From: an uncultured Dehalococcoidaceae bacterium
Lineage (GTDB): Bacteria > Chloroflexota > Dehalococcoidia > Dehalococcoidales > RBG-16-60-22
Length of the DNA: 60,759 bases
Direction: 5' to 3'
Assembly (NCBI GenBank): GCA_964545815.1
Contig: CAZJGR010000002.1
Location: 1-60,759, forward strand
Translations under genes and position numbers: made by a program
Notes under the pieces: model-generated
Database searches by the model: none
Seen by the model: the letters and a program-made list of their open reading frames with translations, nothing else
Told to the model about the DNA's origin: nothing
In this document: positions 1 through 60,759 of the stretch, piece after piece
Layout of the letters: every line of letters starts with the position of its first letter
How positions within the stretch are numbered: the first letter of the stretch is position 1

Positions 1-20
1 GAGGAGGGCTGGCAAGAGGC

Positions 21-215
21 ATGAATTATAGGGAGGTTTATAAGGCGGTCTGTAAACATGCCGCCGAGCACCTCGACAGCCTGGATATTTATGATGAATT
101 TGGTGACGAGGATGCTGACCGTATAGAGCGGGCCATCTGTGAGATACAAGGCCAACTACTCAGGAAGGCCGGTGACAACCAACAGGAGTGGGACGAATAT
201 GAAACAGGACCATGA
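21..215 (+). CDS. hypothetical acidic protein (64 aa)
   Basis: ATG at 21 preceded by AAGAGG. Overlaps the next ORF by 17 nt. Lies at the distal end of the rightward operon if the genome is circular. Confidence 0.5.
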   Translation: MNYREVYKAVCKHAAEHLDSLDIYDEFGDEDADRIERAICEIQGQLLRKAGDNQQEWDEYETGP

Positions 216-513
216 CGATGACCTGGTGACCTTCACCTACCGTTGTGAGGTCCAAATTTCATACAAGAAGCTGTTGACCTACCTGGAGAGGACGGGCTGG
301 AAACAAGCCGCTCAGCCCAACGCCCGCCATCTGATTTTTGAGAGGGAAGGGAGTATTATCGTTCTGCCCTCTTCCGATCCGCATCCTCGGGACATCAACC
401 ATTATGTGACCAGCGCCATTGAGACGCTGGCGGCCATCGAGAACGTGCCTCAGCCGCTTATCGTAGAGCGAATACAGGAGCCAGTATCCTATTTTTCCTA
501 CCTTCGTGATTGA
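199..513 (+). CDS. hypothetical protein (104 aa)
   Basis: ORF-track frame 139..513 trimmed to ATG 199, which has AGGAG about 10 nt upstream. Followed by a stack of hairpins/terminators. Confidence 0.6.
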   Translation: MKQDHDDDLVTFTYRCEVQISYKKLLTYLERTGWKQAAQPNARHLIFEREGSIIVLPSSDPHPRDINHYVTSAIETLAAIENVPQPLIVERIQEPVSYFSYLRD

Positions 514-546
514 GCCTTCATCCTTTTTTCCTACCTCCTTGTGGAA

Positions 547-605
547 GGGGCCGGCCTCCTGCCTGCCTGCGACAGGCAGGCGACGGGCAGGCGCCAACCG
601 GCCCC
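547..605. repeat. nested palindrome (GGGGCCGG...CCGGCCCC enclosing CCTGCCTG-CGA-CAGGCAGG at 562-580)
   Basis: 8-bp outer arms at 547-554 and 598-605. The inner 8-bp arms belong to the genome-wide CCTGCCTG/CAGGCAGG family. Confidence 0.8.
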
Positions 606-643
606 TGAGACCTCATCCTCTCAACATTCTCCTCCTTGCTTAA

Positions 644-678
644 GGGAGCCGGCCTCGCCAACCGGCTCCCTTCTCTTT
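644..678 (+). terminator. possible intrinsic terminator
   Basis: GGGAGCCGG-9 nt-CCGGCTCCC stem (644-670) followed by TTCTCTTT. Confidence 0.4.
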
Positions 679-686
679 ACCCGCTT

Positions 687-710
687 CTGGACTTTGCCTG
701 ATAAGTTCAG
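687..710. repeat. CTGGACTT...AAGTTCAG hairpin (outer-arm family)
   Basis: CTGGACTT at 687-694, 8-nt loop, AAGTTCAG at 703-710 (one G.U/mismatch). Confidence 0.7.
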
Positions 711-720
711 GAGATAGGCA

Positions 721-791
721 AAAAAAAGACCCGCAGGGAAGGGGGGCCTGCCTGCGACAGGCGGGTGCCCCTAACCCTGCGGGTCTTTTTT
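721..791. terminator. bidirectional rho-independent terminator
   Basis: AAAAAAAGACCCGCAGGG (721-738) pairs with CCCTGCGGGTCTTTTTT (774-791). An A-run on one side and a T-run on the other. Sits between the convergent plus-strand operon end and minus-strand gene 790..1059. Confidence 0.8.
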
Positions 792-1059
792 ATTTGATCC
801 AGATACGGTGCACATCTGCGAAGTCATACATCAGGTCCAACAATCTGTTGGCGTACTCAACCGGAGAAAAGAGGACGTCCCGCCGGGGGATGCGGCGGAA
901 CAGAGACCTGGCCGTAAAGCCAGAGAAACAAGGCGCTTTGTCCAGGATGTCCGCTACGGCCTTCATGCTTTTGTCTATGGTAGGATAATCCTCCACCTCG
1001 CCGGCCGCATCCAGGACGGCCCGAATACCCTCAACGGTGTATAACCATACCTGTGGCAC
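790..1059 (-). CDS. hypothetical protein (89 aa)
   Basis: GTG start at 1059 with AGGAGG 5 nt upstream. Last gene of the leftward operon. Confidence 0.6.
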   Translation of the reverse strand: MPQVWLYTVEGIRAVLDAAGEVEDYPTIDKSMKAVADILDKAPCFSGFTARSLFRRIPRRDVLFSPVEYANRLLDLMYDFADVHRIWIK

Positions 1060-1090
1060 ATTGACCTCCTTTCCTGCCTGCGCGGGCAGG

Positions 1091-1954
1091 CTACAGCAAC
1101 CTCACGGCCTCGGCCAGTTCAGAATCTACGACGTGGGTGTACAATTGAGTGGTGCTCAGGGAGTTGTGCCCAAGAAGGACCTGTACCACCCTGATGTTAG
1201 CTCCCCGTTGGAGTAGGCGGGTGGCAAAGGTATGCCTGAGCATGTGTGGAGAGAGCTTAAACCCGGCCTGTTCGCCCGCCTTTTGGACGACGTGCCCCAC
1301 GGCCCGCCTTTTCAGGCCGCCTCCCTGATACCCCTTTAGCAAAGGCTGATCGCCGTCCTTATAGGGGACGGATTGAAGGTAGAACAGGAGGGCCTCCTGT
1401 AAGGTGTCCTTGATAGGAACGGTCCGCTCCTTGTTCCCCTTGCCTCTGACTCGAATCTGCCCGCTCTCGAGGTCCAGAGAGCTTCTCTTCAGTCCCACGA
1501 CCTCGGACAGTCTGAGACCGGCAAAAAGCATGAGGTAGATGATCACCCTGTCGCGCCTCGACAGGGTGGCCCCGATCAGAGCCAGGACCTCCGACCCGGT
1601 CAGGACTCGGGGCAAGCGATACTGCGCCCCCCCTCTCCCGAGGGAAATCCCCTCCATCGGCGAGGATGCCATCCATCCATTGACTACAGCCCAAGAGTAG
1701 AAAGCCCTCAAAGCGGCCACGATCCGCCAAAGGCTGGCCTGCGCCAACCGTTGACCCTGGGATGTAATGAATTCCTCTATGTGCCGCGGCGTGGCCATCA
1801 GAAGCTCGCTGTGAGGCTCAGAGAAGATACGTGGCCGGACTCCCCTACTCGCCAGGAACCGCCAAAACCGCGTGACCTCGTAGAGATATGCCTTGACGGT
1901 TTGCGGACTATAGCGGGCCTTTAGATACAAACTCCATGCCTGTAGAGTTGGCAT
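1091..1954 (-). CDS. int: tyrosine recombinase / phage integrase (XerC/D-like)
   Basis: C-terminal HMLRHTFATRLL...LLGHNSLSTTQLYTHV (R..HxxR..Y catalytic signature). Start trimmed to ATG 1954 (MPTLQAW) behind GGAAAGGAGG. Confidence 0.93.
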   Translation of the reverse strand: MPTLQAWSLYLKARYSPQTVKAYLYEVTRFWRFLASRGVRPRIFSEPHSELLMATPRHIEEFITSQGQRLAQASLWRIVAALRAFYSWAVVNGWMASSPMEGISLGRGGAQYRLPRVLTGSEVLALIGATLSRRDRVIIYLMLFAGLRLSEVVGLKRSSLDLESGQIRVRGKGNKERTVPIKDTLQEALLFYLQSVPYKDGDQPLLKGYQGGGLKRRAVGHVVQKAGEQAGFKLSPHMLRHTFATRLLQRGANIRVVQVLLGHNSLSTTQLYTHVVDSELAEAVRLL

Positions 1955-2123
1955 CTTGAGTGACCTCCTTTCCACTGATTCTCCTATTCAGGTAACATGC
2001 GACGTGAGCCACCCCCTGGCCAGGGCGGGGGAACTGAACGTACCCGCTGCCCTTATAACACCCCTCCCCACAATAGATGCAGTTTCCCACGTGGGTGCCC
2101 TTGCCTTTGTTTTCATCGGCCAT
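1908..2123 (-). CDS. small Cys-rich protein (71 aa), possible Zn-binding recombination directionality factor / excisionase-like partner of the integrase
   Basis: ATG 2123 behind CCAGGAGG. CIYCGEGC...HVAC motif. Overlaps the integrase start by 47 nt. The function is a guess from position only. Confidence 0.45.
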   Translation of the reverse strand: MADENKGKGTHVGNCIYCGEGCYKGSGYVQFPRPGQGVAHVACYLNRRISGKEVTQDANSTGMEFVSKGPL

Positions 2124-2595
2124 AGAACACCTCCTGGATGGAACCGCCCCTCCCCGAAACAAAATAGTCCATCCACCGCGTGAAGGGAATACAGGAGCCG
2201 GGGCGTTCCCCGCCGATCAGCCGAAAAGTGAACTCAACCGGATTGCCCTGGTTATCCTGCCCCAACACGGCGGCCTCGAACAGCGCCTGCGGCAACCCGT
2301 CTAACCCATGCTGGACGATCTGGTGGCCATTGTTGGAGTGGTAGAAAGCCCTATAGAGGTGCTGCCCCAGGCGATGGATAGGCTCCCCGAACCAGAGGTC
2401 CCGCGTGTCCTCTCCATAGCACCCTGTGACCGAGCAGACCTCAATCCATTTTGCGGCCGAATTGGGATGAGACCGGCGCAGCTCGTACCGCGCCCCCCGT
2501 TCGGCGGCCATCAGCAGGTAATTGGCCAGGTTGGTGTACGGCCACAAGACAAAAACTTTACTCTGCGTCAAAACAACATCGAATTTGTACGGCAT
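2113..2595 (-). CDS. hypothetical protein (160 aa)
   Basis: ATG 2595 behind AAGGGGGA. No motif recognised. Confidence 0.65.
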   Translation of the reverse strand: MPYKFDVVLTQSKVFVLWPYTNLANYLLMAAERGARYELRRSHPNSAAKWIEVCSVTGCYGEDTRDLWFGEPIHRLGQHLYRAFYHSNNGHQIVQHGLDGLPQALFEAAVLGQDNQGNPVEFTFRLIGGERPGSCIPFTRWMDYFVSGRGGSIQEVFYGR

Positions 2596-2637
2596 AGAAC
2601 CGTCCCCCTTTCTTGGCTTGCCTACCTGACAGGTAGG

Positions 2638-2850
2638 TTAGAATTGCATCCACTCGTGGTGAGGTGCGATGCCTAAACTGAGATACCCCCTGGCCAGCGT
2701 GCCCCTGCGAATGGCAGAAGAAAAGACCACGTTACAGCCCTTTTTGCGGGCACGCCCGGCCCCGAAATGCCGATTGACCCAACGCGCTAACCGTTGAGCC
2801 GCCTCCCCTCCGTGAAACTCTACCTCGTAGACCAGGCAGTCGTTTTCCAT
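2638..2850 (-). CDS. hypothetical protein (70 aa)
   Basis: ATG 2850 behind GAAGGGAGG. Confidence 0.6.
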   Translation of the reverse strand: MENDCLVYEVEFHGGEAAQRLARWVNRHFGAGRARKKGCNVVFSSAIRRGTLARGYLSLGIAPHHEWMQF

Positions 2851-2892
2851 TGGTATGAACCTCCCTTCTTTTAGATTAGATTGTGTTAAAGA

Positions 2893-2930
2893 CCGCCCCC
2901 TGGACTTATCCTCATAAGTCCAGGGGGCGG
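2893..2930. repeat. perfect 17-bp hairpin CCGCCCCCTGGACTTAT-cctc-ATAAGTCCAGGGGGCGG
   Basis: Arms at 2893-2909 and 2914-2930 are exact reverse complements. Belongs to the outer-arm family. Confidence 0.9.
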
Positions 2931-3157
2931 GCTTTAGTCCGCCATTGATTCACTTCTTGACAGCCTGCTTGTGGGCTTTCTCCGCCCGGGCCGTCTCCTT
3001 TAGGCTTTCAGTTCTCCTCCGGCTTCCATTGCCCGTATTGGCTATTACAGCCATCCGGGGCTTCCCGCGTTGCCCTCGGGGGATGCTGACTCACCCCTGG
3101 CGCGTTCGGCCTCAGCCTGCGGCCTTGTTGCTTTAAGCCGCCTTGCTAACGGCCCGC

Positions 3158-3547
3158 TTATGATGGTACTTTCGCCAAATCCACCCGGCCATATTCTACC
3201 CCTCCTGCTGATTTGGGATGGTCCGCATCCATAAGCAGTGTGCTAGACCGGTCCAGCCAGTCGTAAAGCGCTTGAAGGCCATCCACGAGACCCCCCGGGG
3301 TTGGCGCCCCCTTGTCCAGTTCGTGGAACATGATACGGAAATCCTCCAGGGGCAGGTCCTCCATAGCTCCCTTCGCGGCATACAGCCCACGCCGCTCTAT
3401 AGGAGTGAATAGGTCCACCACCGTCTCCGCCTGGCACAGAGGGCAGACCAGAATCGTACCGGCATCCAGGACCTCGACCTCGCCCGGGACAACCTGTCCG
3501 CAACCAAAACACAGAAAGGGCACCTGATACCTCATTACCTCGTCCAT
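3158..3547 (-). CDS. Zn-ribbon protein (129 aa)
   Basis: CFGCG...CPLCQ pairs. ATG 3547 behind GGGGAGGG. TAATG stop/start overlap with the upstream gene. Confidence 0.65.
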   Translation of the reverse strand: MDEVMRYQVPFLCFGCGQVVPGEVEVLDAGTILVCPLCQAETVVDLFTPIERRGLYAAKGAMEDLPLEDFRIMFHELDKGAPTPGGLVDGLQALYDWLDRSSTLLMDADHPKSAGGVEYGRVDLAKVPS

Positions 3548-3753
3548 TATCCCTCCCCGACTCGATTATAGACGTTTTCCAGACCGGCGCCCACAAGATC
3601 GGGCAGCCGGTTCGCCTCCTCCGGCGTATACAGCCCTACGACCGTCACCCGCTCGCAACGGATGCAGTTAAGCATGGTCGACGGCTGCAGGACCGTACCG
3701 TTAGGGACGTCCTGGACTGCGCCACAGGTGGCGCAGACAAACTGAACTATCAT
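3547..3753 (-). CDS. Zn-ribbon protein (68 aa), paralog of 3158..3547
   Basis: Trimmed to ATG 3753 (MIVQFVCATCG) behind AAGGAGG. CATCG...CIRCE pairs, then GLYTPEE, matching DLFTPIE in the neighbouring gene. Confidence 0.6.
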   Translation of the reverse strand: MIVQFVCATCGAVQDVPNGTVLQPSTMLNCIRCERVTVVGLYTPEEANRLPDLVGAGLENVYNRVGEG

Positions 3754-3916
3754 GACCTGTACCTCCTTGCTCTGCAAGATTTTTGGTCCAGGGGGAAGAA
3801 CGAGCAATGTGTGACACAGTGCGTATCCCCCCTCCTTACGCACTGCCTCCTCTGCCGTTTGAGTTTTTCATCAGCGGTGAGAAGAACGATGCGACAAAAA
3901 CGGCATCTTGGCATGA

Positions 3917-4243
3917 TTAACCCCCTTTCAAGATACTATACAAAGCGCCCTCGCGGGGAAACCAGGCTGGCAGAAGCCAGAGGTCCATCTCGTGGAGGAG
4001 CGCCCATTCGGCAACCTCGAAACCTGAAGCCTCCCCCCCCCCATCACAGAGCGGGCAATCGAGGTCCGGCTCGCCTACACGGAGCGAGAGGTCATAGACA
4101 CACTCACCATTCTCCGTTAGGGCCGCCCCCTCGTCATCCGGAAAACAGAGCGGGCAGGAATAGGACTCCTGCAGCCACCCTCTGGTCTTGAGGTCCAGTT
4201 CGGCGATCTTGCGGGCCTTTGTGGAACCGAAGACGATACTCAT
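3917..4243 (-). CDS. Cys-rich hypothetical protein (108 aa)
   Basis: ATG 4243 behind AAAGGGGG. CPLC...CPLC pairs. Confidence 0.6.
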   Translation of the reverse strand: MSIVFGSTKARKIAELDLKTRGWLQESYSCPLCFPDDEGAALTENGECVYDLSLRVGEPDLDCPLCDGGGEASGFEVAEWALLHEMDLWLLPAWFPREGALYSILKGG

Positions 4244-4269
4244 AAGACGTTACCCCCTTTCCGGTGGAT

Positions 4270-4312
4270 TGCGTTAAATACCAATTTAACGCATTTCAAG
4301 ACGATGCTTGAA
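4270..4312. promoter_or_regulatory. two operator-like palindromes upstream of gene 3917..4243
   Basis: TGCGTTAAA (4270-4278)-6 nt-TTTAACGCA (4285-4293), and TTCAAG (4295-4300)-6 nt-CTTGAA (4307-4312). Both lie in the only A+T-rich patch of this intergenic region. Confidence 0.5.
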
Positions 4313-4599
4313 ATTGGAGTTCAGCACTCCTCTCTCCCGGTCCCCCGCCCCAGCTCACCATGCTCGCCATGAAACTTTCAGTTTCTGCGGCGTTGGCTCA
4401 TGTTTCTTTTGCCAGGGTGGGTATGCCTACCCACCTCGCTACCCACACAACCTCGGCCCGCGCTCCCGCGGGCCTCCTCGACTGTGCCTCTCGCGCAACG
4501 TGGGGGCCAGGAGAGAGCAGGGCTGAAAACCCTGCCCAGATAGGCGGGTTTGCTGCCCGCCTGCCTGTCGCCTGCCTGTCGGCAGACAGGGCAGACAGG

Positions 4600-4848
4600 T
4601 CAGACAGGCCCCAAACGACGCTGACTGCAAGGCCGCGCCGTCCCATCCCATAGCTCGCGTACAAAACCCTGCCCCGAGCGTTGAGAGGGAGCAAAACAGT
4701 GGCCGTAATACCCGCCACCTTCGCTCAGAAGCTCCTCCAGCGTCGGCCCGTCCGCGCGGCCTTTGTAAAACTGGCAGGATGGACAAAAGCCTTCGTGGTA
4801 CATCCTGGTGAACTTACCGGCCCTTTTTCTTTTTCGGACGTCGTGCAT
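4600..4848 (-). CDS. hypothetical basic protein (82 aa)
   Basis: Internal ATG 4848 (MHDVRKRK) behind AAAGGAGA. The upstream part of the ORF-track frame overlaps the neighbouring gene. Confidence 0.5.
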   Translation of the reverse strand: MHDVRKRKRAGKFTRMYHEGFCPSCQFYKGRADGPTLEELLSEGGGYYGHCFAPSQRSGQGFVRELWDGTARPCSQRRLGPV

Positions 4849-5113
4849 CTTCACTGTCTCCTTTCGTCCGCACCCAACCCGCCTCGGCCACCGCCCCCAT
4901 CGCCGAACCCGGGGGAGCAATAAGCCGCTGTATCTGCCGCGCCACATCCTCGGCGATCTGAGCCGTAGAGCCTGTATTACCAGGATGCCGTATAGCGAGT
5001 TGGATATTAGACATCACGACCCAGGCCTGTACCGGAGTTAGAGAAAGTATTACCCGCTCGTCGCCTTGCTGGAGAAGTCCAAGTTCTATCAATGCCCTGT
5101 CTTGCTCATCCAT
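4814..5113 (-). CDS. hypothetical protein (99 aa)
   Basis: ATG 5113. Overlaps the end of the exonuclease gene. Lys-rich tail. Confidence 0.55.
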   Translation of the reverse strand: MDEQDRALIELGLLQQGDERVILSLTPVQAWVVMSNIQLAIRHPGNTGSTAQIAEDVARQIQRLIAPPGSAMGAVAEAGWVRTKGDSEDARRPKKKKGR

Positions 5114-5831
5114 CGGATAACCACCCTGTGAACCGAGACCTCTCCCAGGGATTTTTGATCCAGTGGGGAGGGACAGGCTCCGGTAAGACCATAGCCTCGG
5201 CGACCGTTAAAAGCCCATCGAGGGACTGAACGTGATCCGCTCCACGCCGGTCCTGCCACCATATATAATGTCTCCCCTTGTCGCTTCCCCCCAAAGATAG
5301 AATCTTGTCGAACACAGCCCCGGTCACCCGCACGTCCTGGCTGACGTATTCGAGGACTTTGTCGTATTCTCCCGCCTCCCACAGTACCGGGGCCTGTGCG
5401 CCGCCCATCCCCGCCGTCTTGCCAGGGATGCCAAAGCCATGGGCAACGGCCTCGAGGCCAACTGCAAAACCATGTTCACAAAAGAACTGAAACATCGGGT
5501 CTATGGACCTCAGTGCCAGTGCTCTACACTCCGCCCACAGGCCCGACTCCTCGGCCAACACCCTGAAGTCGAACGAAAGGCCATTCCAGGTAACGATGGT
5601 ATACCCATCGCCCGTCATCCGCTCCAGGTATGCCACCAGGACCTGCACTTGAGATTGTGGCATAGACTGCCAGGGCTTGCCATCGGGAGCGCCTACCCCG
5701 TACCACAACCTGACCTCCCCGTCACAGGGAAGGGTGGCCGCTACCGAAATGCCAAAAGGACGATAAGCCTCCCAGTCCGCCCCCTCGGGTATAGTGGCCG
5801 CAATCTCTAAGTCAAACGCTAACCAGCGCAT
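5106..5831 (-). CDS. DEDD-type 3'-5' exonuclease (DnaQ/PolB-exo-like)
   Basis: FDLE (Exo I), WNGLSFDFRVL (Exo II), YVSQDV (Exo III). Trimmed to ATG 5831 behind TAAGGAGG. Confidence 0.8.
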   Translation of the reverse strand: MRWLAFDLEIAATIPEGADWEAYRPFGISVAATLPCDGEVRLWYGVGAPDGKPWQSMPQSQVQVLVAYLERMTGDGYTIVTWNGLSFDFRVLAEESGLWAECRALALRSIDPMFQFFCEHGFAVGLEAVAHGFGIPGKTAGMGGAQAPVLWEAGEYDKVLEYVSQDVRVTGAVFDKILSLGGSDKGRHYIWWQDRRGADHVQSLDGLLTVAEAMVLPEPVPPHWIKNPWERSRFTGWLSDG

Positions 5832-5857
5832 TTTGTAAACCTCCTTAATTGTAGATT

Positions 5858-6190
5858 TTACTGGCCGTCCCAACTATCACGAATCCGCTTGACCACCTCC
5901 TCTCGTATGCCGTGAATAGCAAAAGCCTCCGCCAGCCGTTGGACTGGCGGGCAGGAGCCGTCCAGGATGATCGCTTTGAACCAGACCTGATCGGAGATAC
6001 ACAAGAGCGACTGCACCTCCCACTGCCGGTGCCTCATCGCAATTAACACCTGCGCCTGCGCCTCGTTCTCGGCCAGTACCACGACCTGGAGGCATATTAA
6101 GGCCCCACGGCGCGGCTCAAAACTGGTCAAGACGGCGACATATAGATGGAGAGGGGTAATCTGTCTCTCGATAAGGATGTTATTCACCAT
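5858..6190 (-). CDS. hypothetical protein (110 aa)
   Basis: Trimmed to ATG 6190 (MVNNILIE) behind GGAAGGGGG. Confidence 0.55.
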   Translation of the reverse strand: MVNNILIERQITPLHLYVAVLTSFEPRRGALICLQVVVLAENEAQAQVLIAMRHRQWEVQSLLCISDQVWFKAIILDGSCPPVQRLAEAFAIHGIREEVVKRIRDSWDGQ

Positions 6191-6779
6191 GCCATACCCC
6201 CTTCCGCCGTCCATGCGAAGCGGACCCCAGGACATAGACCTTTAACTCCGGCTTGTATACCTGGAGTACGCCTCCCCGTTGAGGATGCGGCCGGGCATGG
6301 ATATAAGCCTGCTTGACCAGGTAACAAATGTGCGCCTCGGTTAGCTCGGTCAACCGCACTGCCTCCCGAACCGTGATCCAATTCGGGTCCTGGACCATAG
6401 CCTCCCTGACCAGCGTCTCGTGGGTTGGCATCAATACCACTACCTCCCGCAGAAGACCCTCAAGACGACGCCTGCGAACCGCGCCTCGCAACTTCCGCAA
6501 GGCCGCCGCCTCAATCTGCCGTACCCGTTCCCGAGTGATCCCCAGGAGAAGCCCGCACTCGTGAAGGGTCAGTCCATCCCCGAACCGGTAGATGACAACC
6601 AGGGCGTGCTTACTAGGCAAGCCCCTCACCCCTTCCAAAAGACACCCCTGGAGGGCGTCACTCCAACCCTGTTGTTCTCCGGCCCATGTGGCCTGTTGAT
6701 TGCCGGGGACGAACCCGCCGTGCGCCAACCGATAGACCAGCGCCGGGTTACGGACCGCGTTCATAATGCTGCTGCTCAT
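6180..6779 (-). CDS. sigma-70 region-4-only protein fused to an excisionase/MerR-type HTH
   Basis: LVVIYRFGDGLTLHECGLLLGITRERVRQIEAAALRKLR closely matches sigma region 4.1-4.2. No region 2/3 is visible. C-terminal WITVREAVRLTELTEAHICYLVKQ looks like an HTH_17-type helix-turn-helix. ATG behind AAAGGAG. Confidence 0.8.
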   Translation of the reverse strand: MSSSIMNAVRNPALVYRLAHGGFVPGNQQATWAGEQQGWSDALQGCLLEGVRGLPSKHALVVIYRFGDGLTLHECGLLLGITRERVRQIEAAALRKLRGAVRRRRLEGLLREVVVLMPTHETLVREAMVQDPNWITVREAVRLTELTEAHICYLVKQAYIHARPHPQRGGVLQVYKPELKVYVLGSASHGRRKGVWHGE

Positions 6780-6830
6780 CTTTTGTACTCCTTTCTTAAC
6801 CTAATTTAATTTGAGTGCCCACTGAGGCTT

Positions 6831-6860
6831 GCCCTGGACTTACCTTGATAAGTCCAGGGC
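6831..6860. repeat. outer-arm hairpin GCCCTGGACTTA-ccttga-TAAGTCCAGGGC
   Basis: Exact 12-bp arms. Confidence 0.9.
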
Positions 6861-6901
6861 AAAGTCAGAGGGTACTACACGGCAGACCTGCCTAGAGACA
6901 G

Positions 6902-6920
6902 GCCTACCTAACAGGTAGGC
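6902..6920. repeat. inner palindrome GCCTACCT-AAC-AGGTAGGC
   Basis: Exact 8-bp arms. Contains the stop codon of gene 6904..7470. Confidence 0.9.
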
Positions 6921-7470
6921 AGGCAGGGAGCCAGAAGACCGGCCCCCAACGCTTGAGAGACTTGACCTTGCTGAAAAACAGGTCGGCGGGTATCATCGCT
7001 GCGGACATACTCCTCTCTGGCAGCAGACCATAAACCGTCTGCCACGAGGCCGAGAAGCCGACCAGCCATTGATGGTTACAGAGAACGGCGAGGTCGTCCA
7101 TGGTGTAGTTAGGGATTTTGACTTTGACCGTCTCTGCCAGCTCGCAGAACGGCTTCAGAAGCCCATCCCAATCTAGCCGGGAGCGGGCAGACAAAGACCG
7201 CAGCCATTTACTAAGGGCACAACGCTGGTCCTCCGCATACTCCACACCGAGAATCCACCCCTTACCTTGATGCCATTCACCTACCAGCGGATGGATGGTA
7301 ACGCTCCTGGCTATGATAGCGTGATTGACCGTGGCGATGACATCACCGGAGCCGCCCACGCCCACGACTATCCCATTGGCCAGTCGTCGGCTTATACCAT
7401 AGTCTCGCCGTTCGTACCAGAGAGTGTCACCTGTGACGATGACCCCATTGACTGTTAGCTCTTGGGGCAT
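6904..7470 (-). CDS. hypothetical protein (188 aa)
   Basis: ATG 7470 behind AAAGGAGG. The C-terminus ...PACLPVR-stop is encoded by the palindromic element. Confidence 0.65.
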   Translation of the reverse strand: MPQELTVNGVIVTGDTLWYERRDYGISRRLANGIVVGVGGSGDVIATVNHAIIARSVTIHPLVGEWHQGKGWILGVEYAEDQRCALSKWLRSLSARSRLDWDGLLKPFCELAETVKVKIPNYTMDDLAVLCNHQWLVGFSASWQTVYGLLPERSMSAAMIPADLFFSKVKSLKRWGPVFWLPACLPVR

Positions 7471-7893
7471 TTAATTTACCTCCTTTTTGTTGAACTGGCT
7501 GCGTTTCCGGTCCACTTGAGCCAGAATCGGGGCAAGGTTGACATCACGACGCAGAAGCTGGGGCACAACCCAAAAAGCACCCGCTGCATCCACCAGGTCC
7601 ACAAACAGGGTAATGTCCGAGGTTGGCAAGGACCATTCCCCTGACCAGAAGGGCTGTAGCATTGCCTGCAGGACCTGGCCGTCCGGCTGAACGACGCCCG
7701 GGCCAACGGGAAACTGCTCACCATAGGCGGTGACGTGTAGCTCGCCGCCGCGCTGCGTGACATTCCAGTATTGGCAATGTTGCAGAACGGCCCATTCTGC
7801 CGCGGCCACCTTCGCCTCCATGAAGGACAAGTACAGCGCCGGACCGGAGTGCTGACCGACCAGGATTCCGATTGCAACCTGTGTATCAGCCAT
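7471..7893 (-). CDS. hypothetical protein (140 aa)
   Basis: ATG 7893. Tightly packed between its neighbours. Confidence 0.65.
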   Translation of the reverse strand: MADTQVAIGILVGQHSGPALYLSFMEAKVAAAEWAVLQHCQYWNVTQRGGELHVTAYGEQFPVGPGVVQPDGQVLQAMLQPFWSGEWSLPTSDITLFVDLVDAAGAFWVVPQLLRRDVNLAPILAQVDRKRSQFNKKEVN

Positions 7894-8488
7894 CGCTATC
7901 CTCCTCCCCGAAATCTTCCGGGTTGTGGTAGAGCATTCCCAGGTTTAACCGAACCCTGCGGCCCGCCCATTGCCGGAATTCCCCATCGAGGACAACGACC
8001 GTTTTACCCTTGAGGTCGGCCCGTCGCAGATTGCTGCCGTCCTCGATCATACCCGGTATCCCATGCGCCTGGATAGAAGTGGGGTACACGGCGATGGTAA
8101 AGCCTGGCTCCTCGCCCTCTCTGGCTGCCCGCGCCGCGCGGACGTAAGGGATAAACCGGCTGTCGTCCAACTCGATGCCCCAGGAAACAGCGTCGAAGAT
8201 TGACTTGAGGTAATTGTCGGCATCCCTGGTCCGCCCATCATTGGGAAAGATCATGACGACATCAACCATGATCTGGACGTCTGCGGGTAAGTCCAGGAAG
8301 GCCCCACGGCGGGCACCACCACGCAGAAGCTCCGCCGTGATGGACCAGGCTAATGCTTCCTGCCAGGCCTTGACCCTCGGACGTAGAAATACCCGATTAC
8401 CGATGGCTCTTATCGTGGTTCGATGGTTGACGCTGAGATTAGGCGCCCAGGGTGCCTTGACTGTGACAAACAACTCGTCTCTGTCCAT
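7886..8488 (-). CDS. rusA: RusA-like Holliday-junction resolvase (extended C-terminus)
   Basis: RDADNYLKSIFDAV...GIELDDSRF resembles the RusA D..DN..K...D...DD motif. ATG behind CAAGGAGG. Confidence 0.7.
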   Translation of the reverse strand: MDRDELFVTVKAPWAPNLSVNHRTTIRAIGNRVFLRPRVKAWQEALAWSITAELLRGGARRGAFLDLPADVQIMVDVVMIFPNDGRTRDADNYLKSIFDAVSWGIELDDSRFIPYVRAARAAREGEEPGFTIAVYPTSIQAHGIPGMIEDGSNLRRADLKGKTVVVLDGEFRQWAGRRVRLNLGMLYHNPEDFGEEDSDG

Positions 8489-8549
8489 GAAACACCTCCT
8501 TGTATTTTTGAGGCCCGTACTGCGGGAACCGAGCCGCCCACTTGTGGAA

Positions 8550-8589
8550 CCTGCCTGACGACAGGCCTACCTAACAGGTAGGCAGGCAG
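8550..8589. repeat. nested palindrome CCTGCCTG..CAGG + CCTACCT-AAC-AGGTAGG + CAGGCAG
   Basis: Same module set as 6881-6925. Confidence 0.85.
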
Positions 8590-8740
8590 TCGGCCCAGTC
8601 ACCCCGCCCCCTTGGTGGCTGTGAGTGGCACAACCTCGCCACCCTTCCGCCACCACCCATGTCCCATAACCCCTCCGGGCCTGCCTACCCGGCCGGTAGG
8701 CCGGTTTCCGAATCCGATTCGCGGGCTATACGAAGTCCCA

Positions 8741-9604
8741 CTATGACGTGCCCATTTTGTTGAGAAGCGTGACGTCTGCCGCGTTGTGTCGCTTGTAATG
8801 CAACCAGGACGACACCGCAAACACGGAACGCGCTCCCAACTCCATGCCCAGGAGCCCCTTTACCAGCAGGACCGGCTCTATATCTATGCCCTGCCGCTCC
8901 ATCTCCGCATGTAATGACGCGCAGATTTTATCGAGGTTGACTTTGTCCTCCTGGACCTTGTCCAGTCGGTCATACTCGGCCCTGGCGGCCGCCTGCATTT
9001 TGGACAGGGAGCCATACCCCGCTCCGTTGCCTGCCTGCCCGGCCGCGCCTACCTGCCCACCCTTGCCTGGCCGCGCCTTGCGGCGCTCGGCTGCCGCCCG
9101 AACGACCTCCGGACGAGGCTCCTCCTCGCCTTTGAAAACATCCTGGCCGACCCCTAATCGGGAGGCCGCCTTGCAGATGGCGTTAGTGACCGCGCCCTTG
9201 ATGGCGTCGGTCATCGGGACGGCGCCCTTGCGCTTGACTGTCCCCGAGCCACCGTTAGCAACGATCGCCTCAGACCAGACCAGGCCCGTCGTGAACGCCG
9301 GCCGGCAGATGAAGCCCTGCGCCTCGGCCGACCACTCGACCGGGGGGCATCCTGCCTCGCCATCTGGTAGGCGCCATTGCAGCGCTAGCCAGCACGTGGC
9401 TTCTTGACCGTCCAGGATGACGGGGGAGTGGACATACCTCCACCCATAGCCCGCCAGGCCGAAGACCCCATTCAGCCGCTCCAGGATGAACGCGGCTTTG
9501 ATAGAGGTCAGGTTAAACCCCCGGCTGTCATCCACCGACAAAGCCTCGCGGGGGAGAGGCTCCGTCAGCCGGCCGTAAAGACCGGATAACACATTCTTGT
9601 CCAT
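8741..9604 (-). CDS. Rad52/Sak-like single-strand annealing protein
   Basis: LTSIKAAFILERLNGVFGLAGYGW and AIKGAVTNAICKAASRLGVGQDVF resemble Rad52-family motifs. Trimmed to ATG 9604 behind GGAGG. Confidence 0.65.
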   Translation of the reverse strand: MDKNVLSGLYGRLTEPLPREALSVDDSRGFNLTSIKAAFILERLNGVFGLAGYGWRYVHSPVILDGQEATCWLALQWRLPDGEAGCPPVEWSAEAQGFICRPAFTTGLVWSEAIVANGGSGTVKRKGAVPMTDAIKGAVTNAICKAASRLGVGQDVFKGEEEPRPEVVRAAAERRKARPGKGGQVGAAGQAGNGAGYGSLSKMQAAARAEYDRLDKVQEDKVNLDKICASLHAEMERQGIDIEPVLLVKGLLGMELGARSVFAVSSWLHYKRHNAADVTLLNKMGTS

Positions 9605-9707
9605 TTGTACCTCCACGGAATAGATTGAACGATCCGGGGTAAGGTGGCCCCTCCAGAAAGCCCTTGACACCTCCTTAAAAAGGTTTAGCTCAATCCTGCC
9701 CATTTAC

Positions 9708-11051
9708 CTACAACTCCGGCGCCGCCTGAGCCTTAACTTGCCCACGGCGCGCCTGGATGACTAACAATTCAGGCACATCCTGCGTGCCTAACACCTGCCG
9801 GGACCTTTGGACGTCCCGCCGAGATACCCGCTTGCCCACACCCAGGACGGCATCTCTCTGCTCGAGTGACAGGTCGGGGTCCTTGACCTGCGGACGGCGA
9901 CCGAGATTATCCATAACCCCTTTGGCCACCTTGCCCATAGCCCCCAGGACCTCCACCATGTCTTCCCTCTCCCGGCCCTCTACGATATCCCTGGTTTTGG
10001 CCAACATAGCCGTAAACTCGGCGTCTTCAAGGATATTCATAGAGGACCCCCAGGAGAGCAAGCTCTGCAACTGCCTGAGCGACGGCTCCAGCAAGCGCCC
10101 CTGGTTGCGGCCCATCGTGGACAGGACCTGAGAAGAAACGTCGTAGACGTAACCGTAGGCTGTGGCTACAATCTCAGACATGAACTCATCCACCCTGCCC
10201 CGCTTTTGCTCCTGAGCATACTGCTCCAGGTCGCGCTCCATCTGCGACTTCTCCCGCAGCCGCTGAGACCGGAGGTCATCCTCCAGCAACATCGAAGGAA
10301 GCGGGATGAAGTTGATTTTGACAACCACGTCGAAGGACCGCCGTAACTCCTCGGCCTCGGGCATGGCCGCAAAGATACGCCCCACATACTCCTCGACAAA
10401 CCACCCAGGAACCTCGTCCAGGTTGTAGTCCGTGGCGGCCAGGCGGTTAGCACGACACCAGGCCACGCGCGCCTGATCCGTATACAGCCGCCGCAACTCA
10501 CCCCAACCCTTGCTGCCAGCCTTGATGGCCTCCAGGTTGGTGGCCAGCGTTTCACCAATAGCCTCAAACTGCACCTGGAGCTCGTCCTGCCTGGCCTTCC
10601 ATTCCGCATAAGCCCCCGCAGGAACGAAGCGACCCCAAAAGGTGCGGTAGGAGTACCGCTCCAGGTTGGCTCTCATCTGCGTGACTAAGGAGTTGGCCAT
10701 CTTGTGGAGGATGGGAGGCATCAGCAATTTGTCGCCCAGCCTGAAGGCCTTATTTTTTGCATGGCTTTCCAACCCCAGGTCGCGGCCCTCCAGCCGCTTG
10801 AAACCCGTCCACCTGTGAATATCCAGGTCCACGACCACGCCCTCCTGCATCAGCTCAAGGGCGATGTTTTCAAACGTAACCTGAATATCCGTGCTGTCGG
10901 CGCCCATCCGCTCCGCCAGGCGGTCCCTGGCGGCATAAGCGCCGCGCTGCGCATCGGTCAGGGGAACTTCATCCCCAACCGCCAAACCCGACCCAGGTGG
11001 CTGAGAGATAAACTCATCCAGCCAATCTTTAATCGTTACTTCCTCGCCCAT
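9708..11051 (-). CDS. hypothetical protein (447 aa), possibly DUF3150-like
   Basis: ATG behind CAAGGAGGG. DLDIHRWTGFKRL...LGDKLL recalls DUF3150. This is unverified. Confidence 0.7.
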   Translation of the reverse strand: MGEEVTIKDWLDEFISQPPGSGLAVGDEVPLTDAQRGAYAARDRLAERMGADSTDIQVTFENIALELMQEGVVVDLDIHRWTGFKRLEGRDLGLESHAKNKAFRLGDKLLMPPILHKMANSLVTQMRANLERYSYRTFWGRFVPAGAYAEWKARQDELQVQFEAIGETLATNLEAIKAGSKGWGELRRLYTDQARVAWCRANRLAATDYNLDEVPGWFVEEYVGRIFAAMPEAEELRRSFDVVVKINFIPLPSMLLEDDLRSQRLREKSQMERDLEQYAQEQKRGRVDEFMSEIVATAYGYVYDVSSQVLSTMGRNQGRLLEPSLRQLQSLLSWGSSMNILEDAEFTAMLAKTRDIVEGREREDMVEVLGAMGKVAKGVMDNLGRRPQVKDPDLSLEQRDAVLGVGKRVSRRDVQRSRQVLGTQDVPELLVIQARRGQVKAQAAPEL

Positions 11052-11094
11052 CGTTACCCTCCTTGTAGTACTTGATTTTGATTGCTAACCTGCC

Positions 11095-11136
11095 TGCCTA
11101 CCTGTTAGGTAGGTCTGCCTACCTGTTAGGTAGGTC
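11095..11136. repeat. tandem 21-bp unit x2 (CTGCCTACCTGTTAGGTAGGT)
   Basis: Inner palindromes at 11097-11113 and 11118-11134. Confidence 0.9.
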
Positions 11137-11156
11137 TGCAGACAGGCAGATGACCA

Positions 11157-11188
11157 CCCCCTGGACTTATTAGCATAAGCCCAGGGGG
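11157..11188. repeat. outer-arm hairpin CCCCCTGGACTTAT-tagc-ATAAGCCCAGGGGG
   Basis: 14-bp arms with one mismatch. Confidence 0.85.
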
Positions 11189-11218
11189 TGAGCATAAGCC
11201 CACCCATAGGCAGAAACC

Positions 11219-13000
11219 TTACAGCTCACGTACTCCACCACGGCGGCCCTCGGAAGCCTGCGCCTCCTTTTTTGCCGCCGCCGCCTGGACACGCATACTC
11301 TCAGGCACAAACTCAAGGTCGTTGACCTCGGCCAATGCCAGCCGCGCCATAAACTCGACGTCGGCCGTGGAAGGGATATACAGCGCCCGCGCGGTTTCCA
11401 AATCACTGGCAACCAGGTTGTCACGCCCCGCCCGCCGCGCCAATTGCACCGCCTTGAGAACCAGACCCTCGAGCTCGGCGCCGGTCCAGCCCCCCGTGTT
11501 TTCAGCGATAACAGCGATGGCTTTGTGGCCCTTCTTATCGCCTATCGTCACTCCGTACTTTTTGAGCATGACGTTGACCAGTACAGCCCGCTCGGCCGTA
11601 TACGCCGGAGGCAGAAGGGGTATCTTGACGTCAAACCTACCAGGACGCTTGAAAGCGGCATCCAGCAAGTCTGGCCTGTTGGTGGCCGCCAGGGTGAAAA
11701 TCCGTCCCCTGTGGCTGTTATCGCTCAAGAACTCCAACAGCCGCCCCAACTGATGACCACCCACGTCGCTGCCCTTGGGACCCTCGGACCGGGCCTGGAA
11801 CTTTTGGTCGATCTCATCAATGAATAGGATGCAGGGAGCAAGCGCCTCGATTGCCAGAAGCGTGCGCTCTAACTTTTGTTCAGATTGACCAACATACATC
11901 CCCAGGATTTTGGCGGGGTTGATTTTGGCACAATGGAACCCGGACTCGAACGCCAACGCCTCGGCGATGGCGGTCTTGCCAGTGCCAGCAGGACCCATCA
12001 ACAAGGCCCCCAGGGGCGCTTTTGGATCTCCGATCTGCAGGGCCTTGACGACGTCCGCAAAGAACGCTTTGGCCGCCTCGTGCCCCGCTACCATGTCGAA
12101 CCCGAATTGAGGCTCCCACAATTCCAGGATGTCCCCGAACTCAGACCGGACAATCGCGTCTTTACGCTCCTTGACCAATCTGGCATCCACCGGGCGCCCC
12201 TCGTACTGCGCCCGAAGGAAGACGTCCTCCAGGTTGACCAGGGACAGCAACGCCGTTGACCTGGCCAATTGCGGGAGGGGCATGTCTACCTCTTGACCCG
12301 ACTCCTGCACGTAAGCCTCCAACCATACCAACCGCTCGGCCTCGTTTGGTAGTGGGACCATGATGGCCTCGATGCCCGAACCGCTAACCCTCAGCGACTC
12401 GGCCACCTGGCCAAGATTGCGCGCCACGAGGATGATCAACCCGTTTTGACCGATTGCCATGTCCTGACTCCAGTTGGTCACCGAGGCAATGGCGACACGA
12501 TCTTCAGGCTGTAGATGGCCCGGGTCACCGGCCGGACATAGCATCTCGGCCTGGTTGAGAATAACCGCCACGCGTAACATCCTGACCTCGCCCCCGACGT
12601 CCTGTGGCTCAAGCCTCAGCAAACGCCCCAGGAGAGGGAAGACCTCGCCGGCCTTGCGTGGAAGCTCGACCTCCTGCGCAGACAGGCCGCCGCCGACCGC
12701 CTGATTCAACCCCATGGCCGCCGCCAGACTGCCTGCACCCATGGCCTCCAGACCGAGGACTTTGACGAATAATGCTTTTTGCTCATCGCCCCCAAATGTT
12801 AGACCACTCGCAACATCGTAACGAACCACGATGTCGCGCCGGACTAACATCTGCGAGAGGTAGTCCTGCACTCGAACCGTCCCCGACGCGTAGTCGTTGA
12901 CGTTGAAATGCAGGAGAAAAGTGTGCGCCAACTTCTGGCCGTACTTGGCGGCCAACTCGCTGGCCCACGCCACACCATTTGTCTTGACGCCGTTTTCCAT
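11219..13000 (-). CDS. classical-clade AAA+ ATPase (Ycf46/FtsH/Cdc48-like module, 593 aa)
   Basis: Walker A GPAGTGKT, Walker B ILFIDEID, ATNRPDLLDAAFKRPGRFD second region of homology. Confidence 0.9.
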   Translation of the reverse strand: MENGVKTNGVAWASELAAKYGQKLAHTFLLHFNVNDYASGTVRVQDYLSQMLVRRDIVVRYDVASGLTFGGDEQKALFVKVLGLEAMGAGSLAAAMGLNQAVGGGLSAQEVELPRKAGEVFPLLGRLLRLEPQDVGGEVRMLRVAVILNQAEMLCPAGDPGHLQPEDRVAIASVTNWSQDMAIGQNGLIILVARNLGQVAESLRVSGSGIEAIMVPLPNEAERLVWLEAYVQESGQEVDMPLPQLARSTALLSLVNLEDVFLRAQYEGRPVDARLVKERKDAIVRSEFGDILELWEPQFGFDMVAGHEAAKAFFADVVKALQIGDPKAPLGALLMGPAGTGKTAIAEALAFESGFHCAKINPAKILGMYVGQSEQKLERTLLAIEALAPCILFIDEIDQKFQARSEGPKGSDVGGHQLGRLLEFLSDNSHRGRIFTLAATNRPDLLDAAFKRPGRFDVKIPLLPPAYTAERAVLVNVMLKKYGVTIGDKKGHKAIAVIAENTGGWTGAELEGLVLKAVQLARRAGRDNLVASDLETARALYIPSTADVEFMARLALAEVNDLEFVPESMRVQAAAAKKEAQASEGRRGGVREL

Positions 13001-13039
13001 TGTAATACCCTCCTTGACTTGACCTTTGATTGCTAACTA

Positions 13040-13112
13040 CCCTCTAGACTTTTTCTCACCTGTCTGCCTACCTGTTAGGTAGGTCTGCCGCCAGGCAGAT
13101 AAGTCCAGAGGG
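13040..13112. repeat. full nested element (outer CCCTCTAGACTT/AAGTCCAGAGGG around CCTACCTGTTAGGTAGG at 13067-13083)
   Basis: Outer arms have one mismatch. The inner palindrome is exact. Confidence 0.85.
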
Positions 13113-13153
13113 CAGGCAGCAATCACCTGCCTGCCCAGGGTAAGGCCGAACCA

Positions 13154-13303
13154 CTAGCCGCATAGACCAACCGGCCCCAGGAGATTGAGCTCACCGTTGC
13201 CCAGGAGCGCCTCCAGGGCTTCGATAAGCTCCTCCGAGAGCCAATCGGCCATGATTTTGACCTTGCCATCCACGATGAGAAAGACCAACTCACGCTGCCC
13301 CAT
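13154..13303 (-). CDS. small ORF (49 aa), possible second DUF2997-like paralog
   Basis: Below the ORF-track cutoff. ATG 13303 behind GAGGAGG. ...EALEALLGNGELN resembles ...LAGLEALLGGASN of the next gene. Confidence 0.4.
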   Translation of the reverse strand: MGQRELVFLIVDGKVKIMADWLSEELIEALEALLGNGELNLLGPVGLCG

Positions 13304-13490
13304 CGCGCACCTCCTCGCTGGCCTGGCCGCCGGAACCTTGCCAGTATTCCGGCTTTAGTTCCGTGTTGGAAGCTCCACCCAGGAGCGCCTCCAGACCGGC
13401 CAACACCTCGGAGATACAGACGGGACCATGACCGCCCAGGACCTCGGCGGTAACCTTGCCGCCCTCACCGATTTTAATGATGATCTCCAT
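13290..13490 (-). CDS. DUF2997-like small protein (66 aa)
   Basis: Trimmed to ATG 13490 (MEIIIKIGEGGKVTAEVLGGHGPVC) behind AGGAGG. Confidence 0.55.
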   Translation of the reverse strand: MEIIIKIGEGGKVTAEVLGGHGPVCISEVLAGLEALLGGASNTELKPEYWQGSGGQASEEVRDGAA

Positions 13491-13671
13491 CAGAGCGACC
13501 TCCTGCAACCTTGATTCTGAATGCGATGGCCCGTAAGGTACGCTCGGACACCCAATCTCCATCTACCAGGTAGAGTGTGACCGGGCAACCAAACGTGCCG
13601 TCGCCATTTTTGAACGTGCCCACCCGCGTGTCTTCCGGCCTGACGCGCTCGATGACTTCCTGCAATTCCAT
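13474..13671 (-). CDS. hypothetical protein (65 aa)
   Basis: ATG 13671 behind GGAGGTG. Confidence 0.5.
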   Translation of the reverse strand: MELQEVIERVRPEDTRVGTFKNGDGTFGCPVTLYLVDGDWVSERTLRAIAFRIKVAGGRSDGDHH

Positions 13672-13672
13672 G

Positions 13673-14071
13673 CTACACCTCCATCCTGATTCTGAGGGCG
13701 AACCCGCCCTCGACTTGACCGGCCTGCAGGACCCGGCCGCGCTTTTGTTGCACGAATTTCAGCACGGCATGTTTTGCGTATGCCTCCTGGAGCCTGGAGA
13801 ACCAAGTCTCATTGAAACGACCTGAATCAAACTCGGACACGATAGGGATGAACCCCTGTCCGGCCCAGCGAAAGCCCACGTCGTTTGACATCGCGCCGAT
13901 CTGCTGACGTCGTATCACGATCTGAGCGACTTCTGGCCGGAGGTCACCCTTGTAACCATACAGCCCCAAAGTCGCGCCGACCTCCGGCTGAAACCCCAGC
14001 TCCTTAAGAGCTGCAACCAGGCAGTCGGCGTTAAGGAACTTGATGCTGTCAAACTCCTTATAAGCGGACAT
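13673..14071 (-). CDS. DUF1257 (Ycf35)-like protein
   Basis: CLVAALKELGFQPEV...LYGYKGDLRPEVAQIVIRR...DVGF fits my recollection of DUF1257. Confidence 0.65.
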   Translation of the reverse strand: MSAYKEFDSIKFLNADCLVAALKELGFQPEVGATLGLYGYKGDLRPEVAQIVIRRQQIGAMSNDVGFRWAGQGFIPIVSEFDSGRFNETWFSRLQEAYAKHAVLKFVQQKRGRVLQAGQVEGGFALRIRMEV

Positions 14072-14102
14072 TGCACACCTCCTTGATTTTGGATTAGAAC
14101 TG

Positions 14103-14154
14103 CCCCTTGCGGACTTTGCCTGCCTGTGGCAGACAGGTCAAAATCCGCAAGGGG
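14103..14154. repeat. CCCCTTGCGGACTTTG...CAAAATCCGCAAGGGG hairpin, copy 1
   Basis: 16-bp arms with one mismatch. The loop carries CCTGCCTGTGGCAGACAGG. Confidence 0.9.
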
Positions 14155-14168
14155 CAGGCCTGAGCCTG

Positions 14169-14543
14169 CTATCGAATCTGCGCACCTCCTGTGACCTTTC
14201 TGCGATACGCGGCATCTTGGCCGCTCAGTTCGTACTTTTCATATCGCAATTGCCTTTCTGATTTTTCGGGAAGGCCGCAGGCTGCTAAAGCCATAGTGGC
14301 TAGCTCGACGCATTGGGCCTTCACGACTTCCTGTAACCAGGCGCTGCCCGTATGGCTCTCAAGGACCGTCTTCCACTCGTCCATGATGCGGGGCAATTCC
14401 GCCTTCAGCGTTTCCCTGATAGCCGCCGTTAGTTTTTCCAACTCAGCGGTGGCCATCTTTGACGGTTGGGCTACCCCCTGCTGTTGGAGGATGATCCCGG
14501 CGGCCTTGATTGTACCTTCACACAACACCGTAATCGCGTCCAT
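14169..14543 (-). CDS. hypothetical helical protein (124 aa)
   Basis: ATG 14543 behind the conserved CAAGGAGGGTATTACA leader. Confidence 0.65.
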   Translation of the reverse strand: MDAITVLCEGTIKAAGIILQQQGVAQPSKMATAELEKLTAAIRETLKAELPRIMDEWKTVLESHTGSAWLQEVVKAQCVELATMALAACGLPEKSERQLRYEKYELSGQDAAYRRKVTGGAQIR

Positions 14544-14581
14544 TGTAATACCCTCCTTGATTTTAGACTAGATTAGAACTG

Positions 14582-14653
14582 CCCCTTGCGGACTTTGCCT
14601 GTCTGCGCCCTGTCTGCCTGACAGGCAGGAGGCAGGTCAAAATCCGCAAGGGG
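14582..14653. repeat. CCCCTTGCGGACTTTG...CAAAATCCGCAAGGGG hairpin, copy 2
   Basis: The loop contains a 34-mer (14603-14636) identical to 17695-17728 inside the FtsK-like gene. Confidence 0.9.
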
Positions 14654-14658
14654 CAGAC

Positions 14659-14907
14659 CTAAACCTGCCCTATCGTATATGACGCGCCGCATGATTCGCA
14701 CGTCACCCGATCCGAATCGCCGTCGGTTTCGAGTCCTAACAACCCCATGACACGCTCGCCGCAATTCGGACACGCAAATCCTGCAGGAACCAGGTCAACT
14801 CGTACGCCATCCACTATCAGCGCATCCGCCTCTTCTAACAAGGCTGTAAACGTGCTTGGCTTTTTCTCCTCAGCCACGACCTCAGACCATCTTTTTCTGC
14901 TACACAT
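14659..14907 (-). CDS. Zn-ribbon protein (82 aa)
   Basis: CPNCG...CESCG. ATG 14907 behind the conserved leader. Confidence 0.65.
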   Translation of the reverse strand: MCSRKRWSEVVAEEKKPSTFTALLEEADALIVDGVRVDLVPAGFACPNCGERVMGLLGLETDGDSDRVTCESCGASYTIGQV

Positions 14908-14942
14908 TGTACCCTCCTTGATTTTAGACTAGATTAGAACTG

Positions 14943-14985
14943 CCCCTTGCGGACTTTGCCATTTTACCGCAAAATCCGTAAGGGG
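14943..14985. repeat. CCCCTTGCGGACTTTG...CAAAATCCGTAAGGGG hairpin, copy 3
   Basis: Same arms with a short loop. Confidence 0.9.
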
Positions 14986-15001
14986 CAGACCTGATCCTGC
15001 C

Positions 15002-15274
15002 CTACCTTGCCCGGCTGATCCACACATTGTCGATCTCGTCCACGCACCGCCGGACTATCCGCAACCCCTCAATGGTGACCTCACCGTACCGAGCCACGAT
15101 GCTATTGATACCCACGCATTCCCGCGCCGGAAGGCAGACCGCTACCCGGGCCAGACGCCCCTGCACTTTTTTGGAGAACTCGGCATCGGTTTCGTCTGGA
15201 AATTGATATGCGCTGACGCGCACGGCGGCCTCTTGTGACTCCACCGCTCGGCGCAACTGATCAAGGATGTTCAT
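15002..15274 (-). CDS. hypothetical protein (90 aa), first gene of the leftward early operon
   Basis: ATG 15274 behind AAAGGAG. Confidence 0.65.
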   Translation of the reverse strand: MNILDQLRRAVESQEAAVRVSAYQFPDETDAEFSKKVQGRLARVAVCLPARECVGINSIVARYGEVTIEGLRIVRRCVDEIDNVWISRAR

Positions 15275-15291
15275 CTTATTAATCTCCTTTG

Positions 15292-15875
15292 ACTACGGAT
15301 TCCTCGGGCTTATCCACCCGTCAGGCTCTAGGAAGTCGGCGAGCCTCCTACATTTTACGCCTTACCTGACATAGCAGGTTAGAGCCTGGCGGAAGGATAA
15401 ACCGAAACTCCCGCTTTGTGTACGATTGCCATCATTGCACAGTATCCACCGCCGCTGGCCGCATAGTACAACGTACCAGCTATCGATGTAGCATTACCCC
15501 CGCGCTCGGCCTCACGTACCACTATCATCAGGCTGTTTTTGGAAGCTAACTTTGACCTGTTGGTCTATCCCATCTCTCCGAAGAGTCCCCCCCGACTAGG
15601 CGGGGTTACTTCACTCAGAAACTCCATCGCTGGAGGCTGCCTGAGTTGGACCGGTCTCCCTCCGTTTCCACTCTTTGGGAGAGAAGAAGCTTACGCTACC
15701 TTGACACCCCTCTTGTGGCTTACAATCCCCCCGCTTTCTCCGCCATGTTCTCGGCTGTTTCCCCCTCCGCTGGCCCGGTGGCTTTGCGAGTTTCCCCGCC
15801 TCCGTTTCTACACCTGGGCGACCTTCGGGCTGCCTACCCCACTGAGGGGCTTGAGGATTGCTCACTTTTAATTCT
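15292..15875 (-). ncRNA. candidate large structured RNA / 5' leader (~585 nt), class unknown
   Basis: No credible ORF on either strand. Begins ~7 nt downstream of a consensus extended -10 promoter. Minus-strand reading gives these hairpins: GCGGG-GAAA-CTCGC (15799-15786); two-tier ACTCAG..CTCCA-GCGA-TGGAG..CTGAGT (15646-15613); CTC-UUCG-GAG (15585-15576); TCTCCC...GGGAGA enclosing a G-GAAA-C loop (15682-15655); CCCCG-6 nt-CGGGG (15605-15590). A long-range helix pairs 15861-15853 with 15730-15722. A ~24-bp near-perfect duplex pairs 15404-15381 with 15330-15305. Confidence 0.6.
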
Positions 15876-15881
15876 ACCTTA

Positions 15882-15910
15882 ATTATACCAGGTGTTACAA
15901 TTAAATGCAA
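15882..15910 (-). promoter_or_regulatory. sigma70-type promoter P-earlyL (TTGCAT-17-TGgTATAAT)
   Basis: On the minus strand, -35 TTGCAT is at 15910-15905 and -10 TATAAT at 15887-15882. The spacer is exactly 17 nt and a TGn extended -10 is present. Confidence 0.75.
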
Positions 15911-15920
15911 TAGGAAAGAG

Positions 15921-15950
15921 GTACTATACCTCGTACTATACCTCGTACAC
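15921..15950. repeat. tandem 12-mer GTACTATACCTC x2.5 just upstream of the -35
   Basis: Units at 15921-15932, 15933-15944, and partial at 15945-15950. Confidence 0.9.
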
Positions 15951-16026
15951 TGCTTTTGCGAATAACGCAATTACAAATAACGTAAAGGCTGGCCACCTTG
16001 TAGCGCAATAAAACAGCCGCCCCTCG

Positions 16027-16200
16027 TAGGCAGAGCGTGACCTGCAGGACCTCGCTGTAACCGGCGCGACTTGCTCGACTTTGCGCCAACCGGCGTGGCT
16101 TGCTCGACTTTGAGCGGCAGAGCGCCTGACTGTAGTCAAAGGTAGGCAGAGCGCCGGACTGCGCGCGCCTGGATGCAGAGCGCCGGACTGAGGTAGGCAG
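16027..16200. repeat. block of ~29-bp periodic direct repeats (iteron/centromere-like)
   Basis: AACCGGCG(C/T)G(A/G)CTTGCTCGACTTTG at 16059 and 16088. GCAGAGCGCC(T/G)GACTG at 16118, 16147 and 16175, with a degenerate copy at 16031. The region is noncoding. Confidence 0.8.
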
Positions 16201-16310
16201 GCTGCATTTGGTTAGATTGCGCACTTTTAAGCCATAAGCCGTGCACGGCGCCTGCTTATCGCCAACATACCCCCCCCCACTTTACCGTGCTAGACTTTTG
16301 CCCCTATCCC

Positions 16311-16342
16311 CCCCCTGGACTTTGCCTAGTAAGTCCAGGGGG
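16311..16342. repeat. outer-arm hairpin CCCCCTGGACTT-tgcctagt-AAGTCCAGGGGG
   Basis: Exact 12-bp arms. Confidence 0.9.
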
Positions 16343-16344
16343 CA

Positions 16345-16380
16345 ATAAAAAAGAGAGCGCAGATGACCGCGCCCTCTTCA
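16345..16380 (-). terminator. rho-independent terminator of the second leftward operon
   Basis: Minus strand reads GAAGAGGGCGC-ggtcatct-GCGCTCTCTT followed by TTTTTATT. Confidence 0.75.
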
Positions 16381-16398
16381 CTAGTGAAGCCGCGTACT

Positions 16399-16782
16399 TT
16401 ATAAAAGGCCGTCTAGACCATCTCCGGCCTGGCCCAAGACCTCCCACTCTCGGACCTTGCGCCAGTTGGAGGGAGGAGTATTCGAGAACTCGCCCTGATC
16501 TTGTGGGGCAGGGAGCCCCAGCGCCTCGCGGCCTACAATGACCACCGGCGGTGGGGGAGGTGCACCCTGCCGGCCGCCGGGAGCTACAGACCATTGCAGA
16601 CTGCGCAGAAGCACCAGGCCCACGATGGCCAGCGCCGAGATAGCACCCAGACAAGCCCCAGCGCCGCCGATGGCGACGCCTACGACTACCCCTCGCGCTT
16701 GCGTGTCCAGTGAGAACCAGACTCCGACCGGGATGGCCAGACCAGCCGCGGTGATCAGAACACCTGCCAGAAAGCGATTCAT
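16399..16782 (-). CDS. small membrane protein (127 aa, 2-3 predicted TM segments, Pro-rich linker)
   Basis: Trimmed to ATG 16782 (MNRFLAGVLITAAGL) behind AAAGGGGGA. Confidence 0.6.
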   Translation of the reverse strand: MNRFLAGVLITAAGLAIPVGVWFSLDTQARGVVVGVAIGGAGACLGAISALAIVGLVLLRSLQWSVAPGGRQGAPPPPPVVIVGREALGLPAPQDQGEFSNTPPSNWRKVREWEVLGQAGDGLDGLL

Positions 16783-16891
16783 TCCACTAATCCCCCTTTC
16801 ATTGCCAGAACAGCCAGAATGGAATTGACTGCACCGTCTTCGATTGCGACTTTGACAGAGAAACGATATGCCGGCATCATTCCATTCCATT

Positions 16892-17323
16892 CTACCCGAT
16901 GCGCCTAACTTCCAAATCATCGGCCCGACTGCGAAACCTGGCAGACAGCAACCTCGCTATCGCCAGACGGTGGCAATCATGCGATAGGCGTTCAGAACAG
17001 AGCAAGACGACCGGAAGCCTCGACGTGCGGACTTTGGCCTCAAGAGCCTTCAACCCAAACTCGATGTCTTCAAACCGCCCCTTTTCATTCCGGCTCAGTT
17101 GAGGCAGCCAGATATAGTCGTGCCCGCGTTGTTTAGTGGCCCACTCTAACCCAGGACCATACAGCCGGCACCAACTGCGCCGACTGGCCCGAACATCTAT
17201 AACTAACCACCTGGCGTGAAAATCTTCCAGCCGCTGGAAAAGCTTTTCGGGCATCTGATTGCCATACCCGATCAGCCAAAGCTCGTACTGAGCCACCACG
17301 ACTTCTCCTTTACGCTTGCCCAT
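16892..17323 (-). CDS. DUF488-like protein
   Basis: Trimmed to ATG 17323. LIGYGN...WLVIDVRASRRS...IWLPQL...LLCSERLSHDCHRLAIARLL resembles DUF488. Confidence 0.6.
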   Translation of the reverse strand: MGKRKGEVVVAQYELWLIGYGNQMPEKLFQRLEDFHARWLVIDVRASRRSWCRLYGPGLEWATKQRGHDYIWLPQLSRNEKGRFEDIEFGLKALEAKVRTSRLPVVLLCSERLSHDCHRLAIARLLSARFRSRADDLEVRRIG

Positions 17324-17343
17324 CGTGAACCCTGCCCCTTGAC

Positions 17344-17409
17344 TCTGGACTTGCCTGCCTGTGGCAGACCTACCTAACAGGTAGGCAGACAGGTCAAGAC
17401 AAGTCCAGA
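17344..17409. repeat. full nested element (TCTGGACTT / AAGTCCAGA around GCCTGCCTG.. and CCTACCT-AAC-AGGTAGG)
   Basis: All three palindrome tiers are present. Overlaps the stop codon of the FtsK-like gene. Confidence 0.9.
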
Positions 17410-18704
17410 CTTTCATCAACTAACTGCTTTTTGACTGTTGCGATCGCGGCCGCAACACGAGGAGGATTGACGTCTGTCCCATACTGTTCGATATGCCACC
17501 TGCGGACCAACCGCTGCGAGCATTCTCCCGACGTCTGTAACTGCGCCTTGATAAAGGCTAACATCTCACTTTCAGCGATTGCACCAGGCCGACCAGGCCC
17601 GGGCATCGCCAAGACCTCCCGCAGTTCCTTTTCATCGCCCGAACCTGACCCCGGCTCCTTAACCGCGTGACATTCGACCCGCAAGCCGGCCTGCCTGCGC
17701 CCTGTCTGCCTGACAGGCAGGAGGCAGGCAAGATCGCTTTCGTGAACCAGAGCAGCCTTGAAGCGTGTTTTCTGCCCCTGGTGGACGACTAGCATGTCGC
17801 CCAACCCCAGGAGCCTTTCAGCGTTCGAACCCGGCACGCCTAGAGCGATAGAAGCTTCTGCCGCCGAGTTGACTGCCCCGCTGATCCGGACCGGAAAGTT
17901 AGCTCGCATAAGACCGGCCACAACATCGGCGGATGGCCTCTGCGTCGCAATAATGCAATGTATGCCGGCCTCACGCCCACGCTGCACCAGGCGAGCCAGA
18001 CCCACCTCGACAGGATGACCTCCTACCATGACGAGGTCCGCCACCTCGTCCACGAACAGATACAACGCAGGACGATTGAACCCCTGCCTATCCCGCCGCT
18101 CCAGAGTTTGCAGCAAATGTGTCAGAAGCCCTGTAGCCGACTGCGCATCCTTGCAGCAATCCTCCACCCCCCGCAAACTTGACAGCCCGGCCAACTTGCG
18201 GCCCTTGGGGTCCACGAGGAGAAACCTGGCGTCCTGGACTTTTGACCACAAGACCAGAGAAACCAGCATGGTACACAGAAGCTCTGTCTTCCCTGAGCCT
18301 GTCATGCCGCTTACCAAAGCGTGCGCTGCCGTTGGACTGGACATACACAACAAAAGAGGTACACCTCGATTTGACAGGCCCAGGAGCGCGCTTTGCCCAG
18401 GAGGAGCGCTTTTGAACCGGGTGATTACCTGGTTGAAGGGCACCGAAACCCCATCACTACGGGGGACCTCGATGATCACCCCATCGGGCTGGCTGTTGAC
18501 AATAATTTTAGGGACTTGAAGGGACAACGCAATCTCACGATTAAGACCTTCCAGCTCTCGAACCCGCCGCCCTCGGCCCAACTGAACACGATAGCAAACC
18601 ACCTGCGGCAAGATCTCCCCACCCAGGATGCGAACTGCTATCCCGTAGTCTTTGAGAACCTCTTCGAGTCGGTTTGACTGTAGCTCCAAAAGCCTTCTAT
18701 CCAT
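17394..18704 (-). CDS. soluble FtsK/SpoIIIE/TraB-like dsDNA translocase
   Basis: GMTGSGKTE Walker A, LFVDEVADL Walker B, IIATQRPSADVV, LLGLGDMLV. No TM segment. A ~100-aa C-terminal domain follows an in-frame palindromic element. Confidence 0.9.
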   Translation of the reverse strand: MDRRLLELQSNRLEEVLKDYGIAVRILGGEILPQVVCYRVQLGRGRRVRELEGLNREIALSLQVPKIIVNSQPDGVIIEVPRSDGVSVPFNQVITRFKSAPPGQSALLGLSNRGVPLLLCMSSPTAAHALVSGMTGSGKTELLCTMLVSLVLWSKVQDARFLLVDPKGRKLAGLSSLRGVEDCCKDAQSATGLLTHLLQTLERRDRQGFNRPALYLFVDEVADLVMVGGHPVEVGLARLVQRGREAGIHCIIATQRPSADVVAGLMRANFPVRISGAVNSAAEASIALGVPGSNAERLLGLGDMLVVHQGQKTRFKAALVHESDLACLLPVRQTGRRQAGLRVECHAVKEPGSGSGDEKELREVLAMPGPGRPGAIAESEMLAFIKAQLQTSGECSQRLVRRWHIEQYGTDVNPPRVAAAIATVKKQLVDESLDLS

Positions 18705-18705
18705 C

Positions 18706-19509
18706 TTACCTTACCCCCTCCAGAGCCTTGATGTCCCACAAGACGACTACCCCGTCTCCATTGCGACGGATAGCGCCCATGGCCGCCAACTTGCCAAGAT
18801 GCTGGCCGACCGCTTGACGGGAAACCCGCAACCCCTGGGCAACCTGGGCCTGCGACGCTTGCGGATTGCCGGCAAAAGCTTGCAGGACCGCTTTCGTACC
18901 TTGCCCCAACCTTGCGTATTGATTGCCGGCCTCTTGCCTGGCAATTGCCGCGCCTTGCTCTTTGCTTGCTTCTTGCTTGACAAGCGCTTGCCTGGCAAGC
19001 TCTTCCTCTTGCGCTGATCTTTCAGCTACCTTGACGGCCGCTTGCAGGGCAATTGACTTCTCTTGCCTCTCCCTTGCCTTTTCCTTGCGCTCCGCTTGCT
19101 TGTCAAGTTCGTACTTGCTGACGACTTGTGGCATGGCCAGACCAACCGCACAGGCCACCAGGAGCAGTGGGAACAGGAAACCGAGGAGAAGGTTGCCCCC
19201 AAACTCGTACCTATTGGCAATGACCGAAACCGAAAGAGATGGAACGGCCAGCAGGATGAACGCACCCAGGACGGCCCGATAGAAGCGCCGATCTTGCCGG
19301 GCAAGGTTAGACTCACTCAGCTTTTTGCCGACCTCCACGATAGACCAGGCGACCCACGCCGTATAAAGCTCGACCAGGGCAGCCGCAACCCAAAAGAACG
19401 AAGTGTCGTCTTTGGCCATCGCGAAGAAGAAGTTGGCCAGAGCATTGACCGAACAACCGGCAAACGCAACGATGCCGGCCACAGGCAGGACGTCCTTGTT
19501 AAGCCTCAT
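18706..19509 (-). CDS. membrane-anchored coiled-coil protein with C-terminal winged HTH (DUF2637-like architecture)
   Basis: Trimmed to ATG 19509 behind AAGGGGAGGGG. About 4 N-terminal TM segments, an E/K/Q-rich coiled coil, then QAQVAQGLRVSRQAVGQHLGKLAAMGAI. Confidence 0.7.
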   Translation of the reverse strand: MRLNKDVLPVAGIVAFAGCSVNALANFFFAMAKDDTSFFWVAAALVELYTAWVAWSIVEVGKKLSESNLARQDRRFYRAVLGAFILLAVPSLSVSVIANRYEFGGNLLLGFLFPLLLVACAVGLAMPQVVSKYELDKQAERKEKARERQEKSIALQAAVKVAERSAQEEELARQALVKQEASKEQGAAIARQEAGNQYARLGQGTKAVLQAFAGNPQASQAQVAQGLRVSRQAVGQHLGKLAAMGAIRRNGDGVVVLWDIKALEGVR

Positions 19510-19807
19510 CCACCCCTCCCCTTGTTCCGGCCTCTGGACTTGTCTTGACAAGCTCAGAGATAGTCAACGGCCTGACCAGATAGTGACCGGGTGCAACGTA
19601 CTTACACGCATGAACAGCCAGACCCTCCGGCGACTGAAACCCATCAGCAGCCGCGGGCGATAACCAGACCATCGAGAGCCAGCGTCCAATCTTTCTTTTG
19701 AATTGCACACACAGGTCGGCGATCACTTGCTCGATCTGCCGGCCGCTGTTGTCCCGATAGAGTACGCTCGAGGGCAGACCACTAGCTATCCTGCCTCCGC
19801 TTTTCAA
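19499..19807 (-). CDS. doubtful ORF (102 aa)
   Basis: TTG start and no clear SD. Its 3' end runs through the hairpin at 19532-19559 and the next gene's SD. Confidence 0.25.
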   Translation of the reverse strand: MKSGGRIASGLPSSVLYRDNSGRQIEQVIADLCVQFKRKIGRWLSMVWLSPAAADGFQSPEGLAVHACKYVAPGHYLVRPLTISELVKTSPEAGTRGGVDEA

Positions 19808-20018
19808 AAGTACACCCCCTCCAAAAGTACACCCAGGTATACCTGTTTTGCCCTAACCAGTAGGGCCTTTTGCTCACTTCCCTACTAGATATAAGCGGCC
19901 GCAAATGCCGGCGTACCGTTTGCACCGAACATCCAACAGCAAAGGCAATATTCTTCGATGTGATGGGCCAGTTGTGCCGCTGGAGAAAACTGGCTATCTC
20001 AGCCTGATAACTTTTCAT
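19782..20018 (-). CDS. winged-HTH protein (78 aa)
   Basis: ITSKNIAFAVGCSVQTVRRHLRPL. ATG behind GGAGGTG. ATGA overlap with the upstream gene. Confidence 0.7.
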   Translation of the reverse strand: MKSYQAEIASFLQRHNWPITSKNIAFAVGCSVQTVRRHLRPLISSREVSKRPYWLGQNRYTWVYFWRGCTFEKRRQDS

Positions 20019-20308
20019 CTCACACCTCCAGCCCTGTCTGACGCAGGCAGAAGGAACAGGACCTGAGAGGCCTCAATCCTATCCCCCGTATCTCTGACGT
20101 AAGGAATTTGAAGGGTAGGCGCAAACGATACCCCAAAGGCAAGGGCCACGACATACAGCGCCCGTTGATAACCCGCCTCGTAGGCTGATAGCAGGTCGGC
20201 CTTTTGTACGCCTGCCTGCCGGGCAGCGTCCATCGAGGACGCACTGGCCTCACCGGCAGCAGTCAGGGCGCGCTCAATATCCTCCAGAAAATAGAAGTCA
20301 AGGCCCAT
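20015..20308 (-). CDS. hypothetical protein (97 aa)
   Basis: Tightly coupled to its neighbours. Confidence 0.55.
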   Translation of the reverse strand: MGLDFYFLEDIERALTAAGEASASSMDAARQAGVQKADLLSAYEAGYQRALYVVALAFGVSFAPTLQIPYVRDTGDRIEASQVLFLLPASDRAGGVR

Positions 20309-20309
20309 C

Positions 20310-20525
20310 TTACCGCCTCTTTGCTCCTATCCATTGATAGATAGCCTGCCCCCTCTGTCCATACCAGGCAGGAAGGTTTTTAACTACCCCCGCCCGGACG
20401 AGCCTGCGAAGGCAGTGATAGACCGTTGACTTTGAACAGCCCACCTCCAGAGCGATGGTTTCCGCCGTCCAAAACCCGTCGTGCCTCTTGAGAAACGCAA
20501 CGACATCCATTAAACGGCTTCTCAT
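20310..20525 (-). CDS. winged-HTH protein (71 aa), paralog of 19782..20018
   Basis: Trimmed to ATG 20525 behind GAGGAGG. WTAETIALEVGCSKSTVYHCLRRL. Confidence 0.7.
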   Translation of the reverse strand: MRSRLMDVVAFLKRHDGFWTAETIALEVGCSKSTVYHCLRRLVRAGVVKNLPAWYGQRGQAIYQWIGAKRR

Positions 20526-20576
20526 CAGACTACCTCCTCGTCGGCCAACGCAATTGTCAGCCAACAGTGCCCCTTA

Positions 20577-20616
20577 CTCCTACCTGCGCCCTGTCTCCTG
20601 CCTGCGCAGGTAGGAG
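20577..20616. repeat. 13-bp perfect hairpin CTCCTACCTGCGC...GCGCAGGTAGGAG
   Basis: Arms at 20577-20589 and 20604-20616. A second 10-bp hairpin follows at 20628-20651. Confidence 0.9.
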
Positions 20617-20654
20617 GCAGGGAAGACCAGGGCCCCACGCCTGGGGCCCTGACC

Positions 20655-21266
20655 TTACACCACAAGCCGCGTACCCACTACTTGCTCTGGCTCGCCCGGA
20701 GCTACCGGGACCAGAGCGGAGAGGACCAGGGCCTCTTGTAGCGACGCCAGGATAAACAGATACTCGGCATCGTTGACGTGAGTGATGTCATCATCATGCA
20801 ACCGAACCATGCCGGCATAGGCCCGGCGCAGCAACCGGTTGGCTTGCGTAAATTCCTGGTGGCCTTTGTGAAGCTCCCGGGCCTTAAACGAGATACCGGC
20901 CCTGTAGACATCCATAATGTTAGCGACCTCCTGGCTTACGACCGCCACGGGGTGCAGGACGTCAATGAACTGATCCCACGCGTGAATGGTAAACCGGGTC
21001 AAAACGAACCGACCTTGCTGCGCCCGCCAATCCACCGTAACCTGCCCCACATTTGTCTCAGCGAGCATTGAGATTGTAGACACCAGATACCGGCCGATTA
21101 GGTCCTTATTGACGCCTGGCATAGAGTGACCGTTAGCGTCCAATTGGACGGGCGGCCGATACAACGTAACATTGCGGCCGGCAACGAGACCGGCTTCCTG
21201 GTGGGCCTCGCGCCCATCATAGATTGTTACATTCGTGTCCCGTTTCTTTCTAAACAAACCGAACAT
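20655..21266 (-). CDS. hypothetical protein (203 aa)
   Basis: ATG behind GAAGGGAGG. Confidence 0.65.
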   Translation of the reverse strand: MFGLFRKKRDTNVTIYDGREAHQEAGLVAGRNVTLYRPPVQLDANGHSMPGVNKDLIGRYLVSTISMLAETNVGQVTVDWRAQQGRFVLTRFTIHAWDQFIDVLHPVAVVSQEVANIMDVYRAGISFKARELHKGHQEFTQANRLLRRAYAGMVRLHDDDITHVNDAEYLFILASLQEALVLSALVPVAPGEPEQVVGTRLVV

Positions 21267-21316
21267 CGTCGAGTACCTCCCTTCAAATTTGACTTTAACG
21301 AGAAACTAACCTGCCT

Positions 21317-21335
21317 GCCTACCTGTTAGGTAGGC
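21317..21335. repeat. inner palindrome GCCTACCT-GTT-AGGTAGGC
   Basis: Exact arms. Confidence 0.9.
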
Positions 21336-21344
21336 CTGCCCACC

Positions 21345-21656
21345 TCACCCCATACTCACCTCCTTGCCCTCATCGGCTAACATGATTGTAAGACCACATA
21401 AGCCGCCCTCAGCGATGCGACCCACGATCTTAACGGGCAGAAACTTTTGAGACCCGAACCGAACATGGAACGGGATAACCAGGCCCGGGTCGAGCATGTC
21501 CTGTTTGAGATAGTCACGAATAGCCCGCCTGGCCTGGCGCAACACAACCCTGACCCGCTTTCCTAACCCTGGCCCTTGCAGGACCTCGACCAGCCTGGCC
21601 GAGAACTTGACCGGATAATTGAACCGCAACCCCTGAGCCGCCTTTGTGACGTCCAT
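21345..21656 (-). CDS. hypothetical protein (103 aa)
   Basis: ATG 21656 shares its A with the TAA stop of the upstream membrane-protein gene (TAATG coupling). Confidence 0.55.
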   Translation of the reverse strand: MDVTKAAQGLRFNYPVKFSARLVEVLQGPGLGKRVRVVLRQARRAIRDYLKQDMLDPGLVIPFHVRFGSQKFLPVKIVGRIAEGGLCGLTIMLADEGKEVSMG

Positions 21657-22498
21657 TAAGTCTTTTCCCCTACCAGACAGCCTGCCGTGGCCAGCACCGG
21701 CCATAGACTGAAAATACCGAAGTAAGGGCTGATCAGAAGCCCCAAGAGTAAGCATAGCCAGACCTCCCTGCGGAAGCACTGGACTTTGCTTGCTAACCAC
21801 AGAACAGGGACAAGCCAGAGAAGCGAGAACGGCCCCAGGAGCCTCCACAAGCTGGCGTTCCAACCCATGTTCATACTGCCGGCAACCTGCAACCCCTGGA
21901 CAAACGGGACGATCCACCACTGCCCTGTTAGTAGATAGTCGGCAAGAGTAGTCACTACCCCCATCATGAAGGGGACGAGCAATGCGCGACGCATCCCGGG
22001 CCAGAAAGCTACCATAAGGAAAAACATCAGGCAGGGGACCCAGGCCAGCTGCGGCTTGAATAGCATTAAGGCCATCCCCGAACCTACCCAGTCCCATCGG
22101 GAGGGCACATACTCCCATCCCAATAAGGCCAGCGTTAGACCGGCCAGAAATACCGCATCGAAAAGGTGCCCGTAGACCAATGCCGGCAAGAAGACCGGGC
22201 TAAGAAGCACAACCCAGGCAGGAGTCCGCCAGACCTTACATGCCCACAGGCAGACCAGGATGTCAATCAGCCAGACCACGATCAGCGCCACCTCCCGAGG
22301 CAGGAGCCCCAGGAGCCGCAAGACCCAGGTGCACGGTACGGGGTACCAGTACCGCGTCACCGAGTACGGTTGCAGAGTCCTCCCGGCCGGCCAGAGGTGC
22401 ACCGAGAAATCGTCCCTGCCCGTTGGCAAGACCATGATCACCATGGCCACCAGCAACCCCAGGGCGATACCCCACTCGATTGCCTTGCTCATGCTCAT
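21656..22498 (-). CDS. polytopic membrane protein (~9-10 TM), possibly GT-C/DUF2029-like glycosyltransferase
   Basis: Hydrophobic segments run throughout. The family call is a weak impression only. Confidence 0.7.
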   Translation of the reverse strand: MSMSKAIEWGIALGLLVAMVIMVLPTGRDDFSVHLWPAGRTLQPYSVTRYWYPVPCTWVLRLLGLLPREVALIVVWLIDILVCLWACKVWRTPAWVVLLSPVFLPALVYGHLFDAVFLAGLTLALLGWEYVPSRWDWVGSGMALMLFKPQLAWVPCLMFFLMVAFWPGMRRALLVPFMMGVVTTLADYLLTGQWWIVPFVQGLQVAGSMNMGWNASLWRLLGPFSLLWLVPVLWLASKVQCFRREVWLCLLLGLLISPYFGIFSLWPVLATAGCLVGEKT

Positions 22499-22824
22499 AA
22501 GGCCCTCCAGATTACCCTCGGTGGGTCCACGTCGTCCCTAAACAAAGCCATACTTTCATCCGGGCAGGGCAGGGGCTTGTCTTCGCCTACACGAGGCAGA
22601 GCAGACGGCATCCGATACAGACGGGCCCCTTGCCATTCCTCAACCTTCTCCATGTTTTCGACCCCCAGGACGACCTTTTTGACCGCCGCATTGAAGCCGA
22701 GAGCGTCGCATACATCGGCCAGGACGAGCAATACCGGCGCCTCTGTTTCTGCCAGGTTTGCGCCGTCTTTTTCCAGGTCCTCCCGTAGACGGCGTAACCC
22801 CTTAAGCATACCCAAATAGTCCAT
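22495..22824 (-). CDS. hypothetical protein (109 aa)
   Basis: ATG behind AAGGGGG. Confidence 0.6.
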   Translation of the reverse strand: MDYLGMLKGLRRLREDLEKDGANLAETEAPVLLVLADVCDALGFNAAVKKVVLGVENMEKVEEWQGARLYRMPSALPRVGEDKPLPCPDESMALFRDDVDPPRVIWRAL

Positions 22825-22862
22825 CTAACTATACCCCCTTATTGCTTAATTTAATCCTTCTC

Positions 22863-23114
22863 TTACCGGGCTTGAGGAGGGGCTTCCTTGACCGCCTCTT
22901 TCTCACTGGTCAGTCGGGCTTCGTATTCGTTCATCGCTTTGGTCAGGACCCCAATGTCCTGCCGGCCCAACCACTCATCCACAAGCCCCCGAACGATCTC
23001 CGCAACAGATAGTCCTCGCGCCAGGCAGACCAGCTTTAGCAAGCGATGGGTCTTTACAGAGACCGGGATAACAAGCACTGATTGAGATGACCTCTTGACT
23101 CTTTGCTTTGGCAT
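22863..23114 (-). CDS. ribbon-helix-helix (CopG/Arc-like) regulator
   Basis: SVLVIPVSVKTHRLLKLVCLARGLSVAEIVRGLVDEWL. First gene downstream of promoter 23148-23176. Confidence 0.75.
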   Translation of the reverse strand: MPKQRVKRSSQSVLVIPVSVKTHRLLKLVCLARGLSVAEIVRGLVDEWLGRQDIGVLTKAMNEYEARLTSEKEAVKEAPPQAR

Positions 23115-23134
23115 GTACCCTTCCCTCCCTTATA

Positions 23135-23147
23135 AGTACTATGTACT
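23135..23147. promoter_or_regulatory. operator-like palindrome AGTAC-TAT-GTACT over the leftward transcription start
   Basis: Exact 5-bp arms. Also reads as tandem GTACTAT GTACTAT (23136-23149). Confidence 0.6.
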
Positions 23148-23176
23148 ATTGTATCACAAACCACTGTTCTTGTCAA
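23148..23176 (-). promoter_or_regulatory. sigma70-type promoter P-L2 (TTGACA-17-TGaTACAAT)
   Basis: On the minus strand, -35 is at 23176-23171 and -10 at 23153-23148. 17-nt spacer with TGn. Confidence 0.75.
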
Positions 23177-23219
23177 TAGCGAAGTATATAAAACTAGTAA
23201 CTTTTACCTCTGTAAACCT

Positions 23220-23243
23220 CTGAATTTATCATGATAAGTCCAG
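23220..23243. repeat. 24-bp element CTGAATTTATCATGATAAGTCCAG (core palindrome TTATCATGATAA)
   Basis: Exact reverse complement of 56930-56953. Ends 5 nt before the -35 of the late promoter. Confidence 0.9.
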
Positions 23244-23248
23244 GGCGC

Positions 23249-23277
23249 TTGACAAAATGTACCAACGGGAGTATACT
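23249..23277 (+). promoter_or_regulatory. sigma70-type promoter P-late (TTGACA-17-TATACT)
   Basis: -35 at 23249-23254, -10 at 23272-23277, spacer exactly 17 nt. Confidence 0.75.
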
Positions 23278-23470
23278 AGGATGCAAGGGATGGTGTACCT
23301 TGCCCGCCGTCCCTCGTACCCCCCTTGGATTGGGGCGGCTCTGCGTGTCGGACGGGCCTGCACCGGAGGCCGCCCCTGGCTAACCCGTATGCGCAAGGCT
23401 GGTCCGAGCCCCACCCGCCCCTTCGTCTCTCTTTGGCCAGGGCCGGCCTTGCGCAGTGACAGAGGAAAGG

Positions 23471-24394
23471 ATGACAATACTCAAGCATGTCCCGTTAAAC
23501 AGTATGCAGGACCACCCCCTGAACGCTCATGCCGTTTCAGAGAAGGACCGAAAGAAGATTGCTAACAACATCCGGCGTACGGGGAAATATCCGCCCTTGA
23601 TTGTCAGAGAACTGACAGAGTTGTCCGAGTACTGGCCCGGCGCACCAGGACACTACCAGATACTGGACGGCCACCAGCGCCGTTTGATTTTTGAAGACCT
23701 GGTGGCTGAGGGCCTGACTCAGTTCGAGCAGGTGGCCGTTGACGACTGGTCACCCCTGACCGATGACGAGGCCCTGATCGCACTGGCTACCCTTAACACC
23801 TGGGGCGACAATATCCCACGTAGACGCGCCGAACTCCTCCATGCCATTCTCAAGACCGTTGAACTGCAAGAAGCCGCTAACGTCCTCCCCGAAGATGTCC
23901 ATGCCATCACCGATGCCGTTAAACTCCTCAAACAGCCCCTGGCCGATATACAACGCCTGATTGACGAAGCCCAACGCCCTGACGAGATAGCCATCAGTTT
24001 TGTACTGAGCGCATCCCAAAAATCGGCCCTGGCCAAGTTTACGGCGGCCATACAACTTTTTGCCTCCTACTACGGGGCAGACATGGTCAAGGTTGAAGTA
24101 AAGGAAGGCGGAGAACATGGCCGCGTGGTTGTCTTGACTTTTAACCTGGTCAATGCCGCTCACACGCTGGTGGAGGAGGCCATCCGGCGCGCCTCGGAAG
24201 AACTACCCCCAGGAGGTAAGAACCGGCGAGGACAGGCCCTGGAGGTCATAGCCGCACAGTACCTGGCTACCGCATTGAAATGGAAAGACCAGGTCGACAT
24301 AGAACCGGTAGAAACGGAACGCACCGCCCCACCTCCTGCCAGGCGCAAGCGAACCCGCAAACCGGTGCCTGAAATCGCCATCGCCGCATCCTGA
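23471..24394 (+). CDS. ParB-like nuclease-domain protein
   Basis: YQILDGHQRR (ParB/Srx DGHHR-type motif). Trimmed to ATG 23471 behind GAGG. Confidence 0.8.
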   Translation: MTILKHVPLNSMQDHPLNAHAVSEKDRKKIANNIRRTGKYPPLIVRELTELSEYWPGAPGHYQILDGHQRRLIFEDLVAEGLTQFEQVAVDDWSPLTDDEALIALATLNTWGDNIPRRRAELLHAILKTVELQEAANVLPEDVHAITDAVKLLKQPLADIQRLIDEAQRPDEIAISFVLSASQKSALAKFTAAIQLFASYYGADMVKVEVKEGGEHGRVVVLTFNLVNAAHTLVEEAIRRASEELPPGGKNRRGQALEVIAAQYLATALKWKDQVDIEPVETERTAPPPARRKRTRKPVPEIAIAAS

Positions 24395-24417
24395 ACTTAT
24401 CAAGGAAAGGCCAGAAC

Positions 24418-25455
24418 ATGACCTGGAAACCGTTCCTGGCCCTGCCCAATTATTTTGGAGGGAAACGCCGTCTGGCTCCTACCATATTCAAAGAGATAGC
24501 CGGCATTTACCCGGCCAGAACCTGGCCAGACCTGACCCTCCTGGACCCATTCGCGGGAGCTTGTAGCCTGGCTCTTTACGCCAAGGCCCAGGGGATGCGA
24601 GTTATCTGCGGCGATGCGGCCGAACGCTCTTATATCATTCAGCGGGCATTCATCGCTAATGATACCGAAACCTTAACAGAAGAAGACCAATCGCTGGTTT
24701 TTCAGAAGCGTAATGCGTATAACCACTTTGCCTGTAACGCCCTGGTGCCTAACCACTTCCCGGCCGCCTTCGCCGACTTTCTGGATCTGGCTATGGCTAA
24801 CCTGGCCGACCACTCATCGCTAACCAGACAGGCCCTCTTGAAAGTCGTTGTGTATAAGGCCATGCTGGGGCCGGTCATCCATCATGGCATTACCTGTCTA
24901 TCCAGGGCCGCCGATAGCGACAACCTGGAAAGCCTGACCTGGCATAATGCTAAACGCATCGAACCCTGGTGGCTAACCCCGCCTCCGTTGATTGTACGCC
25001 GTCTAGCCAGAGCTATAAACAAAGCCGTCTTTGCCAACGGCTACGATAACCTGGTCCACCAGACCGACGCCCTGAACCTGGTAAGCGAGTTTGCAGACCA
25101 GGCAGACATTTTGTACCTGGACCCGCCATACCCCGAGGTAACCGGGTACGAAACCTATTGGGTCATCGATTCGGTTCTGGCTGGCAAGCTGATCAGACAG
25201 GACATCTCGCCCTGGAGCAGTGCTTCACAATTTACTGCTCACCTGCACCAACTACTGGAGCAAGCCGAAACGGTCCCGCTCTGGCTAATCAGCTACGGTA
25301 ATGTGGGGACTACCCTGGCCTACTTGCTAGAGGTTGTCCGGTCTCATCGCCCGGGAGCTCGAGCTGTCACCGTTGCCTTTCCTCACTTACAGGCCCTGGC
25401 CCGCACCGATGTAAGCGACGCAAATAAGGAGTTTTTGATTATTGGTGCCAAATGA
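24418..25455 (+). CDS. N6-adenine DNA methyltransferase, Dam/D12-class-like (copy 1)
   Basis: NYFGGKRRL, DPFAGACS (motif I), LYLDPPYP (motif IV). Confidence 0.85.
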   Translation: MTWKPFLALPNYFGGKRRLAPTIFKEIAGIYPARTWPDLTLLDPFAGACSLALYAKAQGMRVICGDAAERSYIIQRAFIANDTETLTEEDQSLVFQKRNAYNHFACNALVPNHFPAAFADFLDLAMANLADHSSLTRQALLKVVVYKAMLGPVIHHGITCLSRAADSDNLESLTWHNAKRIEPWWLTPPPLIVRRLARAINKAVFANGYDNLVHQTDALNLVSEFADQADILYLDPPYPEVTGYETYWVIDSVLAGKLIRQDISPWSSASQFTAHLHQLLEQAETVPLWLISYGNVGTTLAYLLEVVRSHRPGARAVTVAFPHLQALARTDVSDANKEFLIIGAK

Positions 25456-25781
25456 ACCTGGAAACCCTGCCTTTCCAATTACTGAGCCTGGCAGCCGGCA
25501 TATCCGGCCTGTTGCTGGCCTGGAAGACCTGGTGGAAACAGGCTAGAGATACCTCCTTTGATGACCAGCAAAAGCTCATCGAAACCTATCGCGTCGAAAA
25601 TGACCGCCTCCGGGCTGACCTCGACCGCCTGGAGGATAAGCTGGTTATGGCCAACAAACGCATCCTCGAAGCCAGAAGTGCCGCTGCTGTCTGGCAACAA
25701 CGGCTAACCGAGGAGCGGAAAATATACGGAGAGCGCGTTGATACGCTCGAACAAACCCTAAAGGAAGAAAGGAGTAAGTAA
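25452..25781 (+). CDS. N-terminal TM + coiled-coil protein (109 aa; i-spanin-like architecture)
   Basis: LLSLAAGISGLLLAW, then heptad-rich RLRADLDRLEDKL. ATGA overlap with the upstream gene. Confidence 0.6.
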   Translation: MNLETLPFQLLSLAAGISGLLLAWKTWWKQARDTSFDDQQKLIETYRVENDRLRADLDRLEDKLVMANKRILEARSAAAVWQQRLTEERKIYGERVDTLEQTLKEERSK

Positions 25782-25784
25782 CAA

Positions 25785-26096
25785 ATGGACCTGAGTATTG
25801 GAGGCATCCCTATCATGGCCGTCATCGTAGGCCTGATTGAGTACCTCAAGAAAGACATTGGAGTGCCGGCCGCACTTTGCCCTGCCTTGAGCATGATCAT
25901 GGGGGTATGCGCAGGCATTGGAAACGAGTTCTTGAAGGCCTGGCCGGTTACCCCTGACTTGCCCGCGCTGATCACCGGCGCAATCGTTGGCCTGGCCCTG
26001 GGTATGGCTGCCACCGGACTTTACAAGGTGGCTATGAAGGTATCAGGTAACGGGAGCCGCCCTGCTTTACAAGGTGGCTATGAAGGTATCAGGTAA
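25785..26096 (+). CDS. holin-like small membrane protein
   Basis: 2-3 TM segments. GLALGMAATGLYKV. The 3' end lies in a 46-bp tandem duplication. Confidence 0.6.
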   Translation: MDLSIGGIPIMAVIVGLIEYLKKDIGVPAALCPALSMIMGVCAGIGNEFLKAWPVTPDLPALITGAIVGLALGMAATGLYKVAMKVSGNGSRPALQGGYEGIR

Positions 26097-26111
26097 CGGG
26101 AGCCGCCCTGC
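26020..26111. repeat. perfect 46-bp tandem duplication
   Basis: 26020-26065 is identical to 26066-26111 (TTTACAAGGTGGCTATGAAGGTATCAGGTAACGGGAGCCGCCCTGC). Confidence 0.95.
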
Positions 26112-26133
26112 CTGACGCAGGCAGGTAACCACT

Positions 26134-26781
26134 ATGGCACAATCCGACTCGGCTATACTAGCCACCCCTGCCAGCCCGAATGGGGTAACGACCCTCGGCC
26201 CGTCAAAGAGCAACGGTAACGGCAACCTGAAAGCTCCACCGCCGCAGGAGGTACACGGAGTCATTCTCTACCACTCCGACCCCGCCATCGATGACCGTAT
26301 AAGAGAGGTCCGGTCGCTGCGGGAGGAATACGGCTTTGACGTGTCCTATATCGCTCAGGCCGTTAGAGTGTCGCGCGCCCAGGCGTTTGCCTACCTGAAA
26401 CAAATCAGGCTGGCCCGCAAAGCGTATATGGCCGCGTTTCCCGAAGACTTTATCTCCGGCATGGAAGCGATGGTTACAGCCATCGAACAACGGCGGGAAA
26501 TGGACACCATGCTGCGGCGGGAACTTGGCAAGTCCTCCGGCGATAACAATCCGTCAAACCGAGTCGGATTGTACAAACTGATCATGAGAAACATGCGGGA
26601 GTTGGAGGAACTCTGCGGCCTTTTGGTTAACCGCATTGAGCACGGCGGGGAAATCGCTATAAATGACATGAAGACCGCCCTGGACCAGGCTCCCGCCCCA
26701 CTACGGGAGGCCTACCTTGACGCTCTCGCAGCTGTGGTTCATGCAACAGCACCAGCAGCTAACCAGGGACCAGGCAGTTGA
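26134..26781 (+). CDS. terS: putative terminase small subunit
   Basis: Position directly upstream of and overlapping TerL. HTH-like GFDVSYIAQAVRVSRAQAFAYLKQ plus a helical C-terminal half. Confidence 0.55.
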   Translation: MAQSDSAILATPASPNGVTTLGPSKSNGNGNLKAPPPQEVHGVILYHSDPAIDDRIREVRSLREEYGFDVSYIAQAVRVSRAQAFAYLKQIRLARKAYMAAFPEDFISGMEAMVTAIEQRREMDTMLRRELGKSSGDNNPSNRVGLYKLIMRNMRELEELCGLLVNRIEHGGEIAINDMKTALDQAPAPLREAYLDALAAVVHATAPAANQGPGS

Positions 26782-28474
26782 CCTGCTGGCTTATTACGGC
26801 CATTCGCGCCCGGTAAGCTTACTGGCCTGGGCCCTGACCTATCGCGCCCTGGACGGCCACCCCTTCACCCTGGATAAATACCCGTCCAGTGTAGCACTTT
26901 ACAAAGACGAAGCCCCCTTTATCGTCGTAGAGAAACCTAACCAGGTAGGAATTTCAGAGTGGCTTATCAATACCGCCCTCCATGCGCTGGATATGGGGGC
27001 GGGCTATTTCGGGATTGAACACCTGAAAAAAAGCCTGAACGTAGGCTACATTTTTCCTACCTGGATAGCCCTGCGGGATTTTTCCAAAGACCGCGTCCGA
27101 AGAATCGCTCTGGAAACCGGGTATCTGTCCGCCCTCTTGGCGCCGGTGCGAAAGGCCGGCTCCCTGCGACGGGAAAGCGACCTGGGGCTGTACTTCATAC
27201 GAGCAAGCGCACTTTACCTGCGAGGCGCGCACCGGCCCGATGAACAATTGGCCTCCTTTCCCGTAGACATCCTCCTGGTGGACGAGTACGACCTGATCAC
27301 TCTGCGGGCCATCGCCCTGGCCGAGAAGAGGTTGAGGGCCTCCCCCCTCCGGCTGAAACGATACATCTCCAAGCCGACCTTGCCTAATATGGGGGTTGAT
27401 AAACTCTACCAGGAGAGCGACCAGCACCAATGGGAAATCCGGTGTCCCACCTGCGGGGACTGGCAACCGCCCGATTTTTGGGACAACGTGTTCCTGGTGG
27501 ATAGGGGGAAAAAGCTACCTTATGCAGAGTGGTCGAAACGGGACCGCAACGACCTCCTGCAAAGCTGTTTTGAGTTTGCCTGCCGCCGTTGCCAGACGCC
27601 CCTGCACCATATCAGTCCTGGCCGCTGGCAACCCCAAAACCAGGGAGCGCCGATCAGGGGCTATCGTATCCCTGGCCTGGTCAGCCCTTACGTTCCTTTA
27701 ATAGAGATAGTTAAGGGCAGCCTGGCCGAGGAGCCGGACATCCTCCTGGAATGGTACAGAGCTGACCTGGGCCTGCCCAAAGCCCCGGAGGGCGGGCAGC
27801 TAAAGTGGGACGATCTCCAGGCTTGCCAATCCGCCGACTGCCACCTGCAGCAGAGAGCCCACCGTTGCACCATGGGTGTAGACATCGGAGTCAATCTCCA
27901 TGTCCGCGTGAGTTCGTACCAAAAGGGAACCTGGCAAACCGTCTGGATAGGAGAGGTAGACGAGTTCGAGCAGCTAGACGAACTCATGACCCGCTATGAA
28001 GTCCGGGCCGCGGTCATCGATGCCCTACCCGAAACCCGGTCGAGTAGAAATTTTTGCCTGCGCTGGCCGGGACGAGCCTGGATGGCCTACTACTCTGACA
28101 CCCAAAAAGAGGTCTATGTCTGGAAAGACCCGCCAGAGGGAGAACGACACAGAGAGGCGGGCAAGGTGCTAATCACCCGCACCGAGGCGATGGACCGCGT
28201 GGCCGCCAACCACCGGGAGGGGAAGGACGTCCTCCCGCTTGAGGCCCATGCCGTCCCAGGGTTTTTCAGACACCTGTGCGCGCCGGTGCGCGTAATGACC
28301 ACCAGAACCAAAACGGATGGAACCCACTACAGTGTAGCCGTCTACCTGGAGAGCGGACCGGACCACTACTATCATGCCAGCGTTTACGAGCTGGCGGCCA
28401 GGGAGCGACTCAAGCCGGCATTGCTGAACCTGACGGCCGGCATAACCACTGAGCAATCCGCCTTTGAGGTCTGA
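26717..28474 (+). CDS. terL: terminase large subunit (lambda GpA-like)
   Basis: EKPNQVGISE (Walker A-like), ILLVDEYD (Walker B), CPTCG...CRRCQ Zn-finger as in the GpA family. TTG 26717 behind GGGAGG (alternative ATG 26741). Confidence 0.8.
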   Translation: MTLSQLWFMQQHQQLTRDQAVDLLAYYGHSRPVSLLAWALTYRALDGHPFTLDKYPSSVALYKDEAPFIVVEKPNQVGISEWLINTALHALDMGAGYFGIEHLKKSLNVGYIFPTWIALRDFSKDRVRRIALETGYLSALLAPVRKAGSLRRESDLGLYFIRASALYLRGAHRPDEQLASFPVDILLVDEYDLITLRAIALAEKRLRASPLRLKRYISKPTLPNMGVDKLYQESDQHQWEIRCPTCGDWQPPDFWDNVFLVDRGKKLPYAEWSKRDRNDLLQSCFEFACRRCQTPLHHISPGRWQPQNQGAPIRGYRIPGLVSPYVPLIEIVKGSLAEEPDILLEWYRADLGLPKAPEGGQLKWDDLQACQSADCHLQQRAHRCTMGVDIGVNLHVRVSSYQKGTWQTVWIGEVDEFEQLDELMTRYEVRAAVIDALPETRSSRNFCLRWPGRAWMAYYSDTQKEVYVWKDPPEGERHREAGKVLITRTEAMDRVAANHREGKDVLPLEAHAVPGFFRHLCAPVRVMTTRTKTDGTHYSVAVYLESGPDHYYHASVYELAARERLKPALLNLTAGITTEQSAFEV

Positions 28475-28497
28475 GCTTTGTAGGAGAAGCCCAGAGT

Positions 28498-29556
28498 ATG
28501 ACCTGGAAACCTTTTTCAGCCCTGCCTAACTACTATGGTGGGAAGCGCCGCCTGGTCCCTGTTATATTTCGGGAAATCGCCAGAATCTACCCGCCCCGAA
28601 CCTGGCCGGGCCTGACCCTTCTGGACCCCTTCATGGGCGCGGGCAGTGTTAGTCTGTACGCCAAAGCCCAGGGATTCAATGTCCTGGCCAATGACTACGC
28701 CTGGCGCTGCTACCAAATCGGACAGGGCATCATCGAGAACAATGGCCGTACCCTGACTGACGAAGACCTGAGTTTGCTTTTACGGGAGGCAGGAGGTTAT
28801 GACCACTTTGTGGAAAACCACTATGTGCCTCACACCTTCTCTCCCAGGCTGGCGCGTGAACTGGACCTCGCCCTGGCCAATATCAGACAGGAAGAGAGAG
28901 AGGAACACCACGACGCGCTTTTGTATGCTACCCTGATTCGATTGATGCTGATCAACCGCATCGGCGGCCAGATGACTAACCGGGCCTGGATGACCAATAT
29001 CTCCACCGGCAACTTTGATGCCCTGACGCCGGGCCAGACCTCGACTCGCGGAGGATGGACTCAATCCCTGGCCCAACGCTTGCGCACCTTGCAGACCTAT
29101 ATTAACCGGGCGATCTTCGCCGGCCGCGCCCAAGTTTTCCAGGAGGACGCTTTCGCCTGGCTCCCTGAACAGCAGGGGGACATCGTTTACCTGGACCCGC
29201 CTTACAGCGGCTCGACCGCGTATGAAAGCACCTACTACCACCTGGATTGCATCCTGGCCGGTCGTAAATTGCCCTATTCAGGCCCCAGCCCGTTTAATAG
29301 ACCGGCCACGGCCTGGAACAGCCTGTGCGCCATGTTTGCCGTCGTCGAGCACATCCCTACCTGGATATTTTCATTCGCCGACCAGGTAGGAGCGTTCACG
29401 GCTCAACAGTTATGCGATCTTATTGCCCAATTCGGGCGCAAACCCCGAGTTGTGCCTTTACGCCATCAGTGGTCCATGAACATGGCCGGTGACCATTACG
29501 ACACCGGAGCCAAAGAACTTCTGATCATCGCTCCTGCCTGCCTACCTAATAGGTAG
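28498..29556 (+). CDS. N6-adenine DNA methyltransferase, Dam/D12-class-like (copy 2, paralog of 24418..25455)
   Basis: NYYGGKRRL, DPFMGAGS, VYLDPPYS. The first ~60 residues are near-identical to copy 1. The C-terminal PACLPNR-stop is encoded by a palindromic element. Confidence 0.85.
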   Translation: MTWKPFSALPNYYGGKRRLVPVIFREIARIYPPRTWPGLTLLDPFMGAGSVSLYAKAQGFNVLANDYAWRCYQIGQGIIENNGRTLTDEDLSLLLREAGGYDHFVENHYVPHTFSPRLARELDLALANIRQEEREEHHDALLYATLIRLMLINRIGGQMTNRAWMTNISTGNFDALTPGQTSTRGGWTQSLAQRLRTLQTYINRAIFAGRAQVFQEDAFAWLPEQQGDIVYLDPPYSGSTAYESTYYHLDCILAGRKLPYSGPSPFNRPATAWNSLCAMFAVVEHIPTWIFSFADQVGAFTAQQLCDLIAQFGRKPRVVPLRHQWSMNMAGDHYDTGAKELLIIAPACLPNR

Positions 29557-29572
29557 GCCTGCGACAGGCAGG
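29533..29572. repeat. 40-bp composite palindrome CCTGCCTGCCTACCTAATAGGTAGGCCTGCGACAGGCAGG
   Basis: Identical to 48138-48177. Confidence 0.95.
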
Positions 29573-29582
29573 TAAGGAAGCT

Positions 29583-31733
29583 ATGGCCGAAGAAGACAAA
29601 AAAATCCTTCAAGAATTTGGGGTATCTCAGGCCGCAATCTGGGCGCTCAGCGGTGAGGAGATTGAAACCGAAGCCGCCCTGCAGGGGACTCAGGGCATCG
29701 CTACCTGGGATGAAATGCGCCGCACAGACCACAACGCAGCCGCTATCATCGCCGGCCTGACCCTGCCCATCCGCCGCGCCTCCTGGACCGTAGAACCAAC
29801 CAGCGAAGAAGATATTGACCAGGAAGCCGCCGAGTTCCTGGAACAGGCTATGGAGGATATGTCTGTCTCCTGGAGCTCAATGATCGTTGATGCCCTGACT
29901 TTTTTCCCGTTTGGTTGGGCCTTCCTGGAACAGGTCATGAAGCGCCGGGACGGCCCAAACCCTGCCGGAAAAGACGCCGCGGCCAGCAAGTACAGCGACG
30001 GCCGCATTGGCTGGCGCAAGATCACCCTCCGGCCGCAGACGTCGCTCGCCTATTGGGTGATAGATGAAAGCGGTGGCATCCAGGGCCTGGCCCAAACCGT
30101 ACCCAAACAGCAAGAGCCGGTCCGCATTCCAATTCAACGCGCCCTGCTGTTCAGAACTACCACTGAGGGCAATTACCCCGAAGGGGTATCCATCTTCAGG
30201 CCCTCCTGGCGACCCTGGCTGCACAGGAAACGCCTGGAGATGGTGGAGGGCATGGCCCTCACCCGCAACCTGGCGGGAATCCTGAAGGTCACCCTCGGGC
30301 CTGGAGCTTCGACCATTCAGGACTCGGGGCAGGAGTCTGACGAGGGCAAAGCCCGGCAGCTAATCAAGGATGCTTATAATGACCGCCTGGTGGGTGCCGT
30401 GGAAACGGAAGCGGTCAAGATCGGTATCCTGGAGGGGCCGAAAGGCACTGACTTTGACGCCCTGACGGCGGCCATCACCCGCAAAGATCACGAGATGGCC
30501 CGCGCCACCCTGGCCCATTTCATTGTCCTGGCCCTCCAGGAACGAGGCAGCTACAGCCTGGCCAAAGACGAATCGGACCTGTTCCTGATGGCCGTCATGG
30601 CCTACCTGGATGCCATGACCGATGTCATCCAGCGATTCGCGGTCGACCGCCTCTTCAGATTAAATATCTTCCCTGGCCTGACTGCGATCCCACAAATACG
30701 GGCCTCGGCCGTCTACAAGCCTGACATCGGAGCAGTGGCCACGGCGGTTAACGATCTGGCCCAGGCCCAAGTCCTGACCATAGACGATAGCCTGGAAGCC
30801 TATATTCGGAGCGTGGCCGGTTTCCCTGAACTGCCGGTGGACATGACCCGCGCCGAACAGGCCAAGAAGAAAGAAGCGATACCAACGAGAAAAACCCCCT
30901 CTTGGGGTGAAGAAGATATAACCGAAAGCATACCCGATGAAGACCTGGAAACCGTCCTGGAGAGCATGGCCAATTACCTGCCTCGCCGTCAGGCAGGTGA
31001 CCCGCTGGCCGGACCGCCACCCAGACTCGGCAAGAAAGCCCGAACCTATAGAGACTCTACCAAACAGTATGAAGCTGACCTGCAGCAAATTTATCGGGAG
31101 TGGGCAGCCGAAGCCGGAGATCTCGACGTCGGCCCCGATACCACCGAGGTCGACCTGGGCGACAAACTGGACGATTACCTGGGAGTCGGCCTTCTCCTCC
31201 TGATGGAGAAAGGCTATCAAGACCTCCTGGCCGCCTACCTGTTAGGCTTTGGCGCCCCCTCGATCGGACCGGAGGGCCTGAAGCTGATCGAGAGCGCTCA
31301 GCAAAAAAATGATACCTACCTGGCCGGGTCTTTGTTTAAGGACATCCGGGGCAAGCTGGACGGCGAGATAGCGGCTATTCTACTACTGCTGAAACAGGGC
31401 CGTGAAGACGACGCTTTCCAGTTAATAGAACGGACCATCCTGACACTGGACTACCGCCTACCGTACTACGGGGGCACTTATTGGGAAATGATCCATGAGG
31501 GCATCGGGATGCGCATCACCGAACGCGGCACAGTTATCGGCCCTCCCGTCCTGCGTTATCTGGACCCCCTGGCCAGACACTGCACCACCTGCCCGCCCAA
31601 GGCCAAACAATACCCATCCTGGGAGGCCATGGTCGCCGAGGCCGGAATTCCGGGCGATGGCTCGGACGAATGTGACGGAAACTGCCGCTGTGGATTCATG
31701 ATCCTATCCCAAGGAGCCTGGATATGGCCTTGA
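29583..31733 (+). CDS. portal protein with C-terminal Cys-rich (MuF/SPP1 gp7-like?) extension
   Basis: Size and position after TerL. C-terminal HCTTCPP...DECDGNCRCGF. Confidence 0.65.
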   Translation: MAEEDKKILQEFGVSQAAIWALSGEEIETEAALQGTQGIATWDEMRRTDHNAAAIIAGLTLPIRRASWTVEPTSEEDIDQEAAEFLEQAMEDMSVSWSSMIVDALTFFPFGWAFLEQVMKRRDGPNPAGKDAAASKYSDGRIGWRKITLRPQTSLAYWVIDESGGIQGLAQTVPKQQEPVRIPIQRALLFRTTTEGNYPEGVSIFRPSWRPWLHRKRLEMVEGMALTRNLAGILKVTLGPGASTIQDSGQESDEGKARQLIKDAYNDRLVGAVETEAVKIGILEGPKGTDFDALTAAITRKDHEMARATLAHFIVLALQERGSYSLAKDESDLFLMAVMAYLDAMTDVIQRFAVDRLFRLNIFPGLTAIPQIRASAVYKPDIGAVATAVNDLAQAQVLTIDDSLEAYIRSVAGFPELPVDMTRAEQAKKKEAIPTRKTPSWGEEDITESIPDEDLETVLESMANYLPRRQAGDPLAGPPPRLGKKARTYRDSTKQYEADLQQIYREWAAEAGDLDVGPDTTEVDLGDKLDDYLGVGLLLLMEKGYQDLLAAYLLGFGAPSIGPEGLKLIESAQQKNDTYLAGSLFKDIRGKLDGEIAAILLLLKQGREDDAFQLIERTILTLDYRLPYYGGTYWEMIHEGIGMRITERGTVIGPPVLRYLDPLARHCTTCPPKAKQYPSWEAMVAEAGIPGDGSDECDGNCRCGFMILSQGAWIWP

Positions 31734-32194
31734 GAGTTACAACCGGCATACCGCCGATATTCATCGTCACTTCACAGCTCAAGGATTATGCTTGCAGGGA
31801 TGACAGGGGAAGCCTTTACCCCATTTTGCCCACCACGACCAGAGAGGAGTTGTATTGTACCAAATGCCAGTATTATCAGAACGGCATGAGGCAGGCCGGC
31901 TGCCTATTTGTGCCCTCGTGGGAAGAGCCGTCTATGGCCGCCCGCCGCAAACGGAGGCAGTCCGAGACCGCTGAAAAGCGACGGGCCGCCTTGCGTTCTG
32001 CCGGCCGCAATGCCGGAGGCGGGCAGCTTAAGCGGACCTGCTGGAATTGCGTAGAGATACGGCACGCCACAAATGGCGGCTACACCTGTCCATTTTTGCC
32101 GGCGCCGTGTACGCGCTCGGCGGGTTCGATGCAGCAACACCAGGGCTGCGAAATGTTTGCCTGGCGGACCGAAGAAATTCTGCCCTTGTCCTAA
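31724..32194 (+). CDS. Cys-rich hypothetical protein (156 aa)
   Basis: ATG overlaps the portal stop. CTKCQ...CWNC...C motifs and a basic central stretch. Confidence 0.55.
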   Translation: MALRVTTGIPPIFIVTSQLKDYACRDDRGSLYPILPTTTREELYCTKCQYYQNGMRQAGCLFVPSWEEPSMAARRKRRQSETAEKRRAALRSAGRNAGGGQLKRTCWNCVEIRHATNGGYTCPFLPAPCTRSAGSMQQHQGCEMFAWRTEEILPLS

Positions 32195-32218
32195 TAAGTC
32201 CAGAAGGGAGGATAAACT

Positions 32219-33883
32219 ATGCCATACAAGACGATTGAGGAAGCCAATCCCGCCCTGCGCGGTATTGAGCCGCCCATTACCCTGGAACAGGCCAACATGA
32301 TCGCGGCCTGGGCCGATAAGATCGAGGCCAAGGGCCAGGACGCCAATCCCTGGGCCGTGGCTATAAGCCTGTTCAAAAAGACTCACCATGTGGAAGAGGA
32401 CAAGTGGGTCAAGAACGAGGGGAGCGAGGCCGAATTTAGCGCCTTCCTGAGAGGCCAGGAGGAACCCGACCAACCTTATATCGTAGACCTCCTGTCCGCT
32501 CTGCCCTCTGATAAGAGCGGCAAGCCCGACTTCTCCCAGCCCTTCCGCATCCTGCCGGTGGGCGACATCCACCGGATGGGCCGGCGACAGGTAACTCCTC
32601 AAACCATTGAAGAGTTCGCCCAAAATTGGCTCAACAGGGAGAAACGGGGCATCCGCCGCAAGCGAGTGGTCATTGATGCCGAACACCAGACCGGTGGCAT
32701 CGGCTGGTACACGGCCATCTTCAGCCGCGGTCAAGACGGCCTGTGGGCTACCATTGCCCTGAGCAATGCCGGAGAAAAGCTCCTGGCCGAGCGGGACTTT
32801 TCCTTTTTCTCCCCCGCCGTGGCCTGGCAAATAGAGGATGCCGTTACCGGAGAGATTGTCAGGAACCAGATAGTCGGAGGCGCATTGACCAACTACCCCG
32901 TCCTGGGCGACGCTACCCGCCTGCCCGTTATGGGCTATTCCTGGCGCTACACAGCACCGGCCGGCCGGGATGATCAAGACAAGTATGCCGCCACCAAAGC
33001 TGAAGGGGATGGTGACTACCCCGCCGAAGCTTATCTGGTTGTAGAGGACCCTGAGAAACCGACTACCTGGCATCTCAGAGTTAAGGAGCGAGTCAACGGC
33101 AAGCTCGAATACACCGCTAATATGTGCGGTAAGGCCGCCGCCGCCCTCGGCCCGAAGGGATTCCGGGGGCAACAGGTACAGCTTTCCGAGGAGGACCGCG
33201 CCGCCGCCAAGAAGAAGCTCCTGGCCATTTACCGCAATGAACTTAAGGTTGAGGATGACCAAATCCCCAAACAACTATTTTCGGAGAAAGGAGATGACGA
33301 CATGACAGTGGAATTCAGCGAACAGGAAAGAGGCCTCCTGCGCCAACTGGTTACCGGCCTGGGCAATCTGTTAAAAGGCCAGGAGAAGAAACCGGACGTG
33401 GAACTGCCGGAGGAGTTCACGGCCATGCAGGGCCTGGTCGAGCAGCTTAAGGCCAAAGTCGAAACGTTGGGCACGGAGAAGACCGCCCTGCAGCAACAGG
33501 TCGCGGCCGAAACTTATGCCCGCCAGTTGCAGGAAATGAGGGGCTTTGTCCAGATGTTCTCCCACCTGCCGCTGCCGGTGGAGTTGCCCAAGGACGCTCC
33601 GGCCGGAAGCATGACGACCCAGGAGCACCTGCTATGGCTGCGTGACTCGGACAGCACCGAAGGGAAAAAGCACTGGGCCTTTTTTGCCGCCCTGCTGGCC
33701 ACCCTGGAGAACACCCTGAAGGAAGTGGCCCTCTATGGCGAGTTAGGCGCTTCTTCCGGTGCACCGGCCAGCCCCGATGCCGCGCTGGACCTCCTGGCGC
33801 AGAAGTATGCCACCGATCACAAAGTGCCTTACCTCGAGGCGCTCAAGGCCGTGGCGGCCACCAGCCCACGCCAGGCGGCCTGA
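32219..33883 (+). CDS. putative prohead protease-scaffold protein (Mu gpI-like N-terminal half, coiled-coil C-terminal half)
   Basis: FRILPVGDIHRMGRRQVTPQTIEEF...VVIDAEHQ recalls Mu-like prophage protein I. Lies between portal and capsid. GGGAGG SD. Confidence 0.55.
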   Translation: MPYKTIEEANPALRGIEPPITLEQANMIAAWADKIEAKGQDANPWAVAISLFKKTHHVEEDKWVKNEGSEAEFSAFLRGQEEPDQPYIVDLLSALPSDKSGKPDFSQPFRILPVGDIHRMGRRQVTPQTIEEFAQNWLNREKRGIRRKRVVIDAEHQTGGIGWYTAIFSRGQDGLWATIALSNAGEKLLAERDFSFFSPAVAWQIEDAVTGEIVRNQIVGGALTNYPVLGDATRLPVMGYSWRYTAPAGRDDQDKYAATKAEGDGDYPAEAYLVVEDPEKPTTWHLRVKERVNGKLEYTANMCGKAAAALGPKGFRGQQVQLSEEDRAAAKKKLLAIYRNELKVEDDQIPKQLFSEKGDDDMTVEFSEQERGLLRQLVTGLGNLLKGQEKKPDVELPEEFTAMQGLVEQLKAKVETLGTEKTALQQQVAAETYARQLQEMRGFVQMFSHLPLPVELPKDAPAGSMTTQEHLLWLRDSDSTEGKKHWAFFAALLATLENTLKEVALYGELGASSGAPASPDAALDLLAQKYATDHKVPYLEALKAVAATSPRQAA

Positions 33884-33922
33884 CGCCATCTGGCTTAATA
33901 CCATACGAAAGGAGAGCAAACC

Positions 33923-34330
33923 ATGTACCAAGTGGGACCCGCTGAAGTTACCGGTGCTGATCGCACCTTCAAGGTCAAAGCCGACGTGGACATCGTAAAG
34001 TACTCCGCCGTGATACAGAGTTCGGGCGAAGACGGCGAGGTTGACGTGCCGGCCGCGGCCGGAGCGGCCATCTGGGGGATCGCCCAGGAAGAGGTTGACT
34101 ACTCCGAAGGGCAGCACCACGTCCGGGTGCGGACCATGGGCTTTAGTCATGCCCTGGCCTTTGATGGCAACATCGTGGCCGGCGACTGGCTCCAGGTAGG
34201 AGATACCTCGGGCCGTCTGGACACCGCCGCCTCAGGCGACTACGTAGTCGCCCGCTCTACCCAGGCCTCCGCTACCCAGGATGACCTGATCGTTGTCATG
34301 ATCATCCCCGGTGGCTACCAAATCCCGTAA
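33923..34330 (+). CDS. head decoration / DUF2190-like protein
   Basis: 135 aa, located immediately upstream of the major capsid gene. AAAGGAG SD. Confidence 0.5.
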   Translation: MYQVGPAEVTGADRTFKVKADVDIVKYSAVIQSSGEDGEVDVPAAAGAAIWGIAQEEVDYSEGQHHVRVRTMGFSHALAFDGNIVAGDWLQVGDTSGRLDTAASGDYVVARSTQASATQDDLIVVMIIPGGYQIP

Positions 34331-34373
34331 AGCCCTATAGAGGGATAACCGACAGAGAAAGGAGAACTTAACC

Positions 34374-35372
34374 ATGCCGCAATATGAGACCGTGCATGTA
34401 AAAACCACCCTGTCTAATGTGGCCCTGGCTTACTTTCAAACGGAGGCCGGGTTCATTGCAGACAAGGTGTCCCCACCTGTGAAGGTGGCCAAAGGAAGTG
34501 ACTATTATTTCGTCTTTGGCCGTGAGCACTTCCGGGTGGTAGATGCTGTCCGCCGACCCATGACGACCCCGGTCGAGATTGAGCATACCGTCTCGACCGA
34601 CCAGTATGTCTGCCAGGAGTATGCCATGCGGGAGGCAATCGCGGACGAGGAGATTGAGGCCGCCGATTCGCCCATTGAACCGGAAGCCGATGCCGCTCTC
34701 TATACCTCGGAGCGTCTACGCCTCTCGAGGGAATCCCGCATCGCTACCCAGTTGACCACTGCTGCCAACTATGACGCCACGATGCGGACGACCCTGGTGG
34801 GCGATGACCAATGGAACGAGTACACCACCTCCGACCCGATCGGGGTCATCCAGACGGGGATTGATGCTGTCGCCGCCAAGGGCAAACGGCCCAACACCCT
34901 GTGGCTCGGCTACGAGGTCTGGAGCAAGTTAAAGCACCACCCAGACTTCATCGCCCGCCTGCCGGACCAGCAAACCCGCATCGTAACTCCCAAACTCCTG
35001 CAGACGATATGGGAGGAAATCACCCAGGTTTGCATCGGCGAAGCGCTTTATGATACCTCCGTCGAGGGCCAGACCGAAAGCCTGGGCTACGTTTGGGGCA
35101 AGTACTGTGGCATCTGCTACGTGAACAACGTCATGCCCAACAAGAAAGTGCCCAGCTTCAACTACTCGTTTATCTGGCCGTACAAAGCGGCCCAGGGACG
35201 GGTGCGTGCCGAGAACCAGCCGGGCGCAGCCAACGGCGTGATCTACCAGGCCAGGACCTACCGCCATGCGGACGAAGGCGCCCGCGCTACCTGGGTAGAG
35301 GTGGGCCTGCGAGAAGGATTCAAGATCACCGGCGCCCTGATGGGCTATCTGATCTCGGCTGCCGTGGCGTAA
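34374..35372 (+). CDS. major capsid protein (lambda gpE-like family)
   Basis: 332 aa. N-terminal ...LSNVALAYFQTEAGFIADKVSPPVKV... pattern and position. AAAGGAG SD. Confidence 0.8.
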   Translation: MPQYETVHVKTTLSNVALAYFQTEAGFIADKVSPPVKVAKGSDYYFVFGREHFRVVDAVRRPMTTPVEIEHTVSTDQYVCQEYAMREAIADEEIEAADSPIEPEADAALYTSERLRLSRESRIATQLTTAANYDATMRTTLVGDDQWNEYTTSDPIGVIQTGIDAVAAKGKRPNTLWLGYEVWSKLKHHPDFIARLPDQQTRIVTPKLLQTIWEEITQVCIGEALYDTSVEGQTESLGYVWGKYCGICYVNNVMPNKKVPSFNYSFIWPYKAAQGRVRAENQPGAANGVIYQARTYRHADEGARATWVEVGLREGFKITGALMGYLISAAVA

Positions 35373-35389
35373 GCGTTACCCGCCATCTA

Positions 35390-35436
35390 CTCTGGACTTT
35401 GCCTGCCTGCGACAGGCAGGCAAGATAAGCTCAGAG
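35390..35436. repeat. nested element (CTCTGGACTT / AAGCTCAGAG around GCCTGCCTG-CGA-CAGGCAGGC)
   Basis: The inner 9-bp arms are exact (35401-35421). Confidence 0.85.
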
Positions 35437-35448
35437 AAAGGAGAAACC

Positions 35449-36315
35449 ATGACCCAAACCAGACTGCGTGATGCTGCGATCATCGCCTGCCTGCTGGCCG
35501 TCTGCGTCCTGGCGTACTTTCACTTTTCCCAACCGCCAAGCCTGCCGGCCTGGGTAGGCGCCAAAGAAGGGCCGATCGCTCACGGTATAGACAAGTTCTA
35601 CAGGTCGGTCTATATCAAAGGCAACGTGGAAACCGCCGGGAGCTCAATCGTAGGAGAGGACCTGACCGTTGGAGGCAACGTCTCGGTGACCGGAGTGATC
35701 ACCGCTGACAGTTGGATTACCCAATCCACCAGCCTGGACCTGACCGGAGGCTTGACGGTTGACGGAGCTACCGTGCTATCAGGCACAACGACTGCCAGCA
35801 GCACCTTGACCGCGCCGACCATCAACGTTACAACCCTGGCCGCAACGACAGGCAATGTCACAACCCTGACTGCGGCCGGGACCACCGTGCTGTCCGGCAC
35901 AACGACTGTCAGCAGCACCCTGACCGCGCCTACGGCCAACATTACAACCCTGGCTATATCAGGTAATGAGACCGTGGCCGGCAATGCAACCATCACCGGC
36001 AATACCCTGCTGACAGGGACGTTGAGCCTGTCAGAGGCCACCGGGACCATTACCACCACCGGGACCTTGACACCGACTGCCAGTTTCTATGAACTGAGTC
36101 CGGCGCCCCACGTTGCCAGCGAAATCACTATCACCCTGTCGGCCTGCACCCAACCGGGGCAGTTGTTGTCACTGTACGACGTCACGACCCCGACTATAAA
36201 CATTCCCGATGACAACCTGTTGCCCGGGTCCCTGTTTACCATGACTCAATACGAAAGCGCGGTGCTGCTCTGCAACGGCACAGGATGGGTTAAAGTTGTC
36301 CTTCCCACGCCCTAG
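35449..36315 (+). CDS. TM-anchored Thr/Gly-rich beta-helix-like repeat protein
   Basis: N-terminal AAIIACLLAVCVLAYF. Repeated LSGTTT(A/V)SSTLTAPT(I/A)N(V/I)TTLA units. Confidence 0.7.
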   Translation: MTQTRLRDAAIIACLLAVCVLAYFHFSQPPSLPAWVGAKEGPIAHGIDKFYRSVYIKGNVETAGSSIVGEDLTVGGNVSVTGVITADSWITQSTSLDLTGGLTVDGATVLSGTTTASSTLTAPTINVTTLAATTGNVTTLTAAGTTVLSGTTTVSSTLTAPTANITTLAISGNETVAGNATITGNTLLTGTLSLSEATGTITTTGTLTPTASFYELSPAPHVASEITITLSACTQPGQLLSLYDVTTPTINIPDDNLLPGSLFTMTQYESAVLLCNGTGWVKVVLPTP

Positions 36316-36877
36316 CACTAACCGCATCGTTGCAATGCTGCAGGGGGACCGCTTTGTCTACTGTTCCCAGGCCTGGCAACGAGTCGCGGCCCTGATAGCC
36401 ATGCGCATCCCGATTACCTGCCCGCCCGTAACCGCGGCCACGTTCAGGCCGCAGTGGATGGCCGGTAAGAAAGTGCTGATCTTTAAGCTCCACGGTTATC
36501 CTGACCACCCGGACTGGTTCGGCCTGGATAACCAGGGGGAGCGCCACGAGGCCCTGACACCGGCCCTGGTAGAATGCGCCGACCTGACCGGCGCTATCGT
36601 TATCGCGCTGGTTTGCTACAGCCTGCGAAGCCCCATGTCGGCGGCTTTTTTCAGAGCAGGTGCAAAAGCCTTCTTTGGCGCCCCGGGAGAGCTGCGGGCC
36701 AGAGAAACCAAACCCGGGGAAGCGGACAACCTGGCAATCCATCTCCTGCGCACCTTGAGAAGCGCACCACTTGACCAGGCCCTGGCCCTGGCCAAGGAGC
36801 GTTTTGGCCAGAAACCTGACTTGAGCGAACATGACCGCTACACGTTGGACACCTTTGGAGGAAGCTATGCGGTATAA
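36296..36877 (+). CDS. minimal CHAT/caspase-like domain protein (start uncertain: TTG 36296 or ATG 36335)
   Basis: KVLIFKLHGYPD...LTPALVECADLTGAIVIALVCYS...AAFFRAGAKAFFGAPGEL...AIHLLRTL...LDQALALAKERF follows the His-Gly ... Cys ... aGA pattern of CHAT domains. Confidence 0.55.
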   Translation: MSFPRPSTNRIVAMLQGDRFVYCSQAWQRVAALIAMRIPITCPPVTAATFRPQWMAGKKVLIFKLHGYPDHPDWFGLDNQGERHEALTPALVECADLTGAIVIALVCYSLRSPMSAAFFRAGAKAFFGAPGELRARETKPGEADNLAIHLLRTLRSAPLDQALALAKERFGQKPDLSEHDRYTLDTFGGSYAV

Positions 36878-37178
36878 GGTACTCGAACCTCTTATCCTAC
36901 ACCGTAAATACTACAGAATCGGCGACGTCATCGAGGCCCCCGAAAGCGACCGGCAAACCTGGACAGACCTGACCGGCCGCGGCCTGGCCGAACCGGTAGA
37001 AGCTGAGGTGCCGCCGGCAATTGCCCCGGGCGAGGAAATAGTGACCCGCCCGCTTCAACCATTACCTTACACCTCCGGGCGACTGCGCCTTTCCGGTCGC
37101 GGCCTGGCCGAACCGGTAGAAGCTGAGGCGCCGCCGTCCACCAGACCCAGGCGTAAGAGGAAGGGACACAACGGATGA
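36867..37178 (+). CDS. hypothetical protein (103 aa) with internal GRGLAEPVEAE(V/A)PP repeat
   Basis: ATG 36867 behind GGAGGAAG. Confidence 0.6.
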   Translation: MRYKVLEPLILHRKYYRIGDVIEAPESDRQTWTDLTGRGLAEPVEAEVPPAIAPGEEIVTRPLQPLPYTSGRLRLSGRGLAEPVEAEAPPSTRPRRKRKGHNG

Positions 37179-37744
37179 CGCTGAGCGACCTGGACTATAT
37201 CCGCCTGGTCCTGACCTTACCTCGTCATGTCATCTTTGACGAGGTCGTGGGACAGGGTAACGACACAGCCACGAAATTCAAGACCCGGCTGTGCCCTCTT
37301 CTCAACGATACCGTCATTCTCAGAGTCGCCGGAGTCGTGGTTGACCCGACCGACTACACGGTGGACGAGGAAACCGGCTTACTGACCCTGACCACAGCGC
37401 CGACCGATGGTGACCAGGTGGATGTCGACTATTCCTGGTCCGTTTTCAGCGATGACCAGATTGACGGCTTACTGGACCGTTATTCTAACAGCGTGGTCGC
37501 GGTCTTGAAGGACCTCATCACCGCTCTGCTGTCCAACACCGATCTATTTATCAAGTACACCCTGGGCATGGAGAGCGTGGACCGAAGCGCCGCCCTTGAT
37601 GCCCTGAAAGCTATCAAGGAAAGCGTCGACGGCAAGTCCGCCGCCGCCGCCGCCCAGGCCGTGATCTGGACCCAAACCGAGATTGACCTCTATGAGAGGG
37701 ACGTTAGATGGGAACCTTTTATAAGCTCGACGCCCGAAGGCTAG
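37175..37744 (+). CDS. putative head-tail connector/adaptor
   Basis: Position. ATGA overlap with the upstream gene. Confidence 0.5.
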   Translation: MTLSDLDYIRLVLTLPRHVIFDEVVGQGNDTATKFKTRLCPLLNDTVILRVAGVVVDPTDYTVDEETGLLTLTTAPTDGDQVDVDYSWSVFSDDQIDGLLDRYSNSVVAVLKDLITALLSNTDLFIKYTLGMESVDRSAALDALKAIKESVDGKSAAAAAQAVIWTQTEIDLYERDVRWEPFISSTPEG

Positions 37745-38064
37745 CGCAGGACACCCTCACCATCGTAAGCGACAGGCGGGACCTTTGTGTTATATACCGC
37801 CGCGCTGCGGGGCAATCGGGCGAAACCAAGATCGGCGTGTTTTGGGCCAGAATCGCCAACCTGGGCCGCTCCTCGACCGGCCTGGAGAGCTATGTCAAGG
37901 CCAGCGGCACAGAAACAGAAGCGGTCTGGGTCATGAGGACTACTCCCGAGGCTCCAACCTTACAACATGATGACGAAATCCGTACCGATGCGGACCGCTG
38001 GCGAGTGATCCATGTCCGCGCCATAGCCGATGGCCAACTGGCCATGTTGACCAACATTCAGTGA
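37708..38064 (+). CDS. putative head-closure / head-tail joining protein
   Basis: Position. ATG behind GAGAGGGA. Confidence 0.5.
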   Translation: MGTFYKLDARRLAQDTLTIVSDRRDLCVIYRRAAGQSGETKIGVFWARIANLGRSSTGLESYVKASGTETEAVWVMRTTPEAPTLQHDDEIRTDADRWRVIHVRAIADGQLAMLTNIQ

Positions 38065-38081
38065 AAAGAAAGGAGTAAATC

Positions 38082-38603
38082 ATGTCTAAAAGTGAACGAA
38101 CCCTCAGACTGGTGTCTACCCTGGTGCTGGCCGCCTTGCTGATCGTCACCCTTGGGGGTGGGCTGGCCAGAGGAAGCACCCTGCCTGTCAGGCAGACAGG
38201 TAACCGGCCCGTTGACGAGGTGATCACCTCCCAACCTGCCTCGCCGTCAGGCAGGCAGTTGGCGCCGGAAGCCCAGCGCGCCGCACCTTATGGCCAGTAC
38301 ATTGTCACGCACAACAATGTGAACATCACCTCGACGGCGCAGACGGGCGTGGTTGCCCGCACCTCGGGCTATGACTACCACAAGGCCATTCTCTGCGATG
38401 TGGGTGCGACCGATATCACCGGGACCCTCTATGCCAGAATCTCATCTACAGGAAACGTCTTTACCCTGGCCCAAACCCTCGTCTTTCCGGCCAACACCAG
38501 GACATACAGCGAACAAAATTATATCGCACCCTGGATGACTTTGAGCTTGACCGGTTCGACCGGCTCGACCACCACCTGCGGCATTTGGGTACAGACCCCA
38601 TAA
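38082..38603 (+). CDS. hypothetical protein with N-terminal signal/TM segment (173 aa)
   Basis: AAAGGAG SD. Carries two in-frame CTGCCTG/CAGGCAG palindromes (38181-38195, 38235-38255). Confidence 0.6.
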   Translation: MSKSERTLRLVSTLVLAALLIVTLGGGLARGSTLPVRQTGNRPVDEVITSQPASPSGRQLAPEAQRAAPYGQYIVTHNNVNITSTAQTGVVARTSGYDYHKAILCDVGATDITGTLYARISSTGNVFTLAQTLVFPANTRTYSEQNYIAPWMTLSLTGSTGSTTTCGIWVQTP

Positions 38604-38614
38604 AAGGAGGGGCT

Positions 38615-38941
38615 ATGCCAAGAGCCTACATTTACCCTACCCTGCGTGCGGTCCGGGCCGTCATGGCCCTGGAGTGCACCCGTTTGTACACAGGAGAAGC
38701 CACTGTACCTGGCAACGTTGACCTGAGCAGCCTGCAGCCGGGCATGATCTTGAGGCCTGCCGGTAAAGACGGGAAACCCGACTTCACTAAATACCAGGTC
38801 ATCTCAGAGGTCAGCCAGCGCAAAGGTGGCTCGACCATCAGGATGGGACAGAGGATGCCCAAAGAGGAGATGCCTCCGGAAGTCGTGGACGTCTGGAAAG
38901 GCGAGCTCGCTATCCCACCCGATGAGGCGCTGAAAACCTGA
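38615..38941 (+). CDS. hypothetical structural protein (108 aa)
   Basis: Trimmed to ATG 38615 behind AAAGGAGGGG. Confidence 0.55.
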   Translation: MPRAYIYPTLRAVRAVMALECTRLYTGEATVPGNVDLSSLQPGMILRPAGKDGKPDFTKYQVISEVSQRKGGSTIRMGQRMPKEEMPPEVVDVWKGELAIPPDEALKT

Positions 38942-39411
38942 TGGCCAGCGATGCCACCGCCTACGTCATAGAAACCCTCAAGGCCGCCGATTCTGTAACC
39001 GACCTGATCATGGGTGCAGAAGACGGGATTTTTGAGAGTGGTGACCTCGACATGAGCTATGTCGCTCAAGCCGAGGATTCCCGTCGCATCGTGGAAACCC
39101 CGACCAAAATCCTGGCCGTCGTGGTCCAGGATGGAGGAGAGACGGCCACAACCGAAACCCGCCACAACCAGACCGTGAATGTTTGGCTCTATGACCGGCA
39201 ACGAGGCTATGCTAACATCAGGGCAGTCAGGAACGCAATTTACCTGGTCCTCGATGGCCGCACCTCCGCCCTGGAGGACCCGGCCGGCATCCGGACGGGC
39301 ATCCTGGACCTGCACTTCCAGGACCGCTCAGGGCATTTACACGCTCTGAAACTGGCCCTGGATTATGAACTGTTGACCTATGAAGCCACCGTGCATCTGG
39401 ACTTATCCTAG
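38941..39411 (+). CDS. putative tail completion/terminator protein (DUF3168-like)
   Basis: Position upstream of the tail tube gene. ATGA-type coupling. Confidence 0.5.
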   Translation: MASDATAYVIETLKAADSVTDLIMGAEDGIFESGDLDMSYVAQAEDSRRIVETPTKILAVVVQDGGETATTETRHNQTVNVWLYDRQRGYANIRAVRNAIYLVLDGRTSALEDPAGIRTGILDLHFQDRSGHLHALKLALDYELLTYEATVHLDLS

Positions 39412-39420
39412 TAAGTCCAG
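39397..39420. repeat. outer-arm hairpin CTGGACTTA-tcctag-TAAGTCCAG
   Basis: Exact 9-bp arms. Contains the stop codon of the preceding gene. Confidence 0.9.
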
Positions 39421-39444
39421 AAGATAAGACAGAAAGGAGTTACC

Positions 39445-40287
39445 ATGACCCAAATTACAACCGGAATCGGACTGCGACACGTGCGAGTGGGCCCACGCGC
39501 CTCTGCCGGGACCATGGCCATGCCCGATGACCACGTGGTCGGGACTTGCTACCCCGGTATCCAACTGAGCGGGGCGGCCACCCTGACCCTGACTCCACCC
39601 GAACCGGAACGTGTCCAGGCCCGGGGCGATGACCGGGTGTACCACACGTTCCACATGCCCCCCACCGAGGGGTGGACGGGGGAGCTGACCTGCAGCAAAC
39701 GAGATATCCAGGCCGTGGCCCTTATCACCGACGTCCTGGCCTGGGGCGAAGACGCTCTTTTTCACGGCGTCGCAATGGGCACGGACAAAGAGGGCCTGGA
39801 GCCTGACCTGATCATGTGGGCACAGCGCAAAGGCGCCGATACCGACCCCGCCTCGGACACCTATGGGCAGGAAGTGTGGGAAGCCTACGAGATTCTCTGT
39901 TGCAAGGCGACCCCCATGCCGCCCTCCCAGGAGCAATCGGCGGTGGGCGAAATGCGCTATGCCGTGACTATGCAGCAGGTGGCTACCCGCATCGTCGGCG
40001 AAGAGTTTACCGAACTCGACCACGGCTGCACCAAGGCGACCATCTTCCCCGTCGTGGCCAGACCCGGCAAGATTTTTTATGACTTTGACGAAGGGGATGC
40101 CGCCACCGATGACTTTGTGCTGACCCACACGCCTACCTCCGCCACCGATATCAAGGTCTACGTGGACGGCGTGGACGAACCCGCCGGGTGGACGCTCGAC
40201 GTGGCCACCAAGACCGTGACCTTTATCGCCGCTCCTGCGGACGGCGCCACCCTGGCCTTTATGTATTGTACCCCTGATACCCTGTAA
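39445..40287 (+). CDS. putative major tail (tube) protein
   Basis: 280 aa, immediately upstream of the frameshifted chaperone pair. AAAGGAG SD. Confidence 0.6.
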   Translation: MTQITTGIGLRHVRVGPRASAGTMAMPDDHVVGTCYPGIQLSGAATLTLTPPEPERVQARGDDRVYHTFHMPPTEGWTGELTCSKRDIQAVALITDVLAWGEDALFHGVAMGTDKEGLEPDLIMWAQRKGADTDPASDTYGQEVWEAYEILCCKATPMPPSQEQSAVGEMRYAVTMQQVATRIVGEEFTELDHGCTKATIFPVVARPGKIFYDFDEGDAATDDFVLTHTPTSATDIKVYVDGVDEPAGWTLDVATKTVTFIAAPADGATLAFMYCTPDTL

Positions 40288-40299
40288 GCGGGAGGACCA

Positions 40300-40713
40300 A
40301 TGCGTACACAAACCGTCACTTTTGGTGACGAGGCGAACCGCCTATCCGTCACCATTAGTGAGGCTAACGTTCTACAAGGGATGCAACACACCCTCCTGGT
40401 TACAGGTGCCATCTCTAGCATCCAGAAAGAGGACGGGAAGGGCGTTGACATACCGGAGGGAGAGGGCTGGGCCGTATACCTGGTCCGTCGCCACGTCTGG
40501 CCCCATTGCCGCGCCTCCGCCGTTTCGGCCGAGGGCTTTGATTTGACTGCTCTGACCCTGGAGCTATTCCTTCAACTGCCGGAGGGCTTCGTGGCCCGGT
40601 GGGAGAAAGCGGCCCTCGAGCTCAATCCCCACTGGAAGCCCGAAGCCGCCGAGGAGCCGGAGGAAAAAAAAGACGAGAGCGCACCAGGGAGCGAGTTAAC
40701 CGAGACCTCCTAG
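40300..40713 (+). CDS. tail assembly chaperone (G-like, zero-frame product)
   Basis: Position, acidic C-terminus, slippery site near the 3' end. Confidence 0.75.
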   Translation: MRTQTVTFGDEANRLSVTISEANVLQGMQHTLLVTGAISSIQKEDGKGVDIPEGEGWAVYLVRRHVWPHCRASAVSAEGFDLTALTLELFLQLPEGFVARWEKAALELNPHWKPEAAEEPEEKKDESAPGSELTETS

Positions 40714-40979
40714 AGTGGGTGCGCCACCAAAGTGGAGCCCCGACCGAAGGCGATGAGGAGTGGATTCTACACCGCCCCGATCTTTCCCTGGCCATTTGGA
40801 AAGCGATGGAGGCAACGGAGTGGCGGCATTTGCCATTCCCTGGCGGGGTATTAGACCAACCGGACTGGTTGATTCACGACCTCTATACCCTATCCTGGCG
40901 TAAAGGGGTCCTGCGCCAGTTGATAACATCCCCCACTGCCGCTTTACCGCGGGGGAGGAAAGGGGCGCCGTTTGGATGA
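40300..40979 (+). CDS. tail assembly chaperone -1 frameshift fusion (GT-like)
   Basis: A AAA AAA heptamer within the A8 run at 40664-40671. The -1 frame stays open to 40979. Confidence 0.65.
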
Positions 40980-41476
40980 TCGTCGGCCTTGAGATGACTG
41001 AAGCCCCCAATGAAGCCTGGGACCAAATAGAACACATCATGGACCTGGGCCCTAAAGAGAGGCGGAAGGTTGCTGAGGCTGTCCGCCTCGGCATTGCCTG
41101 GAACTTTGCCCACGAATCGGCCGGAGGAGAACCCTGGCGGCAATTGGCGCCCATGACGGTCGGCATTCGCCGCAAGCTCGGCTTTGCCGGAGAACACCCC
41201 ATCCTGCAACGGACCAGGGAATTGAAACGAAGTCTGGTCGAGGCCGGACACCCCTACAACCTCTATGAAGAAACCGAACAGGATGGTGATATTACCATGC
41301 TATTTGGTTCCGAGGACCCCCGTTTCCCCATCCTCCACGCCGGTGGCTACACCGAAACAGGCCGCAACGTCCCTGCCCGCCCCATGACCGTCCTGGGAAC
41401 ACAAGCCGTCTCCCGCCTGGAAAGTACGATCATTTACGTCCTGCGGGAACGATGGCGACGCCTCCCCCATGAATAG
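40976..41476 (+). CDS. putative virion/tail morphogenesis protein (Mu gpG / P2 S-like)
   Basis: GEPWRQLAPMTVGIRRKLG...PILQRTRELKRSL. Confidence 0.5.
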   Translation: MIVGLEMTEAPNEAWDQIEHIMDLGPKERRKVAEAVRLGIAWNFAHESAGGEPWRQLAPMTVGIRRKLGFAGEHPILQRTRELKRSLVEAGHPYNLYEETEQDGDITMLFGSEDPRFPILHAGGYTETGRNVPARPMTVLGTQAVSRLESTIIYVLRERWRRLPHE

Positions 41477-41478
41477 CC

Positions 41479-41502
41479 CTGAGCTTATCAGGATAAGTCC
41501 AG
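41479..41502. repeat. outer-arm hairpin CTGAGCTTATC-ag-GATAAGTCCAG
   Basis: 11-bp arms with 2 mismatches. Confidence 0.7.
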
Positions 41503-41514
41503 AAGGTATTTATC

Positions 41515-44500
41515 ATGCCTAGCGATTCCTATGTTTTCCGAGTAAAACTGGAGGGCGGTGACGCCGTTAAACAGGCCATTGCCATCCGCAAGGAAGTCGA
41601 GAAAGAACTCGGCCAGGCGGCCGGCTTTGATCTGGGCGGCATTGAGACCGCTACCGGACAGCTGAAGGAACTGGCTGCGTCCGCTCGCGGTGTTGGACGG
41701 GCCATGACCGCCGGATTCAGGGAGTCGGTTAATCTCCTCCTGACCGATATCGGCACGCTACAACAGCAAGTCAACCAGGTAGTTCGCGCCGGGACCGGCC
41801 CCGTCGAGGAGGCCATGAAGGAACTCGGCGTGGTTGGCCTCGATGCCCTGAACATCGTAGATACCGGCTCGACCCAAGCCACGCAGAAAATGGCCCGCCT
41901 GACCACCGAAATCAAGGGTGCCCAGGCGCAGATTCAGGCCCTACAAACCCGCATGGCTCAACTCGGCGCCCAACCCATGGTCGTCCCCGGATCTCTGAGT
42001 GGCGAAGTCAAAACAGTTGGAGCTTTGTTTAAGGAGCTAACCACCAGCCGCTGGCAAGAAGTCCGCCGTATGTTTAGAGCGGCCAAAGAGGAGCTGGCCC
42101 CCCTGCGGGCCGAAATCGAGGCTCAGGCCGAAGCCCTCCGCACCCAAACCGCCCCCGCTTATGCCGCCGCCAAATCCGAAGTCGACCAACTGGCCGCCGC
42201 TCAAGATAAGCTGATCGAGGAACAAGCTCAGTATCAGCGTGCTCAACAAGAATTGGGAAGAAGCCTGCGCATCGCGCCCCGCTACAAGGAACTCAGCGCC
42301 GAAATCAAGCTCTACGGCGAGGCGATTATAGCTGCCACAGATAACCTGACCGCACTCCGGTCCATCATGGTCACCGGAGGCATGACCGAAGAACAGGCCG
42401 AATTGGCCGCCAAAGAGAAACAGTATGCCCAGAGCCTGGAACAAAGCACCGTCTGGTGGAAAGTCCTGACCGAAAGCGCCGGAGAACATAGCAAGGCCGT
42501 CGAATATGTAGCACTCAGTGACGAGAACGCAGCCAAAGCCCTGCGCGGGATGTTGGAGGCGTACGAGCAAATCAGCAAATTGCAGACCGGCATCAGCAGG
42601 GGCATCGGCACAATGGGCCGCCTGGGAGAAAAGGTCGAACTACCGGCCGCCGCCGAAGGGACCCTGGCTACATTTGTCATCGCCGAAAGGCAGTTAGGTA
42701 CAGATACCCGACTGGCCAGCGATGAACTACTCAGGCAGAAAAGAGAACTTGTCGGATTGACCAAGGCCCTGGACGAAGCCGCCCTGGCCGCCCAAGGGCT
42801 GGACAAGGTCCAGCGCGCCGCCGTCTCTCGCGTCCAGGCTATCGGTATCAGGGAAGTCAAGACGGCCACCCCCCTGCGTGGCCGGACCGTAGAGGAAGCC
42901 GGAGCCACCCTAACACCCGTTCTGGCGCAGATTATGGCGCAGACCGAGGCCATCAAAAAAGGTGCCCTTGTCGAGCTGGACCGCCTCGAACAAGAGGGCA
43001 TCAAGCGGCAACCCTTTGGCTTCCTGATCCGCTTTGCTCAAAAAGCCCGCGCCGTTATCGTCGGCGAATCCATCATCCCCGATATGGTCACCGCCATCAA
43101 TGAGTGGCTGGCCAAAATCGGACTCGAAAACCCCTTCCAACCCCTCGCCATACAGGCCAACCAGGCCGGAGCCATGATCCAAACCGGCCTGCAGGAACGC
43201 CTCTCTGCTATCAATACCGACCAGGCCGAACAAGAACTGAAGGACCTCCGCGCCGAACTGCAGCGCACCGCCAACGCCATCGAAAGCCAGCTGGTTGTAA
43301 CCGGCGAAGCCTCACAATCCTACAAGATGGCTTATGCCGGCTATGCCGCCGAAGTGAAACGGGTCAGAGGAGAAGACCCGACCGCCATGGGCCTGCTGGC
43401 CCAGGGTAAGGCCCTGAAGGGAACCGGCGTCCGTGGCGAATTCAATGAACTCGCAATCATTGACGAGGGTTACCAGGCGATAAAGACCACCGTGGAGGAG
43501 CGCCAACGATTCAGCCAGGAAGAAACGGCCAAACTCCTCGAACTGGAGCACCGTTACTCGGCCATGCGACAGGTAGAACTCTCACTCGATCAGGAACTGG
43601 CCCAACGTAAGGTCACGGCCCTGAAACTGGCAATGGAACAGGCCTTTGAGACCGGCGACTTTGACCAGTTCGAGGCCCTGACCAAAGAGGCCGTGGCCGA
43701 AGACGAGCGCCTGGGTGAGATACAAAAGGAGTTGGCTTACCAGCGAGAGTCCGTTACCGGTTACGCTATGGAAGCCGCCGAGGAACAGCTGGCCCAATCC
43801 AAAGCCCTGGCCAAACGGACCATCCCCGTCGCTGCCCCTGCCGCCGCTGTAGGTACGGCCGTGGCCGGCGAAATGATCATGCCTCACATCACCGCAACCC
43901 AGGTCAAGAACGTCGAGAGCTATGCTGCAGCCATCAGAGACCTGGGACAGGCCATGACCGAGACCCGCCGTGTACTCCCCATCATCACGGAGGCCGAGCA
44001 AGAACGGGCCGTCGCGGCCGCTAAAGCCGTCGCTGAAGTCGAAGAGGCCGAGAAACGCCGCACTGTCGCCGCCCAAAAGACCCTCGTCGAGACCGAGGCC
44101 ATTGAACAGCGCCTGACCGCAACCCGGGCATCTCACCTCCGGGTCAGAGAGGAAGCTATTCGCCTCAGCGCCGCCTTTGAATTGGAAGCTCTACGGCAAA
44201 CAGCTATCGGCATGGAGGGAGAAGAAACCCGCAAGACGGCCGAAGTCCAGCACCATGCCCGCGTGCGAGAAATCGCCGTCGAGAAGGGAGCAGACCTGGA
44301 AGTCCAGGCCTCCCGCCGCAAGACCATCGCCGTCTCGGCCGAGGAGCGCCGCTTACTCCAGGAACAACGCTCCCAACAGCGCCTGCGAGAGATGGCCGTC
44401 AAAGCCTCCATCCAGGTCACGATGGAGCAGGAGAAACGGAAAACCCTCGCCCTGTCCGAGGAAGAGCGACGGCGCACTATCGCTCAGCAGGGAGAACTTA

Positions 44501-47500
44501 ATGACCGGGTCTCCAATGAGAAGAAGGCCATCCAGCAGACAACCGCGGCTGCGGCCGCGGGTGGACGTGGCGTCGGACCCACCGCGGCCGATATCGCCCG
44601 CTACGGCGGTGGAGGATTAGGAACCCTGTCCTGGGCCGTCCAGGAAGCCCAAAGCGCACAAATGGGCATCAGAATGTTATCCTACGACATTCAGTATATG
44701 TCCCGCTCGCTGCTCATGGCCGGTGCGGCTATGACCGGCCCGCCCATCCTGGCCATGAAGCGCTTTAACGACTATACCGCCACCACCAACCGCGCCGCGC
44801 GGGCCATGGGCCTGGCCCGTTCAGAGAGCGATTACTTGCGAGGAGCGATCATTGACCAGAGCCGCGCTATGGCCCTGGTCCGCCCCGAAGAAATGGCGCA
44901 GGGATTGTACCTGTGGGCCACCGGCGTGGGCGCCGCCGCCAAGAACCAGGCCCAGTTGAGGGACGTCATAGCCCAAACCATCCCCATCCAAAAATTGGCT
45001 TACATGCAGCAGATTGAGCTACCGGCTGCCGTTACCGCTGTAGCCGGCATCATGGCCGAATTCAGGATGGAATCCACCGAAACCGAGCGAGTTGTCTCCG
45101 TCCTGGACTCGACCGCCGACCGAACCTTTGCCACCGTTGACGACCTGGCTGAAGCCTTCAAATTTGTCGGCCCCATTGCCCACGACCTGGGCATCTCGAT
45201 GGAAGAGGTCGCCGGTGTGTTTGGCCTCCTGGCCGACGCCAATATCCGGGGGAGCATGGCCGGCCGCGCTTTTCGCCAGATGACCATCTCGTTCACCAAG
45301 ACCTCGGCCGAAGAAGACGAGGTCCTGAACCGCCTCCTGCGCCGCAATGTAGAGTTGGGAGAGACCTGGAGAGACCTCGTTTTCCCCAACGGCAAGTTTA
45401 TCGGCCTGACCCGCTACATAGACCTCCTGGCGGCCGCCACCGAAGACTTGACCGACCAGGAACGCGCCCAGACATTCGCCACCCTGTCCACCGCTAACGA
45501 ATTGCCCGTCCTGACCGCTTTGGTCTCTAAACAGATTGCGGCCAGGGAAAAAGGTATCAACGTCATCCGCGCCGAAGCCAACCAGACCATGGGGGTCATC
45601 GATAGCGAGGTGCGCGCCTACGCTATGTGGGAGAAAGAAACCACCGGCAACTATCGCACCCTGGAAGGCGCCCAGGAGTCCTTCAACCGCAAATTCACCG
45701 ATGCCACCGAGAGCGAGAACTACCAGATTAAAAAACTGCAAGTCCAGTGGGATGCTGCCATGCTCTCCCTGGGCCAGAGCACAATGGAGCTGGCTCTGCC
45801 CTACCTGGATGACCTGGGGCAGACCATAGATACCCTGACCAAATACCTGACAGAGAATCCGTGGGTGGTTACGGCCCTGCTGGCGGCCGGGGCAACCCTG
45901 ACCACTATCGGAGTTCTAGGCTCAACTGTAGGAACCCTCCTGCGAGTGGCAACGGCCATGCGGCAACTGGGCACAATGAAACGCCTCCTGGATGCCGCCC
46001 ATGCGGCCGCTGCTGTCCAACAGGCCGCAGCAGCCGCTGCCGCTGCCACCACCGAAGGTGCCGCCGTCGCGGCCGCAGCCACGACCGAAACCGCTGCCGT
46101 CGCGGCCGGGGCAACCGAAGAAGCCGCCGCCCTGGCTGCCGGTGTAACCGATGAAGGTGCGGCCCTGATTGCCGGGGCAACCGAAGAAGCCGCTGCCCTG
46201 GCTGCCGGTGTAACCGCCGAAGGTGCGGCTATAACTGCCGGCATAACCACCGAAGCCGCGGCCCTGACTGCTGCAGCCACGACCGAAGCTGCAGCCATAA
46301 CCGCTGCGGCCACGACTGAGGCGGGGGCCGTAACTGCCGCCGCCACAACTACAGCCGGTGCCACGACAGCCGGAGGCATCCTGTCAGGTATATTGGGTAC
46401 GGCCGGGACTATCCTGTCTGGCGCAGCCGCCGTCCTGGCCGGTGTAGGTCTGACAGTCGGCGGCCTTTTGGTCGGTTTCCTGGGCGCTACCGGCCTGGTA
46501 GACCTCCTCCGCCTGGCCAAAGGCGAAGAACTCCTCGGCCCGTTGGAGTCCCTCAATCTTTTGTGGGATTCCATACGAGGGAGTATTGCCCTGACCGTTG
46601 GCACAGGGGGCGGTATAGCTTCCTGGATCATGGGAGAAGATGCCGTCGAACAGGCTGAAGCCTTTGACCGCGCCGCCTTCGAAGCTGCCAAGACCCTGGG
46701 GCTGATCGACAAAAACCTGCAATGGATAGACCAGAACACACAAGCCGTAACCGCCTCGGTCGAGGAATTGCCTGCCGATACCGAAGCCTGGCGTAAGGAA
46801 CTGCGGGACGGTGGCGACGATATGGAGAACATGAAGAAGCAAACCGAACGCGCCGCCGACGAAGCCCGCCGCCTGGGGGATAACCTGGAACAACTTCCGG
46901 CCCTGACCGGCCTGGGCCTGGCTGCCTTCAGCGAAGCCGAGCTACAGGCCATTGACGAATTGGAGGATTACCTAAAACGGCGTAACGAAATGGTCGAAGA
47001 TCAGAATGAGGACCTGGCCAAGATGGCCCGGGGCTATGCCAAAGAGGATAGAGATGCTGAAGCGAAATACCTGGCCGACCGCGCCAAGCTGGAAGCCGAA
47101 CTCGGAGCGGTGCAGGAGGAACCTCTGTGGAGAACCGGCGAGGAGGCACAGCGTGCGGCCAAGGCAGAAGCCAAAGCACTCAAGGACTACCAGCAGAGCG
47201 TGGAAAGAGCCACCGCAGATCACCTGAAGAAGCTGGCCGATATGGCCCTCGACCATGATGATAAAATGGAGGATCTCGAGGCGGCCAGGGATGCCAAGGG
47301 TATCATCCAGGAACAACGGCGCTATAGCCGCCAGGTCAGGGATGAAGAAGACCAGTTCGGTGAGCAATTGACCGACCTCCAAACCCGCCTGGAGGAAACC
47401 CGGCAGGAAGAAAGAACTAAGCTGGAGGAAACCCGCCAGGAACGGCGAAAAGACCTCCAGGACAAGCTGGCCGAATTGGACGCCACGTATGCCCAGGAGA

Positions 47501-48126
47501 AAGCGGGCCGGCAAGCCGATTACCAGGAAAAGGTCGCCGAGAAAAAGCTACAGGGCCAACAGGACCTGATAGACCTGGAACAGAGCCATGCCGAGAAGCT
47601 GGCAAAGATCATGGGCTGGGAGGATGAAATCAGACAACAACTCCGGCTGAAGTACGTCGACCGCGCCGCCGACCTGCGCGCCCACCTGGCTGAGATGGAG
47701 AAAATCTATGCGGCCATGTATGACCTGGCCACCCAGCCCGCCGCCGTACCGGCCGTCGGCACGCTCGCCCCCAGGGAGGCCAGCGCCACAGCCTGGGCCG
47801 CCCACGGCCTCACGCGCACTACCCGCCGCAGACAGGCCGGAGGCTATGCCGATTATGGCTCCTATGTGCTGGGTGAGACGGGACGGGAATTTGTCCTGAG
47901 CAGTGGCACAACCGGCGCTCTCGAGCGCGCCATCGGCACACTGACTCAACAGCGGGTCGCGGGCCTGGCTACCCAGGAAGGCTATAATCGCCTGGACATC
48001 CGGGTAACAGCCGATAGACATTTCAGCCCCGACTTCGCCGAACAGACCGAGGAAATGGTCAGGCAGCAAATAGCAACCCTGGCCGACCGGGTATCTCGCA
48101 ACCGGCCGGGAGCCTACCGTCAATAA
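41515..48126 (+). CDS. tape measure protein (2203 aa)
   Basis: Size, position, long coiled-coil content, central hydrophobic segments, Ala/Thr 11-mer repeats. Confidence 0.9.
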   Translation: MPSDSYVFRVKLEGGDAVKQAIAIRKEVEKELGQAAGFDLGGIETATGQLKELAASARGVGRAMTAGFRESVNLLLTDIGTLQQQVNQVVRAGTGPVEEAMKELGVVGLDALNIVDTGSTQATQKMARLTTEIKGAQAQIQALQTRMAQLGAQPMVVPGSLSGEVKTVGALFKELTTSRWQEVRRMFRAAKEELAPLRAEIEAQAEALRTQTAPAYAAAKSEVDQLAAAQDKLIEEQAQYQRAQQELGRSLRIAPRYKELSAEIKLYGEAIIAATDNLTALRSIMVTGGMTEEQAELAAKEKQYAQSLEQSTVWWKVLTESAGEHSKAVEYVALSDENAAKALRGMLEAYEQISKLQTGISRGIGTMGRLGEKVELPAAAEGTLATFVIAERQLGTDTRLASDELLRQKRELVGLTKALDEAALAAQGLDKVQRAAVSRVQAIGIREVKTATPLRGRTVEEAGATLTPVLAQIMAQTEAIKKGALVELDRLEQEGIKRQPFGFLIRFAQKARAVIVGESIIPDMVTAINEWLAKIGLENPFQPLAIQANQAGAMIQTGLQERLSAINTDQAEQELKDLRAELQRTANAIESQLVVTGEASQSYKMAYAGYAAEVKRVRGEDPTAMGLLAQGKALKGTGVRGEFNELAIIDEGYQAIKTTVEERQRFSQEETAKLLELEHRYSAMRQVELSLDQELAQRKVTALKLAMEQAFETGDFDQFEALTKEAVAEDERLGEIQKELAYQRESVTGYAMEAAEEQLAQSKALAKRTIPVAAPAAAVGTAVAGEMIMPHITATQVKNVESYAAAIRDLGQAMTETRRVLPIITEAEQERAVAAAKAVAEVEEAEKRRTVAAQKTLVETEAIEQRLTATRASHLRVREEAIRLSAAFELEALRQTAIGMEGEETRKTAEVQHHARVREIAVEKGADLEVQASRRKTIAVSAEERRLLQEQRSQQRLREMAVKASIQVTMEQEKRKTLALSEEERRRTIAQQGELNDRVSNEKKAIQQTTAAAAAGGRGVGPTAADIARYGGGGLGTLSWAVQEAQSAQMGIRMLSYDIQYMSRSLLMAGAAMTGPPILAMKRFNDYTATTNRAARAMGLARSESDYLRGAIIDQSRAMALVRPEEMAQGLYLWATGVGAAAKNQAQLRDVIAQTIPIQKLAYMQQIELPAAVTAVAGIMAEFRMESTETERVVSVLDSTADRTFATVDDLAEAFKFVGPIAHDLGISMEEVAGVFGLLADANIRGSMAGRAFRQMTISFTKTSAEEDEVLNRLLRRNVELGETWRDLVFPNGKFIGLTRYIDLLAAATEDLTDQERAQTFATLSTANELPVLTALVSKQIAAREKGINVIRAEANQTMGVIDSEVRAYAMWEKETTGNYRTLEGAQESFNRKFTDATESENYQIKKLQVQWDAAMLSLGQSTMELALPYLDDLGQTIDTLTKYLTENPWVVTALLAAGATLTTIGVLGSTVGTLLRVATAMRQLGTMKRLLDAAHAAAAVQQAAAAAAAATTEGAAVAAAATTETAAVAAGATEEAAALAAGVTDEGAALIAGATEEAAALAAGVTAEGAAITAGITTEAAALTAAATTEAAAITAAATTEAGAVTAAATTTAGATTAGGILSGILGTAGTILSGAAAVLAGVGLTVGGLLVGFLGATGLVDLLRLAKGEELLGPLESLNLLWDSIRGSIALTVGTGGGIASWIMGEDAVEQAEAFDRAAFEAAKTLGLIDKNLQWIDQNTQAVTASVEELPADTEAWRKELRDGGDDMENMKKQTERAADEARRLGDNLEQLPALTGLGLAAFSEAELQAIDELEDYLKRRNEMVEDQNEDLAKMARGYAKEDRDAEAKYLADRAKLEAELGAVQEEPLWRTGEEAQRAAKAEAKALKDYQQSVERATADHLKKLADMALDHDDKMEDLEAARDAKGIIQEQRRYSRQVRDEEDQFGEQLTDLQTRLEETRQEERTKLEETRQERRKDLQDKLAELDATYAQEKAGRQADYQEKVAEKKLQGQQDLIDLEQSHAEKLAKIMGWEDEIRQQLRLKYVDRAADLRAHLAEMEKIYAAMYDLATQPAAVPAVGTLAPREASATAWAAHGLTRTTRRRQAGGYADYGSYVLGETGREFVLSSGTTGALERAIGTLTQQRVAGLATQEGYNRLDIRVTADRHFSPDFAEQTEEMVRQQIATLADRVSRNRPGAYRQ
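46048..46377 (+). repeat. 10 x 11-aa Ala/Thr/Glu repeats inside the tape measure gene
   Basis: TTEGAAVAAAA / TTETAAVAAGA / TEEAAALAAGV ... TTTAGATTAGG. Confidence 0.85.
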
Positions 48127-48137
48127 CCCTGGACTTA

Positions 48138-48177
48138 CCTGCCTGCCTACCTAATAGGTAGGCCTGCGACAGGCAGG
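48138..48177. repeat. 40-bp composite palindrome, second exact copy
   Basis: Identical to 29533-29572. Flanked by CCCTGGACTTA on the 5' side. Confidence 0.95.
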
Positions 48178-48204
48178 TCAAGAAAAGCTCGGAGAGGAGA
48201 GGTT

Positions 48205-48651
48205 ATGGGAATAGACCTGGAAATGACCATGCAGTGGGAACCGTTGGTGGCAGAACTGGCGAAACCCTACGGCATCGAGGTTTCCGAAGTACTGGCTATC
48301 ATCTACATGGAGAGTAAGGGTGACCCTATAGCTGTCAACCGGATTAGCAAAGCCACCGGATTGATGCAGGTGATGCCCAAAGAGGCCGGAGAGCCGTTTT
48401 TAGATCGGCCCACCCAGGAGGACCTCAAGGACCCCCGCATCAACATCCAGTGGGGTTGTAAAATCCTGGCCGAAGCCCATGCTAAAGCGGCCGAGATAGG
48501 GAAGGGACGCCGGAGAGCTATTTACTTTTACACCGGAGGAGAGGCCTGGTCCTCAGAGGAAGATTTTTTGAACCGCTACTGGGCGCCCTTTCTGTTGGTC
48601 AAGTCATCTATTGCTATGAACACCAGGCGATTTTATAAGGGCGGGCACTAA
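48205..48651 (+). CDS. lytic transglycosylase (SLT domain)
   Basis: IIYMESKGDPIAVNRISKATGLMQVMP. Confidence 0.85.
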   Translation: MGIDLEMTMQWEPLVAELAKPYGIEVSEVLAIIYMESKGDPIAVNRISKATGLMQVMPKEAGEPFLDRPTQEDLKDPRINIQWGCKILAEAHAKAAEIGKGRRRAIYFYTGGEAWSSEEDFLNRYWAPFLLVKSSIAMNTRRFYKGGH

Positions 48652-49044
48652 ATGGCCGATTACGAATATGCCATCGGCCTGACGGCCGAAACTCTACAGA
48701 ACCTGGAGGACGACCTGGGCCTGCCGCCGCCCCATCCCGCCGTCTTCCAGGAGTGGTCCACCTCCTACACGGCCGGAGATGGCAGCGTTTACGGCGACGG
48801 CTGGCCCTCGGTTGAATGGCATTTTGACTATCTGTCTGCCGTCCACGTGGCTGCCCTGCGCACCTTCTGCACCGGCAAAAGTGCGCCGGTGTACATCCGA
48901 ACCATCCAGGCAGACGGGACGACCTACGGCAATTACAGCGCCGTCATGACCTGGCCGACCATGCCGGAGGATGCCGCTTTTCAGATGGGCCGCGCCGTGA
49001 CCGACTTTGTGCTGAAAATGACTCACCTGGAGGTGGTAACGTAA
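48652..49044 (+). CDS. minor tail protein (130 aa)
   Basis: Position only. Confidence 0.55.
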   Translation: MADYEYAIGLTAETLQNLEDDLGLPPPHPAVFQEWSTSYTAGDGSVYGDGWPSVEWHFDYLSAVHVAALRTFCTGKSAPVYIRTIQADGTTYGNYSAVMTWPTMPEDAAFQMGRAVTDFVLKMTHLEVVT

Positions 49045-52000
49045 TGCCTGAGCTAAGCCCTGGCGACCTGGCCCTCCTGCGCACCCATCCCCACAAAAGC
49101 GAAGAATGCCTGGCCGTGCTACACCCTGCCACCATGTTGACCTGCCTCCTGGACGGCGTCCCAACCGGCGACCCCGTAACCCAAATCAGCTACAGCGACA
49201 TCGATGAGGGCGACCCTTTGAATGTCATCGCCGGCATGACTCTATATGTGGGGACCTCTGAGGGAGGGAGGCAGAAGGGAACCTGCCGCATCCGCAAGGC
49301 GCCGGCCGATAGCATCCTCTACATAGCCGAAGACTCCAAAATTGAGTGGGAGGACGATGATTACCTGACCGTCGTGGAAAACTACGAGTTGTGGGTCAAA
49401 TATCCCCGCCTGGTCGTGGCGGGAGAGACCCTGACCATCTACAAGGACTGGGAGCAAGCTTACAACGGCGAACACTCCAACTGGCCGCCGGTCGCTATCC
49501 TGGGGCCTCCCGATTGCCAGTTCATTGACCCCGATACCGGCCTGGCCACCTGCAGCTTTGTGGGAGAGAGAAGCTATGCCGTCGCCCCAGGAGCGACCAT
49601 CCCCGGCGCTAACTATACCTGGTACTTTCCAGACGGGACCCCCGAGGTGTCTACCGACCCGGGCACGGAAGCGGCCCCAATTGTGGTGACCTGGGATGCC
49701 CCTGGGACCTATTGGGTACAGCTCGAGGTTGAGGATTCTAACGGCAAGACTCACCTGGGCCGCCGCCCCGTTTTCATCTTTGACAGGACCGGTACAGACG
49801 CACCTTATACCCGTTTCAAGATGGGCAGCCGCTCAGGAAGCATTGGCCAACATGGACACCAGGCCTCATTCGAGGTTTACGGCGATGCCGACCAGGCCGA
49901 GTTTCCGGACGGTGCCCTGGTTGTCTATTTCACTCAGGACGGGTATGGCGATACCCAACAGAGCATTGGAGGCAACTTTCCTTTCAGGTCGCATATCAAG
50001 TTTGTGGGTTATATCCAGCGAGAGTCCACGCAAAAGGACCCTGAGACCTCCACCGTAACCTTTGAGGCCGCCACCATCAACAGCCTCATGGCAGCCCGGG
50101 AGGGCTTTAGCTGCTGGATAAAAACCCGGGGGACGGCCACCACCTGGAGCGATGCGGTGGCCCTTACCGCCGACCGCGCCGCCCTTTCCCTCTGCCGTCA
50201 CCACTCGACCATCCTGGATATTTGTGACGTCATAATTTCAGGAAATACCCTGTACATCAAGTCCCAGGAATTCGCTGCCAAGACCAACCTTCTACAGCAG
50301 CTGCAGACTCTCTATGATGACCTTTTCGCTCACGTGGCCTGCGACAAACAGGGACGGCTTTACTTTGACCTCGACCCGCAAATGAGACCGGTGAGCGAGA
50401 GGGATGACATTGATGTCATCGTCGACCTGACCCACGCCGACTGGCGGGACAAACTCGGCCTGCCTCGCCCCCAGGAGCCCAAGACGTCATTTATCAACCT
50501 GGCGGGAGTGGCCTACCCCGGCTACCCCCACGACGTCATCCCTATCCTGTCTAAAGCCCCCGGCGATGCCCCCGCCTACGGCGGCTCGACCAGGGAGATC
50601 TCCGGCCTGATTTTATCTACCCAGGCCGATGGCAACGAAAAGGCCGGCCTGGCCCTGGCCGCCGATAACAATGAGTTTCCCCAGGTGAGTATACCCCTGG
50701 CTGGTCATTGGGACGTTTTTGACATCGTGCCCCAGGAGTACGTCCGCCTGTCCCTGGCGGCCGGCGACACCAAACGCGGCATCGTCTGGACCAACCAGAA
50801 GCTCATCCCGAGGCAAGTCAATTACCGCGTCGAGGAAGGGGATAGCGGCCGCGCCATCCAGGTAGACATCGAGGTCGAGAAGGATTCTTTCGGACCGGCC
50901 GGAGTAGACGGCGATTACCCGACCGACGTCCCGCCCGTTACGACTACCACCACTGCCCCACCCCCCACACCTCCACCTGGCGGCTATGAGGGAGAGGCCG
51001 GGACCGTCGTCGCAGCTCACAGCGAGGACGGCGTGTACTGGAGTGACTTCATGGGCGAATCCTGGGAGAACCGCCTGGCAGGAGCGGTGCTCGACCTGAT
51101 CTGGGACCCCTGGTGGTTCACCAATGAGCGCGCCGGAAACCATGATCCGGCCAACTGCATCCTGTGGGCCTGCGGCCCTGGCTTTATCAAGGTAAGTCCA
51201 GACGCGGGAGAAACCTGGACTGGCCGCACCCCGACCGATGATCCTCCTAATACCTGGGAGGACACCACCCCGCCCACGGCTACCGGTGTAACTTACAAAC
51301 AGCTGCACGGCGACATCTACAACCTGGACGTCTTCTATGCCCTGGTGGAATGGCAGGAGGTAGATAGCGGCCTGGACAAGTGGCGGGGTTGGGTGGCCAA
51401 GACTCTTGACAACGGCCTGCACTGGACCTGGTATGAACTGGCCTCGTTTATCGGAGGCCCAACCTATACCTTCGATTGGGCCGGTGGACCCGAAGGATTC
51501 ACCCCTGTGGGTGAAACGTTTTGGGCGCAGGAAAGTATAGCAACCTGGTACGATGGCGTCTGGCCATCCTGCCCTGACGGCGGGGATGGTTACTGGTTGG
51601 CTAACGCCGTCTCGCCGGGCGGCCCTTGGGCAGATTGGGAAACGTATATCTGTCTGCAATACGCCACCAAAATGAGCTTTGACACGGTAAACTGGCTTTA
51701 CCGGCAATGGGGTGGCCTCAACGTAGGCGGTCAAAGACTGGAGGTTTATACCTCGGTTAACGGCGTAGACTGGGTTCAGGCCTATACTACCTACTGGGAA
51801 TCCGACCAACCCTGCCCTTATGCCTCGGGCGCCGTTCCTCTGGTTGTGGCAGATAAGTATGCCCGCTTTGTTGTGTGGGGGCATGGCGCTTTCGGGCACG
51901 TCCCTGAGAACGCTTTTTTTGCCCTGACCCTGACGAATCTGATCGCGGGCACAGTACAAATGCGGCCGCTGGCCTTCGATCTGGACATGGAAACCGGAGG

Positions 52001-52619
52001 GAAACTTTACCTGACCGCCTGGGCAGACGATACCCTGTCTCTGGCCGCGCGTGACTCCGGCGATCTGACCGCCATACAAACCACCACCATCGGCGCTTGC
52101 AGCAAGGCCGAAATGGAGGACCAGACCTACCAGATTGTGCCCCGCTGCATCTTCCTGCCTGGAACAAGCGGCTTCGGCGATTATGTGTGGGTCTTCGGTT
52201 GCTGGGACGACGGCGCCGTCAAACACCTGGCTTACTCGAGCGACGGAGGGGCAACCTTCGATAACAAAGGAAGCGCTACCTGGACGATTGACCACCGCCT
52301 GGGAGCTCTGGAGGTTTTCTATGACAACCAGACCCTCATGGCCGTTGTCAACCATGCCGTCAACCCCGCCCTCTGGCAAACTATCAACCAGGGCACAACC
52401 TGGGCCAACGTCAAAGCTGCCCCGTTCGGGGTAGAGTTTGAAGCGATCACTCGCTGCACCTGGGCGGCTGATGAACTGTTCATCGGCGCTAACGCGGCCG
52501 GAGCCGTCATGGCCGCCTGGATTGAGGCCCCCTATACCGGCGATTGGGTTGACGGCACAGGCGACCCCTCCCTGCCGACTGCCAGTGGAGAGATTACCGC
52601 CATCATTTTTGTAGGATGA
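49044..52619 (+). CDS. large tail tip / host-specificity protein with PKD-like domain and BNR/Asp-box repeats
   Basis: YTWYFPDGT...VVTWDAPGTYWVQLEVEDSNG (PKD-like). SPDAGETW, SSDGGATF, LDNGLHW, INQGTTW (Asp-box-like). Confidence 0.8.
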   Translation: MPELSPGDLALLRTHPHKSEECLAVLHPATMLTCLLDGVPTGDPVTQISYSDIDEGDPLNVIAGMTLYVGTSEGGRQKGTCRIRKAPADSILYIAEDSKIEWEDDDYLTVVENYELWVKYPRLVVAGETLTIYKDWEQAYNGEHSNWPPVAILGPPDCQFIDPDTGLATCSFVGERSYAVAPGATIPGANYTWYFPDGTPEVSTDPGTEAAPIVVTWDAPGTYWVQLEVEDSNGKTHLGRRPVFIFDRTGTDAPYTRFKMGSRSGSIGQHGHQASFEVYGDADQAEFPDGALVVYFTQDGYGDTQQSIGGNFPFRSHIKFVGYIQRESTQKDPETSTVTFEAATINSLMAAREGFSCWIKTRGTATTWSDAVALTADRAALSLCRHHSTILDICDVIISGNTLYIKSQEFAAKTNLLQQLQTLYDDLFAHVACDKQGRLYFDLDPQMRPVSERDDIDVIVDLTHADWRDKLGLPRPQEPKTSFINLAGVAYPGYPHDVIPILSKAPGDAPAYGGSTREISGLILSTQADGNEKAGLALAADNNEFPQVSIPLAGHWDVFDIVPQEYVRLSLAAGDTKRGIVWTNQKLIPRQVNYRVEEGDSGRAIQVDIEVEKDSFGPAGVDGDYPTDVPPVTTTTTAPPPTPPPGGYEGEAGTVVAAHSEDGVYWSDFMGESWENRLAGAVLDLIWDPWWFTNERAGNHDPANCILWACGPGFIKVSPDAGETWTGRTPTDDPPNTWEDTTPPTATGVTYKQLHGDIYNLDVFYALVEWQEVDSGLDKWRGWVAKTLDNGLHWTWYELASFIGGPTYTFDWAGGPEGFTPVGETFWAQESIATWYDGVWPSCPDGGDGYWLANAVSPGGPWADWETYICLQYATKMSFDTVNWLYRQWGGLNVGGQRLEVYTSVNGVDWVQAYTTYWESDQPCPYASGAVPLVVADKYARFVVWGHGAFGHVPENAFFALTLTNLIAGTVQMRPLAFDLDMETGGKLYLTAWADDTLSLAARDSGDLTAIQTTTIGACSKAEMEDQTYQIVPRCIFLPGTSGFGDYVWVFGCWDDGAVKHLAYSSDGGATFDNKGSATWTIDHRLGALEVFYDNQTLMAVVNHAVNPALWQTINQGTTWANVKAAPFGVEFEAITRCTWAADELFIGANAAGAVMAAWIEAPYTGDWVDGTGDPSLPTASGEITAIIFVG

Positions 52620-52623
52620 AATC

Positions 52624-53484
52624 ATGACCACACCACAAGAAGCGACACGCGCCCTGTTTGAACTGATCATCACCAGGGAACAGTATAGACCCGTCTGGAC
52701 CGCCCTCATGGGTGACGGGACAGGAACGGTTGAGGACCCTGACGACCCTGATAAGGTTTTCGTGCGAGTACATGGCCTGCAATCGTCTGTCGCATCTGTA
52801 TTCAACAAGGCCGTGCCCACCAACCGGCCCGACCTGCCTGTCATGATCGGAGTCACCAGGGAACAGCCCTATTTAGTCCAGGTGCTGGGTGTAGACTGGT
52901 CGGCTCTGCCGACCTGGAACGGGACACCCATGCTGCCGCTACATGGCCCCGAACACCAGCTACCGAACGGCTCTGACCCGGTTTACATCCAGAAGCGAGC
53001 GATCATCCCCCTGCGGGCCTCACCGCAGGACCCGCCTGATATGACCCTCCATATCTACCCCGACTATTACCCGTTCCTTGACGGCTGGCAGCTTTTTGAG
53101 GAAACGGACAGCGAGGACCTGACGGCCCGCGTGCCGGCCACAGCCAACATGGGGCGCTTTGTCACTCTCTACGTGGACGGAGCTACTAATACCCTGGCCT
53201 ACCAGAACGGCGCTGAGGGCATAGCCTACCCGCCACCCATGGCCGAGCCGCTTGAAATACCCATGCCGCCGGCCGGCAGCGTACCCGTCTGCGCCGTCCG
53301 GCTCTACAATGGCATGGCCGCCGTCTACGAGGATGACATCTATGACGTCCGAATCCTGATCTCCCCCCTGGGGGGCAGTCTGACGCCGGCCACCCATCCC
53401 CTGGACCCCCTGGGAGGCCAGCACAGCGGGCGCCTTGACACCCGTCACCTGTGGGCCTCGGTCGCGTGTTGTGGTGCACAATGA
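52624..53484 (+). CDS. tail protein (286 aa)
   Basis: Position only. Confidence 0.6.
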   Translation: MTTPQEATRALFELIITREQYRPVWTALMGDGTGTVEDPDDPDKVFVRVHGLQSSVASVFNKAVPTNRPDLPVMIGVTREQPYLVQVLGVDWSALPTWNGTPMLPLHGPEHQLPNGSDPVYIQKRAIIPLRASPQDPPDMTLHIYPDYYPFLDGWQLFEETDSEDLTARVPATANMGRFVTLYVDGATNTLAYQNGAEGIAYPPPMAEPLEIPMPPAGSVPVCAVRLYNGMAAVYEDDIYDVRILISPLGGSLTPATHPLDPLGGQHSGRLDTRHLWASVACCGAQ

Positions 53485-53486
53485 TT

Positions 53487-53530
53487 CTGGACTTATCCTG
53501 ACCTGCCTGACGACAGGCGGGTAAGTCCAG
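53487..53530. repeat. nested element CTGGACTTA...CCTGCCTG-acga-CAGGCGGG...TAAGTCCAG
   Basis: Exact 9-bp outer arms. Confidence 0.9.
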
Positions 53531-53533
53531 AGG

Positions 53534-54028
53534 TTAGAGTTTATGATGCCGAATGCGATGGCACTTTACGCAAAGCGGAATTACATCCAATGGCCGATTG
53601 TAGTCTGGATGGTGATACTCCTTTGCCTGCTGGCCACAATCAGCACAGTTGGGGGTGGAAGGAGAAGGTATTTTGCCTGCCGTGATAGCGTGATTAACGC
53701 TACGCACAGCCAGGTGTTTTTGAGGCCGCTGCGAACGATAACGATAAGTACGGACATGACTGGACGCCTTACCTTGGCTACTATGCACATAGTCACGTTC
53801 GGTGGCTTGTCCCTTTTCACTTTGTCTGTATCTCTGCTTCTTTGCCTTACCCTTTTCACTTTGGTCATACCGGCGTTGGATCATTTTACCCTGCTCGGTT
53901 TGTACATACGCCCGGCCATATACAGCCTGACAACGCTTACAGTAGTTTTGATAGCCATCTCTATTTGTTGTTCCTCGATTGAACGCATCGAGCGGTTTCA
54001 TTTGTTTACAGCCAGAACAACGCTTCAT
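53534..54028 (-). CDS. HNH homing-type endonuclease
   Basis: CADCG...EYHHPDYNRPLDVIPLCVKCHRIRHH. N-terminal CSGCK...CKRC. Repeated (Y/R)xQSEKGK motifs. Trimmed to ATG 54028. Confidence 0.85.
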   Translation of the reverse strand: MKRCSGCKQMKPLDAFNRGTTNRDGYQNYCKRCQAVYGRAYVQTEQGKMIQRRYDQSEKGKAKKQRYRQSEKGQATERDYVHSSQGKASSHVRTYRYRSQRPQKHLAVRSVNHAITAGKIPSPSTPNCADCGQQAKEYHHPDYNRPLDVIPLCVKCHRIRHHKL

Positions 54029-54177
54029 TATTCCCCCCAAAAAGGAGCCCCCGGGCTGCCGGCAGTTTGTGTCTAGCAACCTGCACATTTGCAGCCCAGG
54101 GGCATAAAATAAAAACTGCCTGAGTGCATCGGGTTGCTAGACACCTTAATGATAGCATCGAAAGAGAGGATTGTCAA

Positions 54178-54660
54178 ATGGGTATGGTATTAACAGACAC
54201 GCTTCCGGTAGATGCAGGAACCCAAAAATTTGTTGCACCAATTGACTCGACCACAGCCCTATTCGTCCTGCTTCGCGCCCTGAACGTGGAAACGGTTGAT
54301 ACCCTGGACTATGGCGACCAGGGCGTCAGTTTAGGGGCAGGGCAGGGGGCCACCACCCAGACCCATGACGCCGTAACCGTAACCACCGCCGAAAGCGTGG
54401 GAACTCAGGTCATCTCGGCGGGCTATAGCAAGGCCGCCATCTTTGTCGAGGTGGAAGCCGGGGCAGACATAGCCATCACCGTCTATGGCCGCCTGATCAC
54501 GGCCGGAGATAACTACACCCTGGCCATACTGGAGACCCAGGAAGCCTCCAGCCGTCACGTCTATCTAGTGGAGATTGCCTGCCCCTACCTGGCCATCGGA
54601 TTGACCGCCGTGGCCGATAGCGCCGTCTGTTCATGCAGTGTCCACCTGCTACCTGCCTGA
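54178..54660 (+). CDS. hypothetical tail-associated protein (160 aa)
   Basis: Trimmed to ATG 54178 behind GAGAGGA. Confidence 0.6.
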   Translation: MGMVLTDTLPVDAGTQKFVAPIDSTTALFVLLRALNVETVDTLDYGDQGVSLGAGQGATTQTHDAVTVTTAESVGTQVISAGYSKAAIFVEVEAGADIAITVYGRLITAGDNYTLAILETQEASSRHVYLVEIACPYLAIGLTAVADSAVCSCSVHLLPA

Positions 54661-54738
54661 CCTGCCTGTCGCAGGCAGGCCTGACAGGCCATACAGTGCT
54701 TGAATTTTGCCTGCCTGACGACAGGCAGGGAGGGAACC

Positions 54739-56499
54739 ATGACCATCCGCCCGCTGGCCGACCGGTGGGGAAGGCTCAGAAACTTTAGCTTTTCTTCCGA
54801 GACTGAGCCGACCCAAACCTGGCCCGGCTGCACCTGGATAAACCCGGCCACCGGAGTCATCCGCGTGCGCAACGCGGCCGATAGCGCCTGGGTTGTAGCC
54901 GGAGGTGGTACGGCCGGACCCCATCATGAGAACCATGAAAACGGAGGCGATGACGAGGTCAACGTCGCCGGGCTTTCGGGAGTCCTGGCCGACCCACAAA
55001 CGCCGGCCGCTCATCATGGCTCCCACGAAAACGGCGCCGGCGATGAAATCAGCGTCGCCGGACTTTCGGGAGAACTGGCCGACCTCCAGCCGCCCAAGGC
55101 CCACGACCATTCGGACGCGGCGACACAGGGCGGCCAGAACTTGCGGCAGATTCTTGAGTTGGAAATGGAAAACGCCACCGTCCTGGTCCCTGTCGCCGGA
55201 GTTATCACCCGAACTCAGACATACCACCGAGTAGACCCTGACGGTGGCAGTGCCGACCTCCACACCATCCTCGGGGGAACCGAGGGCGACATCCTTTTCT
55301 TGCAACCCCTGGGCTACGCCGATATCGTCCATGTATTGCAGTACCAGATACCAGGCAACATCATGCTCACCCGGCTTCAAAATGCCGACTTGCTCAAGTG
55401 GCAAATCGCAGGATTTATCTACGATGGCACGTGGTGGCACGATTTTAGCTGGATTGGAATCAAGACCCATAACCACACCAGCCTTGCCGAGGGCAGCGTA
55501 CTACTCCATGCAAACCTGTCTGGTCTTGGGAATGATGAACACACCCAATACCTCAAAGAAAAAGCGTCGGGAGGTACAGCAGCGGAGATACCGGTCCACG
55601 CCCACACCTCGGCCGATGAAGGTGGCATATCGCCTGGGCGCAACCAATTGACCAATGGCGGCCACGAGCTCTGGCAACGAGGAGCCGGAGCCTTCACGGC
55701 GAACAACGCCTACTGCGCTGACCGCTGGCAAATTTATCTGGCCGGCACCGATACGCTCTCTATAACCAGGAGTGCCACTAAGAAAACCAACTCGCTCTAC
55801 GCCTCGGCCTGTGCCTTTGTCCTCGGCAACGGCGCAGGGGCGACACAGTACCAGCAGAAGCTGGTCATCTCCACCAGTGACGAGTACCACCACCTGCTGG
55901 GCCAGGTTGTTTCTCTGACCATCTCGGTTAAGCTATTGGCCGGTGTAGCCAGCGCCGTCCGCTCTTTTATCACCTACGATGGGACGGGCGGGGCAACGAC
56001 TTATAGCAGCTATCATGGCAATAACACCGATTGGGAAGACCTGACCGTCCTCAACGTGACCGTGCCGACTGATGCGACTTATGTCCTGGTTGGCGTGGCC
56101 CTTGCCGCCTCCTGCACAGCCTACATTGATAACTGCGCCCTGACCCTGGGGCCACAAGCGCCGGTCTACGAGGGCGAGCACCCCGCCGAGTTGTGGGACA
56201 GATGCCAGCGGTACTATGAAATTCAGGCCGGGACGGTAGGAGGGCAGCCCTGGGTCGTAAACAACAATGGCGGTGCCGCAGGTTACATCGCGTGCTCCCC
56301 CGTCTTTACAACCCGTAAAACAGTGGCTCCTACGATGACCAAAAGCGGCACCTGGATCGTGAATAAAGTCGGCCAACCCGTCGCCAGGGCCAGCAGCGTT
56401 ATCGGATATAACCTCTATGCACAAATTTCGAGTGCGGGGAATCAATACTTTCAACCCGATAGTGTAGATGACACCGTAACAGCGGAGGCCAACCCATGA
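54739..56499 (+). CDS. tail fibre protein
   Basis: Trimmed to ATG 54739 behind GGGAGGGA. Tandem His-rich units HxNHENGGxDEVxVAGLSGxLADxQ. Confidence 0.75.
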   Translation: MTIRPLADRWGRLRNFSFSSETEPTQTWPGCTWINPATGVIRVRNAADSAWVVAGGGTAGPHHENHENGGDDEVNVAGLSGVLADPQTPAAHHGSHENGAGDEISVAGLSGELADLQPPKAHDHSDAATQGGQNLRQILELEMENATVLVPVAGVITRTQTYHRVDPDGGSADLHTILGGTEGDILFLQPLGYADIVHVLQYQIPGNIMLTRLQNADLLKWQIAGFIYDGTWWHDFSWIGIKTHNHTSLAEGSVLLHANLSGLGNDEHTQYLKEKASGGTAAEIPVHAHTSADEGGISPGRNQLTNGGHELWQRGAGAFTANNAYCADRWQIYLAGTDTLSITRSATKKTNSLYASACAFVLGNGAGATQYQQKLVISTSDEYHHLLGQVVSLTISVKLLAGVASAVRSFITYDGTGGATTYSSYHGNNTDWEDLTVLNVTVPTDATYVLVGVALAASCTAYIDNCALTLGPQAPVYEGEHPAELWDRCQRYYEIQAGTVGGQPWVVNNNGGAAGYIACSPVFTTRKTVAPTMTKSGTWIVNKVGQPVARASSVIGYNLYAQISSAGNQYFQPDSVDDTVTAEANP

Positions 56500-56915
56500 A
56501 CATCTCAACCAGGAACAAGGACGACACGATCACTTTCTGCCAGGGGATGCACATCTACACAGTGGACCTCAAGACCCTGGCCTTCGGCAAGCGATTGACC
56601 GATAGCAAGGAGAAGCCCACAGAAGTCGTGTTCGAGGGTGAGATATTTTGCATCCGCCCTGATTGCCCGGCCTGTGCCGCCGCCGCCCAGGAACACGGCC
56701 TCCCGGGCTACAAGGTTCCCGTTCACTCCATAGCCTGGCCCATCCTGGGCGATATCGAAGCGTTGGAAATCCACCTGCGCCATAGGATGCAGAAGGGGGG
56801 AAAGAATCTTGAAACCGCTATCACCGAAATCGAACCCTACCTGCCAGATACCTACGCCCGCGCCCGCTTGCAAGAAGCCGTCAAAGAAGTCCGGAAAGCC
56901 CCGCCTACCCTTTAG
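56496..56915 (+). CDS. hypothetical protein (139 aa; fibre chaperone?)
   Basis: ATGA overlap with the fibre gene. Confidence 0.55.
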   Translation: MNISTRNKDDTITFCQGMHIYTVDLKTLAFGKRLTDSKEKPTEVVFEGEIFCIRPDCPACAAAAQEHGLPGYKVPVHSIAWPILGDIEALEIHLRHRMQKGGKNLETAITEIEPYLPDTYARARLQEAVKEVRKAPPTL

Positions 56916-56929
56916 GTAGTCCGCCTGTT

Positions 56930-56953
56930 CTGGACTTATCATGATAAATTCAG
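56930..56953. repeat. 24-bp element CTGGACTTATCATGATAAATTCAG
   Basis: Reverse complement of 23220-23243. Ends 11 nt before the -35 of the next promoter. Confidence 0.9.
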
Positions 56954-56964
56954 TGCAGGACCTA

Positions 56965-56993
56965 TTGACAGAAACCCCTTTCTGTGCTAAAAT
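56965..56993 (+). promoter_or_regulatory. sigma70-type promoter P-rep (TTGACA-17-TGcTAAAAT)
   Basis: -35 at 56965-56970, -10 at 56988-56993, TGn extended -10. GTGCTAA (56984-56990) and TTAGCAC (57009-57015) form inverted repeats bracketing the transcription start. Confidence 0.75.
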
Positions 56994-57028
56994 TAGTATA
57001 GAACGAGATTAGCACGGAAGGGGAAACC

Positions 57029-57349
57029 ATGCACGATCCCATAAAGCTCATGCAGGGCCGCTCAAAGCCCATCAACGTGAGCCTGACCACTAACTTGGAA
57101 CAGGCTCTGCGAGCGCAATCCCGCAAAGAGAACCGGCCTATCTCCCGCATTGTCCGCCTGGCCGTTCTCCACTACCTGATCGCCCGGGACCGGCCGCCCA
57201 GGGAGGAACTCCATGACCACGGCGAGGAGTGTGAATACCAGGAACACGACGGCACTTTCTGTGCATGGGCCTGGGAGTCCTGCAACGGCCCGACCGATGG
57301 GTGCGGTTTTTTTCCAAGACGTCCCCGAAAGACCGTAGATGAGAATTAA
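57029..57349 (+). CDS. ribbon-helix-helix protein
   Basis: PINVSLTTNLEQALRAQSRKENRPISRIVRLAVLHYL. Confidence 0.7.
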   Translation: MHDPIKLMQGRSKPINVSLTTNLEQALRAQSRKENRPISRIVRLAVLHYLIARDRPPREELHDHGEECEYQEHDGTFCAWAWESCNGPTDGCGFFPRRPRKTVDEN

Positions 57350-58277
57350 ACCCCTAGCCCGCCCTGGTTACACCATGATGTCCAATTTCACGTTGGACTA
57401 TATCATGCCTCACCTATCCCCCAACGGATGGAAGGTCCTCTGTGTAGCCATTCGGCGTACCATAGGCTGGGTGCACCCTGACGACCCTACCCGCCGCAAA
57501 GAACGGGACCGTATCTCCCTCAGCCAGTTTATGGCCGGGACGGGAATTGCCTCGAAGGAAACAGTACTCCGCGCTCTACGAGAGTGCCTGGGCGAAAACA
57601 GTGAGCACCTTGAATATCTATGCCGCCTGCCGGCGCCCGATCACGCCCAGGCATTTTTATATTACCTCAATACGGAATTGGAGATTGAGGTGCCAGAAAC
57701 CGGTACGGAAATTGTACCCGTTAAGGGAACCGGTACGGAAATTGTACCGGTTGACGAAAAAACCGGTACGGAAATTGTACCGGTTGACGAAAAAACCGGT
57801 ACGGAAACTGTACACACAAAAGAAAAGGGGGATAAAGAAACAGGGGATAAAGAAACAGGGGCCGATCCGCTTCTTTTTGAGCTTGAGAGGGCAACCCTGA
57901 CAGCTCAGGAATCCGAAGGGAACTGGGCTGACCCCGAAACCAACAGCCTGGCCGATAACCTGGTGAAATTGTACTGCGCCCTACAAGGCCAGGCAGAACC
58001 GAAAGGAAACACCAGGCGCACCTGGCGTCTGGCCCTCGGGGAAATCCTCAAGGCCTGGGGCCTGTCCCAGGATGGGGAAACGGCAGCTGCAGCCTTGCGA
58101 ATTCTCCTCGATCCGGAGGGGGAGTTCACCTATCAACGCCGGACCTACCACCCCCTCAAGCCCGGTTTCCAGGGGGACCTGGCCACCGTCATCGGCCGCC
58201 TCCTGGCCGGAGGGACGGGTTATCTGGATGCCCAGGATGAACCGGCCGATATGCCCGGTATTCAATTTGAGCATTAG
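57339..58277 (+). CDS. replication initiator, lambda O-like N-terminal domain
   Basis: YTMMSNFTLDYIMPHLSPNGWKVLCVAIRRTIGW...DRISLSQFMAGTGIASKETVLRALREC. Iterons lie inside the gene. Confidence 0.8.
   Translation: MRIKPLARPGYTMMSNFTLDYIMPHLSPNGWKVLCVAIRRTIGWVHPDDPTRRKERDRISLSQFMAGTGIASKETVLRALRECLGENSEHLEYLCRLPAPDHAQAFLYYLNTELEIEVPETGTEIVPVKGTGTEIVPVDEKTGTEIVPVDEKTGTETVHTKEKGDKETGDKETGADPLLFELERATLTAQESEGNWADPETNSLADNLVKLYCALQGQAEPKGNTRRTWRLALGEILKAWGLSQDGETAAAALRILLDPEGEFTYQRRTYHPLKPGFQGDLATVIGRLLAGGTGYLDAQDEPADMPGIQFEH
57699..57857. promoter_or_regulatory. candidate origin of replication: 4 iterons plus an A-rich tandem 15-mer tract
   Basis: ACCGGTACGGAAATTGTACC at 57699, 57729 and 57762, with a variant at 57795. 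Each contains GGTAC-N7-GTACC. GGGGATAAAGAAACA x2 at 57828-57857. Confidence 0.7.
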
Positions 58278-58285
58278 AAAGGAGA

Positions 58286-58564
58286 TTGCCCATGCCAACA
58301 TCACCATACAATCCTGGAACCTATAGCCGAAAGGATGTAGCCGGCATCCTGGAGCTCACCCGGCATGACCTGGAGTACATCTCGACCCCGCGGTGGGAAG
58401 AGCTTGATGGGAAATCCATCCACGTGCATGACTGGCGGCGATACATTCCCCCCCCCGTAAAGACGCTATGGCCCCGCCTGGCCTGGGAAACAAGAACCGT
58501 TGCCTACTATCTGGCACAACTGGCCGCCGAGGCCGAGGAGCCTGCCTTGCCAGCAGGCAGGTAG
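58286..58564 (+). CDS. hypothetical protein (92 aa)
   Basis: AAAGGAG SD. The C-terminus and stop come from a CCTGCC...GGCAGGTAG palindrome. Confidence 0.6.
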   Translation: MPMPTSPYNPGTYSRKDVAGILELTRHDLEYISTPRWEELDGKSIHVHDWRRYIPPPVKTLWPRLAWETRTVAYYLAQLAAEAEEPALPAGR

Positions 58565-58569
58565 GATTG

Positions 58570-59358
58570 ATGGCTAAACGAGATTGCCCGACCTGTCACG
58601 GCGCAGGATTCACCGCCCGGGACGTGCCCACAGGACATCCCGACTTTGGAAGGATATACCCCTGCGATTGCTACAGGGAGGAGCTGGCGGCCCTCGCCTT
58701 ACAGAAGGCCATCGGGAAAGCGGGCCTGCCCCCTGATCTGCGCAGGATGAATTTCGACAATTTCCACCCCGATCGGGCCGTGCCTCCGATGGCCCCGACG
58801 CCGGGAGACCGCAGCACCTGGGCCAGACGGGCCAAAGCCCGCCTGGATAGGGCCGCCGCCTTGCCCTCCCTGGAGGAACACGTGAAACGGGTCAAACAGT
58901 ACTGCGTCGACTTTGTGCAGGGCCCGACCTACTTTCTCCTCCTTACCGGAGGAACCGGCTGTGGTAAGACTCACCTGGCAGCGGCCATGGCCAACCACTG
59001 CCTGGAGAATCGTCTATCCGCCGTCTGCCTGGTGGTAGTGCCCGACTTGCTGGACAGCCTGCGGGCCTCAATGAAGGCCGAAAGTAAGGTTGGCTTTGAC
59101 CAACTTTTCGCTGCCTACAAAATGGCCCATCTGCTGATCCTGGATGATGCCGGAGTGGAGAAGCCCACGCCCTGGGTGGGAGAGAAGCTCTATCAGTTAT
59201 TTAACTACCGCTACAATCATTGCCTGCCCACGGTGATCACCTCCAACGACACCCCAGGAGCCTTTGACCCTCGGCTACAGAGCCGCTTATTTGACAGGCG
59301 TAACCGACGCCTTGAAATCCTGGCCGGTGATTACCGGCTAAGGAGTGACGGGGGATGA
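58570..59358 (+). CDS. DnaC/IstB-like helicase loader with N-terminal Zn finger
   Basis: Trimmed to ATG 58570. CPTCHGAG. LLLTGGTGCGKTHLAAAMA (Walker A), LLILDDAG (Walker B). Confidence 0.85.
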   Translation: MAKRDCPTCHGAGFTARDVPTGHPDFGRIYPCDCYREELAALALQKAIGKAGLPPDLRRMNFDNFHPDRAVPPMAPTPGDRSTWARRAKARLDRAAALPSLEEHVKRVKQYCVDFVQGPTYFLLLTGGTGCGKTHLAAAMANHCLENRLSAVCLVVVPDLLDSLRASMKAESKVGFDQLFAAYKMAHLLILDDAGVEKPTPWVGEKLYQLFNYRYNHCLPTVITSNDTPGAFDPRLQSRLFDRRNRRLEILAGDYRLRSDGG

Positions 59359-59567
59359 CCAACATGATCCTGATCGTCCCCGGCCTGAAGGGGAGAAAGA
59401 TTGAGCATGACGTGCGGGCACTCCGTACGGCCGGGTGCGTTGTGGAACTTAATCCCGGCCAGCTATTTTGTAGCACCCCAGGAGCATGGGAGATTTGGAA
59501 TACTAAACCCTGGCGACTGGTACACCGTATCCCCCGCCTCCGCGTGCTGCTTGTTCTTGAAAATTGA
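59355..59567 (+). CDS. hypothetical protein (70 aa)
   Basis: ATGA overlap with the upstream gene. Confidence 0.5.
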   Translation: MTNMILIVPGLKGRKIEHDVRALRTAGCVVELNPGQLFCSTPGAWEIWNTKPWRLVHRIPRLRVLLVLEN

Positions 59568-59582
59568 GGGGGAGGAGGACCG

Positions 59583-59810
59583 ATGAACGAAAGAGATGAC
59601 ATCAAGATTACATTGATAGATAAGAGGGGGGGCAGAAAGCTGCACCTGGACCTCATCGAACGAGACGCCGTCATTACAATAGGGGACGAATCCATTCTGA
59701 TTAACCTGGACAAGCTATCTGCCGCCTGCAGGGCGCTCCAGGAGCTACGGGATGCTGAGGCAGGGGACAGATGGCAGCGGCTAACCGTGTTTGACTCCCC
59801 TGCCAGGTAG
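59583..59810 (+). CDS. hypothetical protein (75 aa)
   Basis: GGGGGAGGAGG SD. Confidence 0.55.
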   Translation: MNERDDIKITLIDKRGGRKLHLDLIERDAVITIGDESILINLDKLSAACRALQELRDAEAGDRWQRLTVFDSPAR

Positions 59811-59838
59811 GCGCAAACAGGGACAGGTGGGATGGGGG

Positions 59839-60156
59839 ATGCCGATTAAGGACCCTGACCTTTACCCGCCCGACTGGTGGCGAATCAGCCTGCAGGAGCG
59901 TGTGAACAGCGGCTGGCGCTGCCGGTTTTGCAGGGCCGAACAGGGAGAACCGCACCCGGTCACCGGCTCCAGAGTAGTCCTGACCGTGGCTCACCTGGAC
60001 CACAACCCGCAAAACAACGACCCGGACAACCTGGCGGCTTTGTGCCAAAAGTGTCATCTGGCCTACGATCAGCAGGAACACCTACACCACGCCGCTCAGA
60101 CCAGGCGAAGAAGGAAAGTGGAAGCCGGGCAACTAGAGCTATTAGAGGCCCCATAG
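59839..60156 (+). CDS. HNH endonuclease (phage packaging-associated type)
   Basis: CRFC...VLTVAHLDHNPQNNDPDNLAALCQKCHLAYD. Trimmed to ATG 59839. Confidence 0.85.
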   Translation: MPIKDPDLYPPDWWRISLQERVNSGWRCRFCRAEQGEPHPVTGSRVVLTVAHLDHNPQNNDPDNLAALCQKCHLAYDQQEHLHHAAQTRRRRKVEAGQLELLEAP

Positions 60157-60220
60157 CTCAAATGGGAGAGCAACGGTCTCCAAAACCGTGAGGTGAGGGT
60201 TCGAGGCCCTCTGTGGGCCG
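60147..60220 (+). tRNA. tRNA-Trp (anticodon CCA)
   Basis: Manual fold gives: D arm GCTC/GAGC; anticodon arm ACGGT-CTCCAAA-ACCGT; variable loop GAGGT; T arm GAGGG-TTCGAGG-CCCTC; G discriminator. The acceptor stem GGCCCCA/TG(T)GGGCC needs one bulged base. Overall close to bacterial tRNA-Trp. Confidence 0.7.
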
Positions 60221-60387
60221 CCTCCTGGCAGGTGGGAAAGTCCGAGGCGTGGCAGCCCTGGGGAATATCGGACAGTATGCAGGAGCCAGCAGACCAATGG
60301 CCAGCACCGAAACCACCCTGGTGACGCAACAGCCAAAAGCGTGACAGGTCGGAGAGACGGCCGCTAAATTACGGAAGGGAGAAACCG

Positions 60388-60759
60388 ATGGAAGCGACTG
60401 AGAAACTTGAGAGGTCATGGGCAATTGTAGAACTGTTTGGCCATCAGAAGATAGCGGGACAGGTAGAGGAGACCTCTATCTTGGGTGGTGGCTTTCTGCG
60501 GGTAGACGTTCCTGGAGATGGGGCAGAGGTCACCTTTACCCGTTTCTACTCGAAAGAAGCGATCTACAGCCTGACCCCTGTCAGCGAGGACGTCGCTCGC
60601 CTGGCGGCCAAAGAACTCCAGACCAGACCTGTCACGGTCTGGATTCCCACGGCCCGTTTCCTGCCCGCCCACCCTACCCTGCCTCCTGCCTGTGCCCCGG
60701 AAGAACTTGATGACTACGAGGAACCTGATGATTACGAGGAGGGCTGGCAATACTACTAC
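60388..60759 (+). CDS. conserved phage protein, 3'-truncated by the window end (>=124 aa)
   Basis: ATG 60388 behind GGAAGGGAG and open to the last base. SWAIVELFGHQKIAGQVEE..GGGFLRVDVP resembles a widespread phage family of unknown function. Acidic DDYEE repeats at the C-terminus. Confidence 0.65.
   Translation, partial: MEATEKLERSWAIVELFGHQKIAGQVEETSILGGGFLRVDVPGDGAEVTFTRFYSKEAIYSLTPVSEDVARLAAKELQTRPVTVWIPTARFLPAHPTLPPACAPEELDDYEEPDDYEEGWQYYY

Follow-up and report, generated by a model that had tools for sequence, protein, structure and literature searches.

Introduction

Processing of untranslated RNA by RNase III is a familiar feature of phage early operons, as exemplified by the R0.3 and R1.1 sites of T7 and by the site in the N-leader of lambda pL. 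In rRNA operons, the 5' and 3' flanks pair to form processing stems, and the enclosed RNA is excised by RNase III. Other described systems that bear on the locus reported here are the lambdoid antitermination leaders and the large RNAs ROOL, GOLLD, and HEARO.

The window analyzed in this study is the whole contig of 60,759 bp, which is complete and represents a temperate siphovirus-like phage. Pfam matches on the contig comprise an integrase (1091-1975), a gpA-type terminase, a Mu-like portal, capsid protein E, and a DnaC/IstB-like loader, and the 2203-aa ORF at 41515-48126 is probably the tape measure. The tract under study is best read as a lengthy 5' untranslated leader that belongs to this phage's second leftward transcription unit.

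Results

Transcription-Unit Context and Promoter

The minus strand of the window carries the genes from 1 to ~22.5 kb. The upstream leftward unit, which encodes a MarR-type HTH protein, an FtsK-like ATPase, and a DUF488 protein, ends at an intrinsic terminator (16379-16350, minus strand) consisting of a 13-bp stem followed by TTTTATT. From this terminator to position 15275 extends a gene-free gap of ~1.1 kb, larger than an earlier note on this DNA had stated, and the tract under study makes up the lower 60% of it. The following unit encodes, in order, a 90-aa ORF, a Zn-ribbon protein, a DUF1257 protein, an AAA+ ATPase (11219-13000), a DUF3150-like protein, RusA, a sigma-70 region 4 protein, and the integrase. 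A promoter at 15910-15882 restarts transcription past the terminator, and the first early operon does not begin with this leader. The proposal that the tract heads the leftward early operon was therefore not borne out, as strong divergent early promoters are located at ~23.15-23.28 kb.

The promoter is of the sigma-70 type (minus strand) and contains a -35 element TTGCAT (15910-15905), a 17-nt spacer, and an extended -10 element TGgTATAAT (15890-15882). These elements are present as previously given, but the -35 hexamer matches TTGACA at only 3/6 positions, so that the description "near-perfect" does not apply. The promoter is conserved in position and sequence in 6/6 related phages, in which the -35 element is a perfect TTGACA, and its conservation among phages with saturated synonymous sites backs the promoter call. 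The arrangement common to the gaps of the relatives is TAGTAC-N4-GTaCTATTGACa, 17 nt, (TG)nTATAAT, N4, and GTAGAA. The predicted transcription start site (TSS) is at ~15875 on the minus strand, which gives a leader of 601 nt. A -10-like hexamer, TAGAAT (15876-15871, minus strand), lies at the predicted TSS; it is TAGAAA in the relatives, and GTAGAA is invariant in 6/7 phages. This region is a conserved initially transcribed sequence and possibly a sigma-dependent pause element.

Operator- or iteron-like DNA repeats were found upstream of the promoter (16230-16017), where 29-bp-spaced repeats and three copies of CTGCCTAC occur (minus-strand reading). An inverted copy of the latter, GTAGGCAG, is present at ~+39 (15837-15830, minus strand). 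A 16-nt direct repeat, TTAAAAGTG(C/A)GCAATC, has copies at 16230-16215 and 15871-15856 (~-350 and +8), and the 22-nt inverted repeat to which GTAGGCAG belongs (15851-15830 with 16200-16179) straddles the promoter. Adjoining the -35 element, two tandem copies of GAGGTATAGTAC (15944-15921, minus strand) carry a TAGTAC half-site and are a probable operator. The same half-site lies just upstream of or overlaps the -35 element in all relatives, forming the palindrome TAGTAC-N4-GTACTA in L003 and L008, and TAGGCA is found at +6 in all relatives. The DNA repeats bracketing the promoter look like the operators of a tightly regulated promoter.

These repeats also fit an unlikely alternative, in which the region acts mainly at the DNA level as a genetic switch or as a partition or replication site, with protein-binding repeats around a regulated promoter and a transcribed spacer that has no RNA function. 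The contigs of three relatives end within this intergenic region, which fits as well. However, the repeats are concentrated at the promoter (16230-15830) and do not extend over the remaining 500 nt of the leader. A replication origin was rejected, since the DnaA boxes are not clustered and the cumulative GC skew shows no turn here.

Coding Potential of the Leader

The leader RNA (15875-15275, minus strand, ~601 nt) is purine-rich, with 27% A, 33% G, 22% C, and 18% U. Its earlier description as an ORF-free tract was confirmed with codon log-odds, for which 27 long contig ORFs served as the training set. By this measure of native codon usage, all ORFs in the gap resembled non-coding frames (-0.23 to -0.07 per codon, compared with 0.24 +/- 0.12 for true genes) and ranked no higher than the 0.4th percentile of windows from true genes. 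The sense strand has stop-free stretches of 180-260 nt, so that a protein-coding gene might have been overlooked, such as one in the 84-119-aa frame (15611-15970) or the 49-aa frame (15379-15528); however, open frames in several phases are expected because the sequence is T-poor. Reading of the sequence revealed no Shine-Dalgarno (SD) sequence ahead of any internal start, and the GTG at 15864 is ~11 nt away from the predicted TSS. The gap was left empty by gene callers in all related contigs. In the leaders of the relatives, substitutions are spread evenly over the codon phases (19/20/23 and 46/43/47), and the indel lengths (1, 2, 4, 6, 10, 11, etc.) do not follow a triplet pattern. Accordingly, neither the codon usage, nor a start with an SD, nor, in the relatives, the 3-nt periodicity of a protein-coding gene was found for the leader. 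A missed gene was rejected on the basis of the codon-usage scores and the even phase substitutions in the relatives, and is extremely improbable.

Folding of the Leader and the 3' Hairpin

The hairpins listed in the earlier note are all present in the sequence. They comprise a GAAA-capped 5-bp hairpin, GCGGG-GAAA-CUCGC (15799-15786), which contains one of four GAAAC motifs; a two-tier hairpin of ACUCAG/CUGAGU and CUCCA-GCGA-UGGAG (15646-15613), which is marginal against shuffles (z = -2.38); and, as seen in the sequence, a UUCG-capped stem, CUC-UUCG-GAG (15585-15576), and the stems UCUCCC/GGGAGA (15682-15655) and CCCCG/CGGGG (15605-15590), all on the minus strand. GGAAAC occurs three times in the leader, against 0.2 expected.

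The minimum free energy (MFE) of the whole leader was -214.9 kcal/mol, compared with -206 +/- 6.5 for dinucleotide shuffles (z = -1.3 to -1.4 for 601-611 nt), and the plus strand gave z = -0.9. Sliding windows of 120 nt over the leader yielded z from +1.2 to -2.05. The long-range pairing previously proposed between 15861-15853 and 15730-15722 exists as a 9-bp complementarity but is no better than in shuffles: the 5' domain that includes it gave z = -0.42, and the best duplex between the 5' part and downstream sequence in the window, which also includes it, reached -35.5 kcal/mol, a value equaled in 16% of the shuffles.

Hairpins with at least three contiguous pairs and a GNRA or UNCG loop were counted against 300 shuffles, a test prompted by the earlier note's own observation of tetraloops. 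The sense strand contained eight, several of them weak, G.U-rich, or mutually exclusive, compared with 1.7 +/- 1.3 expected (0/300 shuffles), and the antisense strand contained one compared with 1.1 expected. Across the contig, overlapping 600-nt windows from both strands (2408 in all; mean 1.35, sd 1.29) gave no higher count than that of the leader. GNRA tetranucleotides as such were not enriched in the leader (36 versus 31.8). The coding region 6060-6809 on the minus strand reaches seven capped hairpins, nearly the eight of the leader.

Directly 5' of the SD lies a long irregular hairpin (15407-15302, minus strand) with two small hairpins inside. What had been called a ~24-bp near-perfect duplex was found with its arms at 15403-15380 and 15330-15307, but these are 83% complementary as DNA; as RNA, 22/24 positions of the main stem are paired, counting two U.G pairs. 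The region 15410-15300 folded at -47.3 kcal/mol with z = -3.77 on the minus strand and z = -5.29 on the plus strand. Because it folds equally well on the plus strand, the hairpin is by energy alone just an inverted repeat and not strand-specific. The view of the tract as tetraloop-rich and strand-specific thus holds for the capped hairpins, whose excess is confined to the sense strand, but not for the 3' hairpin. The same two observations divide on the DNA-level reading, which is favored by the equal stability of the 3' hairpin on both strands and disfavored by the strand-specific tetraloop excess. Taken together, the structure of the window's leader is mostly not beyond chance, with the 3' hairpin and the sense-strand tetraloop hairpins as the two exceptions.

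The 3' hairpin ends 15 nt ahead of the SD (GGAG, 15287-15284), which is followed by the ATG at 15274, both positions being as described before, and the SD is unpaired in the MFE fold of the leader. With its SD, the first gene of the unit (90 aa) spans 15287-15002 on the minus strand. The only match of its product in a collection of 5.8 billion proteins was the product itself. The stem 15403-15380/15330-15307 matches what is expected of an RNase III-processed leader, namely a duplex of about two helical turns (at least 20 bp, internal loops being tolerated) near the first cistron, and a long hairpin domain is located just 5' of the first SD in 7/7 phages (the window and six relatives).

Leaders of Related Phages

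Relatives of the AAA+ ATPase, ~50% identical, were found on contigs of up to ~72 kb, several of which measure 60-72 kb. They define six distinct syntenic metagenomic phage loci (L003, L004, L006, L007, L008, and L009); L004 is identical to L005 and L119 and was counted once. The shared gene order begins with an FtsK-like gene, to which some loci add a RecA-like gene, and continues with DUF488 and small genes, a gene-free gap, variable small genes, DUF1257, DUF2997, the AAA+ ATPase, and DUF3150; the longer related loci also have RusA and the sigma-70 region 4 protein. Further contigs reached through AAA+ or FtsK homologs end short of the leader. No BLAST match to the gap sequence was obtained in phage and plasmid collections, single-protein scans of IMG/VR yielded no relatives, and an RNA-specific pattern had no match in IMG/VR. 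Scanning viral and metagenome contigs with the promoter pattern retrieved nearly exclusively generic sigma-70 promoters and one true relative, L119. Alignment-based locus searches picked up generic AAA+ Walker motifs, and their matches were unrelated FtsH-like loci.

In the relatives, the same slot is occupied by a gene-free leader of 400-670 nt with the same purine-rich composition. The earlier reading of a promoter-driven non-coding RNA leader on the sense strand is upheld by this comparison, as the six relatives fill the slot likewise behind the same promoter. The genes after the leader vary between the phages, and the 90-aa gene of the window is without a homolog; the conserved item in the slot is therefore the RNA and not the first gene.

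The first 350 nt of the leader were 79% identical between L003 and L006 compared with 39% at the 4-fold sites of the AAA+ gene, 88% compared with 56% between L003 and L007, and 66% compared with 37% between L006 and L009. By these sequence comparisons, the leader of the relatives is a constrained non-coding RNA. The ~35 nt at the start of the transcript are complementary to a stretch lying 300-430 nt further on, and the two form a helix of two stems with an internal loop. In L004, L006, L008, and L009 this duplex reached -32 to -41 kcal/mol compared with -25 to -31 for shuffles (0-1/200), and the long-range 5'/3' helix was significant in four to five relatives. It was found in MFE and centroid folds alike. 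When four sequences are aligned, pairing in register extends to 90.9% of cells, and shifting the partner by 1-3 columns lowers this to 20-41%; three pairs change on both sides in a compensatory manner. Hand counting of the non-Watson-Crick pairs in these closing helices gave ~10 sense-strand G.U pairs and no A.C pairs, which favors RNA pairing over a DNA inverted repeat and thus speaks against the DNA-level reading. L003 and L007 instead have a local 5' hairpin and a GGUCG(C/U)UC/GA(G/A)CGA(C/U)C pairing with a compensatory change.

Past the closing helix, a long hairpin domain immediately precedes the first SD in all of the relatives. The purine-rich core enclosed by the helix folds weakly as a consensus (-18 kcal/mol over 524 columns, covariation term +0.46), and only a small GGNC-RAGG-GNCC hairpin in it covaries.

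The profile HMM of the relatives (nhmmer) detected nothing in the window's leader. Global identity between the window and the relatives over the leader was 42-49%, which is taken to be near the level of unrelated sequences of this composition. Local alignment was marginal (p ~0.01-0.02) and confined to the first 45-120 nt (AGAA...G(A/G)GCAATC...GGGTAGGCA). Ten 6-mers were shared compared with 4.7 +/- 2.1 expected, and shared short motifs such as GGAAACG and GGTAGGCA were only slightly above chance. By sequence, then, the window's leader has no detectable homology to that of the relatives past the first 50-100 nt. Common to both are the promoter, slot, length, composition, and architecture (a purine-rich part, a long hairpin, and a free SD), but not the sequence. 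Since homology is not detectable, the evidence for constraint and for the closing helix applies to the relatives and not to the window. The covariation check that had been suggested was answered for the relatives' leader, which is non-periodic and has compensatory pairs; for the window's own sequence, no homolog was found.

Comparison with Known RNA Families and Functions

The suggested cmscan search against Rfam was run, and no family matched the region. With Rfam 15, the leader gave no match to ROOL, GOLLD, HEARO, OLE, RNase P, tmRNA, group I/II introns, riboswitches, or 6S RNA; at E<=10, the region 15100-16300 yielded only two junk hits of 14-15 bits. The leaders of the relatives had no Rfam 15 match either. 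The sole match at gathering score in the whole window was a tRNA at 60147-60219. A large, ornate structured RNA, as the earlier note had envisaged, is not supported in the window, given the lack of an Rfam 15 match, a global fold no better than shuffles, and the lack of a homolog of its own.

An alternative at the RNA level is a discrete trans-acting phage ncRNA of an undescribed family, whose purine-rich domain, once excised, would engage some host or phage target (a decoy that binds an RNA-binding protein or defense factor, for instance), with the mRNA-leader role being secondary. This is fairly unlikely. It agrees with a purine-rich core conserved far above neutral in the relatives, with a closing helix whose compensatory changes bound a discrete domain of 300-430 nt, with the sense-strand excess of tetraloop hairpins in the window, and with the variable genes that follow the leader, including the window's first gene without a homolog. 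However, the window lacks a terminator between this RNA and the first gene, its core has no homology to that of the relatives, and the consensus fold of the latter core is weak. Several specific functions were also considered and rejected. GGA and ANGGA motifs were not enriched over dinucleotide shuffles, which argues against a CsrA-type sponge, and the same was true of SD-like motifs for a ribosome or anti-SD sponge and of ARN motifs for an Hfq sponge. A G-quadruplex or polypurine R-loop was dismissed because GGGG was not enriched and the purine runs were shorter than in shuffles. For an antisense regulator of another phage transcript, no significant complementarity was found elsewhere in the phage genome, and hence no target for a trans-acting RNA.

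A processive-antitermination leader had also been put forward. On the model of lambda N/nut, HK022 put, or Q/pR', hairpins or a promoter-proximal pause would load a factor onto RNA polymerase to make it terminator-resistant. This reading draws on the boxB-like hairpin with a 5-bp GC stem and GAAA loop at +77 to +90 and on the conserved -10-like element at the start site, which resembles the sigma-dependent pause elements of lambdoid late promoters. The leaders of the relatives also contain a C-rich, G-poor tract (C/G up to 6.25), which could be a Rho site inside the leader, but the window's leader has almost no C>G windows. Apart from the boxB-like hairpin, the hallmarks of lambda N/nut (boxA with boxB, an arginine-rich N-type protein, and downstream terminators) were not found: sequence reading revealed no boxA (CGCUCUUA-like) next to the hairpin at 15799-15786, and the product of the first gene, for which no homolog was found, lacks an arginine-rich N-terminus. 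As to the features of Q/pR' (6S RNA type), the -10-like TAGAAT at 15876-15871 is conserved, and no intrinsic terminator is present within the leader (15875-15275). Nor was a convincing one seen on the minus strand from 15300 to ~900. Antitermination is very unlikely because there are no terminators to override, neither downstream in the unit nor inside the leader.

Discussion

The reading that we tentatively prefer is that the second leftward operon has a 5' leader acting in cis and probably processed by RNase III, its promoter being flanked by operator-like repeats. Among the options offered by the earlier note, the RNase III-processed regulatory leader fits best, with the long hairpin 5' of the first SD in the window and in six relatives as the predicted cleavage site. 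In this model, the conserved sigma-70 promoter, which lies after the strong terminator, would produce a ~600-nt non-coding, purine-rich leader that acts in cis at the RNA level. The ~100-nt hairpin with its 24-bp stem would be a candidate site for processing or stabilization by a double-strand-specific nuclease of the RNase III type. Processing at this 3' hairpin would create a mature 5' end and thereby set the translation or stability of the operon mRNA, and the upstream purine-rich part with its small GNRA- and UNCG-capped hairpins may persist as a stable leader fragment, whether cut loose or retained. A host RNase III with suitable specificity is assumed here, and the TSS, ends, and processing are predictions.

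Sequence comparison suggests such a leader through the promoter and position conserved in six syntenic phages, the non-coding nature of the tract, and the constraint and long-range helix of the relatives. From folding models, the 3' hairpin of the window (z = -3.77), the sense-strand excess of tetraloops, and the unpaired SD would point the same way. Against it, the window's global fold and most of its local folds are no better than shuffles, and the 3' hairpin, being equally stable on the plus strand, could be a DNA inverted repeat.

A bolder proposal, unlikely in our view, is that the window's leader and its positional counterparts constitute an undescribed class of 0.3-0.6-kb phage RNAs. 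These would be transcribed from a repressor-controlled conserved promoter, excised at long double-stranded stems, and active in trans early in infection or upon induction, perhaps as decoys against a host RNA-binding or defense factor, with cores that have evolved past recognizable similarity.

Should the preferred cis-acting leader be processed as proposed, an uncultivated temperate phage clade would rely on a very long leader RNA to control a whole operon, whose products include recombination functions, a sigma-like protein, and the integrase. The RNA element of the relatives is better supported than that of the window. It is conserved, shows compensatory base changes, is absent from Rfam, and is open to modeling and a wider search. 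The gain for the window is more modest, in that its annotation is corrected to a real regulated promoter and a 0.6-kb 5' UTR rather than a missed gene, and the hairpin 15407-15302 provides one concrete testable site in its leader.

Among known systems, ROOL, GOLLD, and HEARO share with the window RNA the size class (0.4-0.7 kb), the phage location, and the non-coding nature; however, the window RNA has no covariance-model match (E<=10), does not fold above shuffles, and is fused directly to the mRNA. The lambdoid leaders (nutL/boxB-N, pR'-6S RNA-Q, and HK022 put) similarly have a promoter-proximal RNA element, and the boxB-like GAAA hairpin and the conserved -10-like element at the start are points of likeness. 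The window differs from them in having no terminators to override and no identified N- or Q-like protein, and its leader is several times longer.

Parallels are also found among RNase III substrates. The two-stem closing helix of the relatives, with its internal loop, resembles the RNase III processing stems of rRNA and T7. As in rRNA operons, the start of the transcript (~35 nt) is paired with a distal stretch, here 300-430 nt away, and the helix shows compensatory changes, whereas the best 5'/downstream duplex of the window is no better than shuffles, and the RNA enclosed in the relatives is purine-rich with little conserved pairing. With the RNase III leaders of T7 and lambda pL, the window and its relatives share a strong early promoter, an untranslated leader, and a long irregular hairpin (~20 bp or more) directly upstream of the first ribosome-binding site. 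The window's leader differs from these in its much greater length (~600 nt), in the lack of sequence similarity, and in that its cleavage is only predicted. The leader most likely belongs with the processed operon leaders already known from phages.

Leader RNA of the related phages

In the six related metagenomic phage loci, the leader behind the conserved promoter was a non-coding RNA that is strongly conserved and has a purine-rich core, located at 2911-3330, 5023-5510, 2545-3000, 431-858, 4727-5080, and 3204-3585 in L003, L004, L006, L007, L008, and L009, respectively. A long-range 5'/3' helix, in which compensatory changes were present, closes this RNA. Near its 3' side, the leader contains a C-rich, G-poor tract (C/G of 6.25 across 78 nt in L008), which could be a Rho-loading site.

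Hairpins capped by GNRA or UNCG loops were found in coding DNA of the window, where the region between positions 6060 and 6809 on the minus strand showed the second-highest density in the contig (7 hairpins when stems of 3 bp or more are counted, 5 when 4 bp or more are required). This region overlaps the gene for a sigma-70 region 4 protein (6180-6779).

DNA repeats and G tract around the promoter

The conserved promoter of the window is flanked by operator- or iteron-like DNA repeats (16017-16230, 15830-15871, and 15921-15944), including repeats spaced 29 bp. Three copies of CTGCCTAC were located upstream of the promoter and an inverted copy at +39, GAGGTATAGTAC units were arranged in tandem at the -35 element, and the two copies of a 16-nt direct repeat lay at approximately -350 and +8. 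In the equivalent place, at the start of L007, approximately six tandem GGCATCATCGCCGCCT(N3-4) copies were detected.

A homopolymeric G tract (7-15 G) in the sequence context GGT(A/G)G(n)TAT was found 3' of the upstream operon's terminator in all seven phages, the window and its six relatives. The tract lies approximately 100 to 400 nt on the upstream side of the conserved promoter, at 16270-16278 on the minus strand of the window and at about 2768-2778 (L003), 4802-4816 (L004), 2393-2399 (L006), 283-290 (L007), 4534-4541 (L008), and 3069-3075 (L009).

Within this same intergenic region, three metagenomic contigs terminate that come from related phages and are independent of one another: L005 (identical to L004) and L007 end approximately 200 and 390 nt upstream of the promoter, respectively, and L334, from a further related phage, approximately 170 nt past the last upstream gene. 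These ends could result from repeat- or poly-G-driven assembly breaks, to which the G tract may contribute; alternatively, they could represent a true genome end in some members.

Elsewhere in the window, two near-consensus promoters stand back-to-back at 23148-23277, the leftward one being TTGACA-17-TGnTACAAT and the rightward one TTGACA-17-TATACT, each with 11 of 12 positions matched. This pair marks where the phage has its real divergent early control region.

Other RNA elements in the relatives

A structured element of approximately 120 nt, in which a closing stem surrounds three hairpins and one of these hairpins has a GNRA cap, was common to L006 (about 3004-3125) and L003 (about 3922-4040), and six pairs had both sides changed in this comparison of only two sequences. 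The Rfam search returned no match for the element, and its conserved 18-mer was not found in the window with up to 3 mismatches allowed and had no exact match in IMG/VR; the element is a candidate new RNA motif. A known family was matched in the leader region of L003, where the sequence at 3805-3905, directly after an inserted 131-aa gene, scored 44.4 bits as a twister-sister self-cleaving ribozyme, above the Rfam gathering score of 34.

Follow-up and report, generated by a model that had tools for sequence, protein, structure and literature searches.

Organization of the locus

The block described here is a run of direct repeats in a spacer of a tailed-phage element that encodes a GpA-type terminase and tail genes. 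Throughout, "the window" means the whole stretch of DNA that was analysed (60,759 nt). The genes flanking the block are all on the minus strand, and along that strand the order is the terminator of an operon that includes an FtsK-like translocase gene, a copy of a palindromic element, two G-runs, the repeat array, a weak hairpin, an AT-rich operator/promoter segment, and a long purine-rich leader. The first-pass annotation placed the array between the terminator of the FtsK-like operon and an early promoter, and the positions of the genes, terminator, and promoter bear this out. The main features are as follows.

18706..19551, minus strand: MarR-like winged-helix protein (wHTH), with MarR_2 and HTH_24 matches at residues 220-264
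17394..18704, minus strand: soluble FtsK-like translocase of 436 aa; motor domains alpha and beta, then a GRP motif and three helices at the C-terminus
16350..16379, minus strand: T1, the intrinsic terminator that closes the FtsK-like operon (stem of 13 bp, then a T-run), 20 nt past the last gene (16399-16782/16920)
16311..16342, unstranded: single copy of a palindromic element that is dispersed in intergenic DNA, CCCCCTGGACTT-N8-AAGTCCAGGGGG (inverted repeat I1)
16270..16315, minus strand: two coding-strand G-runs (on the plus strand, C8 at 16308-16315 and C9 at 16270-16278), the second then TA
16215..16230, minus strand: TTAAAAGTGCGCAATC (direct repeat D4), a 15/16 copy of the post--10 sequence of the early promoter (15856-15871)
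16030..16203, unstranded: the repeat block, six in-register 29-bp units placed head-to-tail (three type A, two type B, one A/B hybrid)
16008..16037, minus strand: weak terminator-like hairpin T2 of 5-6 pairs, then CTGTTTTATT; overlaps the start of the first repeat unit
15870..16010, minus strand: AT-rich segment (38% GC vs 58% background), containing operator-like repeats and the early promoter
15921-15944, minus strand: operator-like repeats, two copies of GTACTATACCTC, in the AT-rich segment
15882-15910, minus strand: conserved early promoter, TTGCAT at 15905-15910, a 17-nt spacer, and TGnTATAAT with TATAAT at 15882-15887

The block sits at the downstream end of the translocase operon, past its terminator. 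It begins 1.19 kb downstream of the translocase stop (17394), with two genes in between (16892-17419 and 16399-16920), and its neighbors are one small membrane protein and unannotated small ORFs. A word-seeded search with the adjacent 173/127-aa protein gave no homologue; the other contigs recovered are the same phage, with an identical block.

Several parts of this layout are shared with related phages (see below). Equivalents of T1 are present in all relatives, and the G-run with TA that follows the terminator is the most conserved feature of the spacer (8/8 phages compared). GGGGG is likewise present in 8/8 phages and is seen 54 times vs 3 expected. The promoter pattern TAGTAC..AGTACTATTGAC..TATAAT is kept in 7/7 aligned sequences (alignment A4), and the early leader is 63-70% purine in all six phages examined. 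T2 and the TTAAAAGTGCGCAATC duplication are absent from relatives.

A phased array of six 29-bp units

The six units and the two core types are as follows.

U1, start 16030: A/B hybrid, GCAGAGCGTGACCTGCAGGACCTCGCTGT
U2, start 16059: type B, AACCGGCGCGACTTGCTCGACTTTGCGCC
U3, start 16088: type B, AACCGGCGTGGCTTGCTCGACTTTGAGCG
U4, start 16117: type A, GCAGAGCGCCTGACTGTAGTCAAAGGTAG
U5, start 16146: type A, GCAGAGCGCCGGACTGCGCGCGCCTGGAT
U6, start 16175: type A, GCAGAGCGCCGGACTGAGGTAGGCAGGCT
16117-16132, 16146-16161, 16175-16190, plus strand: the three type A cores, GCAGAGCGCC(T/G)GACTG
16059..16116, minus strand: the two type B units, consensus AACCGGCGYGRCTTGCTCGACTTTG

The phased direct-repeat array is confirmed as a real feature. 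Identity of the block to itself at a lag of 29 is 0.586. In 5000 first-order Markov shuffles, the highest identity at any lag from 5 to 69 was 0.366±0.022; no shuffle attained the observed value, which exceeds this null by 10 SD. Periodicity at this level occurs at only three other places in the window: a coding repeat at ~46 kb, an in-gene repeat at ~18.9 kb, and 33-bp repeats at 57.7 kb. The type B 25-mer has 2 matches in the window (0.00 expected), and the type A 16-mer has 3 with at most one mismatch, every one of them in the block. The ~29-bp repeats listed by the first-pass annotation were therefore real and phased, although the starts given as 16031, 16118, and 16147 were each one base off. 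The block (16030-16203) is also 100% identical in assemblies from other samples.

The units are nonetheless strongly diverged, and exact register is held across all six despite divergence of up to ~75%. Because of this divergence, TRF yields just 2.1 copies (16146-16206); a separate repeat search recovers the three type A units. With the hybrid U1 set aside, type A and type B units match each other at random level (6-8/29 identical). Nucleotides 1-8 of U1 are type A and its remainder is type B-like (U1 vs U2, 15/29 identical).

The type A units show how change is distributed. Their 16-nt core is 47/48 identical over the three units and the other 13 nt are at random level, so that variable positions number 1/16 in the core vs 12/13 in the remainder. 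A 16-nt block would contain no more than one variable site with a probability of 3e-6, which rises to 9e-5 once every rotation is allowed for. A conserved core beside a random remainder argues for constraint on the core, and the split argues against neutrality because neutral decay after tandem duplication would spread changes evenly. Read from the sequence, the core is an imperfect 7-1-7 dyad, CAGAGCG-C-CGGACTG. Type B units retain no clear dyad symmetry in both copies.

On the plus strand, the type A core matches tRNA-Asn from the 3' side of the D-stem through anticodon position 34. Eighteen nucleotides, GGCAGAGCGCCTGACTGT, are identical to a phage tRNA-Asn, and 12 of the 49 exact IMG/VR matches to the 16-mer fall in tRNA genes (9 Asn, 1 Pro, 1 Ile, 1 His). 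The GGTAG flanking the core looks D-loop-like. All three observations would suit an origin of the type A units as a relic or mimic of a tRNA-Asn-like D-stem and anticodon-stem segment, whether through decay and amplification of a phage tRNA gene, as an att-type identity segment, or as a decoy. We consider such an origin very improbable. The likeness ends after 18 nt, and type B units have nothing in common with tRNA. ARAGORN and Rfam find only a tRNA-Trp (60147-60219) in the window and nothing in 15300-16500 even at E≤10, and no relative examined has a tRNA gene at the orthologous locus. The integrase gene (1091-1975) and the sole tRNA lie ~15 kb from the block, and phage att sites normally hold the 3' part of a tRNA rather than the 5' part. 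A tRNA gene or pseudogene was rejected, given the lack of a cloverleaf by ARAGORN or Rfam and an identity to tRNA-Asn confined to 16-18 nt. That identity is real and probably coincidental.

Type B units and dispersed words

On the minus strand, type B units read GC(G/T)CAAAGTCGAG and, 9 nt on, CAAG(T/C)C(G/A)CG. Part of this, CGCAAAGTCRAG, also occurs in the orthologous spacer of one relative (L059). The word AAGTCGAG occurs twice within 29-bp units, with the variants AAGTCGCG and AAGCCACG 9 nt further on, and GGTAGGCAG occurs three times in the block. Words of this kind are common in the intergenic DNA of the phage: GTAGGCAG is present 15 times in the window vs 2 expected. Given that the block is partly made of common intergenic words (GGTAGGCAG, GTAGGCAG, AAGTCGAG), it could be a recombination patchwork. 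In the pooled spacers, AAGTC is strand-specifically enriched (17 observed vs 1.7 expected, 1 on the opposite strand); type A units are without it.

The dispersed motif AAGTCCAG is 7-fold over-represented genome-wide, and AAGTCNAG occurs 39 times in the window vs 5.5 expected. The motif is mainly intergenic, 12-25 nt upstream of start codons, and often palindromic. Transcription runs in two diverging arms, and about two thirds of the copies (~2:1) point the same way as their arm. When 46 copies from outside the spacers were used to train a matrix, it gave 7.7 on unit R5, a weak match to just one type B unit, and no match to type A units or to those of a second relative (L305). We therefore rejected the array as a set of degenerate copies of the AAGTCCAG box. 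The 29-bp unit as a degenerate full palindromic element was likewise rejected, as the left halves mismatch (by eye).

Dispersed operator-type sites are a feature of some temperate phages, as in the "stoperators" of mycobacteriophage L5 and the dispersed centromere sites of N15. These are the nearest analogue of the dispersed (T)AAGTCCAG element, not of the 29-bp array. Like them, the element is short, over-represented, intergenic, near start or stop codons, and mostly co-oriented with transcription.

Coding, RNA, and CRISPR readings of the block

The first-pass annotation called the block non-coding, and codon log-likelihood, flat GC3, and the lack of Pfam or PHROG matches agree with that call. 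The one ORF across it (15901-16224, minus strand) has a codon log-likelihood of -0.05 per codon vs +0.08 to +0.33 in neighboring genes. Its GC is flat over codon positions, and its frame would cross the promoter. Neither Pfam nor PHROG gave a match for this ORF, and an independent assembly of the same phage (L220) has no gene call over the block. A protein-coding reading was rejected on these grounds (no codon bias, no domain match, uncalled on L220).

Folding is no better than that of shuffled sequence on either strand (z = +0.85 for the minus strand, -0.61 for the plus strand), and no Rfam family falls over the block even at E≤10. A structured RNA or known RNA family was rejected accordingly. 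CRISPR arrays have repeats of 28-37 nt with a conserved hairpin and spacers of ~30-40 nt, or a match to a host repeat. A CRISPR array, or solitary CRISPR repeat units (RNA anti-CRISPR), was rejected on architecture and folding, with units that are contiguous and without spacers, no unit hairpin kept across copies, and folds at shuffle level.

A looser RNA-level role has some features in its favor. The block could belong to a small minus-strand noncoding RNA, or to an operon read-through tail between T1 and T2, in which the repeats would bind or sponge a factor. On the coding strand it is indeed bracketed by T1 (16350-16379) and T2 (16008-16037), the latter with a T-run, and the 15/16 copy of post--10 early-promoter sequence lies just upstream (16215-16230). 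However, our scan saw no promoter-like site upstream on the minus strand, T2 is weak, and T2 and the duplication are both missing in relatives. Together with the folding and Rfam results, these points lead us to consider an RNA element quite improbable.

The array in related phages

Usable relatives were obtained solely via protein-cluster look-ups. They share ~50% protein identity with the window phage and are fully syntenic, from which we take the spacers to be orthologous. All of them have a homologue of the operon's last gene, and the promoter and operator are conserved. Closer relatives, above ~40% FtsK identity, were found in none of INPHARED, IMG/VR, JGI metagenome contigs, and GTDB genomes, and TerL identity to phages in INPHARED reaches 24% at best; the lineage of the window phage is without a cultured relative. 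The family numbers roughly 25 members among Logan and ENA contigs, and the host is probably from Chloroflexota/Anaerolineae. A scan of IMG/VR for the TAGTACnAnAGTACTATTG operator returned 33 loci, 0 with the G-run architecture. These were set aside as unrelated elements that share the palindromic operator, some of them with classical iterons.

The array is real and recurrent among diverged phages. The first-pass annotation suggested looking for conservation of the periodicity in related phages, and two of them do carry 28-bp arrays in the orthologous spacer (L059, z=10.6; L305, z=14.1). Three others (L052, L057, and L058) have none there, yet they retain the flanking genes, terminator, G-run, operator, and promoter. 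Of the remaining relatives, one is marginal for an array and one has the contig cut; L056, with a 24-bp repeat at a contig end, is a possible further case. The annotation had also named, as evidence that would refute its reading, related genomes that lack the repeats while keeping the flanking genes and lifestyle, and this situation exists in part, in the same three phages. Their lack of an array indicates that it is accessory and lineage-variable, not a conserved essential site, and that its role is unneeded for the conserved functions of the flanking operons.

The unit sequences of the window phage, L059, and L305 are mutually unrelated. The same period with different sequence in three lineages points to a common footprint. 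In the window, array and promoter are ~85-260 bp apart; the figure is ~75-160 bp for L305 and ~640 bp for L059, a variability that is awkward for a fixed upstream activating site.

These comparisons also frame the main alternative to any function, namely that the block is a neutral minisatellite, generated by slippage or illegitimate recombination in a hypervariable spacer, in part from dispersed intergenic words. Spacer length does vary from ~95 to ~800 bp among relatives, unit sequences are unconserved between phages, three phages keep every flank without an array, and the block contains words (GGTAGGCAG three times, AAGTCGAG twice) drawn from those over-represented genome-wide. On the other hand, the division into conserved core and random spacer (P≈9e-5) is unlike neutral decay, a period of 28-29 bp arose at the same place in three lineages, and six units are in exact register despite their divergence. 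On balance we regard a functionless minisatellite as unlikely.

Comparison with partition sites and replication origins

The first-pass annotation described the block as clt-, parS-, or iteron-like. ParB/parS systems combine a palindromic site of the 16-bp type with a ParBc protein. The parS option fails on both counts: the repeats are direct, with no palindromic site (the imperfect 7-1-7 dyad is in the type A core only), and no ParBc was found in the 40 ORFs scanned.

Genes for an actin-like (ALP/ParM-type) ATPase and for a ParG-like RHH protein, as in type II partition, are present in the relatives. The window phage has the ParG-like RHH protein (22863-23114) and no ALP homologue. Upstream of the RHH gene, the divergent promoter region has a conserved palindromic operator and, in ten phages, no tandem array. 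A type II centromere is placed upstream of parM, where it overlaps the operon's promoter. The array resembles R1 parC, F sopC, and pSK41 parC in being a phased repeat array, and a wrapped nucleoprotein complex would be expected of both. It differs in its position at the far end of an operon rather than upstream at the promoter. A ParM/ALP-ParR-parC system was rejected given the missing ALP gene and the placement of the array at the operon's downstream end.

The likeness to Rep iterons (of plasmids and lambdoid phages) and to P1 incA is closer in form, with tandem phased repeats, a conserved core, a variable spacer, an AT-rich neighbor, a lineage-specific sequence, and the possibility of titrating a protein. 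Typical iterons, 17-22 bp long and spaced ~22 bp (two turns) apart, adjoin the initiator gene or lie within it. The block departs from a Rep-iteron origin in its 29-bp spacing and in having no rep or other initiator gene next to it. DnaA boxes are absent within 700 bp of the block, and their genome-wide count is that expected by chance.

A more elaborate version would make the array the iterons of a second replication origin, along with an AT-rich unwinding region, the G-run, and a promoter whose purine-rich transcript could form an R-loop primer. The 38%-GC segment that is the promoter region (15870-16010) and the conserved strong promoter do adjoin the array, the leader is purine-rich in the six phages examined, and the G-runs are kept in 8/8. 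Set against this, a separate module at 57.3-59.4 kb has a gene with internal 33-bp repeats and a DnaC/IstB-like loader, placing a candidate initiator 41 kb from the block; the spacing and the missing initiator gene and DnaA boxes count here as well. Arrays are missing in half of the relatives, whereas G-run, promoter, and leader are universal, so that if an origin exists, the array is not its conserved part. We consider a second origin at this place extremely improbable.

The FtsK-like translocase and clt-type sites

The protein encoded at 17394-18704 was described at first pass as a soluble FtsK/TraB-like translocase. It is soluble and FtsK-like (Pfam FtsK_SpoIIIE at 5.5e-24, FtsK_alpha over residues 6-81, and a match of 2e-58 to the FtsK motor in the PDB), but no TraB-type winged helix was detected. 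The structure model starts straight at the FtsK alpha domain, with no N-terminal membrane segment. The C-terminal 85 aa (17397-17651) are modelled as a GRP motif and three helices with no wing (two structure models). This domain is conserved and has weak HTH-type Pfam matches; searches for FtsK gamma in it gave no Ftsk_gamma Pfam match, no PDB sequence match, and a best Foldseek E of 0.39.

In Streptomyces plasmids, clt loci are non-coding clusters of short direct and inverted repeats beside the tra gene, and their repeats of 5-9 bp (8-bp TRS) are bound by the translocase C-terminus (PMC4447253, PMC3583192). There is a likeness, in that both are non-coding repeat clusters at the downstream end of a unit encoding an FtsK-like dsDNA translocase, and in both the repeat sequences vary widely between related elements. 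There are more differences. The units here are 29 bp, and two genes and 1.2 kb intervene where clt abuts or overlaps tra. TraB/TraA are membrane-anchored, and the phage protein is without an N-terminal membrane segment and without a detected gamma or TraB-type winged helix. Finally, the element that carries the block is a terminase-encoding tailed phage, whereas the clt system belongs to conjugative plasmids or AICEs of mycelial actinomycetes. By gene position, C-terminal domain, and membrane anchoring, the block does not qualify as a clt locus.

KOPS are 8-bp motifs with a strong orientation skew towards a dif-type site, and they are read by the gamma domain. We asked how far the array could be a cis loading or recognition site of clt or KOPS type, read by the C-terminal helical domain of the translocase. 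Arrays lie at the 3' end of the translocase operon in the window, L059, and L305, and clt provides a precedent for a translocase C-terminus that binds repeats near its gene. The conserved C-terminal domain, with its weak HTH-type matches, fits this, as do the strand-specific AAGTC enrichment and the mostly arm-co-oriented AAGTCCAG boxes. However, the C-terminal domain is unlike FtsK gamma by Pfam, PDB profile, and Foldseek, and its putative recognition helix (CSQRxLRxWH) is near-invariant in the family while the array sequences are wholly different. Type A and L305 units fail the AAGTCCAG matrix, and half of the relatives have the translocase without an array. The ~2:1 bias of AAGTCCAG, in intergenic positions near start codons, fits a transcription or translation signal better than KOPS. 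A site for the translocase is thus improbable in our view.

A broader form of this idea is a long shot that we mention for its consequences. The 28-29-bp arrays might be cis handling sites of a phage DNA-pumping/segregation module (the FtsK-like translocase, alone or together with an actin-like ATPase and RHH adaptor), that is, a tailed-phage counterpart of clt or a centromere, with the oriented AAGTCCAG boxes as KOPS-like guides towards the Xer-like recombinase end.

An iteron-like array of putative protein-binding sites

Of the proposals made at first pass, that of an iteron-like, protein-binding array is the best available, given the conserved core with random spacer and the 28-bp arrays in L059 and L305, although none of the named families (clt, parS, Rep) passed. 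We tentatively read the block as a lineage-specific, accessory, iteron-like array of six phased 29-bp putative binding sites, with two core types, for a sequence-specific phage DNA-binding protein; we put this reading slightly short of an even chance. Both the binding of a protein to the array and what the complex does are inferred, and are put forward as a model.

In this model, copies of the protein would bind one per unit, and the type A core, as an imperfect 15-bp dyad, would suit an HTH dimer. Most characterised iterons and centromere repeats have whole-turn spacing. A period of 29 bp amounts to ~2.8 helical turns, which counts against the model, as does the lack in type B units of a clear dyad kept in both copies. 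With this spacing, successive binders would be rotated around the helix, and a loaded array would form a nucleoprotein complex that wraps or spirals and is not one-faced. The complex would most probably act locally, by controlling or insulating the early promoter next to it or by holding a pool of the regulator.

The candidate binders are the wHTH protein (18706-19551), a small HTH protein (19782-20018), the ParG-like RHH protein (22863-23114), and the C-terminal helical domain of the FtsK-like translocase. Among ten phages compared, the wHTH protein is in the window phage only, and it and the small HTH protein are both window-specific. The window also encodes a sigma-region-4 protein (6180-6779). 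Taking the wHTH protein as the binder is speculative. Its homologues elsewhere showed no such repeats in the one genomic context compared (L306), and in a comparison of gene-family presence or absence with array presence, no family co-varies cleanly.

Significance

In this lineage the control region that separates two early operons is very regular. Within it, arrays of 28-29 bp recur independently at one spot in three diverged members, so that a defined fragment of 174 bp and a few candidate binders are at hand. Phage genomes commonly encode FtsK/SpoIIIE-like translocases, which PHROGs places in the category "moron / host takeover"; we know of no cis site or role defined for them. If the arrays were handling sites for a DNA-pumping module, they would be the first defined recognition site for these widespread and functionally unexplained phage proteins. 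If no protein binds, the block would instead be an example of repeat-array turnover in phage spacers. A binder, if found, would throw light on regulation of the early promoter, on handling or partition of the genome, or on the recognition target of the translocase.

The 29-nt array and its setting

Six 29-nt units, head to tail and in exact register, make up the block at 16030-16203, as found both by reading the sequence directly and by lag analysis. The coordinates of these units in the first-pass annotation were correct to within one base.

Units of the block (start, strand, type)
16030, + strand, U1 (head of type A, body of type B): GCAGAGCGTGACCTGCAGGACCTCGCTGT
16059, + strand, U2 (type B): AACCGGCGCGACTTGCTCGACTTTGCGCC
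16088, + strand, U3 (type B): AACCGGCGTGGCTTGCTCGACTTTGAGCG
16117, + strand, U4 (type A): GCAGAGCGCCTGACTGTAGTCAAAGGTAG
16146, + strand, U5 (type A): GCAGAGCGCCGGACTGCGCGCGCCTGGAT
16175, + strand, U6 (type A): GCAGAGCGCCGGACTGAGGTAGGCAGGCT

The ~29-bp direct repeats reported earlier are real: lag-29 identity is 0.586, a value never reached by the best lag in any of 5000 Markov shuffles (mean 0.366±0.022). A window-wide lag scan found comparable periodicity in only three other places (~18.9 kb and ~46 kb, both inside genes, and a 33-bp repeat at 57.7 kb), and the type B 25-mer and type A 16-mer are unique to the block within the window. U2 and U3 are identical at 25/29 positions, and U4-U6 have a 16-nt core in common; U1 apart, identity between types A and B is at the random level. 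Within type A, the core (an imperfect 7-1-7 dyad, CAGAGCG-C-CGGACTG) is 47/48 identical and the 13-nt remainder is at the random level, a partition with a probability of ~9e-5. The block is identical in two other assemblies of the window phage, one of which breaks inside it, as is usual for assemblers at repeats.

A protein-coding block was rejected, in agreement with the first reading. Codon scores of the sole ORFs spanning it are negative, and their GC is flat across the codon positions; these ORFs returned no matches in family searches and are uncalled on an independent assembly of the phage. No recognisable RNA family or unusually stable fold was found in the block on either strand. The phased array is thus real and non-coding.

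The neighbouring genes all lie on the minus strand, and the order of elements on that strand does place the block between the terminator of the FtsK-like operon and the early promoter.

Surroundings of the block, in minus-strand order
17394-18704, minus strand: soluble FtsK-like translocase, in the operon upstream of T1
16892-17419, minus strand: DUF488 protein, after the translocase gene in the same operon
16399-16782/16920, minus strand: small protein, last in the operon, membrane-protein-like by eye
16350-16379, minus strand: T1, strong intrinsic terminator
16311-16342: perfect palindrome CCCCCTGGACTT-N8-AAGTCCAGGGGG, a copy of the dispersed intergenic element
16308-16315 and 16270-16278: two G-runs on the coding strand (C8 and C9 on the + strand)
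16215-16230: 15/16 copy of the sequence following the early promoter's -10 box, between the G-runs and the block
16008-16037, minus strand: T2, weak terminator-like hairpin and T-run, after the block
15921-15944: operator-like GTACTATACCTC, twice, in a 38%-GC segment
15882-15887 (TATAAT), minus strand: early promoter (TTGCAT, 17 nt, TGGTATAAT), same segment
About 15530-15870, minus strand: leader of ~350 nt, 63% purine, downstream of the early promoter
After the leader, minus strand: small genes, then DUF1257, DUF2997, AAA ATPase and DUF3150

Other repeated and terminal features of the window

The dispersed element, CTGnnnTT-N8-(T)AAGTCCAG, occurs window-wide, with perfect copies at 2892-2923, 6826-6857, 16311-16342 and 39389-39420 (AAGTCNAG: 39 observed, 5.5 expected). 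Its usual place is 12-25 nt upstream of a start codon, frequently with overlap of the preceding TAA stop, and most copies share the orientation of transcription; a variant at about 23210-23240 sits between divergent promoters. Common to the whole phage group (e.g., L054, L057, L058 and L059, contigs of related phages), it looks like an operator/“stoperator”-type site or a phage-specific promoter.

Another hairpin dispersed among intergenic regions, CTGCCTACCTGTTAGGTAGG(T/C)CTGCC, is found at 6915, 8578, 11094-11139, 13064, 17381, 21315, 29538 and 48143 (GTAGGCAG: 15 observed, 2 expected); the block has three half-copies, GGTAGGCAG, within it or at its edges. Assemblies of the window phage break at these hairpins, and one (L220) ends at one. 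A 46-bp perfect tandem duplication (26019-26111; 2.0 copies, 100% identity) directly upstream of what is probably the small terminase gene (26134-26781) may be cos/pac-related or an assembly artefact at genome ends. Towards its left end the window has a XerC/D-like tyrosine recombinase (1091-1975, minus strand) with a SAM-like N-terminal domain and no arm-binding domain, and near the right end is the only tRNA gene, tRNA-Trp (60147-60219, plus strand), which would be close to the convergence of the two transcription arms if the genome is circular. This region is likely an att or dif-like region; the two window ends have no terminal repeat in common.

The orthologous spacer in related phages

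No DNA-level match to the window was found in the phage collection. Full-length relatives of the FtsK-like protein number about 25 (45-51% identity), and contigs of 12 of these were examined. They are syntenic with the window (terminase, translocase operon, then DUF1257/AAA operon), and the gene just ahead of the spacer is homologous throughout; therefore, the spacer is orthologous. The lineage is uncharted (best identity to any isolate 24% for TerL and 32% for the FtsK-like protein), and its host is probably among the Anaerolineae, judging only from the nearest cellular homologues.

Every spacer compared has the terminator, the operator and promoter (TAGTAC..AGTACTATTGAC-17-TATAAT) and a purine-rich leader. 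The best-conserved spacer feature is a G-run (G7-G13, coding strand) just past the operon terminator, followed by TA in 8/8 phages (GGGGG: 54 observed, 3 expected), often in a context prone to G-quadruplex formation (e.g., CAGGGCGGGCAGGGCAGGGGGCGGG, L059 13381-13405). The conserved strong promoter, with an extended -10 box and the TAGTAC..AGTAC operator, drives an untranslated, T-poor stretch of 350-450 nt (63-70% purine) that in most relatives closes with a T7 run ahead of the first gene. This leader may be a long non-coding RNA or a transcript that forms an R-loop; in the relatives it lies at L052 12090-12470, L054 13880-14300, L058 13560-13960, L059 13950-14280 and L057 12525-12810.

The window's repeat units are absent from every relative's spacer compared. 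Periodicity was scanned in eight spacers.

Best lag and z-score in the window and 7 relatives
Window: lag 29, z 10.0
L059: lag 28, z 10.6
L305: lag 28, z 14.1
L054: lag 28, z 2.3, marginal; G-runs
L052, L057, L058: no significant lag, z -0.3 to 1.5
L056: contig cut; 24-bp repeat at the contig end, 12975-13017

The L305 array of 28-bp units (CATGCAGTCGGSCACACTCYCACGTAGY) is at 9235-9320; in L059, 28-bp units (ACCGAAAGTRCCGRCATTTGCCGCTTCA) together with clusters of CGCAAAGTC(G/A)AG and of GGTCGG occupy 13186-13270 and 13414-13600. These units have only short words in common with those of the window (GCAGTCnGG with type A; AAAGT and CGCAAAGTCRAG with type B). Conservation of the periodicity, proposed earlier as a check, is thus partial, extending to L059 and L305; in L052, L057 and L058 there is none, and these three show in part what had been named as contrary evidence, absence of the repeats with the flanks kept.

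Possible functions

The reading we favour, at somewhat less than an even chance, is that the array is a lineage-specific, accessory protein-binding platform in a conserved control region. It is accessory because three relatives with intact flanks do without it. A neutral minisatellite is the main rival, and an unlikely one. Neutral decay after tandem duplication gives no such split between conserved core and random remainder, which argues for function, as does the occurrence, at one position in three lineages (~50% protein identity), of a 28-29-bp period built from unrelated sequences; the recurring period suggests a shared footprint or geometry. The claim of function is limited by the array-free relatives and by the presence/absence comparison among relatives, in which no protein family co-varies cleanly with the array.

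A dimeric HTH protein would suit the type A dyad.

Candidate binders
18706-19551, minus strand: MarR-like wHTH, FtsK-like operon, window-specific
19782-20018: 78-aa HTH, FtsK-like operon, window-specific
22863-23114: ParG-like RHH, family-wide
Translocase C-terminal domain, family-wide

No link was found between the block and any of these. Neither the wHTH nor the 78-aa HTH has a homologue among the nine relatives compared; wHTH homologues exist elsewhere, and such repeats are absent in the sole context examined (contig L306). The N-terminal part of the wHTH protein has a 54-nt (18-aa) periodicity at 18880-19100.

The type A core of U4 with one flanking base per side (18 nt) is identical to phage tRNA-Asn from the D-stem to anticodon position 34, and 12 of the 49 exact IMG/VR matches to the type A 16-mer fall in tRNA genes, 9 of which are tRNA-Asn. 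A tRNA-related origin of these units is nonetheless of low probability: the likeness stops after 18 nt, no cloverleaf is detectable at the block, type B has nothing in common with tRNA, no relative has a tRNA at the orthologous locus, and the integrase gene and the window's only tRNA are far away. The identity is probably coincidental.

The suggested parS-like site did not hold up, as the block has no palindrome and none of the ORFs scanned encodes a ParB domain. Type II parC was also rejected: the actin-like ATPase, present in all relatives, is missing in the window, and, with respect to the operon, the array is at the wrong end. Upstream, the divergent promoter region contains a palindromic operator, and no phage compared has a tandem array there. 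In all relatives an actin-like (ALP/ParM-type) ATPase gene follows the ParG-like RHH gene; in the window (19551-23114 compared) the RHH gene is kept, the ALP homologue is absent, and 21345-22498 holds two overlapping ORFs in different frames with no family matches.

Origin iterons fail on spacing and on the lack of an adjacent initiator gene. There are no DnaA boxes within 700 bp, and 57.3-59.4 kb holds a separate module, an initiator-like gene containing internal repeats plus a DnaC-like loader. In two unrelated IMG/VR viral contigs (L327 5060-5200; L334 12000-12240) a gene is preceded by the shared palindromic operator TAGTACAAAAGTACTATTGAGAATGA, with classical iteron arrays (e.g., GGAAAGCATCACAAACT, ~six copies) 100-340 bp upstream, a textbook iterons-then-operator layout from which the window differs in sequence and context.

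The likeness to clt/TraB stands in layout only. As in clt, the unit with the gene for an FtsK-like pump ends in a repeat cluster (PMC4447253, PMC3583192). However, clt repeats are 5-9 bp, whereas the units here are 29 bp; the block is 1.2 kb from the translocase gene, and the translocase lacks a membrane anchor. Its C-terminal 85 aa comprise a GRP motif and three helices, with no FtsK gamma match by Pfam, PDB sequence profile or Foldseek, and the putative recognition helix is nearly invariant in the family while the arrays differ, which argues against this domain reading them. A clt- or KOPS-like role of the array for the translocase is improbable, although, if true, it would be the interesting outcome.

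Follow-up and report, generated by a model that had tools for sequence, protein, structure and literature searches.

An early operon of a tailed Dehalococcoidaceae phage as a candidate phage-borne version of the multi-part FtsK translocase of Chloroflexota

The operon analyzed here is best explained as a phage variant of "split FtsK", a dsDNA translocase of several parts that is typical of Chloroflexota. It lies in a window of 60,759 nucleotides (the whole stretch of DNA that was analyzed) from an uncultured Dehalococcoidaceae bacterium (GCA_964545815.1 CAZJGR010000002.1:1-60759), and it encodes an FtsK alpha/beta motor without transmembrane (TM) segments, a protein with four TM helices, a long helix and a winged HTH (wHTH) domain, two wHTH paralogs, and a DUF488 protein. 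The conserved unit consists of FtsK, p97, p87, and a 2-TM protein with an acidic tail, and all four are present in the window. It is more probably a DNA translocase of a little-known, composite kind than a module for plasmid conjugation. We propose, tentatively and with a probability of about 45%, that it is an early-expressed, membrane-docked dsDNA translocase, which serves to position or segregate the genomes of the phage at the membrane or at the septum.

A promoter and an intrinsic terminator bracket a series of co-directional genes, the first of which encodes the RHH protein (Table 1), in line with the shared transcription with the RHH gene that had been proposed in a preliminary description of this DNA. 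A ribosome-binding site of the GGAGG/AGGGG type precedes every operon gene named in that description (all on the minus strand). Its listing had missed the p87-family gene, the cassette role of the p97 gene, and the identity of the last gene as that of the 2-TM protein. It had also considered expression in the lysogen probable, for which no support was found; the GTACTAT pair at the operon promoter is common to the other leftward early promoter. Four of the six GTACTAT sites in the window are located at these two leftward promoters, and the shared paired motif points to a putative co-regulation of the operon with early lytic genes. A ParB-like gene runs divergently from the operon. Comparison of the operon DNA with known phages revealed no similarity, and family and homolog searches with the 203-aa protein found none. 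The homolog of the 109-aa protein in L005 is encoded immediately upstream of FtsK.

Table 1. Features of the operon and of other parts of the window.
Feature	Position	Strand	Properties
Operon promoter	23148..23176	-	sigma-70-like, TTGACA-17-TACAAT with TG, 11/12 matches
Tandem GTACTAT pair	23136..23149		overlaps the -10 element; candidate operator common to the promoter at 15935-15962
RHH protein	22863..23114	-	weak resemblance to ParG; opens the operon, same head position in 5 relatives
109-aa protein	22495..22824	-	homologs in the relatives L003 and L005
Polytopic membrane protein	21656..22498	-	280 aa, ~7 TM; common only to the window and the relative L007
203-aa protein	20655..21266	-	
Small wHTH protein A	20310..20564	-	HTH_IclR 1e-7; start possibly 20525
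p97	20015..20308	-	cassette component, 97 aa, MGLDIWF.EDI...YR.GY.AAL..ALAFG
Small wHTH protein B	19782..20018	-	paralog of A
p87-family protein	19499..19807	-	~100 aa, TTG start, good ribosome-binding site
4TM-wHTH protein	18706..19509	-	membrane protein, 4TM + long-helix stalk + wHTH
FtsK motor	17394..18704	-	no TM; alpha 1-95, beta 100-325, disordered linker, C-terminal three-helix HTH-like domain 378-433
DUF488 protein	16892..17323	-	PF04343; start probably 17323 rather than 17419
2-TM hairpin protein	16399..16782	-	127 aa, last operon gene; proline-rich linker, conserved tail R[ED][FW]x[VI][IL]G[ED]ED
Intrinsic terminator	16350..16379	-	13-bp stem, closes the operon
29-bp-phased repeats	16026..16203		GCAGAGCGCC[G/T]GACTG at 16117, 16146, 16175 plus partial copies; candidate cis site
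Tyrosine recombinase	1091-1975		294 aa, SAM-like N-domain typical of XerC/D
Terminase	26717-28474		GpA-type, separate gene

The motor is a genuine FtsK alpha/beta motor, which lacks a membrane domain and a gamma domain and has its own C-terminal HTH-like domain. Both Pfam models score above the cut-off (FtsK_SpoIIIE, PF01580, 5.5e-24; FtsK_alpha, PF17854, 1.2e-9), and the conserved motifs include Walker A (GMTGSGKT), Walker B (DE 219-220), and TQRP. No hydrophobic segments were found in the protein, in agreement with the TM-less ATPase described before. Among PDB folds, the AF2 model (pLDDT 87) comes closest to the FtsK motor 6t8g/6t8b (31% identity, target-normalised TM-score 0.74-0.76), and the closest sequence match is 2iuu (5e-38). 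Like cellular FtsK, SpoIIIE, and SftA, the motor contains the alpha and beta domains with intact Walker A/B motifs and an intact TQRP arginine region, and, as in SftA, a membrane domain is missing from the protein itself. In contrast, canonical FtsK and SpoIIIE contain an N-terminal membrane domain and a gamma wHTH domain, while the phage motor has neither and carries a distinct three-helix C-terminal domain instead. It also differs from cellular FtsK in that the membrane contact is apparently left to the separate 2-TM and 4-TM proteins, and in that its gene belongs to an early operon of a phage.

An identity as packaging ATPase was rejected because a separate GpA terminase is present and the fold of the motor is that of FtsK, and no support was found for a replication helicase, although no recognisable replication gene was detected anywhere in the window. 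The ATPase falls into neither a packaging nor a replication family. The terminase genes are about 3 kb away from the operon, and if the packaging site adjoins them, as in lambda-type phages, the operon would be close to an end of the virion DNA and might enter the cell early. The membrane-docked dsDNA motor, together with the membrane proteins predicted to bind DNA, might then pull the remaining phage genome into the cell in a two-step DNA transfer. We regard this role as very improbable indeed, because it is impossible for the chromosomal cassettes described below, and we know of no tailed phage in which a motor of the FtsK type serves DNA entry.

The C-terminal domain of the motor was modelled as a three-helix bundle without a wing, and the comparison with Pfam gave only weak homeodomain-like hints. 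Ftsk_gamma is absent from the motor and from the 17 C-terminal domains searched. A single-protein contig scan with the HTH domain led to two Chloroflexota MAG contigs. The domain was found neither in the chromosomal copies nor in 400 genomes of the class of the window, and 400 genomes of the phylum yielded one borderline match (E 8.5e-4). Such a C-terminal HTH domain is a feature of the phage motor clade, which suggests a phage-specific DNA target. KOPS-like skewed words were discarded, the top words reflecting coding-strand bias only. A further possible task of the motor is the activation of the Xer-like recombinase of the phage, by which genome dimers or catenanes would be resolved as by FtsK-XerCD at dif. 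FtsK activates XerD (PMC3130261), the recombinase is short and has the N-domain typical of XerC/D, and homologs of it are located near FtsK in L021, L022, and L026. However, the gamma domain that is missing from the motor is the XerD-activating part of FtsK, and the recombinase gene is 15 kb off in another operon. In addition, a complete phage relative with terminal repeats contains the cassette and lacks a tyrosine recombinase (integrases were searched for in the whole IMG/VR records of the relatives). Therefore, multimer resolution is a very unlikely function.

The four TM helices and the wHTH domain that had been read from the gene upstream of the motor are borne out by an AF2 model (pLDDT 89), in which the fourth TM helix extends as a helix of ~70 residues and the wHTH domain comprises residues 203-256. 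The protein matches the Pfam models MarR_2 (3.5e-6) and HTH_24 (5.5e-5). Together with its homologs, it makes up a separate family of some 27 members, in which the TM domain is highly conserved; a fold search against viral structures gave matches at the level of the wHTH only (E > 0.04). L021 contains an analogous TM-stalk-wHTH protein upstream of FtsK, and in L013 the gene order is p87, 4TM-wHTH, a 139-aa gene, a very divergent FtsK, and 2TM. The two small wHTH proteins are indeed paralogous (40% identity over 68 aa, E 4e-14). Their genes, which underlie the plasmid-like impression of the operon, are specific to the window, no homologs having been found in the relatives, and they may simply encode regulators. 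DUF488 was verified (28.3 bits versus a cut-off of 22.2, C-terminal part only); all of six homologs retain the C-x-E...CHR motif of the C-terminus unchanged, and a location next to or shortly downstream of FtsK is confined to the close phage family. The 2-TM family comprises 1657 cluster representatives with an invariant C-terminal R...G motif, and the p97 family, which occurs in phage and chromosomal cassettes, comprises at least 313 proteins; neither has a Pfam domain. Homologs of p87 were found in L008 (a chromosomal cassette), L013, L019, L076, and L077. PDB sequence searches with DUF488, p97, and the TM domain as queries found nothing.

The cassette was found again in about 20 phage loci. 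The conserved partners are a Chloroflexota-specific set, which is also present beside lexA in chromosomes. The pairing of FtsK with the 2-TM protein occurs in phage-side loci (L003, L005, L007, L010, L011, L015, L017-L022) as well as in chromosomal loci (L008, L009, L038, L039, L072, L074-L076, L079, L080, L082). In the FtsK tree the phage and chromosomal copies interleave, while the housekeeping FtsK branches off separately, with a long branch. Of about eleven chromosomal Chloroflexota loci examined, three (L008, L009, and L079) have lexA ahead of the cassette, either directly or with one gene between. Chromosomal cassettes of the lexA-linked type, which were seen in L008, L009, L074-L076, and L079, contain the same four families (FtsK alpha/beta, p97, 2-TM, p87) as the window. 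In contrast, the 60.8 kb window contains neither a lexA gene nor a match to the LexA box GAAC-N4-GTTC, its gene order is interrupted by the wHTH genes, and its extras are the C-terminal HTH of the motor, DUF488, and the 4TM-wHTH protein.

The lexA linkage of the chromosomal cassette could point to a role other than genome segregation. By supplying a split FtsK of the host's own DNA-damage type, the phage might have the chromosomal DNA of the host removed or relocated, e.g., off septa, and keep the infected or induced cell productive. The order of lexA and cassette in the three chromosomal loci and the interleaved tree would fit such a host-directed role, yet the C-terminal HTH domain of the phage motors, which is absent in the chromosomal copies and suggests a phage-specific DNA target, and the missing LexA box in the window argue against it, and we consider it unlikely. 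The archaeal Ced system is composed of an FtsK/HerA-superfamily ATPase and small membrane partners and is linked to DNA damage, a link that is paralleled by the lexA-linked cassettes. The resemblance of the cassette to Ced (CedA, CedA1, CedA2, CedB) is, however, one of kind and not of family, as the CedB model scored 20.9 bits on the motor (cut-off 700). It would be a bold extrapolation, to which we assign very little probability, that the cassette is a bacterial transmembrane dsDNA transfer machine, DNA-damage-induced in Chloroflexota chromosomes and kin in kind to Ced, which phages of the same hosts captured and equipped with a DNA-recognition domain of their own, enabling their genomes to pass from cell to cell through membranes or septa, independently of virions.

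The preliminary description had likened the operon to the transfer modules of actinomycete integrative conjugative elements (AICEs). What stands of this is a putatively membrane-associated FtsK-family dsDNA translocase with predicted DNA-binding partners in a layout similar to that of TraB/Spd/clt, while descent from, or membership in, the AICE/TraB systems does not. The system of Streptomyces and the AICEs likewise combine an FtsK-family dsDNA motor and small membrane proteins with an adjoining repeat array and an integrase encoded elsewhere. However, similarity at the level of TraB is missing, because the NCBIfam model plasmid_TraB (NF041214) scored 29.3 bits on the motor (cut-off 800), which is below both the FtsK (114 bits) and the EccC models. 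Furthermore, homologs of Spd, Rep, Nudix, or Kor are lacking, and the carrier is a tailed phage. Of the AICE hallmarks, Rep, DUF2637, Nudix, and GntR were not found in the operon or the left arm, the tyrosine recombinase being the only one detected; the match to DUF2637 that had been suggested was thus not obtained. In the clt system, the C-terminal domain of the motor binds a cis array of short repeats, while the 29-bp array of the window is a candidate site only. It is located 150 bp beyond the terminator and has no counterpart elsewhere in the window, and arrays at the matching spot were not convincingly found in close relatives.

TraB acts together with membrane Spd proteins (PMC4447253), and the motor and membrane proteins of the phage might, in a similar way, export the phage genome as naked dsDNA to neighbouring cells. 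The kinds of parts match, i.e., an FtsK-family motor, membrane proteins (one of them predicted to bind DNA), and a repeat array directly downstream. The cassette relatives are mostly from Anaerolineae and Caldilineaceae records, and many members of these groups are filamentous, but the order Dehalococcoidales is, to our knowledge, not mycelial. Together with the low TraB score, a fold and sequence nearest to cellular FtsK, the missing Spd/DUF2637, Rep, Nudix, and Kor genes, and tailed phages as carriers of the cassette, including the complete genome with terminal repeats, this makes conjugation-like spread highly improbable.

Superinfection exclusion or defence, for which the membrane-docked motor would seize incoming foreign DNA and then expel or block it, had also been suggested. 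Two defence proteins, SspH (101 bits) and mad8 (74 bits), contain FtsK-type domains, DUF488 has a weak similarity to PDC-M45C, a candidate component of defence, the partner proteins are predicted to be located in the membrane, and PHROGs places phage FtsK-like genes among morons and host takeover. However, it is only the generic ATPase domain that matches, and among ten operon proteins PADLOC detected none of the remaining components of Ssp, MADS, PDC, or SIR2-HerA. The cassette is also present behind lexA amid housekeeping genes, and in several phages it is located in the early region beside replication-type genes, which is not a typical moron position. Exclusion is therefore an improbable function.

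For the reading that we prefer, the positioning or segregation of phage genomes by a membrane-docked translocase, the early promoter is instructive. It has an operator-like motif in common with the other leftward early operon, so the complex would act after infection or induction. The cytoplasmic tail of the 2-TM protein may dock the hexameric motor at the membrane, and the 4TM-stalk-wHTH protein may tie DNA to it, while the C-terminal HTH of the motor and the wHTH proteins would choose the DNA, possibly via the 29-bp array past the terminator. The complex would draw replicating phage genomes to a site at the membrane, where they would be held, and would keep closing septa free of them, and thus the genomes would be kept and partitioned. 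The p16.7 protein of phage phi29 binds DNA. Its logic of a membrane anchor plus DNA binding is like that of the 4TM-stalk-wHTH protein, a likeness of kind and not of sequence. p16.7 is a putative phage membrane anchor linked to MreB, and the early gene pair AlpAC of the Corynebacterium prophage CGP3 transports phage DNA to the membrane and is required for replication (PMC4446434). In both systems early phage genes direct the DNA of the phage to the membrane, and the operon of the relatives likewise contains an actin-like gene. In contrast, neither includes an FtsK motor, and the window has no actin-like gene.

A ParM-like actin (ALP) is encoded in the operon of five close phage relatives (L003, L005, L007, L010, and L011) and also in L015, in all six together with a ParG-like RHH protein. 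In the five close relatives, pushing over long distances would be the task of the actin filament, in the manner of AlpAC in CGP3, and in place of the ALP gene the window has the membrane tether and the wHTH genes. Further links to segregation genes are the divergent ParB-like gene of the window and a ParB gene that comes after the cassette in L022. Type II ParMRC systems consist of ParM/ALP, an RHH protein, and a centromere, while the window has only the weakly ParG-like RHH protein and no ALP; tblastn of the window and of the whole bin found none. It is noted that the window thus lacks the very ALP that inspired the segregation reading. The presence of the tyrosine recombinase also counts against it, as an episomal state is not required. 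Further points against it are the weak similarity of DUF488 to PDC-M45C, the matches of the FtsK domain to SspH and mad8, the lack of a clear repeat array in close relatives, and the wHTH genes, if these encode regulators only.

FtsK/SpoIIIE-like genes have been annotated in many phages. In the large group described here, the motor belongs to a conserved set of several proteins, which comprises a proposed membrane dock (more than 1600 cluster representatives), two small soluble partners and, in part of the elements, a wHTH protein with a membrane tether. The cassette thereby defines several unannotated protein families. Its sharing with lexA-linked chromosomal cassettes and the actin-like genes in sister phages offer testable partners and cis-site candidates for phage FtsK motors.

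The leftward, probably early operon of this tailed phage, in which a strong promoter-like site and a terminator with a 13-bp stem enclose co-directional genes, is well supported as a split FtsK translocase that has partner proteins of its own and is common to Chloroflexota chromosomes and their phages. Previously, FtsK/SpoIIIE genes had been noted in Chloroflexus-associated temperate viruses at the annotation level only (PMC8597652). The minus strand carries all genes named in the preliminary description, and a ribosome-binding site of the GGAGG/AGGGG type precedes each of them. The homolog of the partner p87 was missing from that description; this ORF has a TTG start and a good ribosome-binding site, and is closest to the gene that immediately precedes the 4TM-wHTH homolog in another phage-like element (L013).

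Features of the contig that are discussed in the text
Feature	Position	Strand
Promoter-like site of the FtsK operon	23176-23148	-
Terminator of the FtsK operon	16379-16350	-
Paired GTACTAT motifs, at both leftward promoters	15921-15945 and 23136-23149	
RHH protein	22863-23114	-
280-aa membrane protein	21656-22498	-
Probable unlisted 103-aa gene	21345-21656	-
Small wHTH protein A	20310-20564	-
p97	20015-20308	-
Small wHTH protein B	19782-20018	-
p87	19499-19807	-
4TM-wHTH protein	18706-19509	-
TM-less FtsK	17394-18704	-
DUF488 protein	16892-17323	-
2-TM protein	16399-16782	-
ParB-like gene	23456-24394	+
Tyrosine recombinase	1091-1975	
Large terminase, GpA-type	in window	
Long ORF of tape-measure size	in window	
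tRNA-Trp	60147-60219	

The description of the motor as a FtsK/SpoIIIE ATPase without a hydrophobic segment was confirmed (FtsK_SpoIIIE 5.5e-24, FtsK_alpha 1.2e-9), and the top sequence match in the PDB is the Pseudomonas FtsK motor (5e-38). An AF2 model built from 29 homologs (pLDDT 87) contains an alpha domain (1-95), a beta domain (100-325), a disordered linker, and a C-terminal three-helix bundle (378-433). In a Foldseek search with this model FtsK motor structures ranked first (target-normalised TM-score 0.74-0.76, rmsd ~3 Å, 31% identity), with TcpA, EccC, and HerA structures far behind. The NCBIfam scores were 114 bits for FtsK, 29 bits for plasmid_TraB, which has a cut-off of 800, and 21 bits for CedB. 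Of the proposed likeness to the transfer modules of actinomycete integrative elements only the kind of machine stands, for which TraB/Spd is a fair analogy (PMC4447253); membership is not supported. The DUF2637 gene that had been suggested as a check was not found in the operon or the left arm, nor were Rep, Nudix, or GntR-type genes.

The C-terminal HTH domain of the motor (GRP...EEM..FA...G.CSQR.LR.WH...G.D.NPPRA) marks the clade of close phages. Neither the chromosomal FtsK copies nor 400 genomes from the class to which the window is assigned contain it, and one borderline match (E 8.5e-4) was obtained among 400 genomes of the phylum. In a maximum-likelihood tree the motor falls within the clade of close phage copies with a support of 100/100, phage and chromosomal motors interleave, and the housekeeping FtsK of the bin is found on a long separate branch.

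The cassette recurs in distant phages as well as in chromosomes. More distant phage motors in IMG/VR have 33-39% identity, and in seven loci (L015, L017-L022) FtsK is followed, immediately or nearly so, by the gene for a 2-TM protein of 110-160 aa that is homologous to that of the window. No Pfam domain covers the family of this protein, which counts 1657 cluster representatives at E ≤ 1e-3, of which 707 reach E ≤ 1e-10; the most conserved part is the C-terminal tail R[ED][FW]x[VI][IL]G[ED]ED, behind a proline-rich linker. For p97 there are at least 313 relatives, which carry the label "hypothetical" without exception and lack any Pfam domain. Motor homologs of the second tier are TM-less FtsKs of 330-385 aa from Anaerolineae chromosomes, and in L008 and L009 they directly follow LexA genes and are surrounded by housekeeping genes. 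The gene order is LexA - FtsK - p97 - 2TM - DUF6504 - p87 in L008 (8001-10186); two LexA copies are present in L009 (6036-9447), and LexA and a Cys-rich 155-aa protein precede the cassette in L079 (4971-8270). The 155-aa protein and DUF6504 occur in some of these cassettes. A profile search with the 2-TM family retrieved full-length copies from 7 of 400 sampled Chloroflexota genomes, and the regions fetched around them likewise have the order FtsK - p97 - 2TM, in some cases together with p87 or DUF6504. A host-directed, SOS-like role of the phage operon is unlikely; a LexA box of the GAAC-N4-GTTC type is absent from the window. In the complete 56.8-kb relative that includes L019 and has terminal repeats, FtsK occurs together with the 2-TM partner and p87, and a tyrosine recombinase is lacking; thus the cassette is not tied to integration. 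That the motor serves in Xer activation is very improbable. In two low-GC IMG/VR phages (L018, 11451-13835; L020, 10714-13507) FtsK - 2TM is followed by genes whose N-terminal sequences resemble ThyX-like thymidylate synthase, thymidylate kinase, and DnaQ-like exonuclease, and the cassette there is part of a block for nucleotide metabolism and replication.

Identities of 46-51% to the motor over its whole length were obtained for about 25 metagenomic proteins. The contexts of five of them (L003, L005, L007, L010, and L011) were read on contigs of up to 66 kb, and they represent the same phage type with a common layout. One arm encodes a ParB-like protein, a D12 methylase, and the terminase, and the diverging operon a ParG-like RHH protein, a ParM-like actin (ALP_N + MreB-like_C), small genes, FtsK, DUF488, and homologs of p97 and of the 2-TM protein. 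An ALP was found nowhere in the window or the bin, and none of the five relatives has a counterpart of either wHTH gene, of the 203-aa gene, or of the 4TM-wHTH gene. The ParB-like gene of the window (phrog_723 1.3e-8, TIGR00180 1.5e-4) opens the rightward operon, diverges from the FtsK operon, and is kept upstream of the D12 methylase in all close relatives.

The architecture proposed for the membrane protein was borne out by a model (pLDDT 89) with four TM helices, the last of which extends as a helix of ~70 residues and ends in a wHTH. It forms a family of its own with ~27 members (38-58% identity), in which conservation of the TM domain is strong and extends to the polar residues E47, T50, W52, QDRRF 72-76, N99, and E102. 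By the positive-inside rule, both the wHTH of this protein and the 2-TM protein's tail would face the cytoplasm. L013 is a different phage-like element (450-12763) with a TerL-type terminase, a serine recombinase, and a TIR-domain protein, and its order p87 - 4TM-wHTH - 139-aa gene - very divergent FtsK - 2-TM-like gene matches that of the window. L012 encodes a 4TM-wHTH homolog with a p97 gene one gene further downstream, and L021 an analogous TM, stalk, and wHTH protein 0.7 kb upstream of FtsK. The two small wHTH proteins are indeed paralogous (40% identity, E 4e-14), and the DUF488 protein exceeds the Pfam threshold and has a C-x-E...CHR motif that is invariant across six homologs. In a PADLOC scan of ten operon proteins, SspH and mad8 matched the ATPase domain, PDC-M45C weakly matched DUF488, and no other defence component was hit; a role of the operon in exclusion has a low probability.

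Six copies of the heptamer GTACTAT are present in the window, a number reached in 2 of 100 shuffles. Four of them are paired, two (23136/23143) at the promoter of the FtsK operon, where they overlap the -10 element, and two (15921/15933) at the other leftward promoter. The pairs look like a shared operator, at which the RHH protein or one of the wHTH proteins possibly acts. The FtsK operon would thus share its regulation with the second leftward operon, whose products are an AAA+ ATPase, RusA, an exonuclease, a sigma-like factor, and the integrase. This predicted co-regulation argues for an early gene set, and not for one that serves lysogen maintenance.

We favour a role in membrane docking and in positioning or segregating the phage genomes once infection or induction has taken place, because genes of the segregation type abound in the surroundings of the operon (RHH, ALP in relatives, ParB-like neighbours), the motor has a predicted DNA-binding domain specific for the phage clade, and membrane-tethered, predicted DNA-binding partners recur beside it. 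In addition, there are published precedents, namely AlpAC of prophage CGP3 and the p16.7/MreB system of phi29 (PMC4446434). A role of the operon in DNA entry is very unlikely.

The window is the complete contig C2 of a 1.64-Mb bin of 118 contigs, and no host flanks are visible. It is a tailed-phage contig, as shown by the terminase, the ORF of tape-measure size, the tyrosine recombinase, the tRNA-Trp, and a deviating tetranucleotide profile (r 0.80 with the remaining bin, versus 0.93-0.99 for other large contigs). The tRNA-Trp has only 80% identity over 51 nt with that of the bin itself (contig C98), and the phage may not belong to the organism of this bin. Across the window (1-60759) no replication gene could be recognised, be it for an initiator, a helicase, a primase, or a polymerase; DNA-metabolism matches are limited to a PolB-exo-like exonuclease, RusA, a second exonuclease-like protein, the AAA+ ATPase, and DUF3150.

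The genes for the 280-aa membrane protein and the 203-aa protein are separated by 389 bp, and this gap is filled by a probable additional gene of 103 aa (MDVTKAAQGLRF...). The ATG of this gene overlaps with the stop codon of the gene upstream, and no homolog was found in the retrieved loci. The 280-aa protein, which has ~7 TM segments and matches no family, is shared with the relative L007 only, where it has the same operon position.
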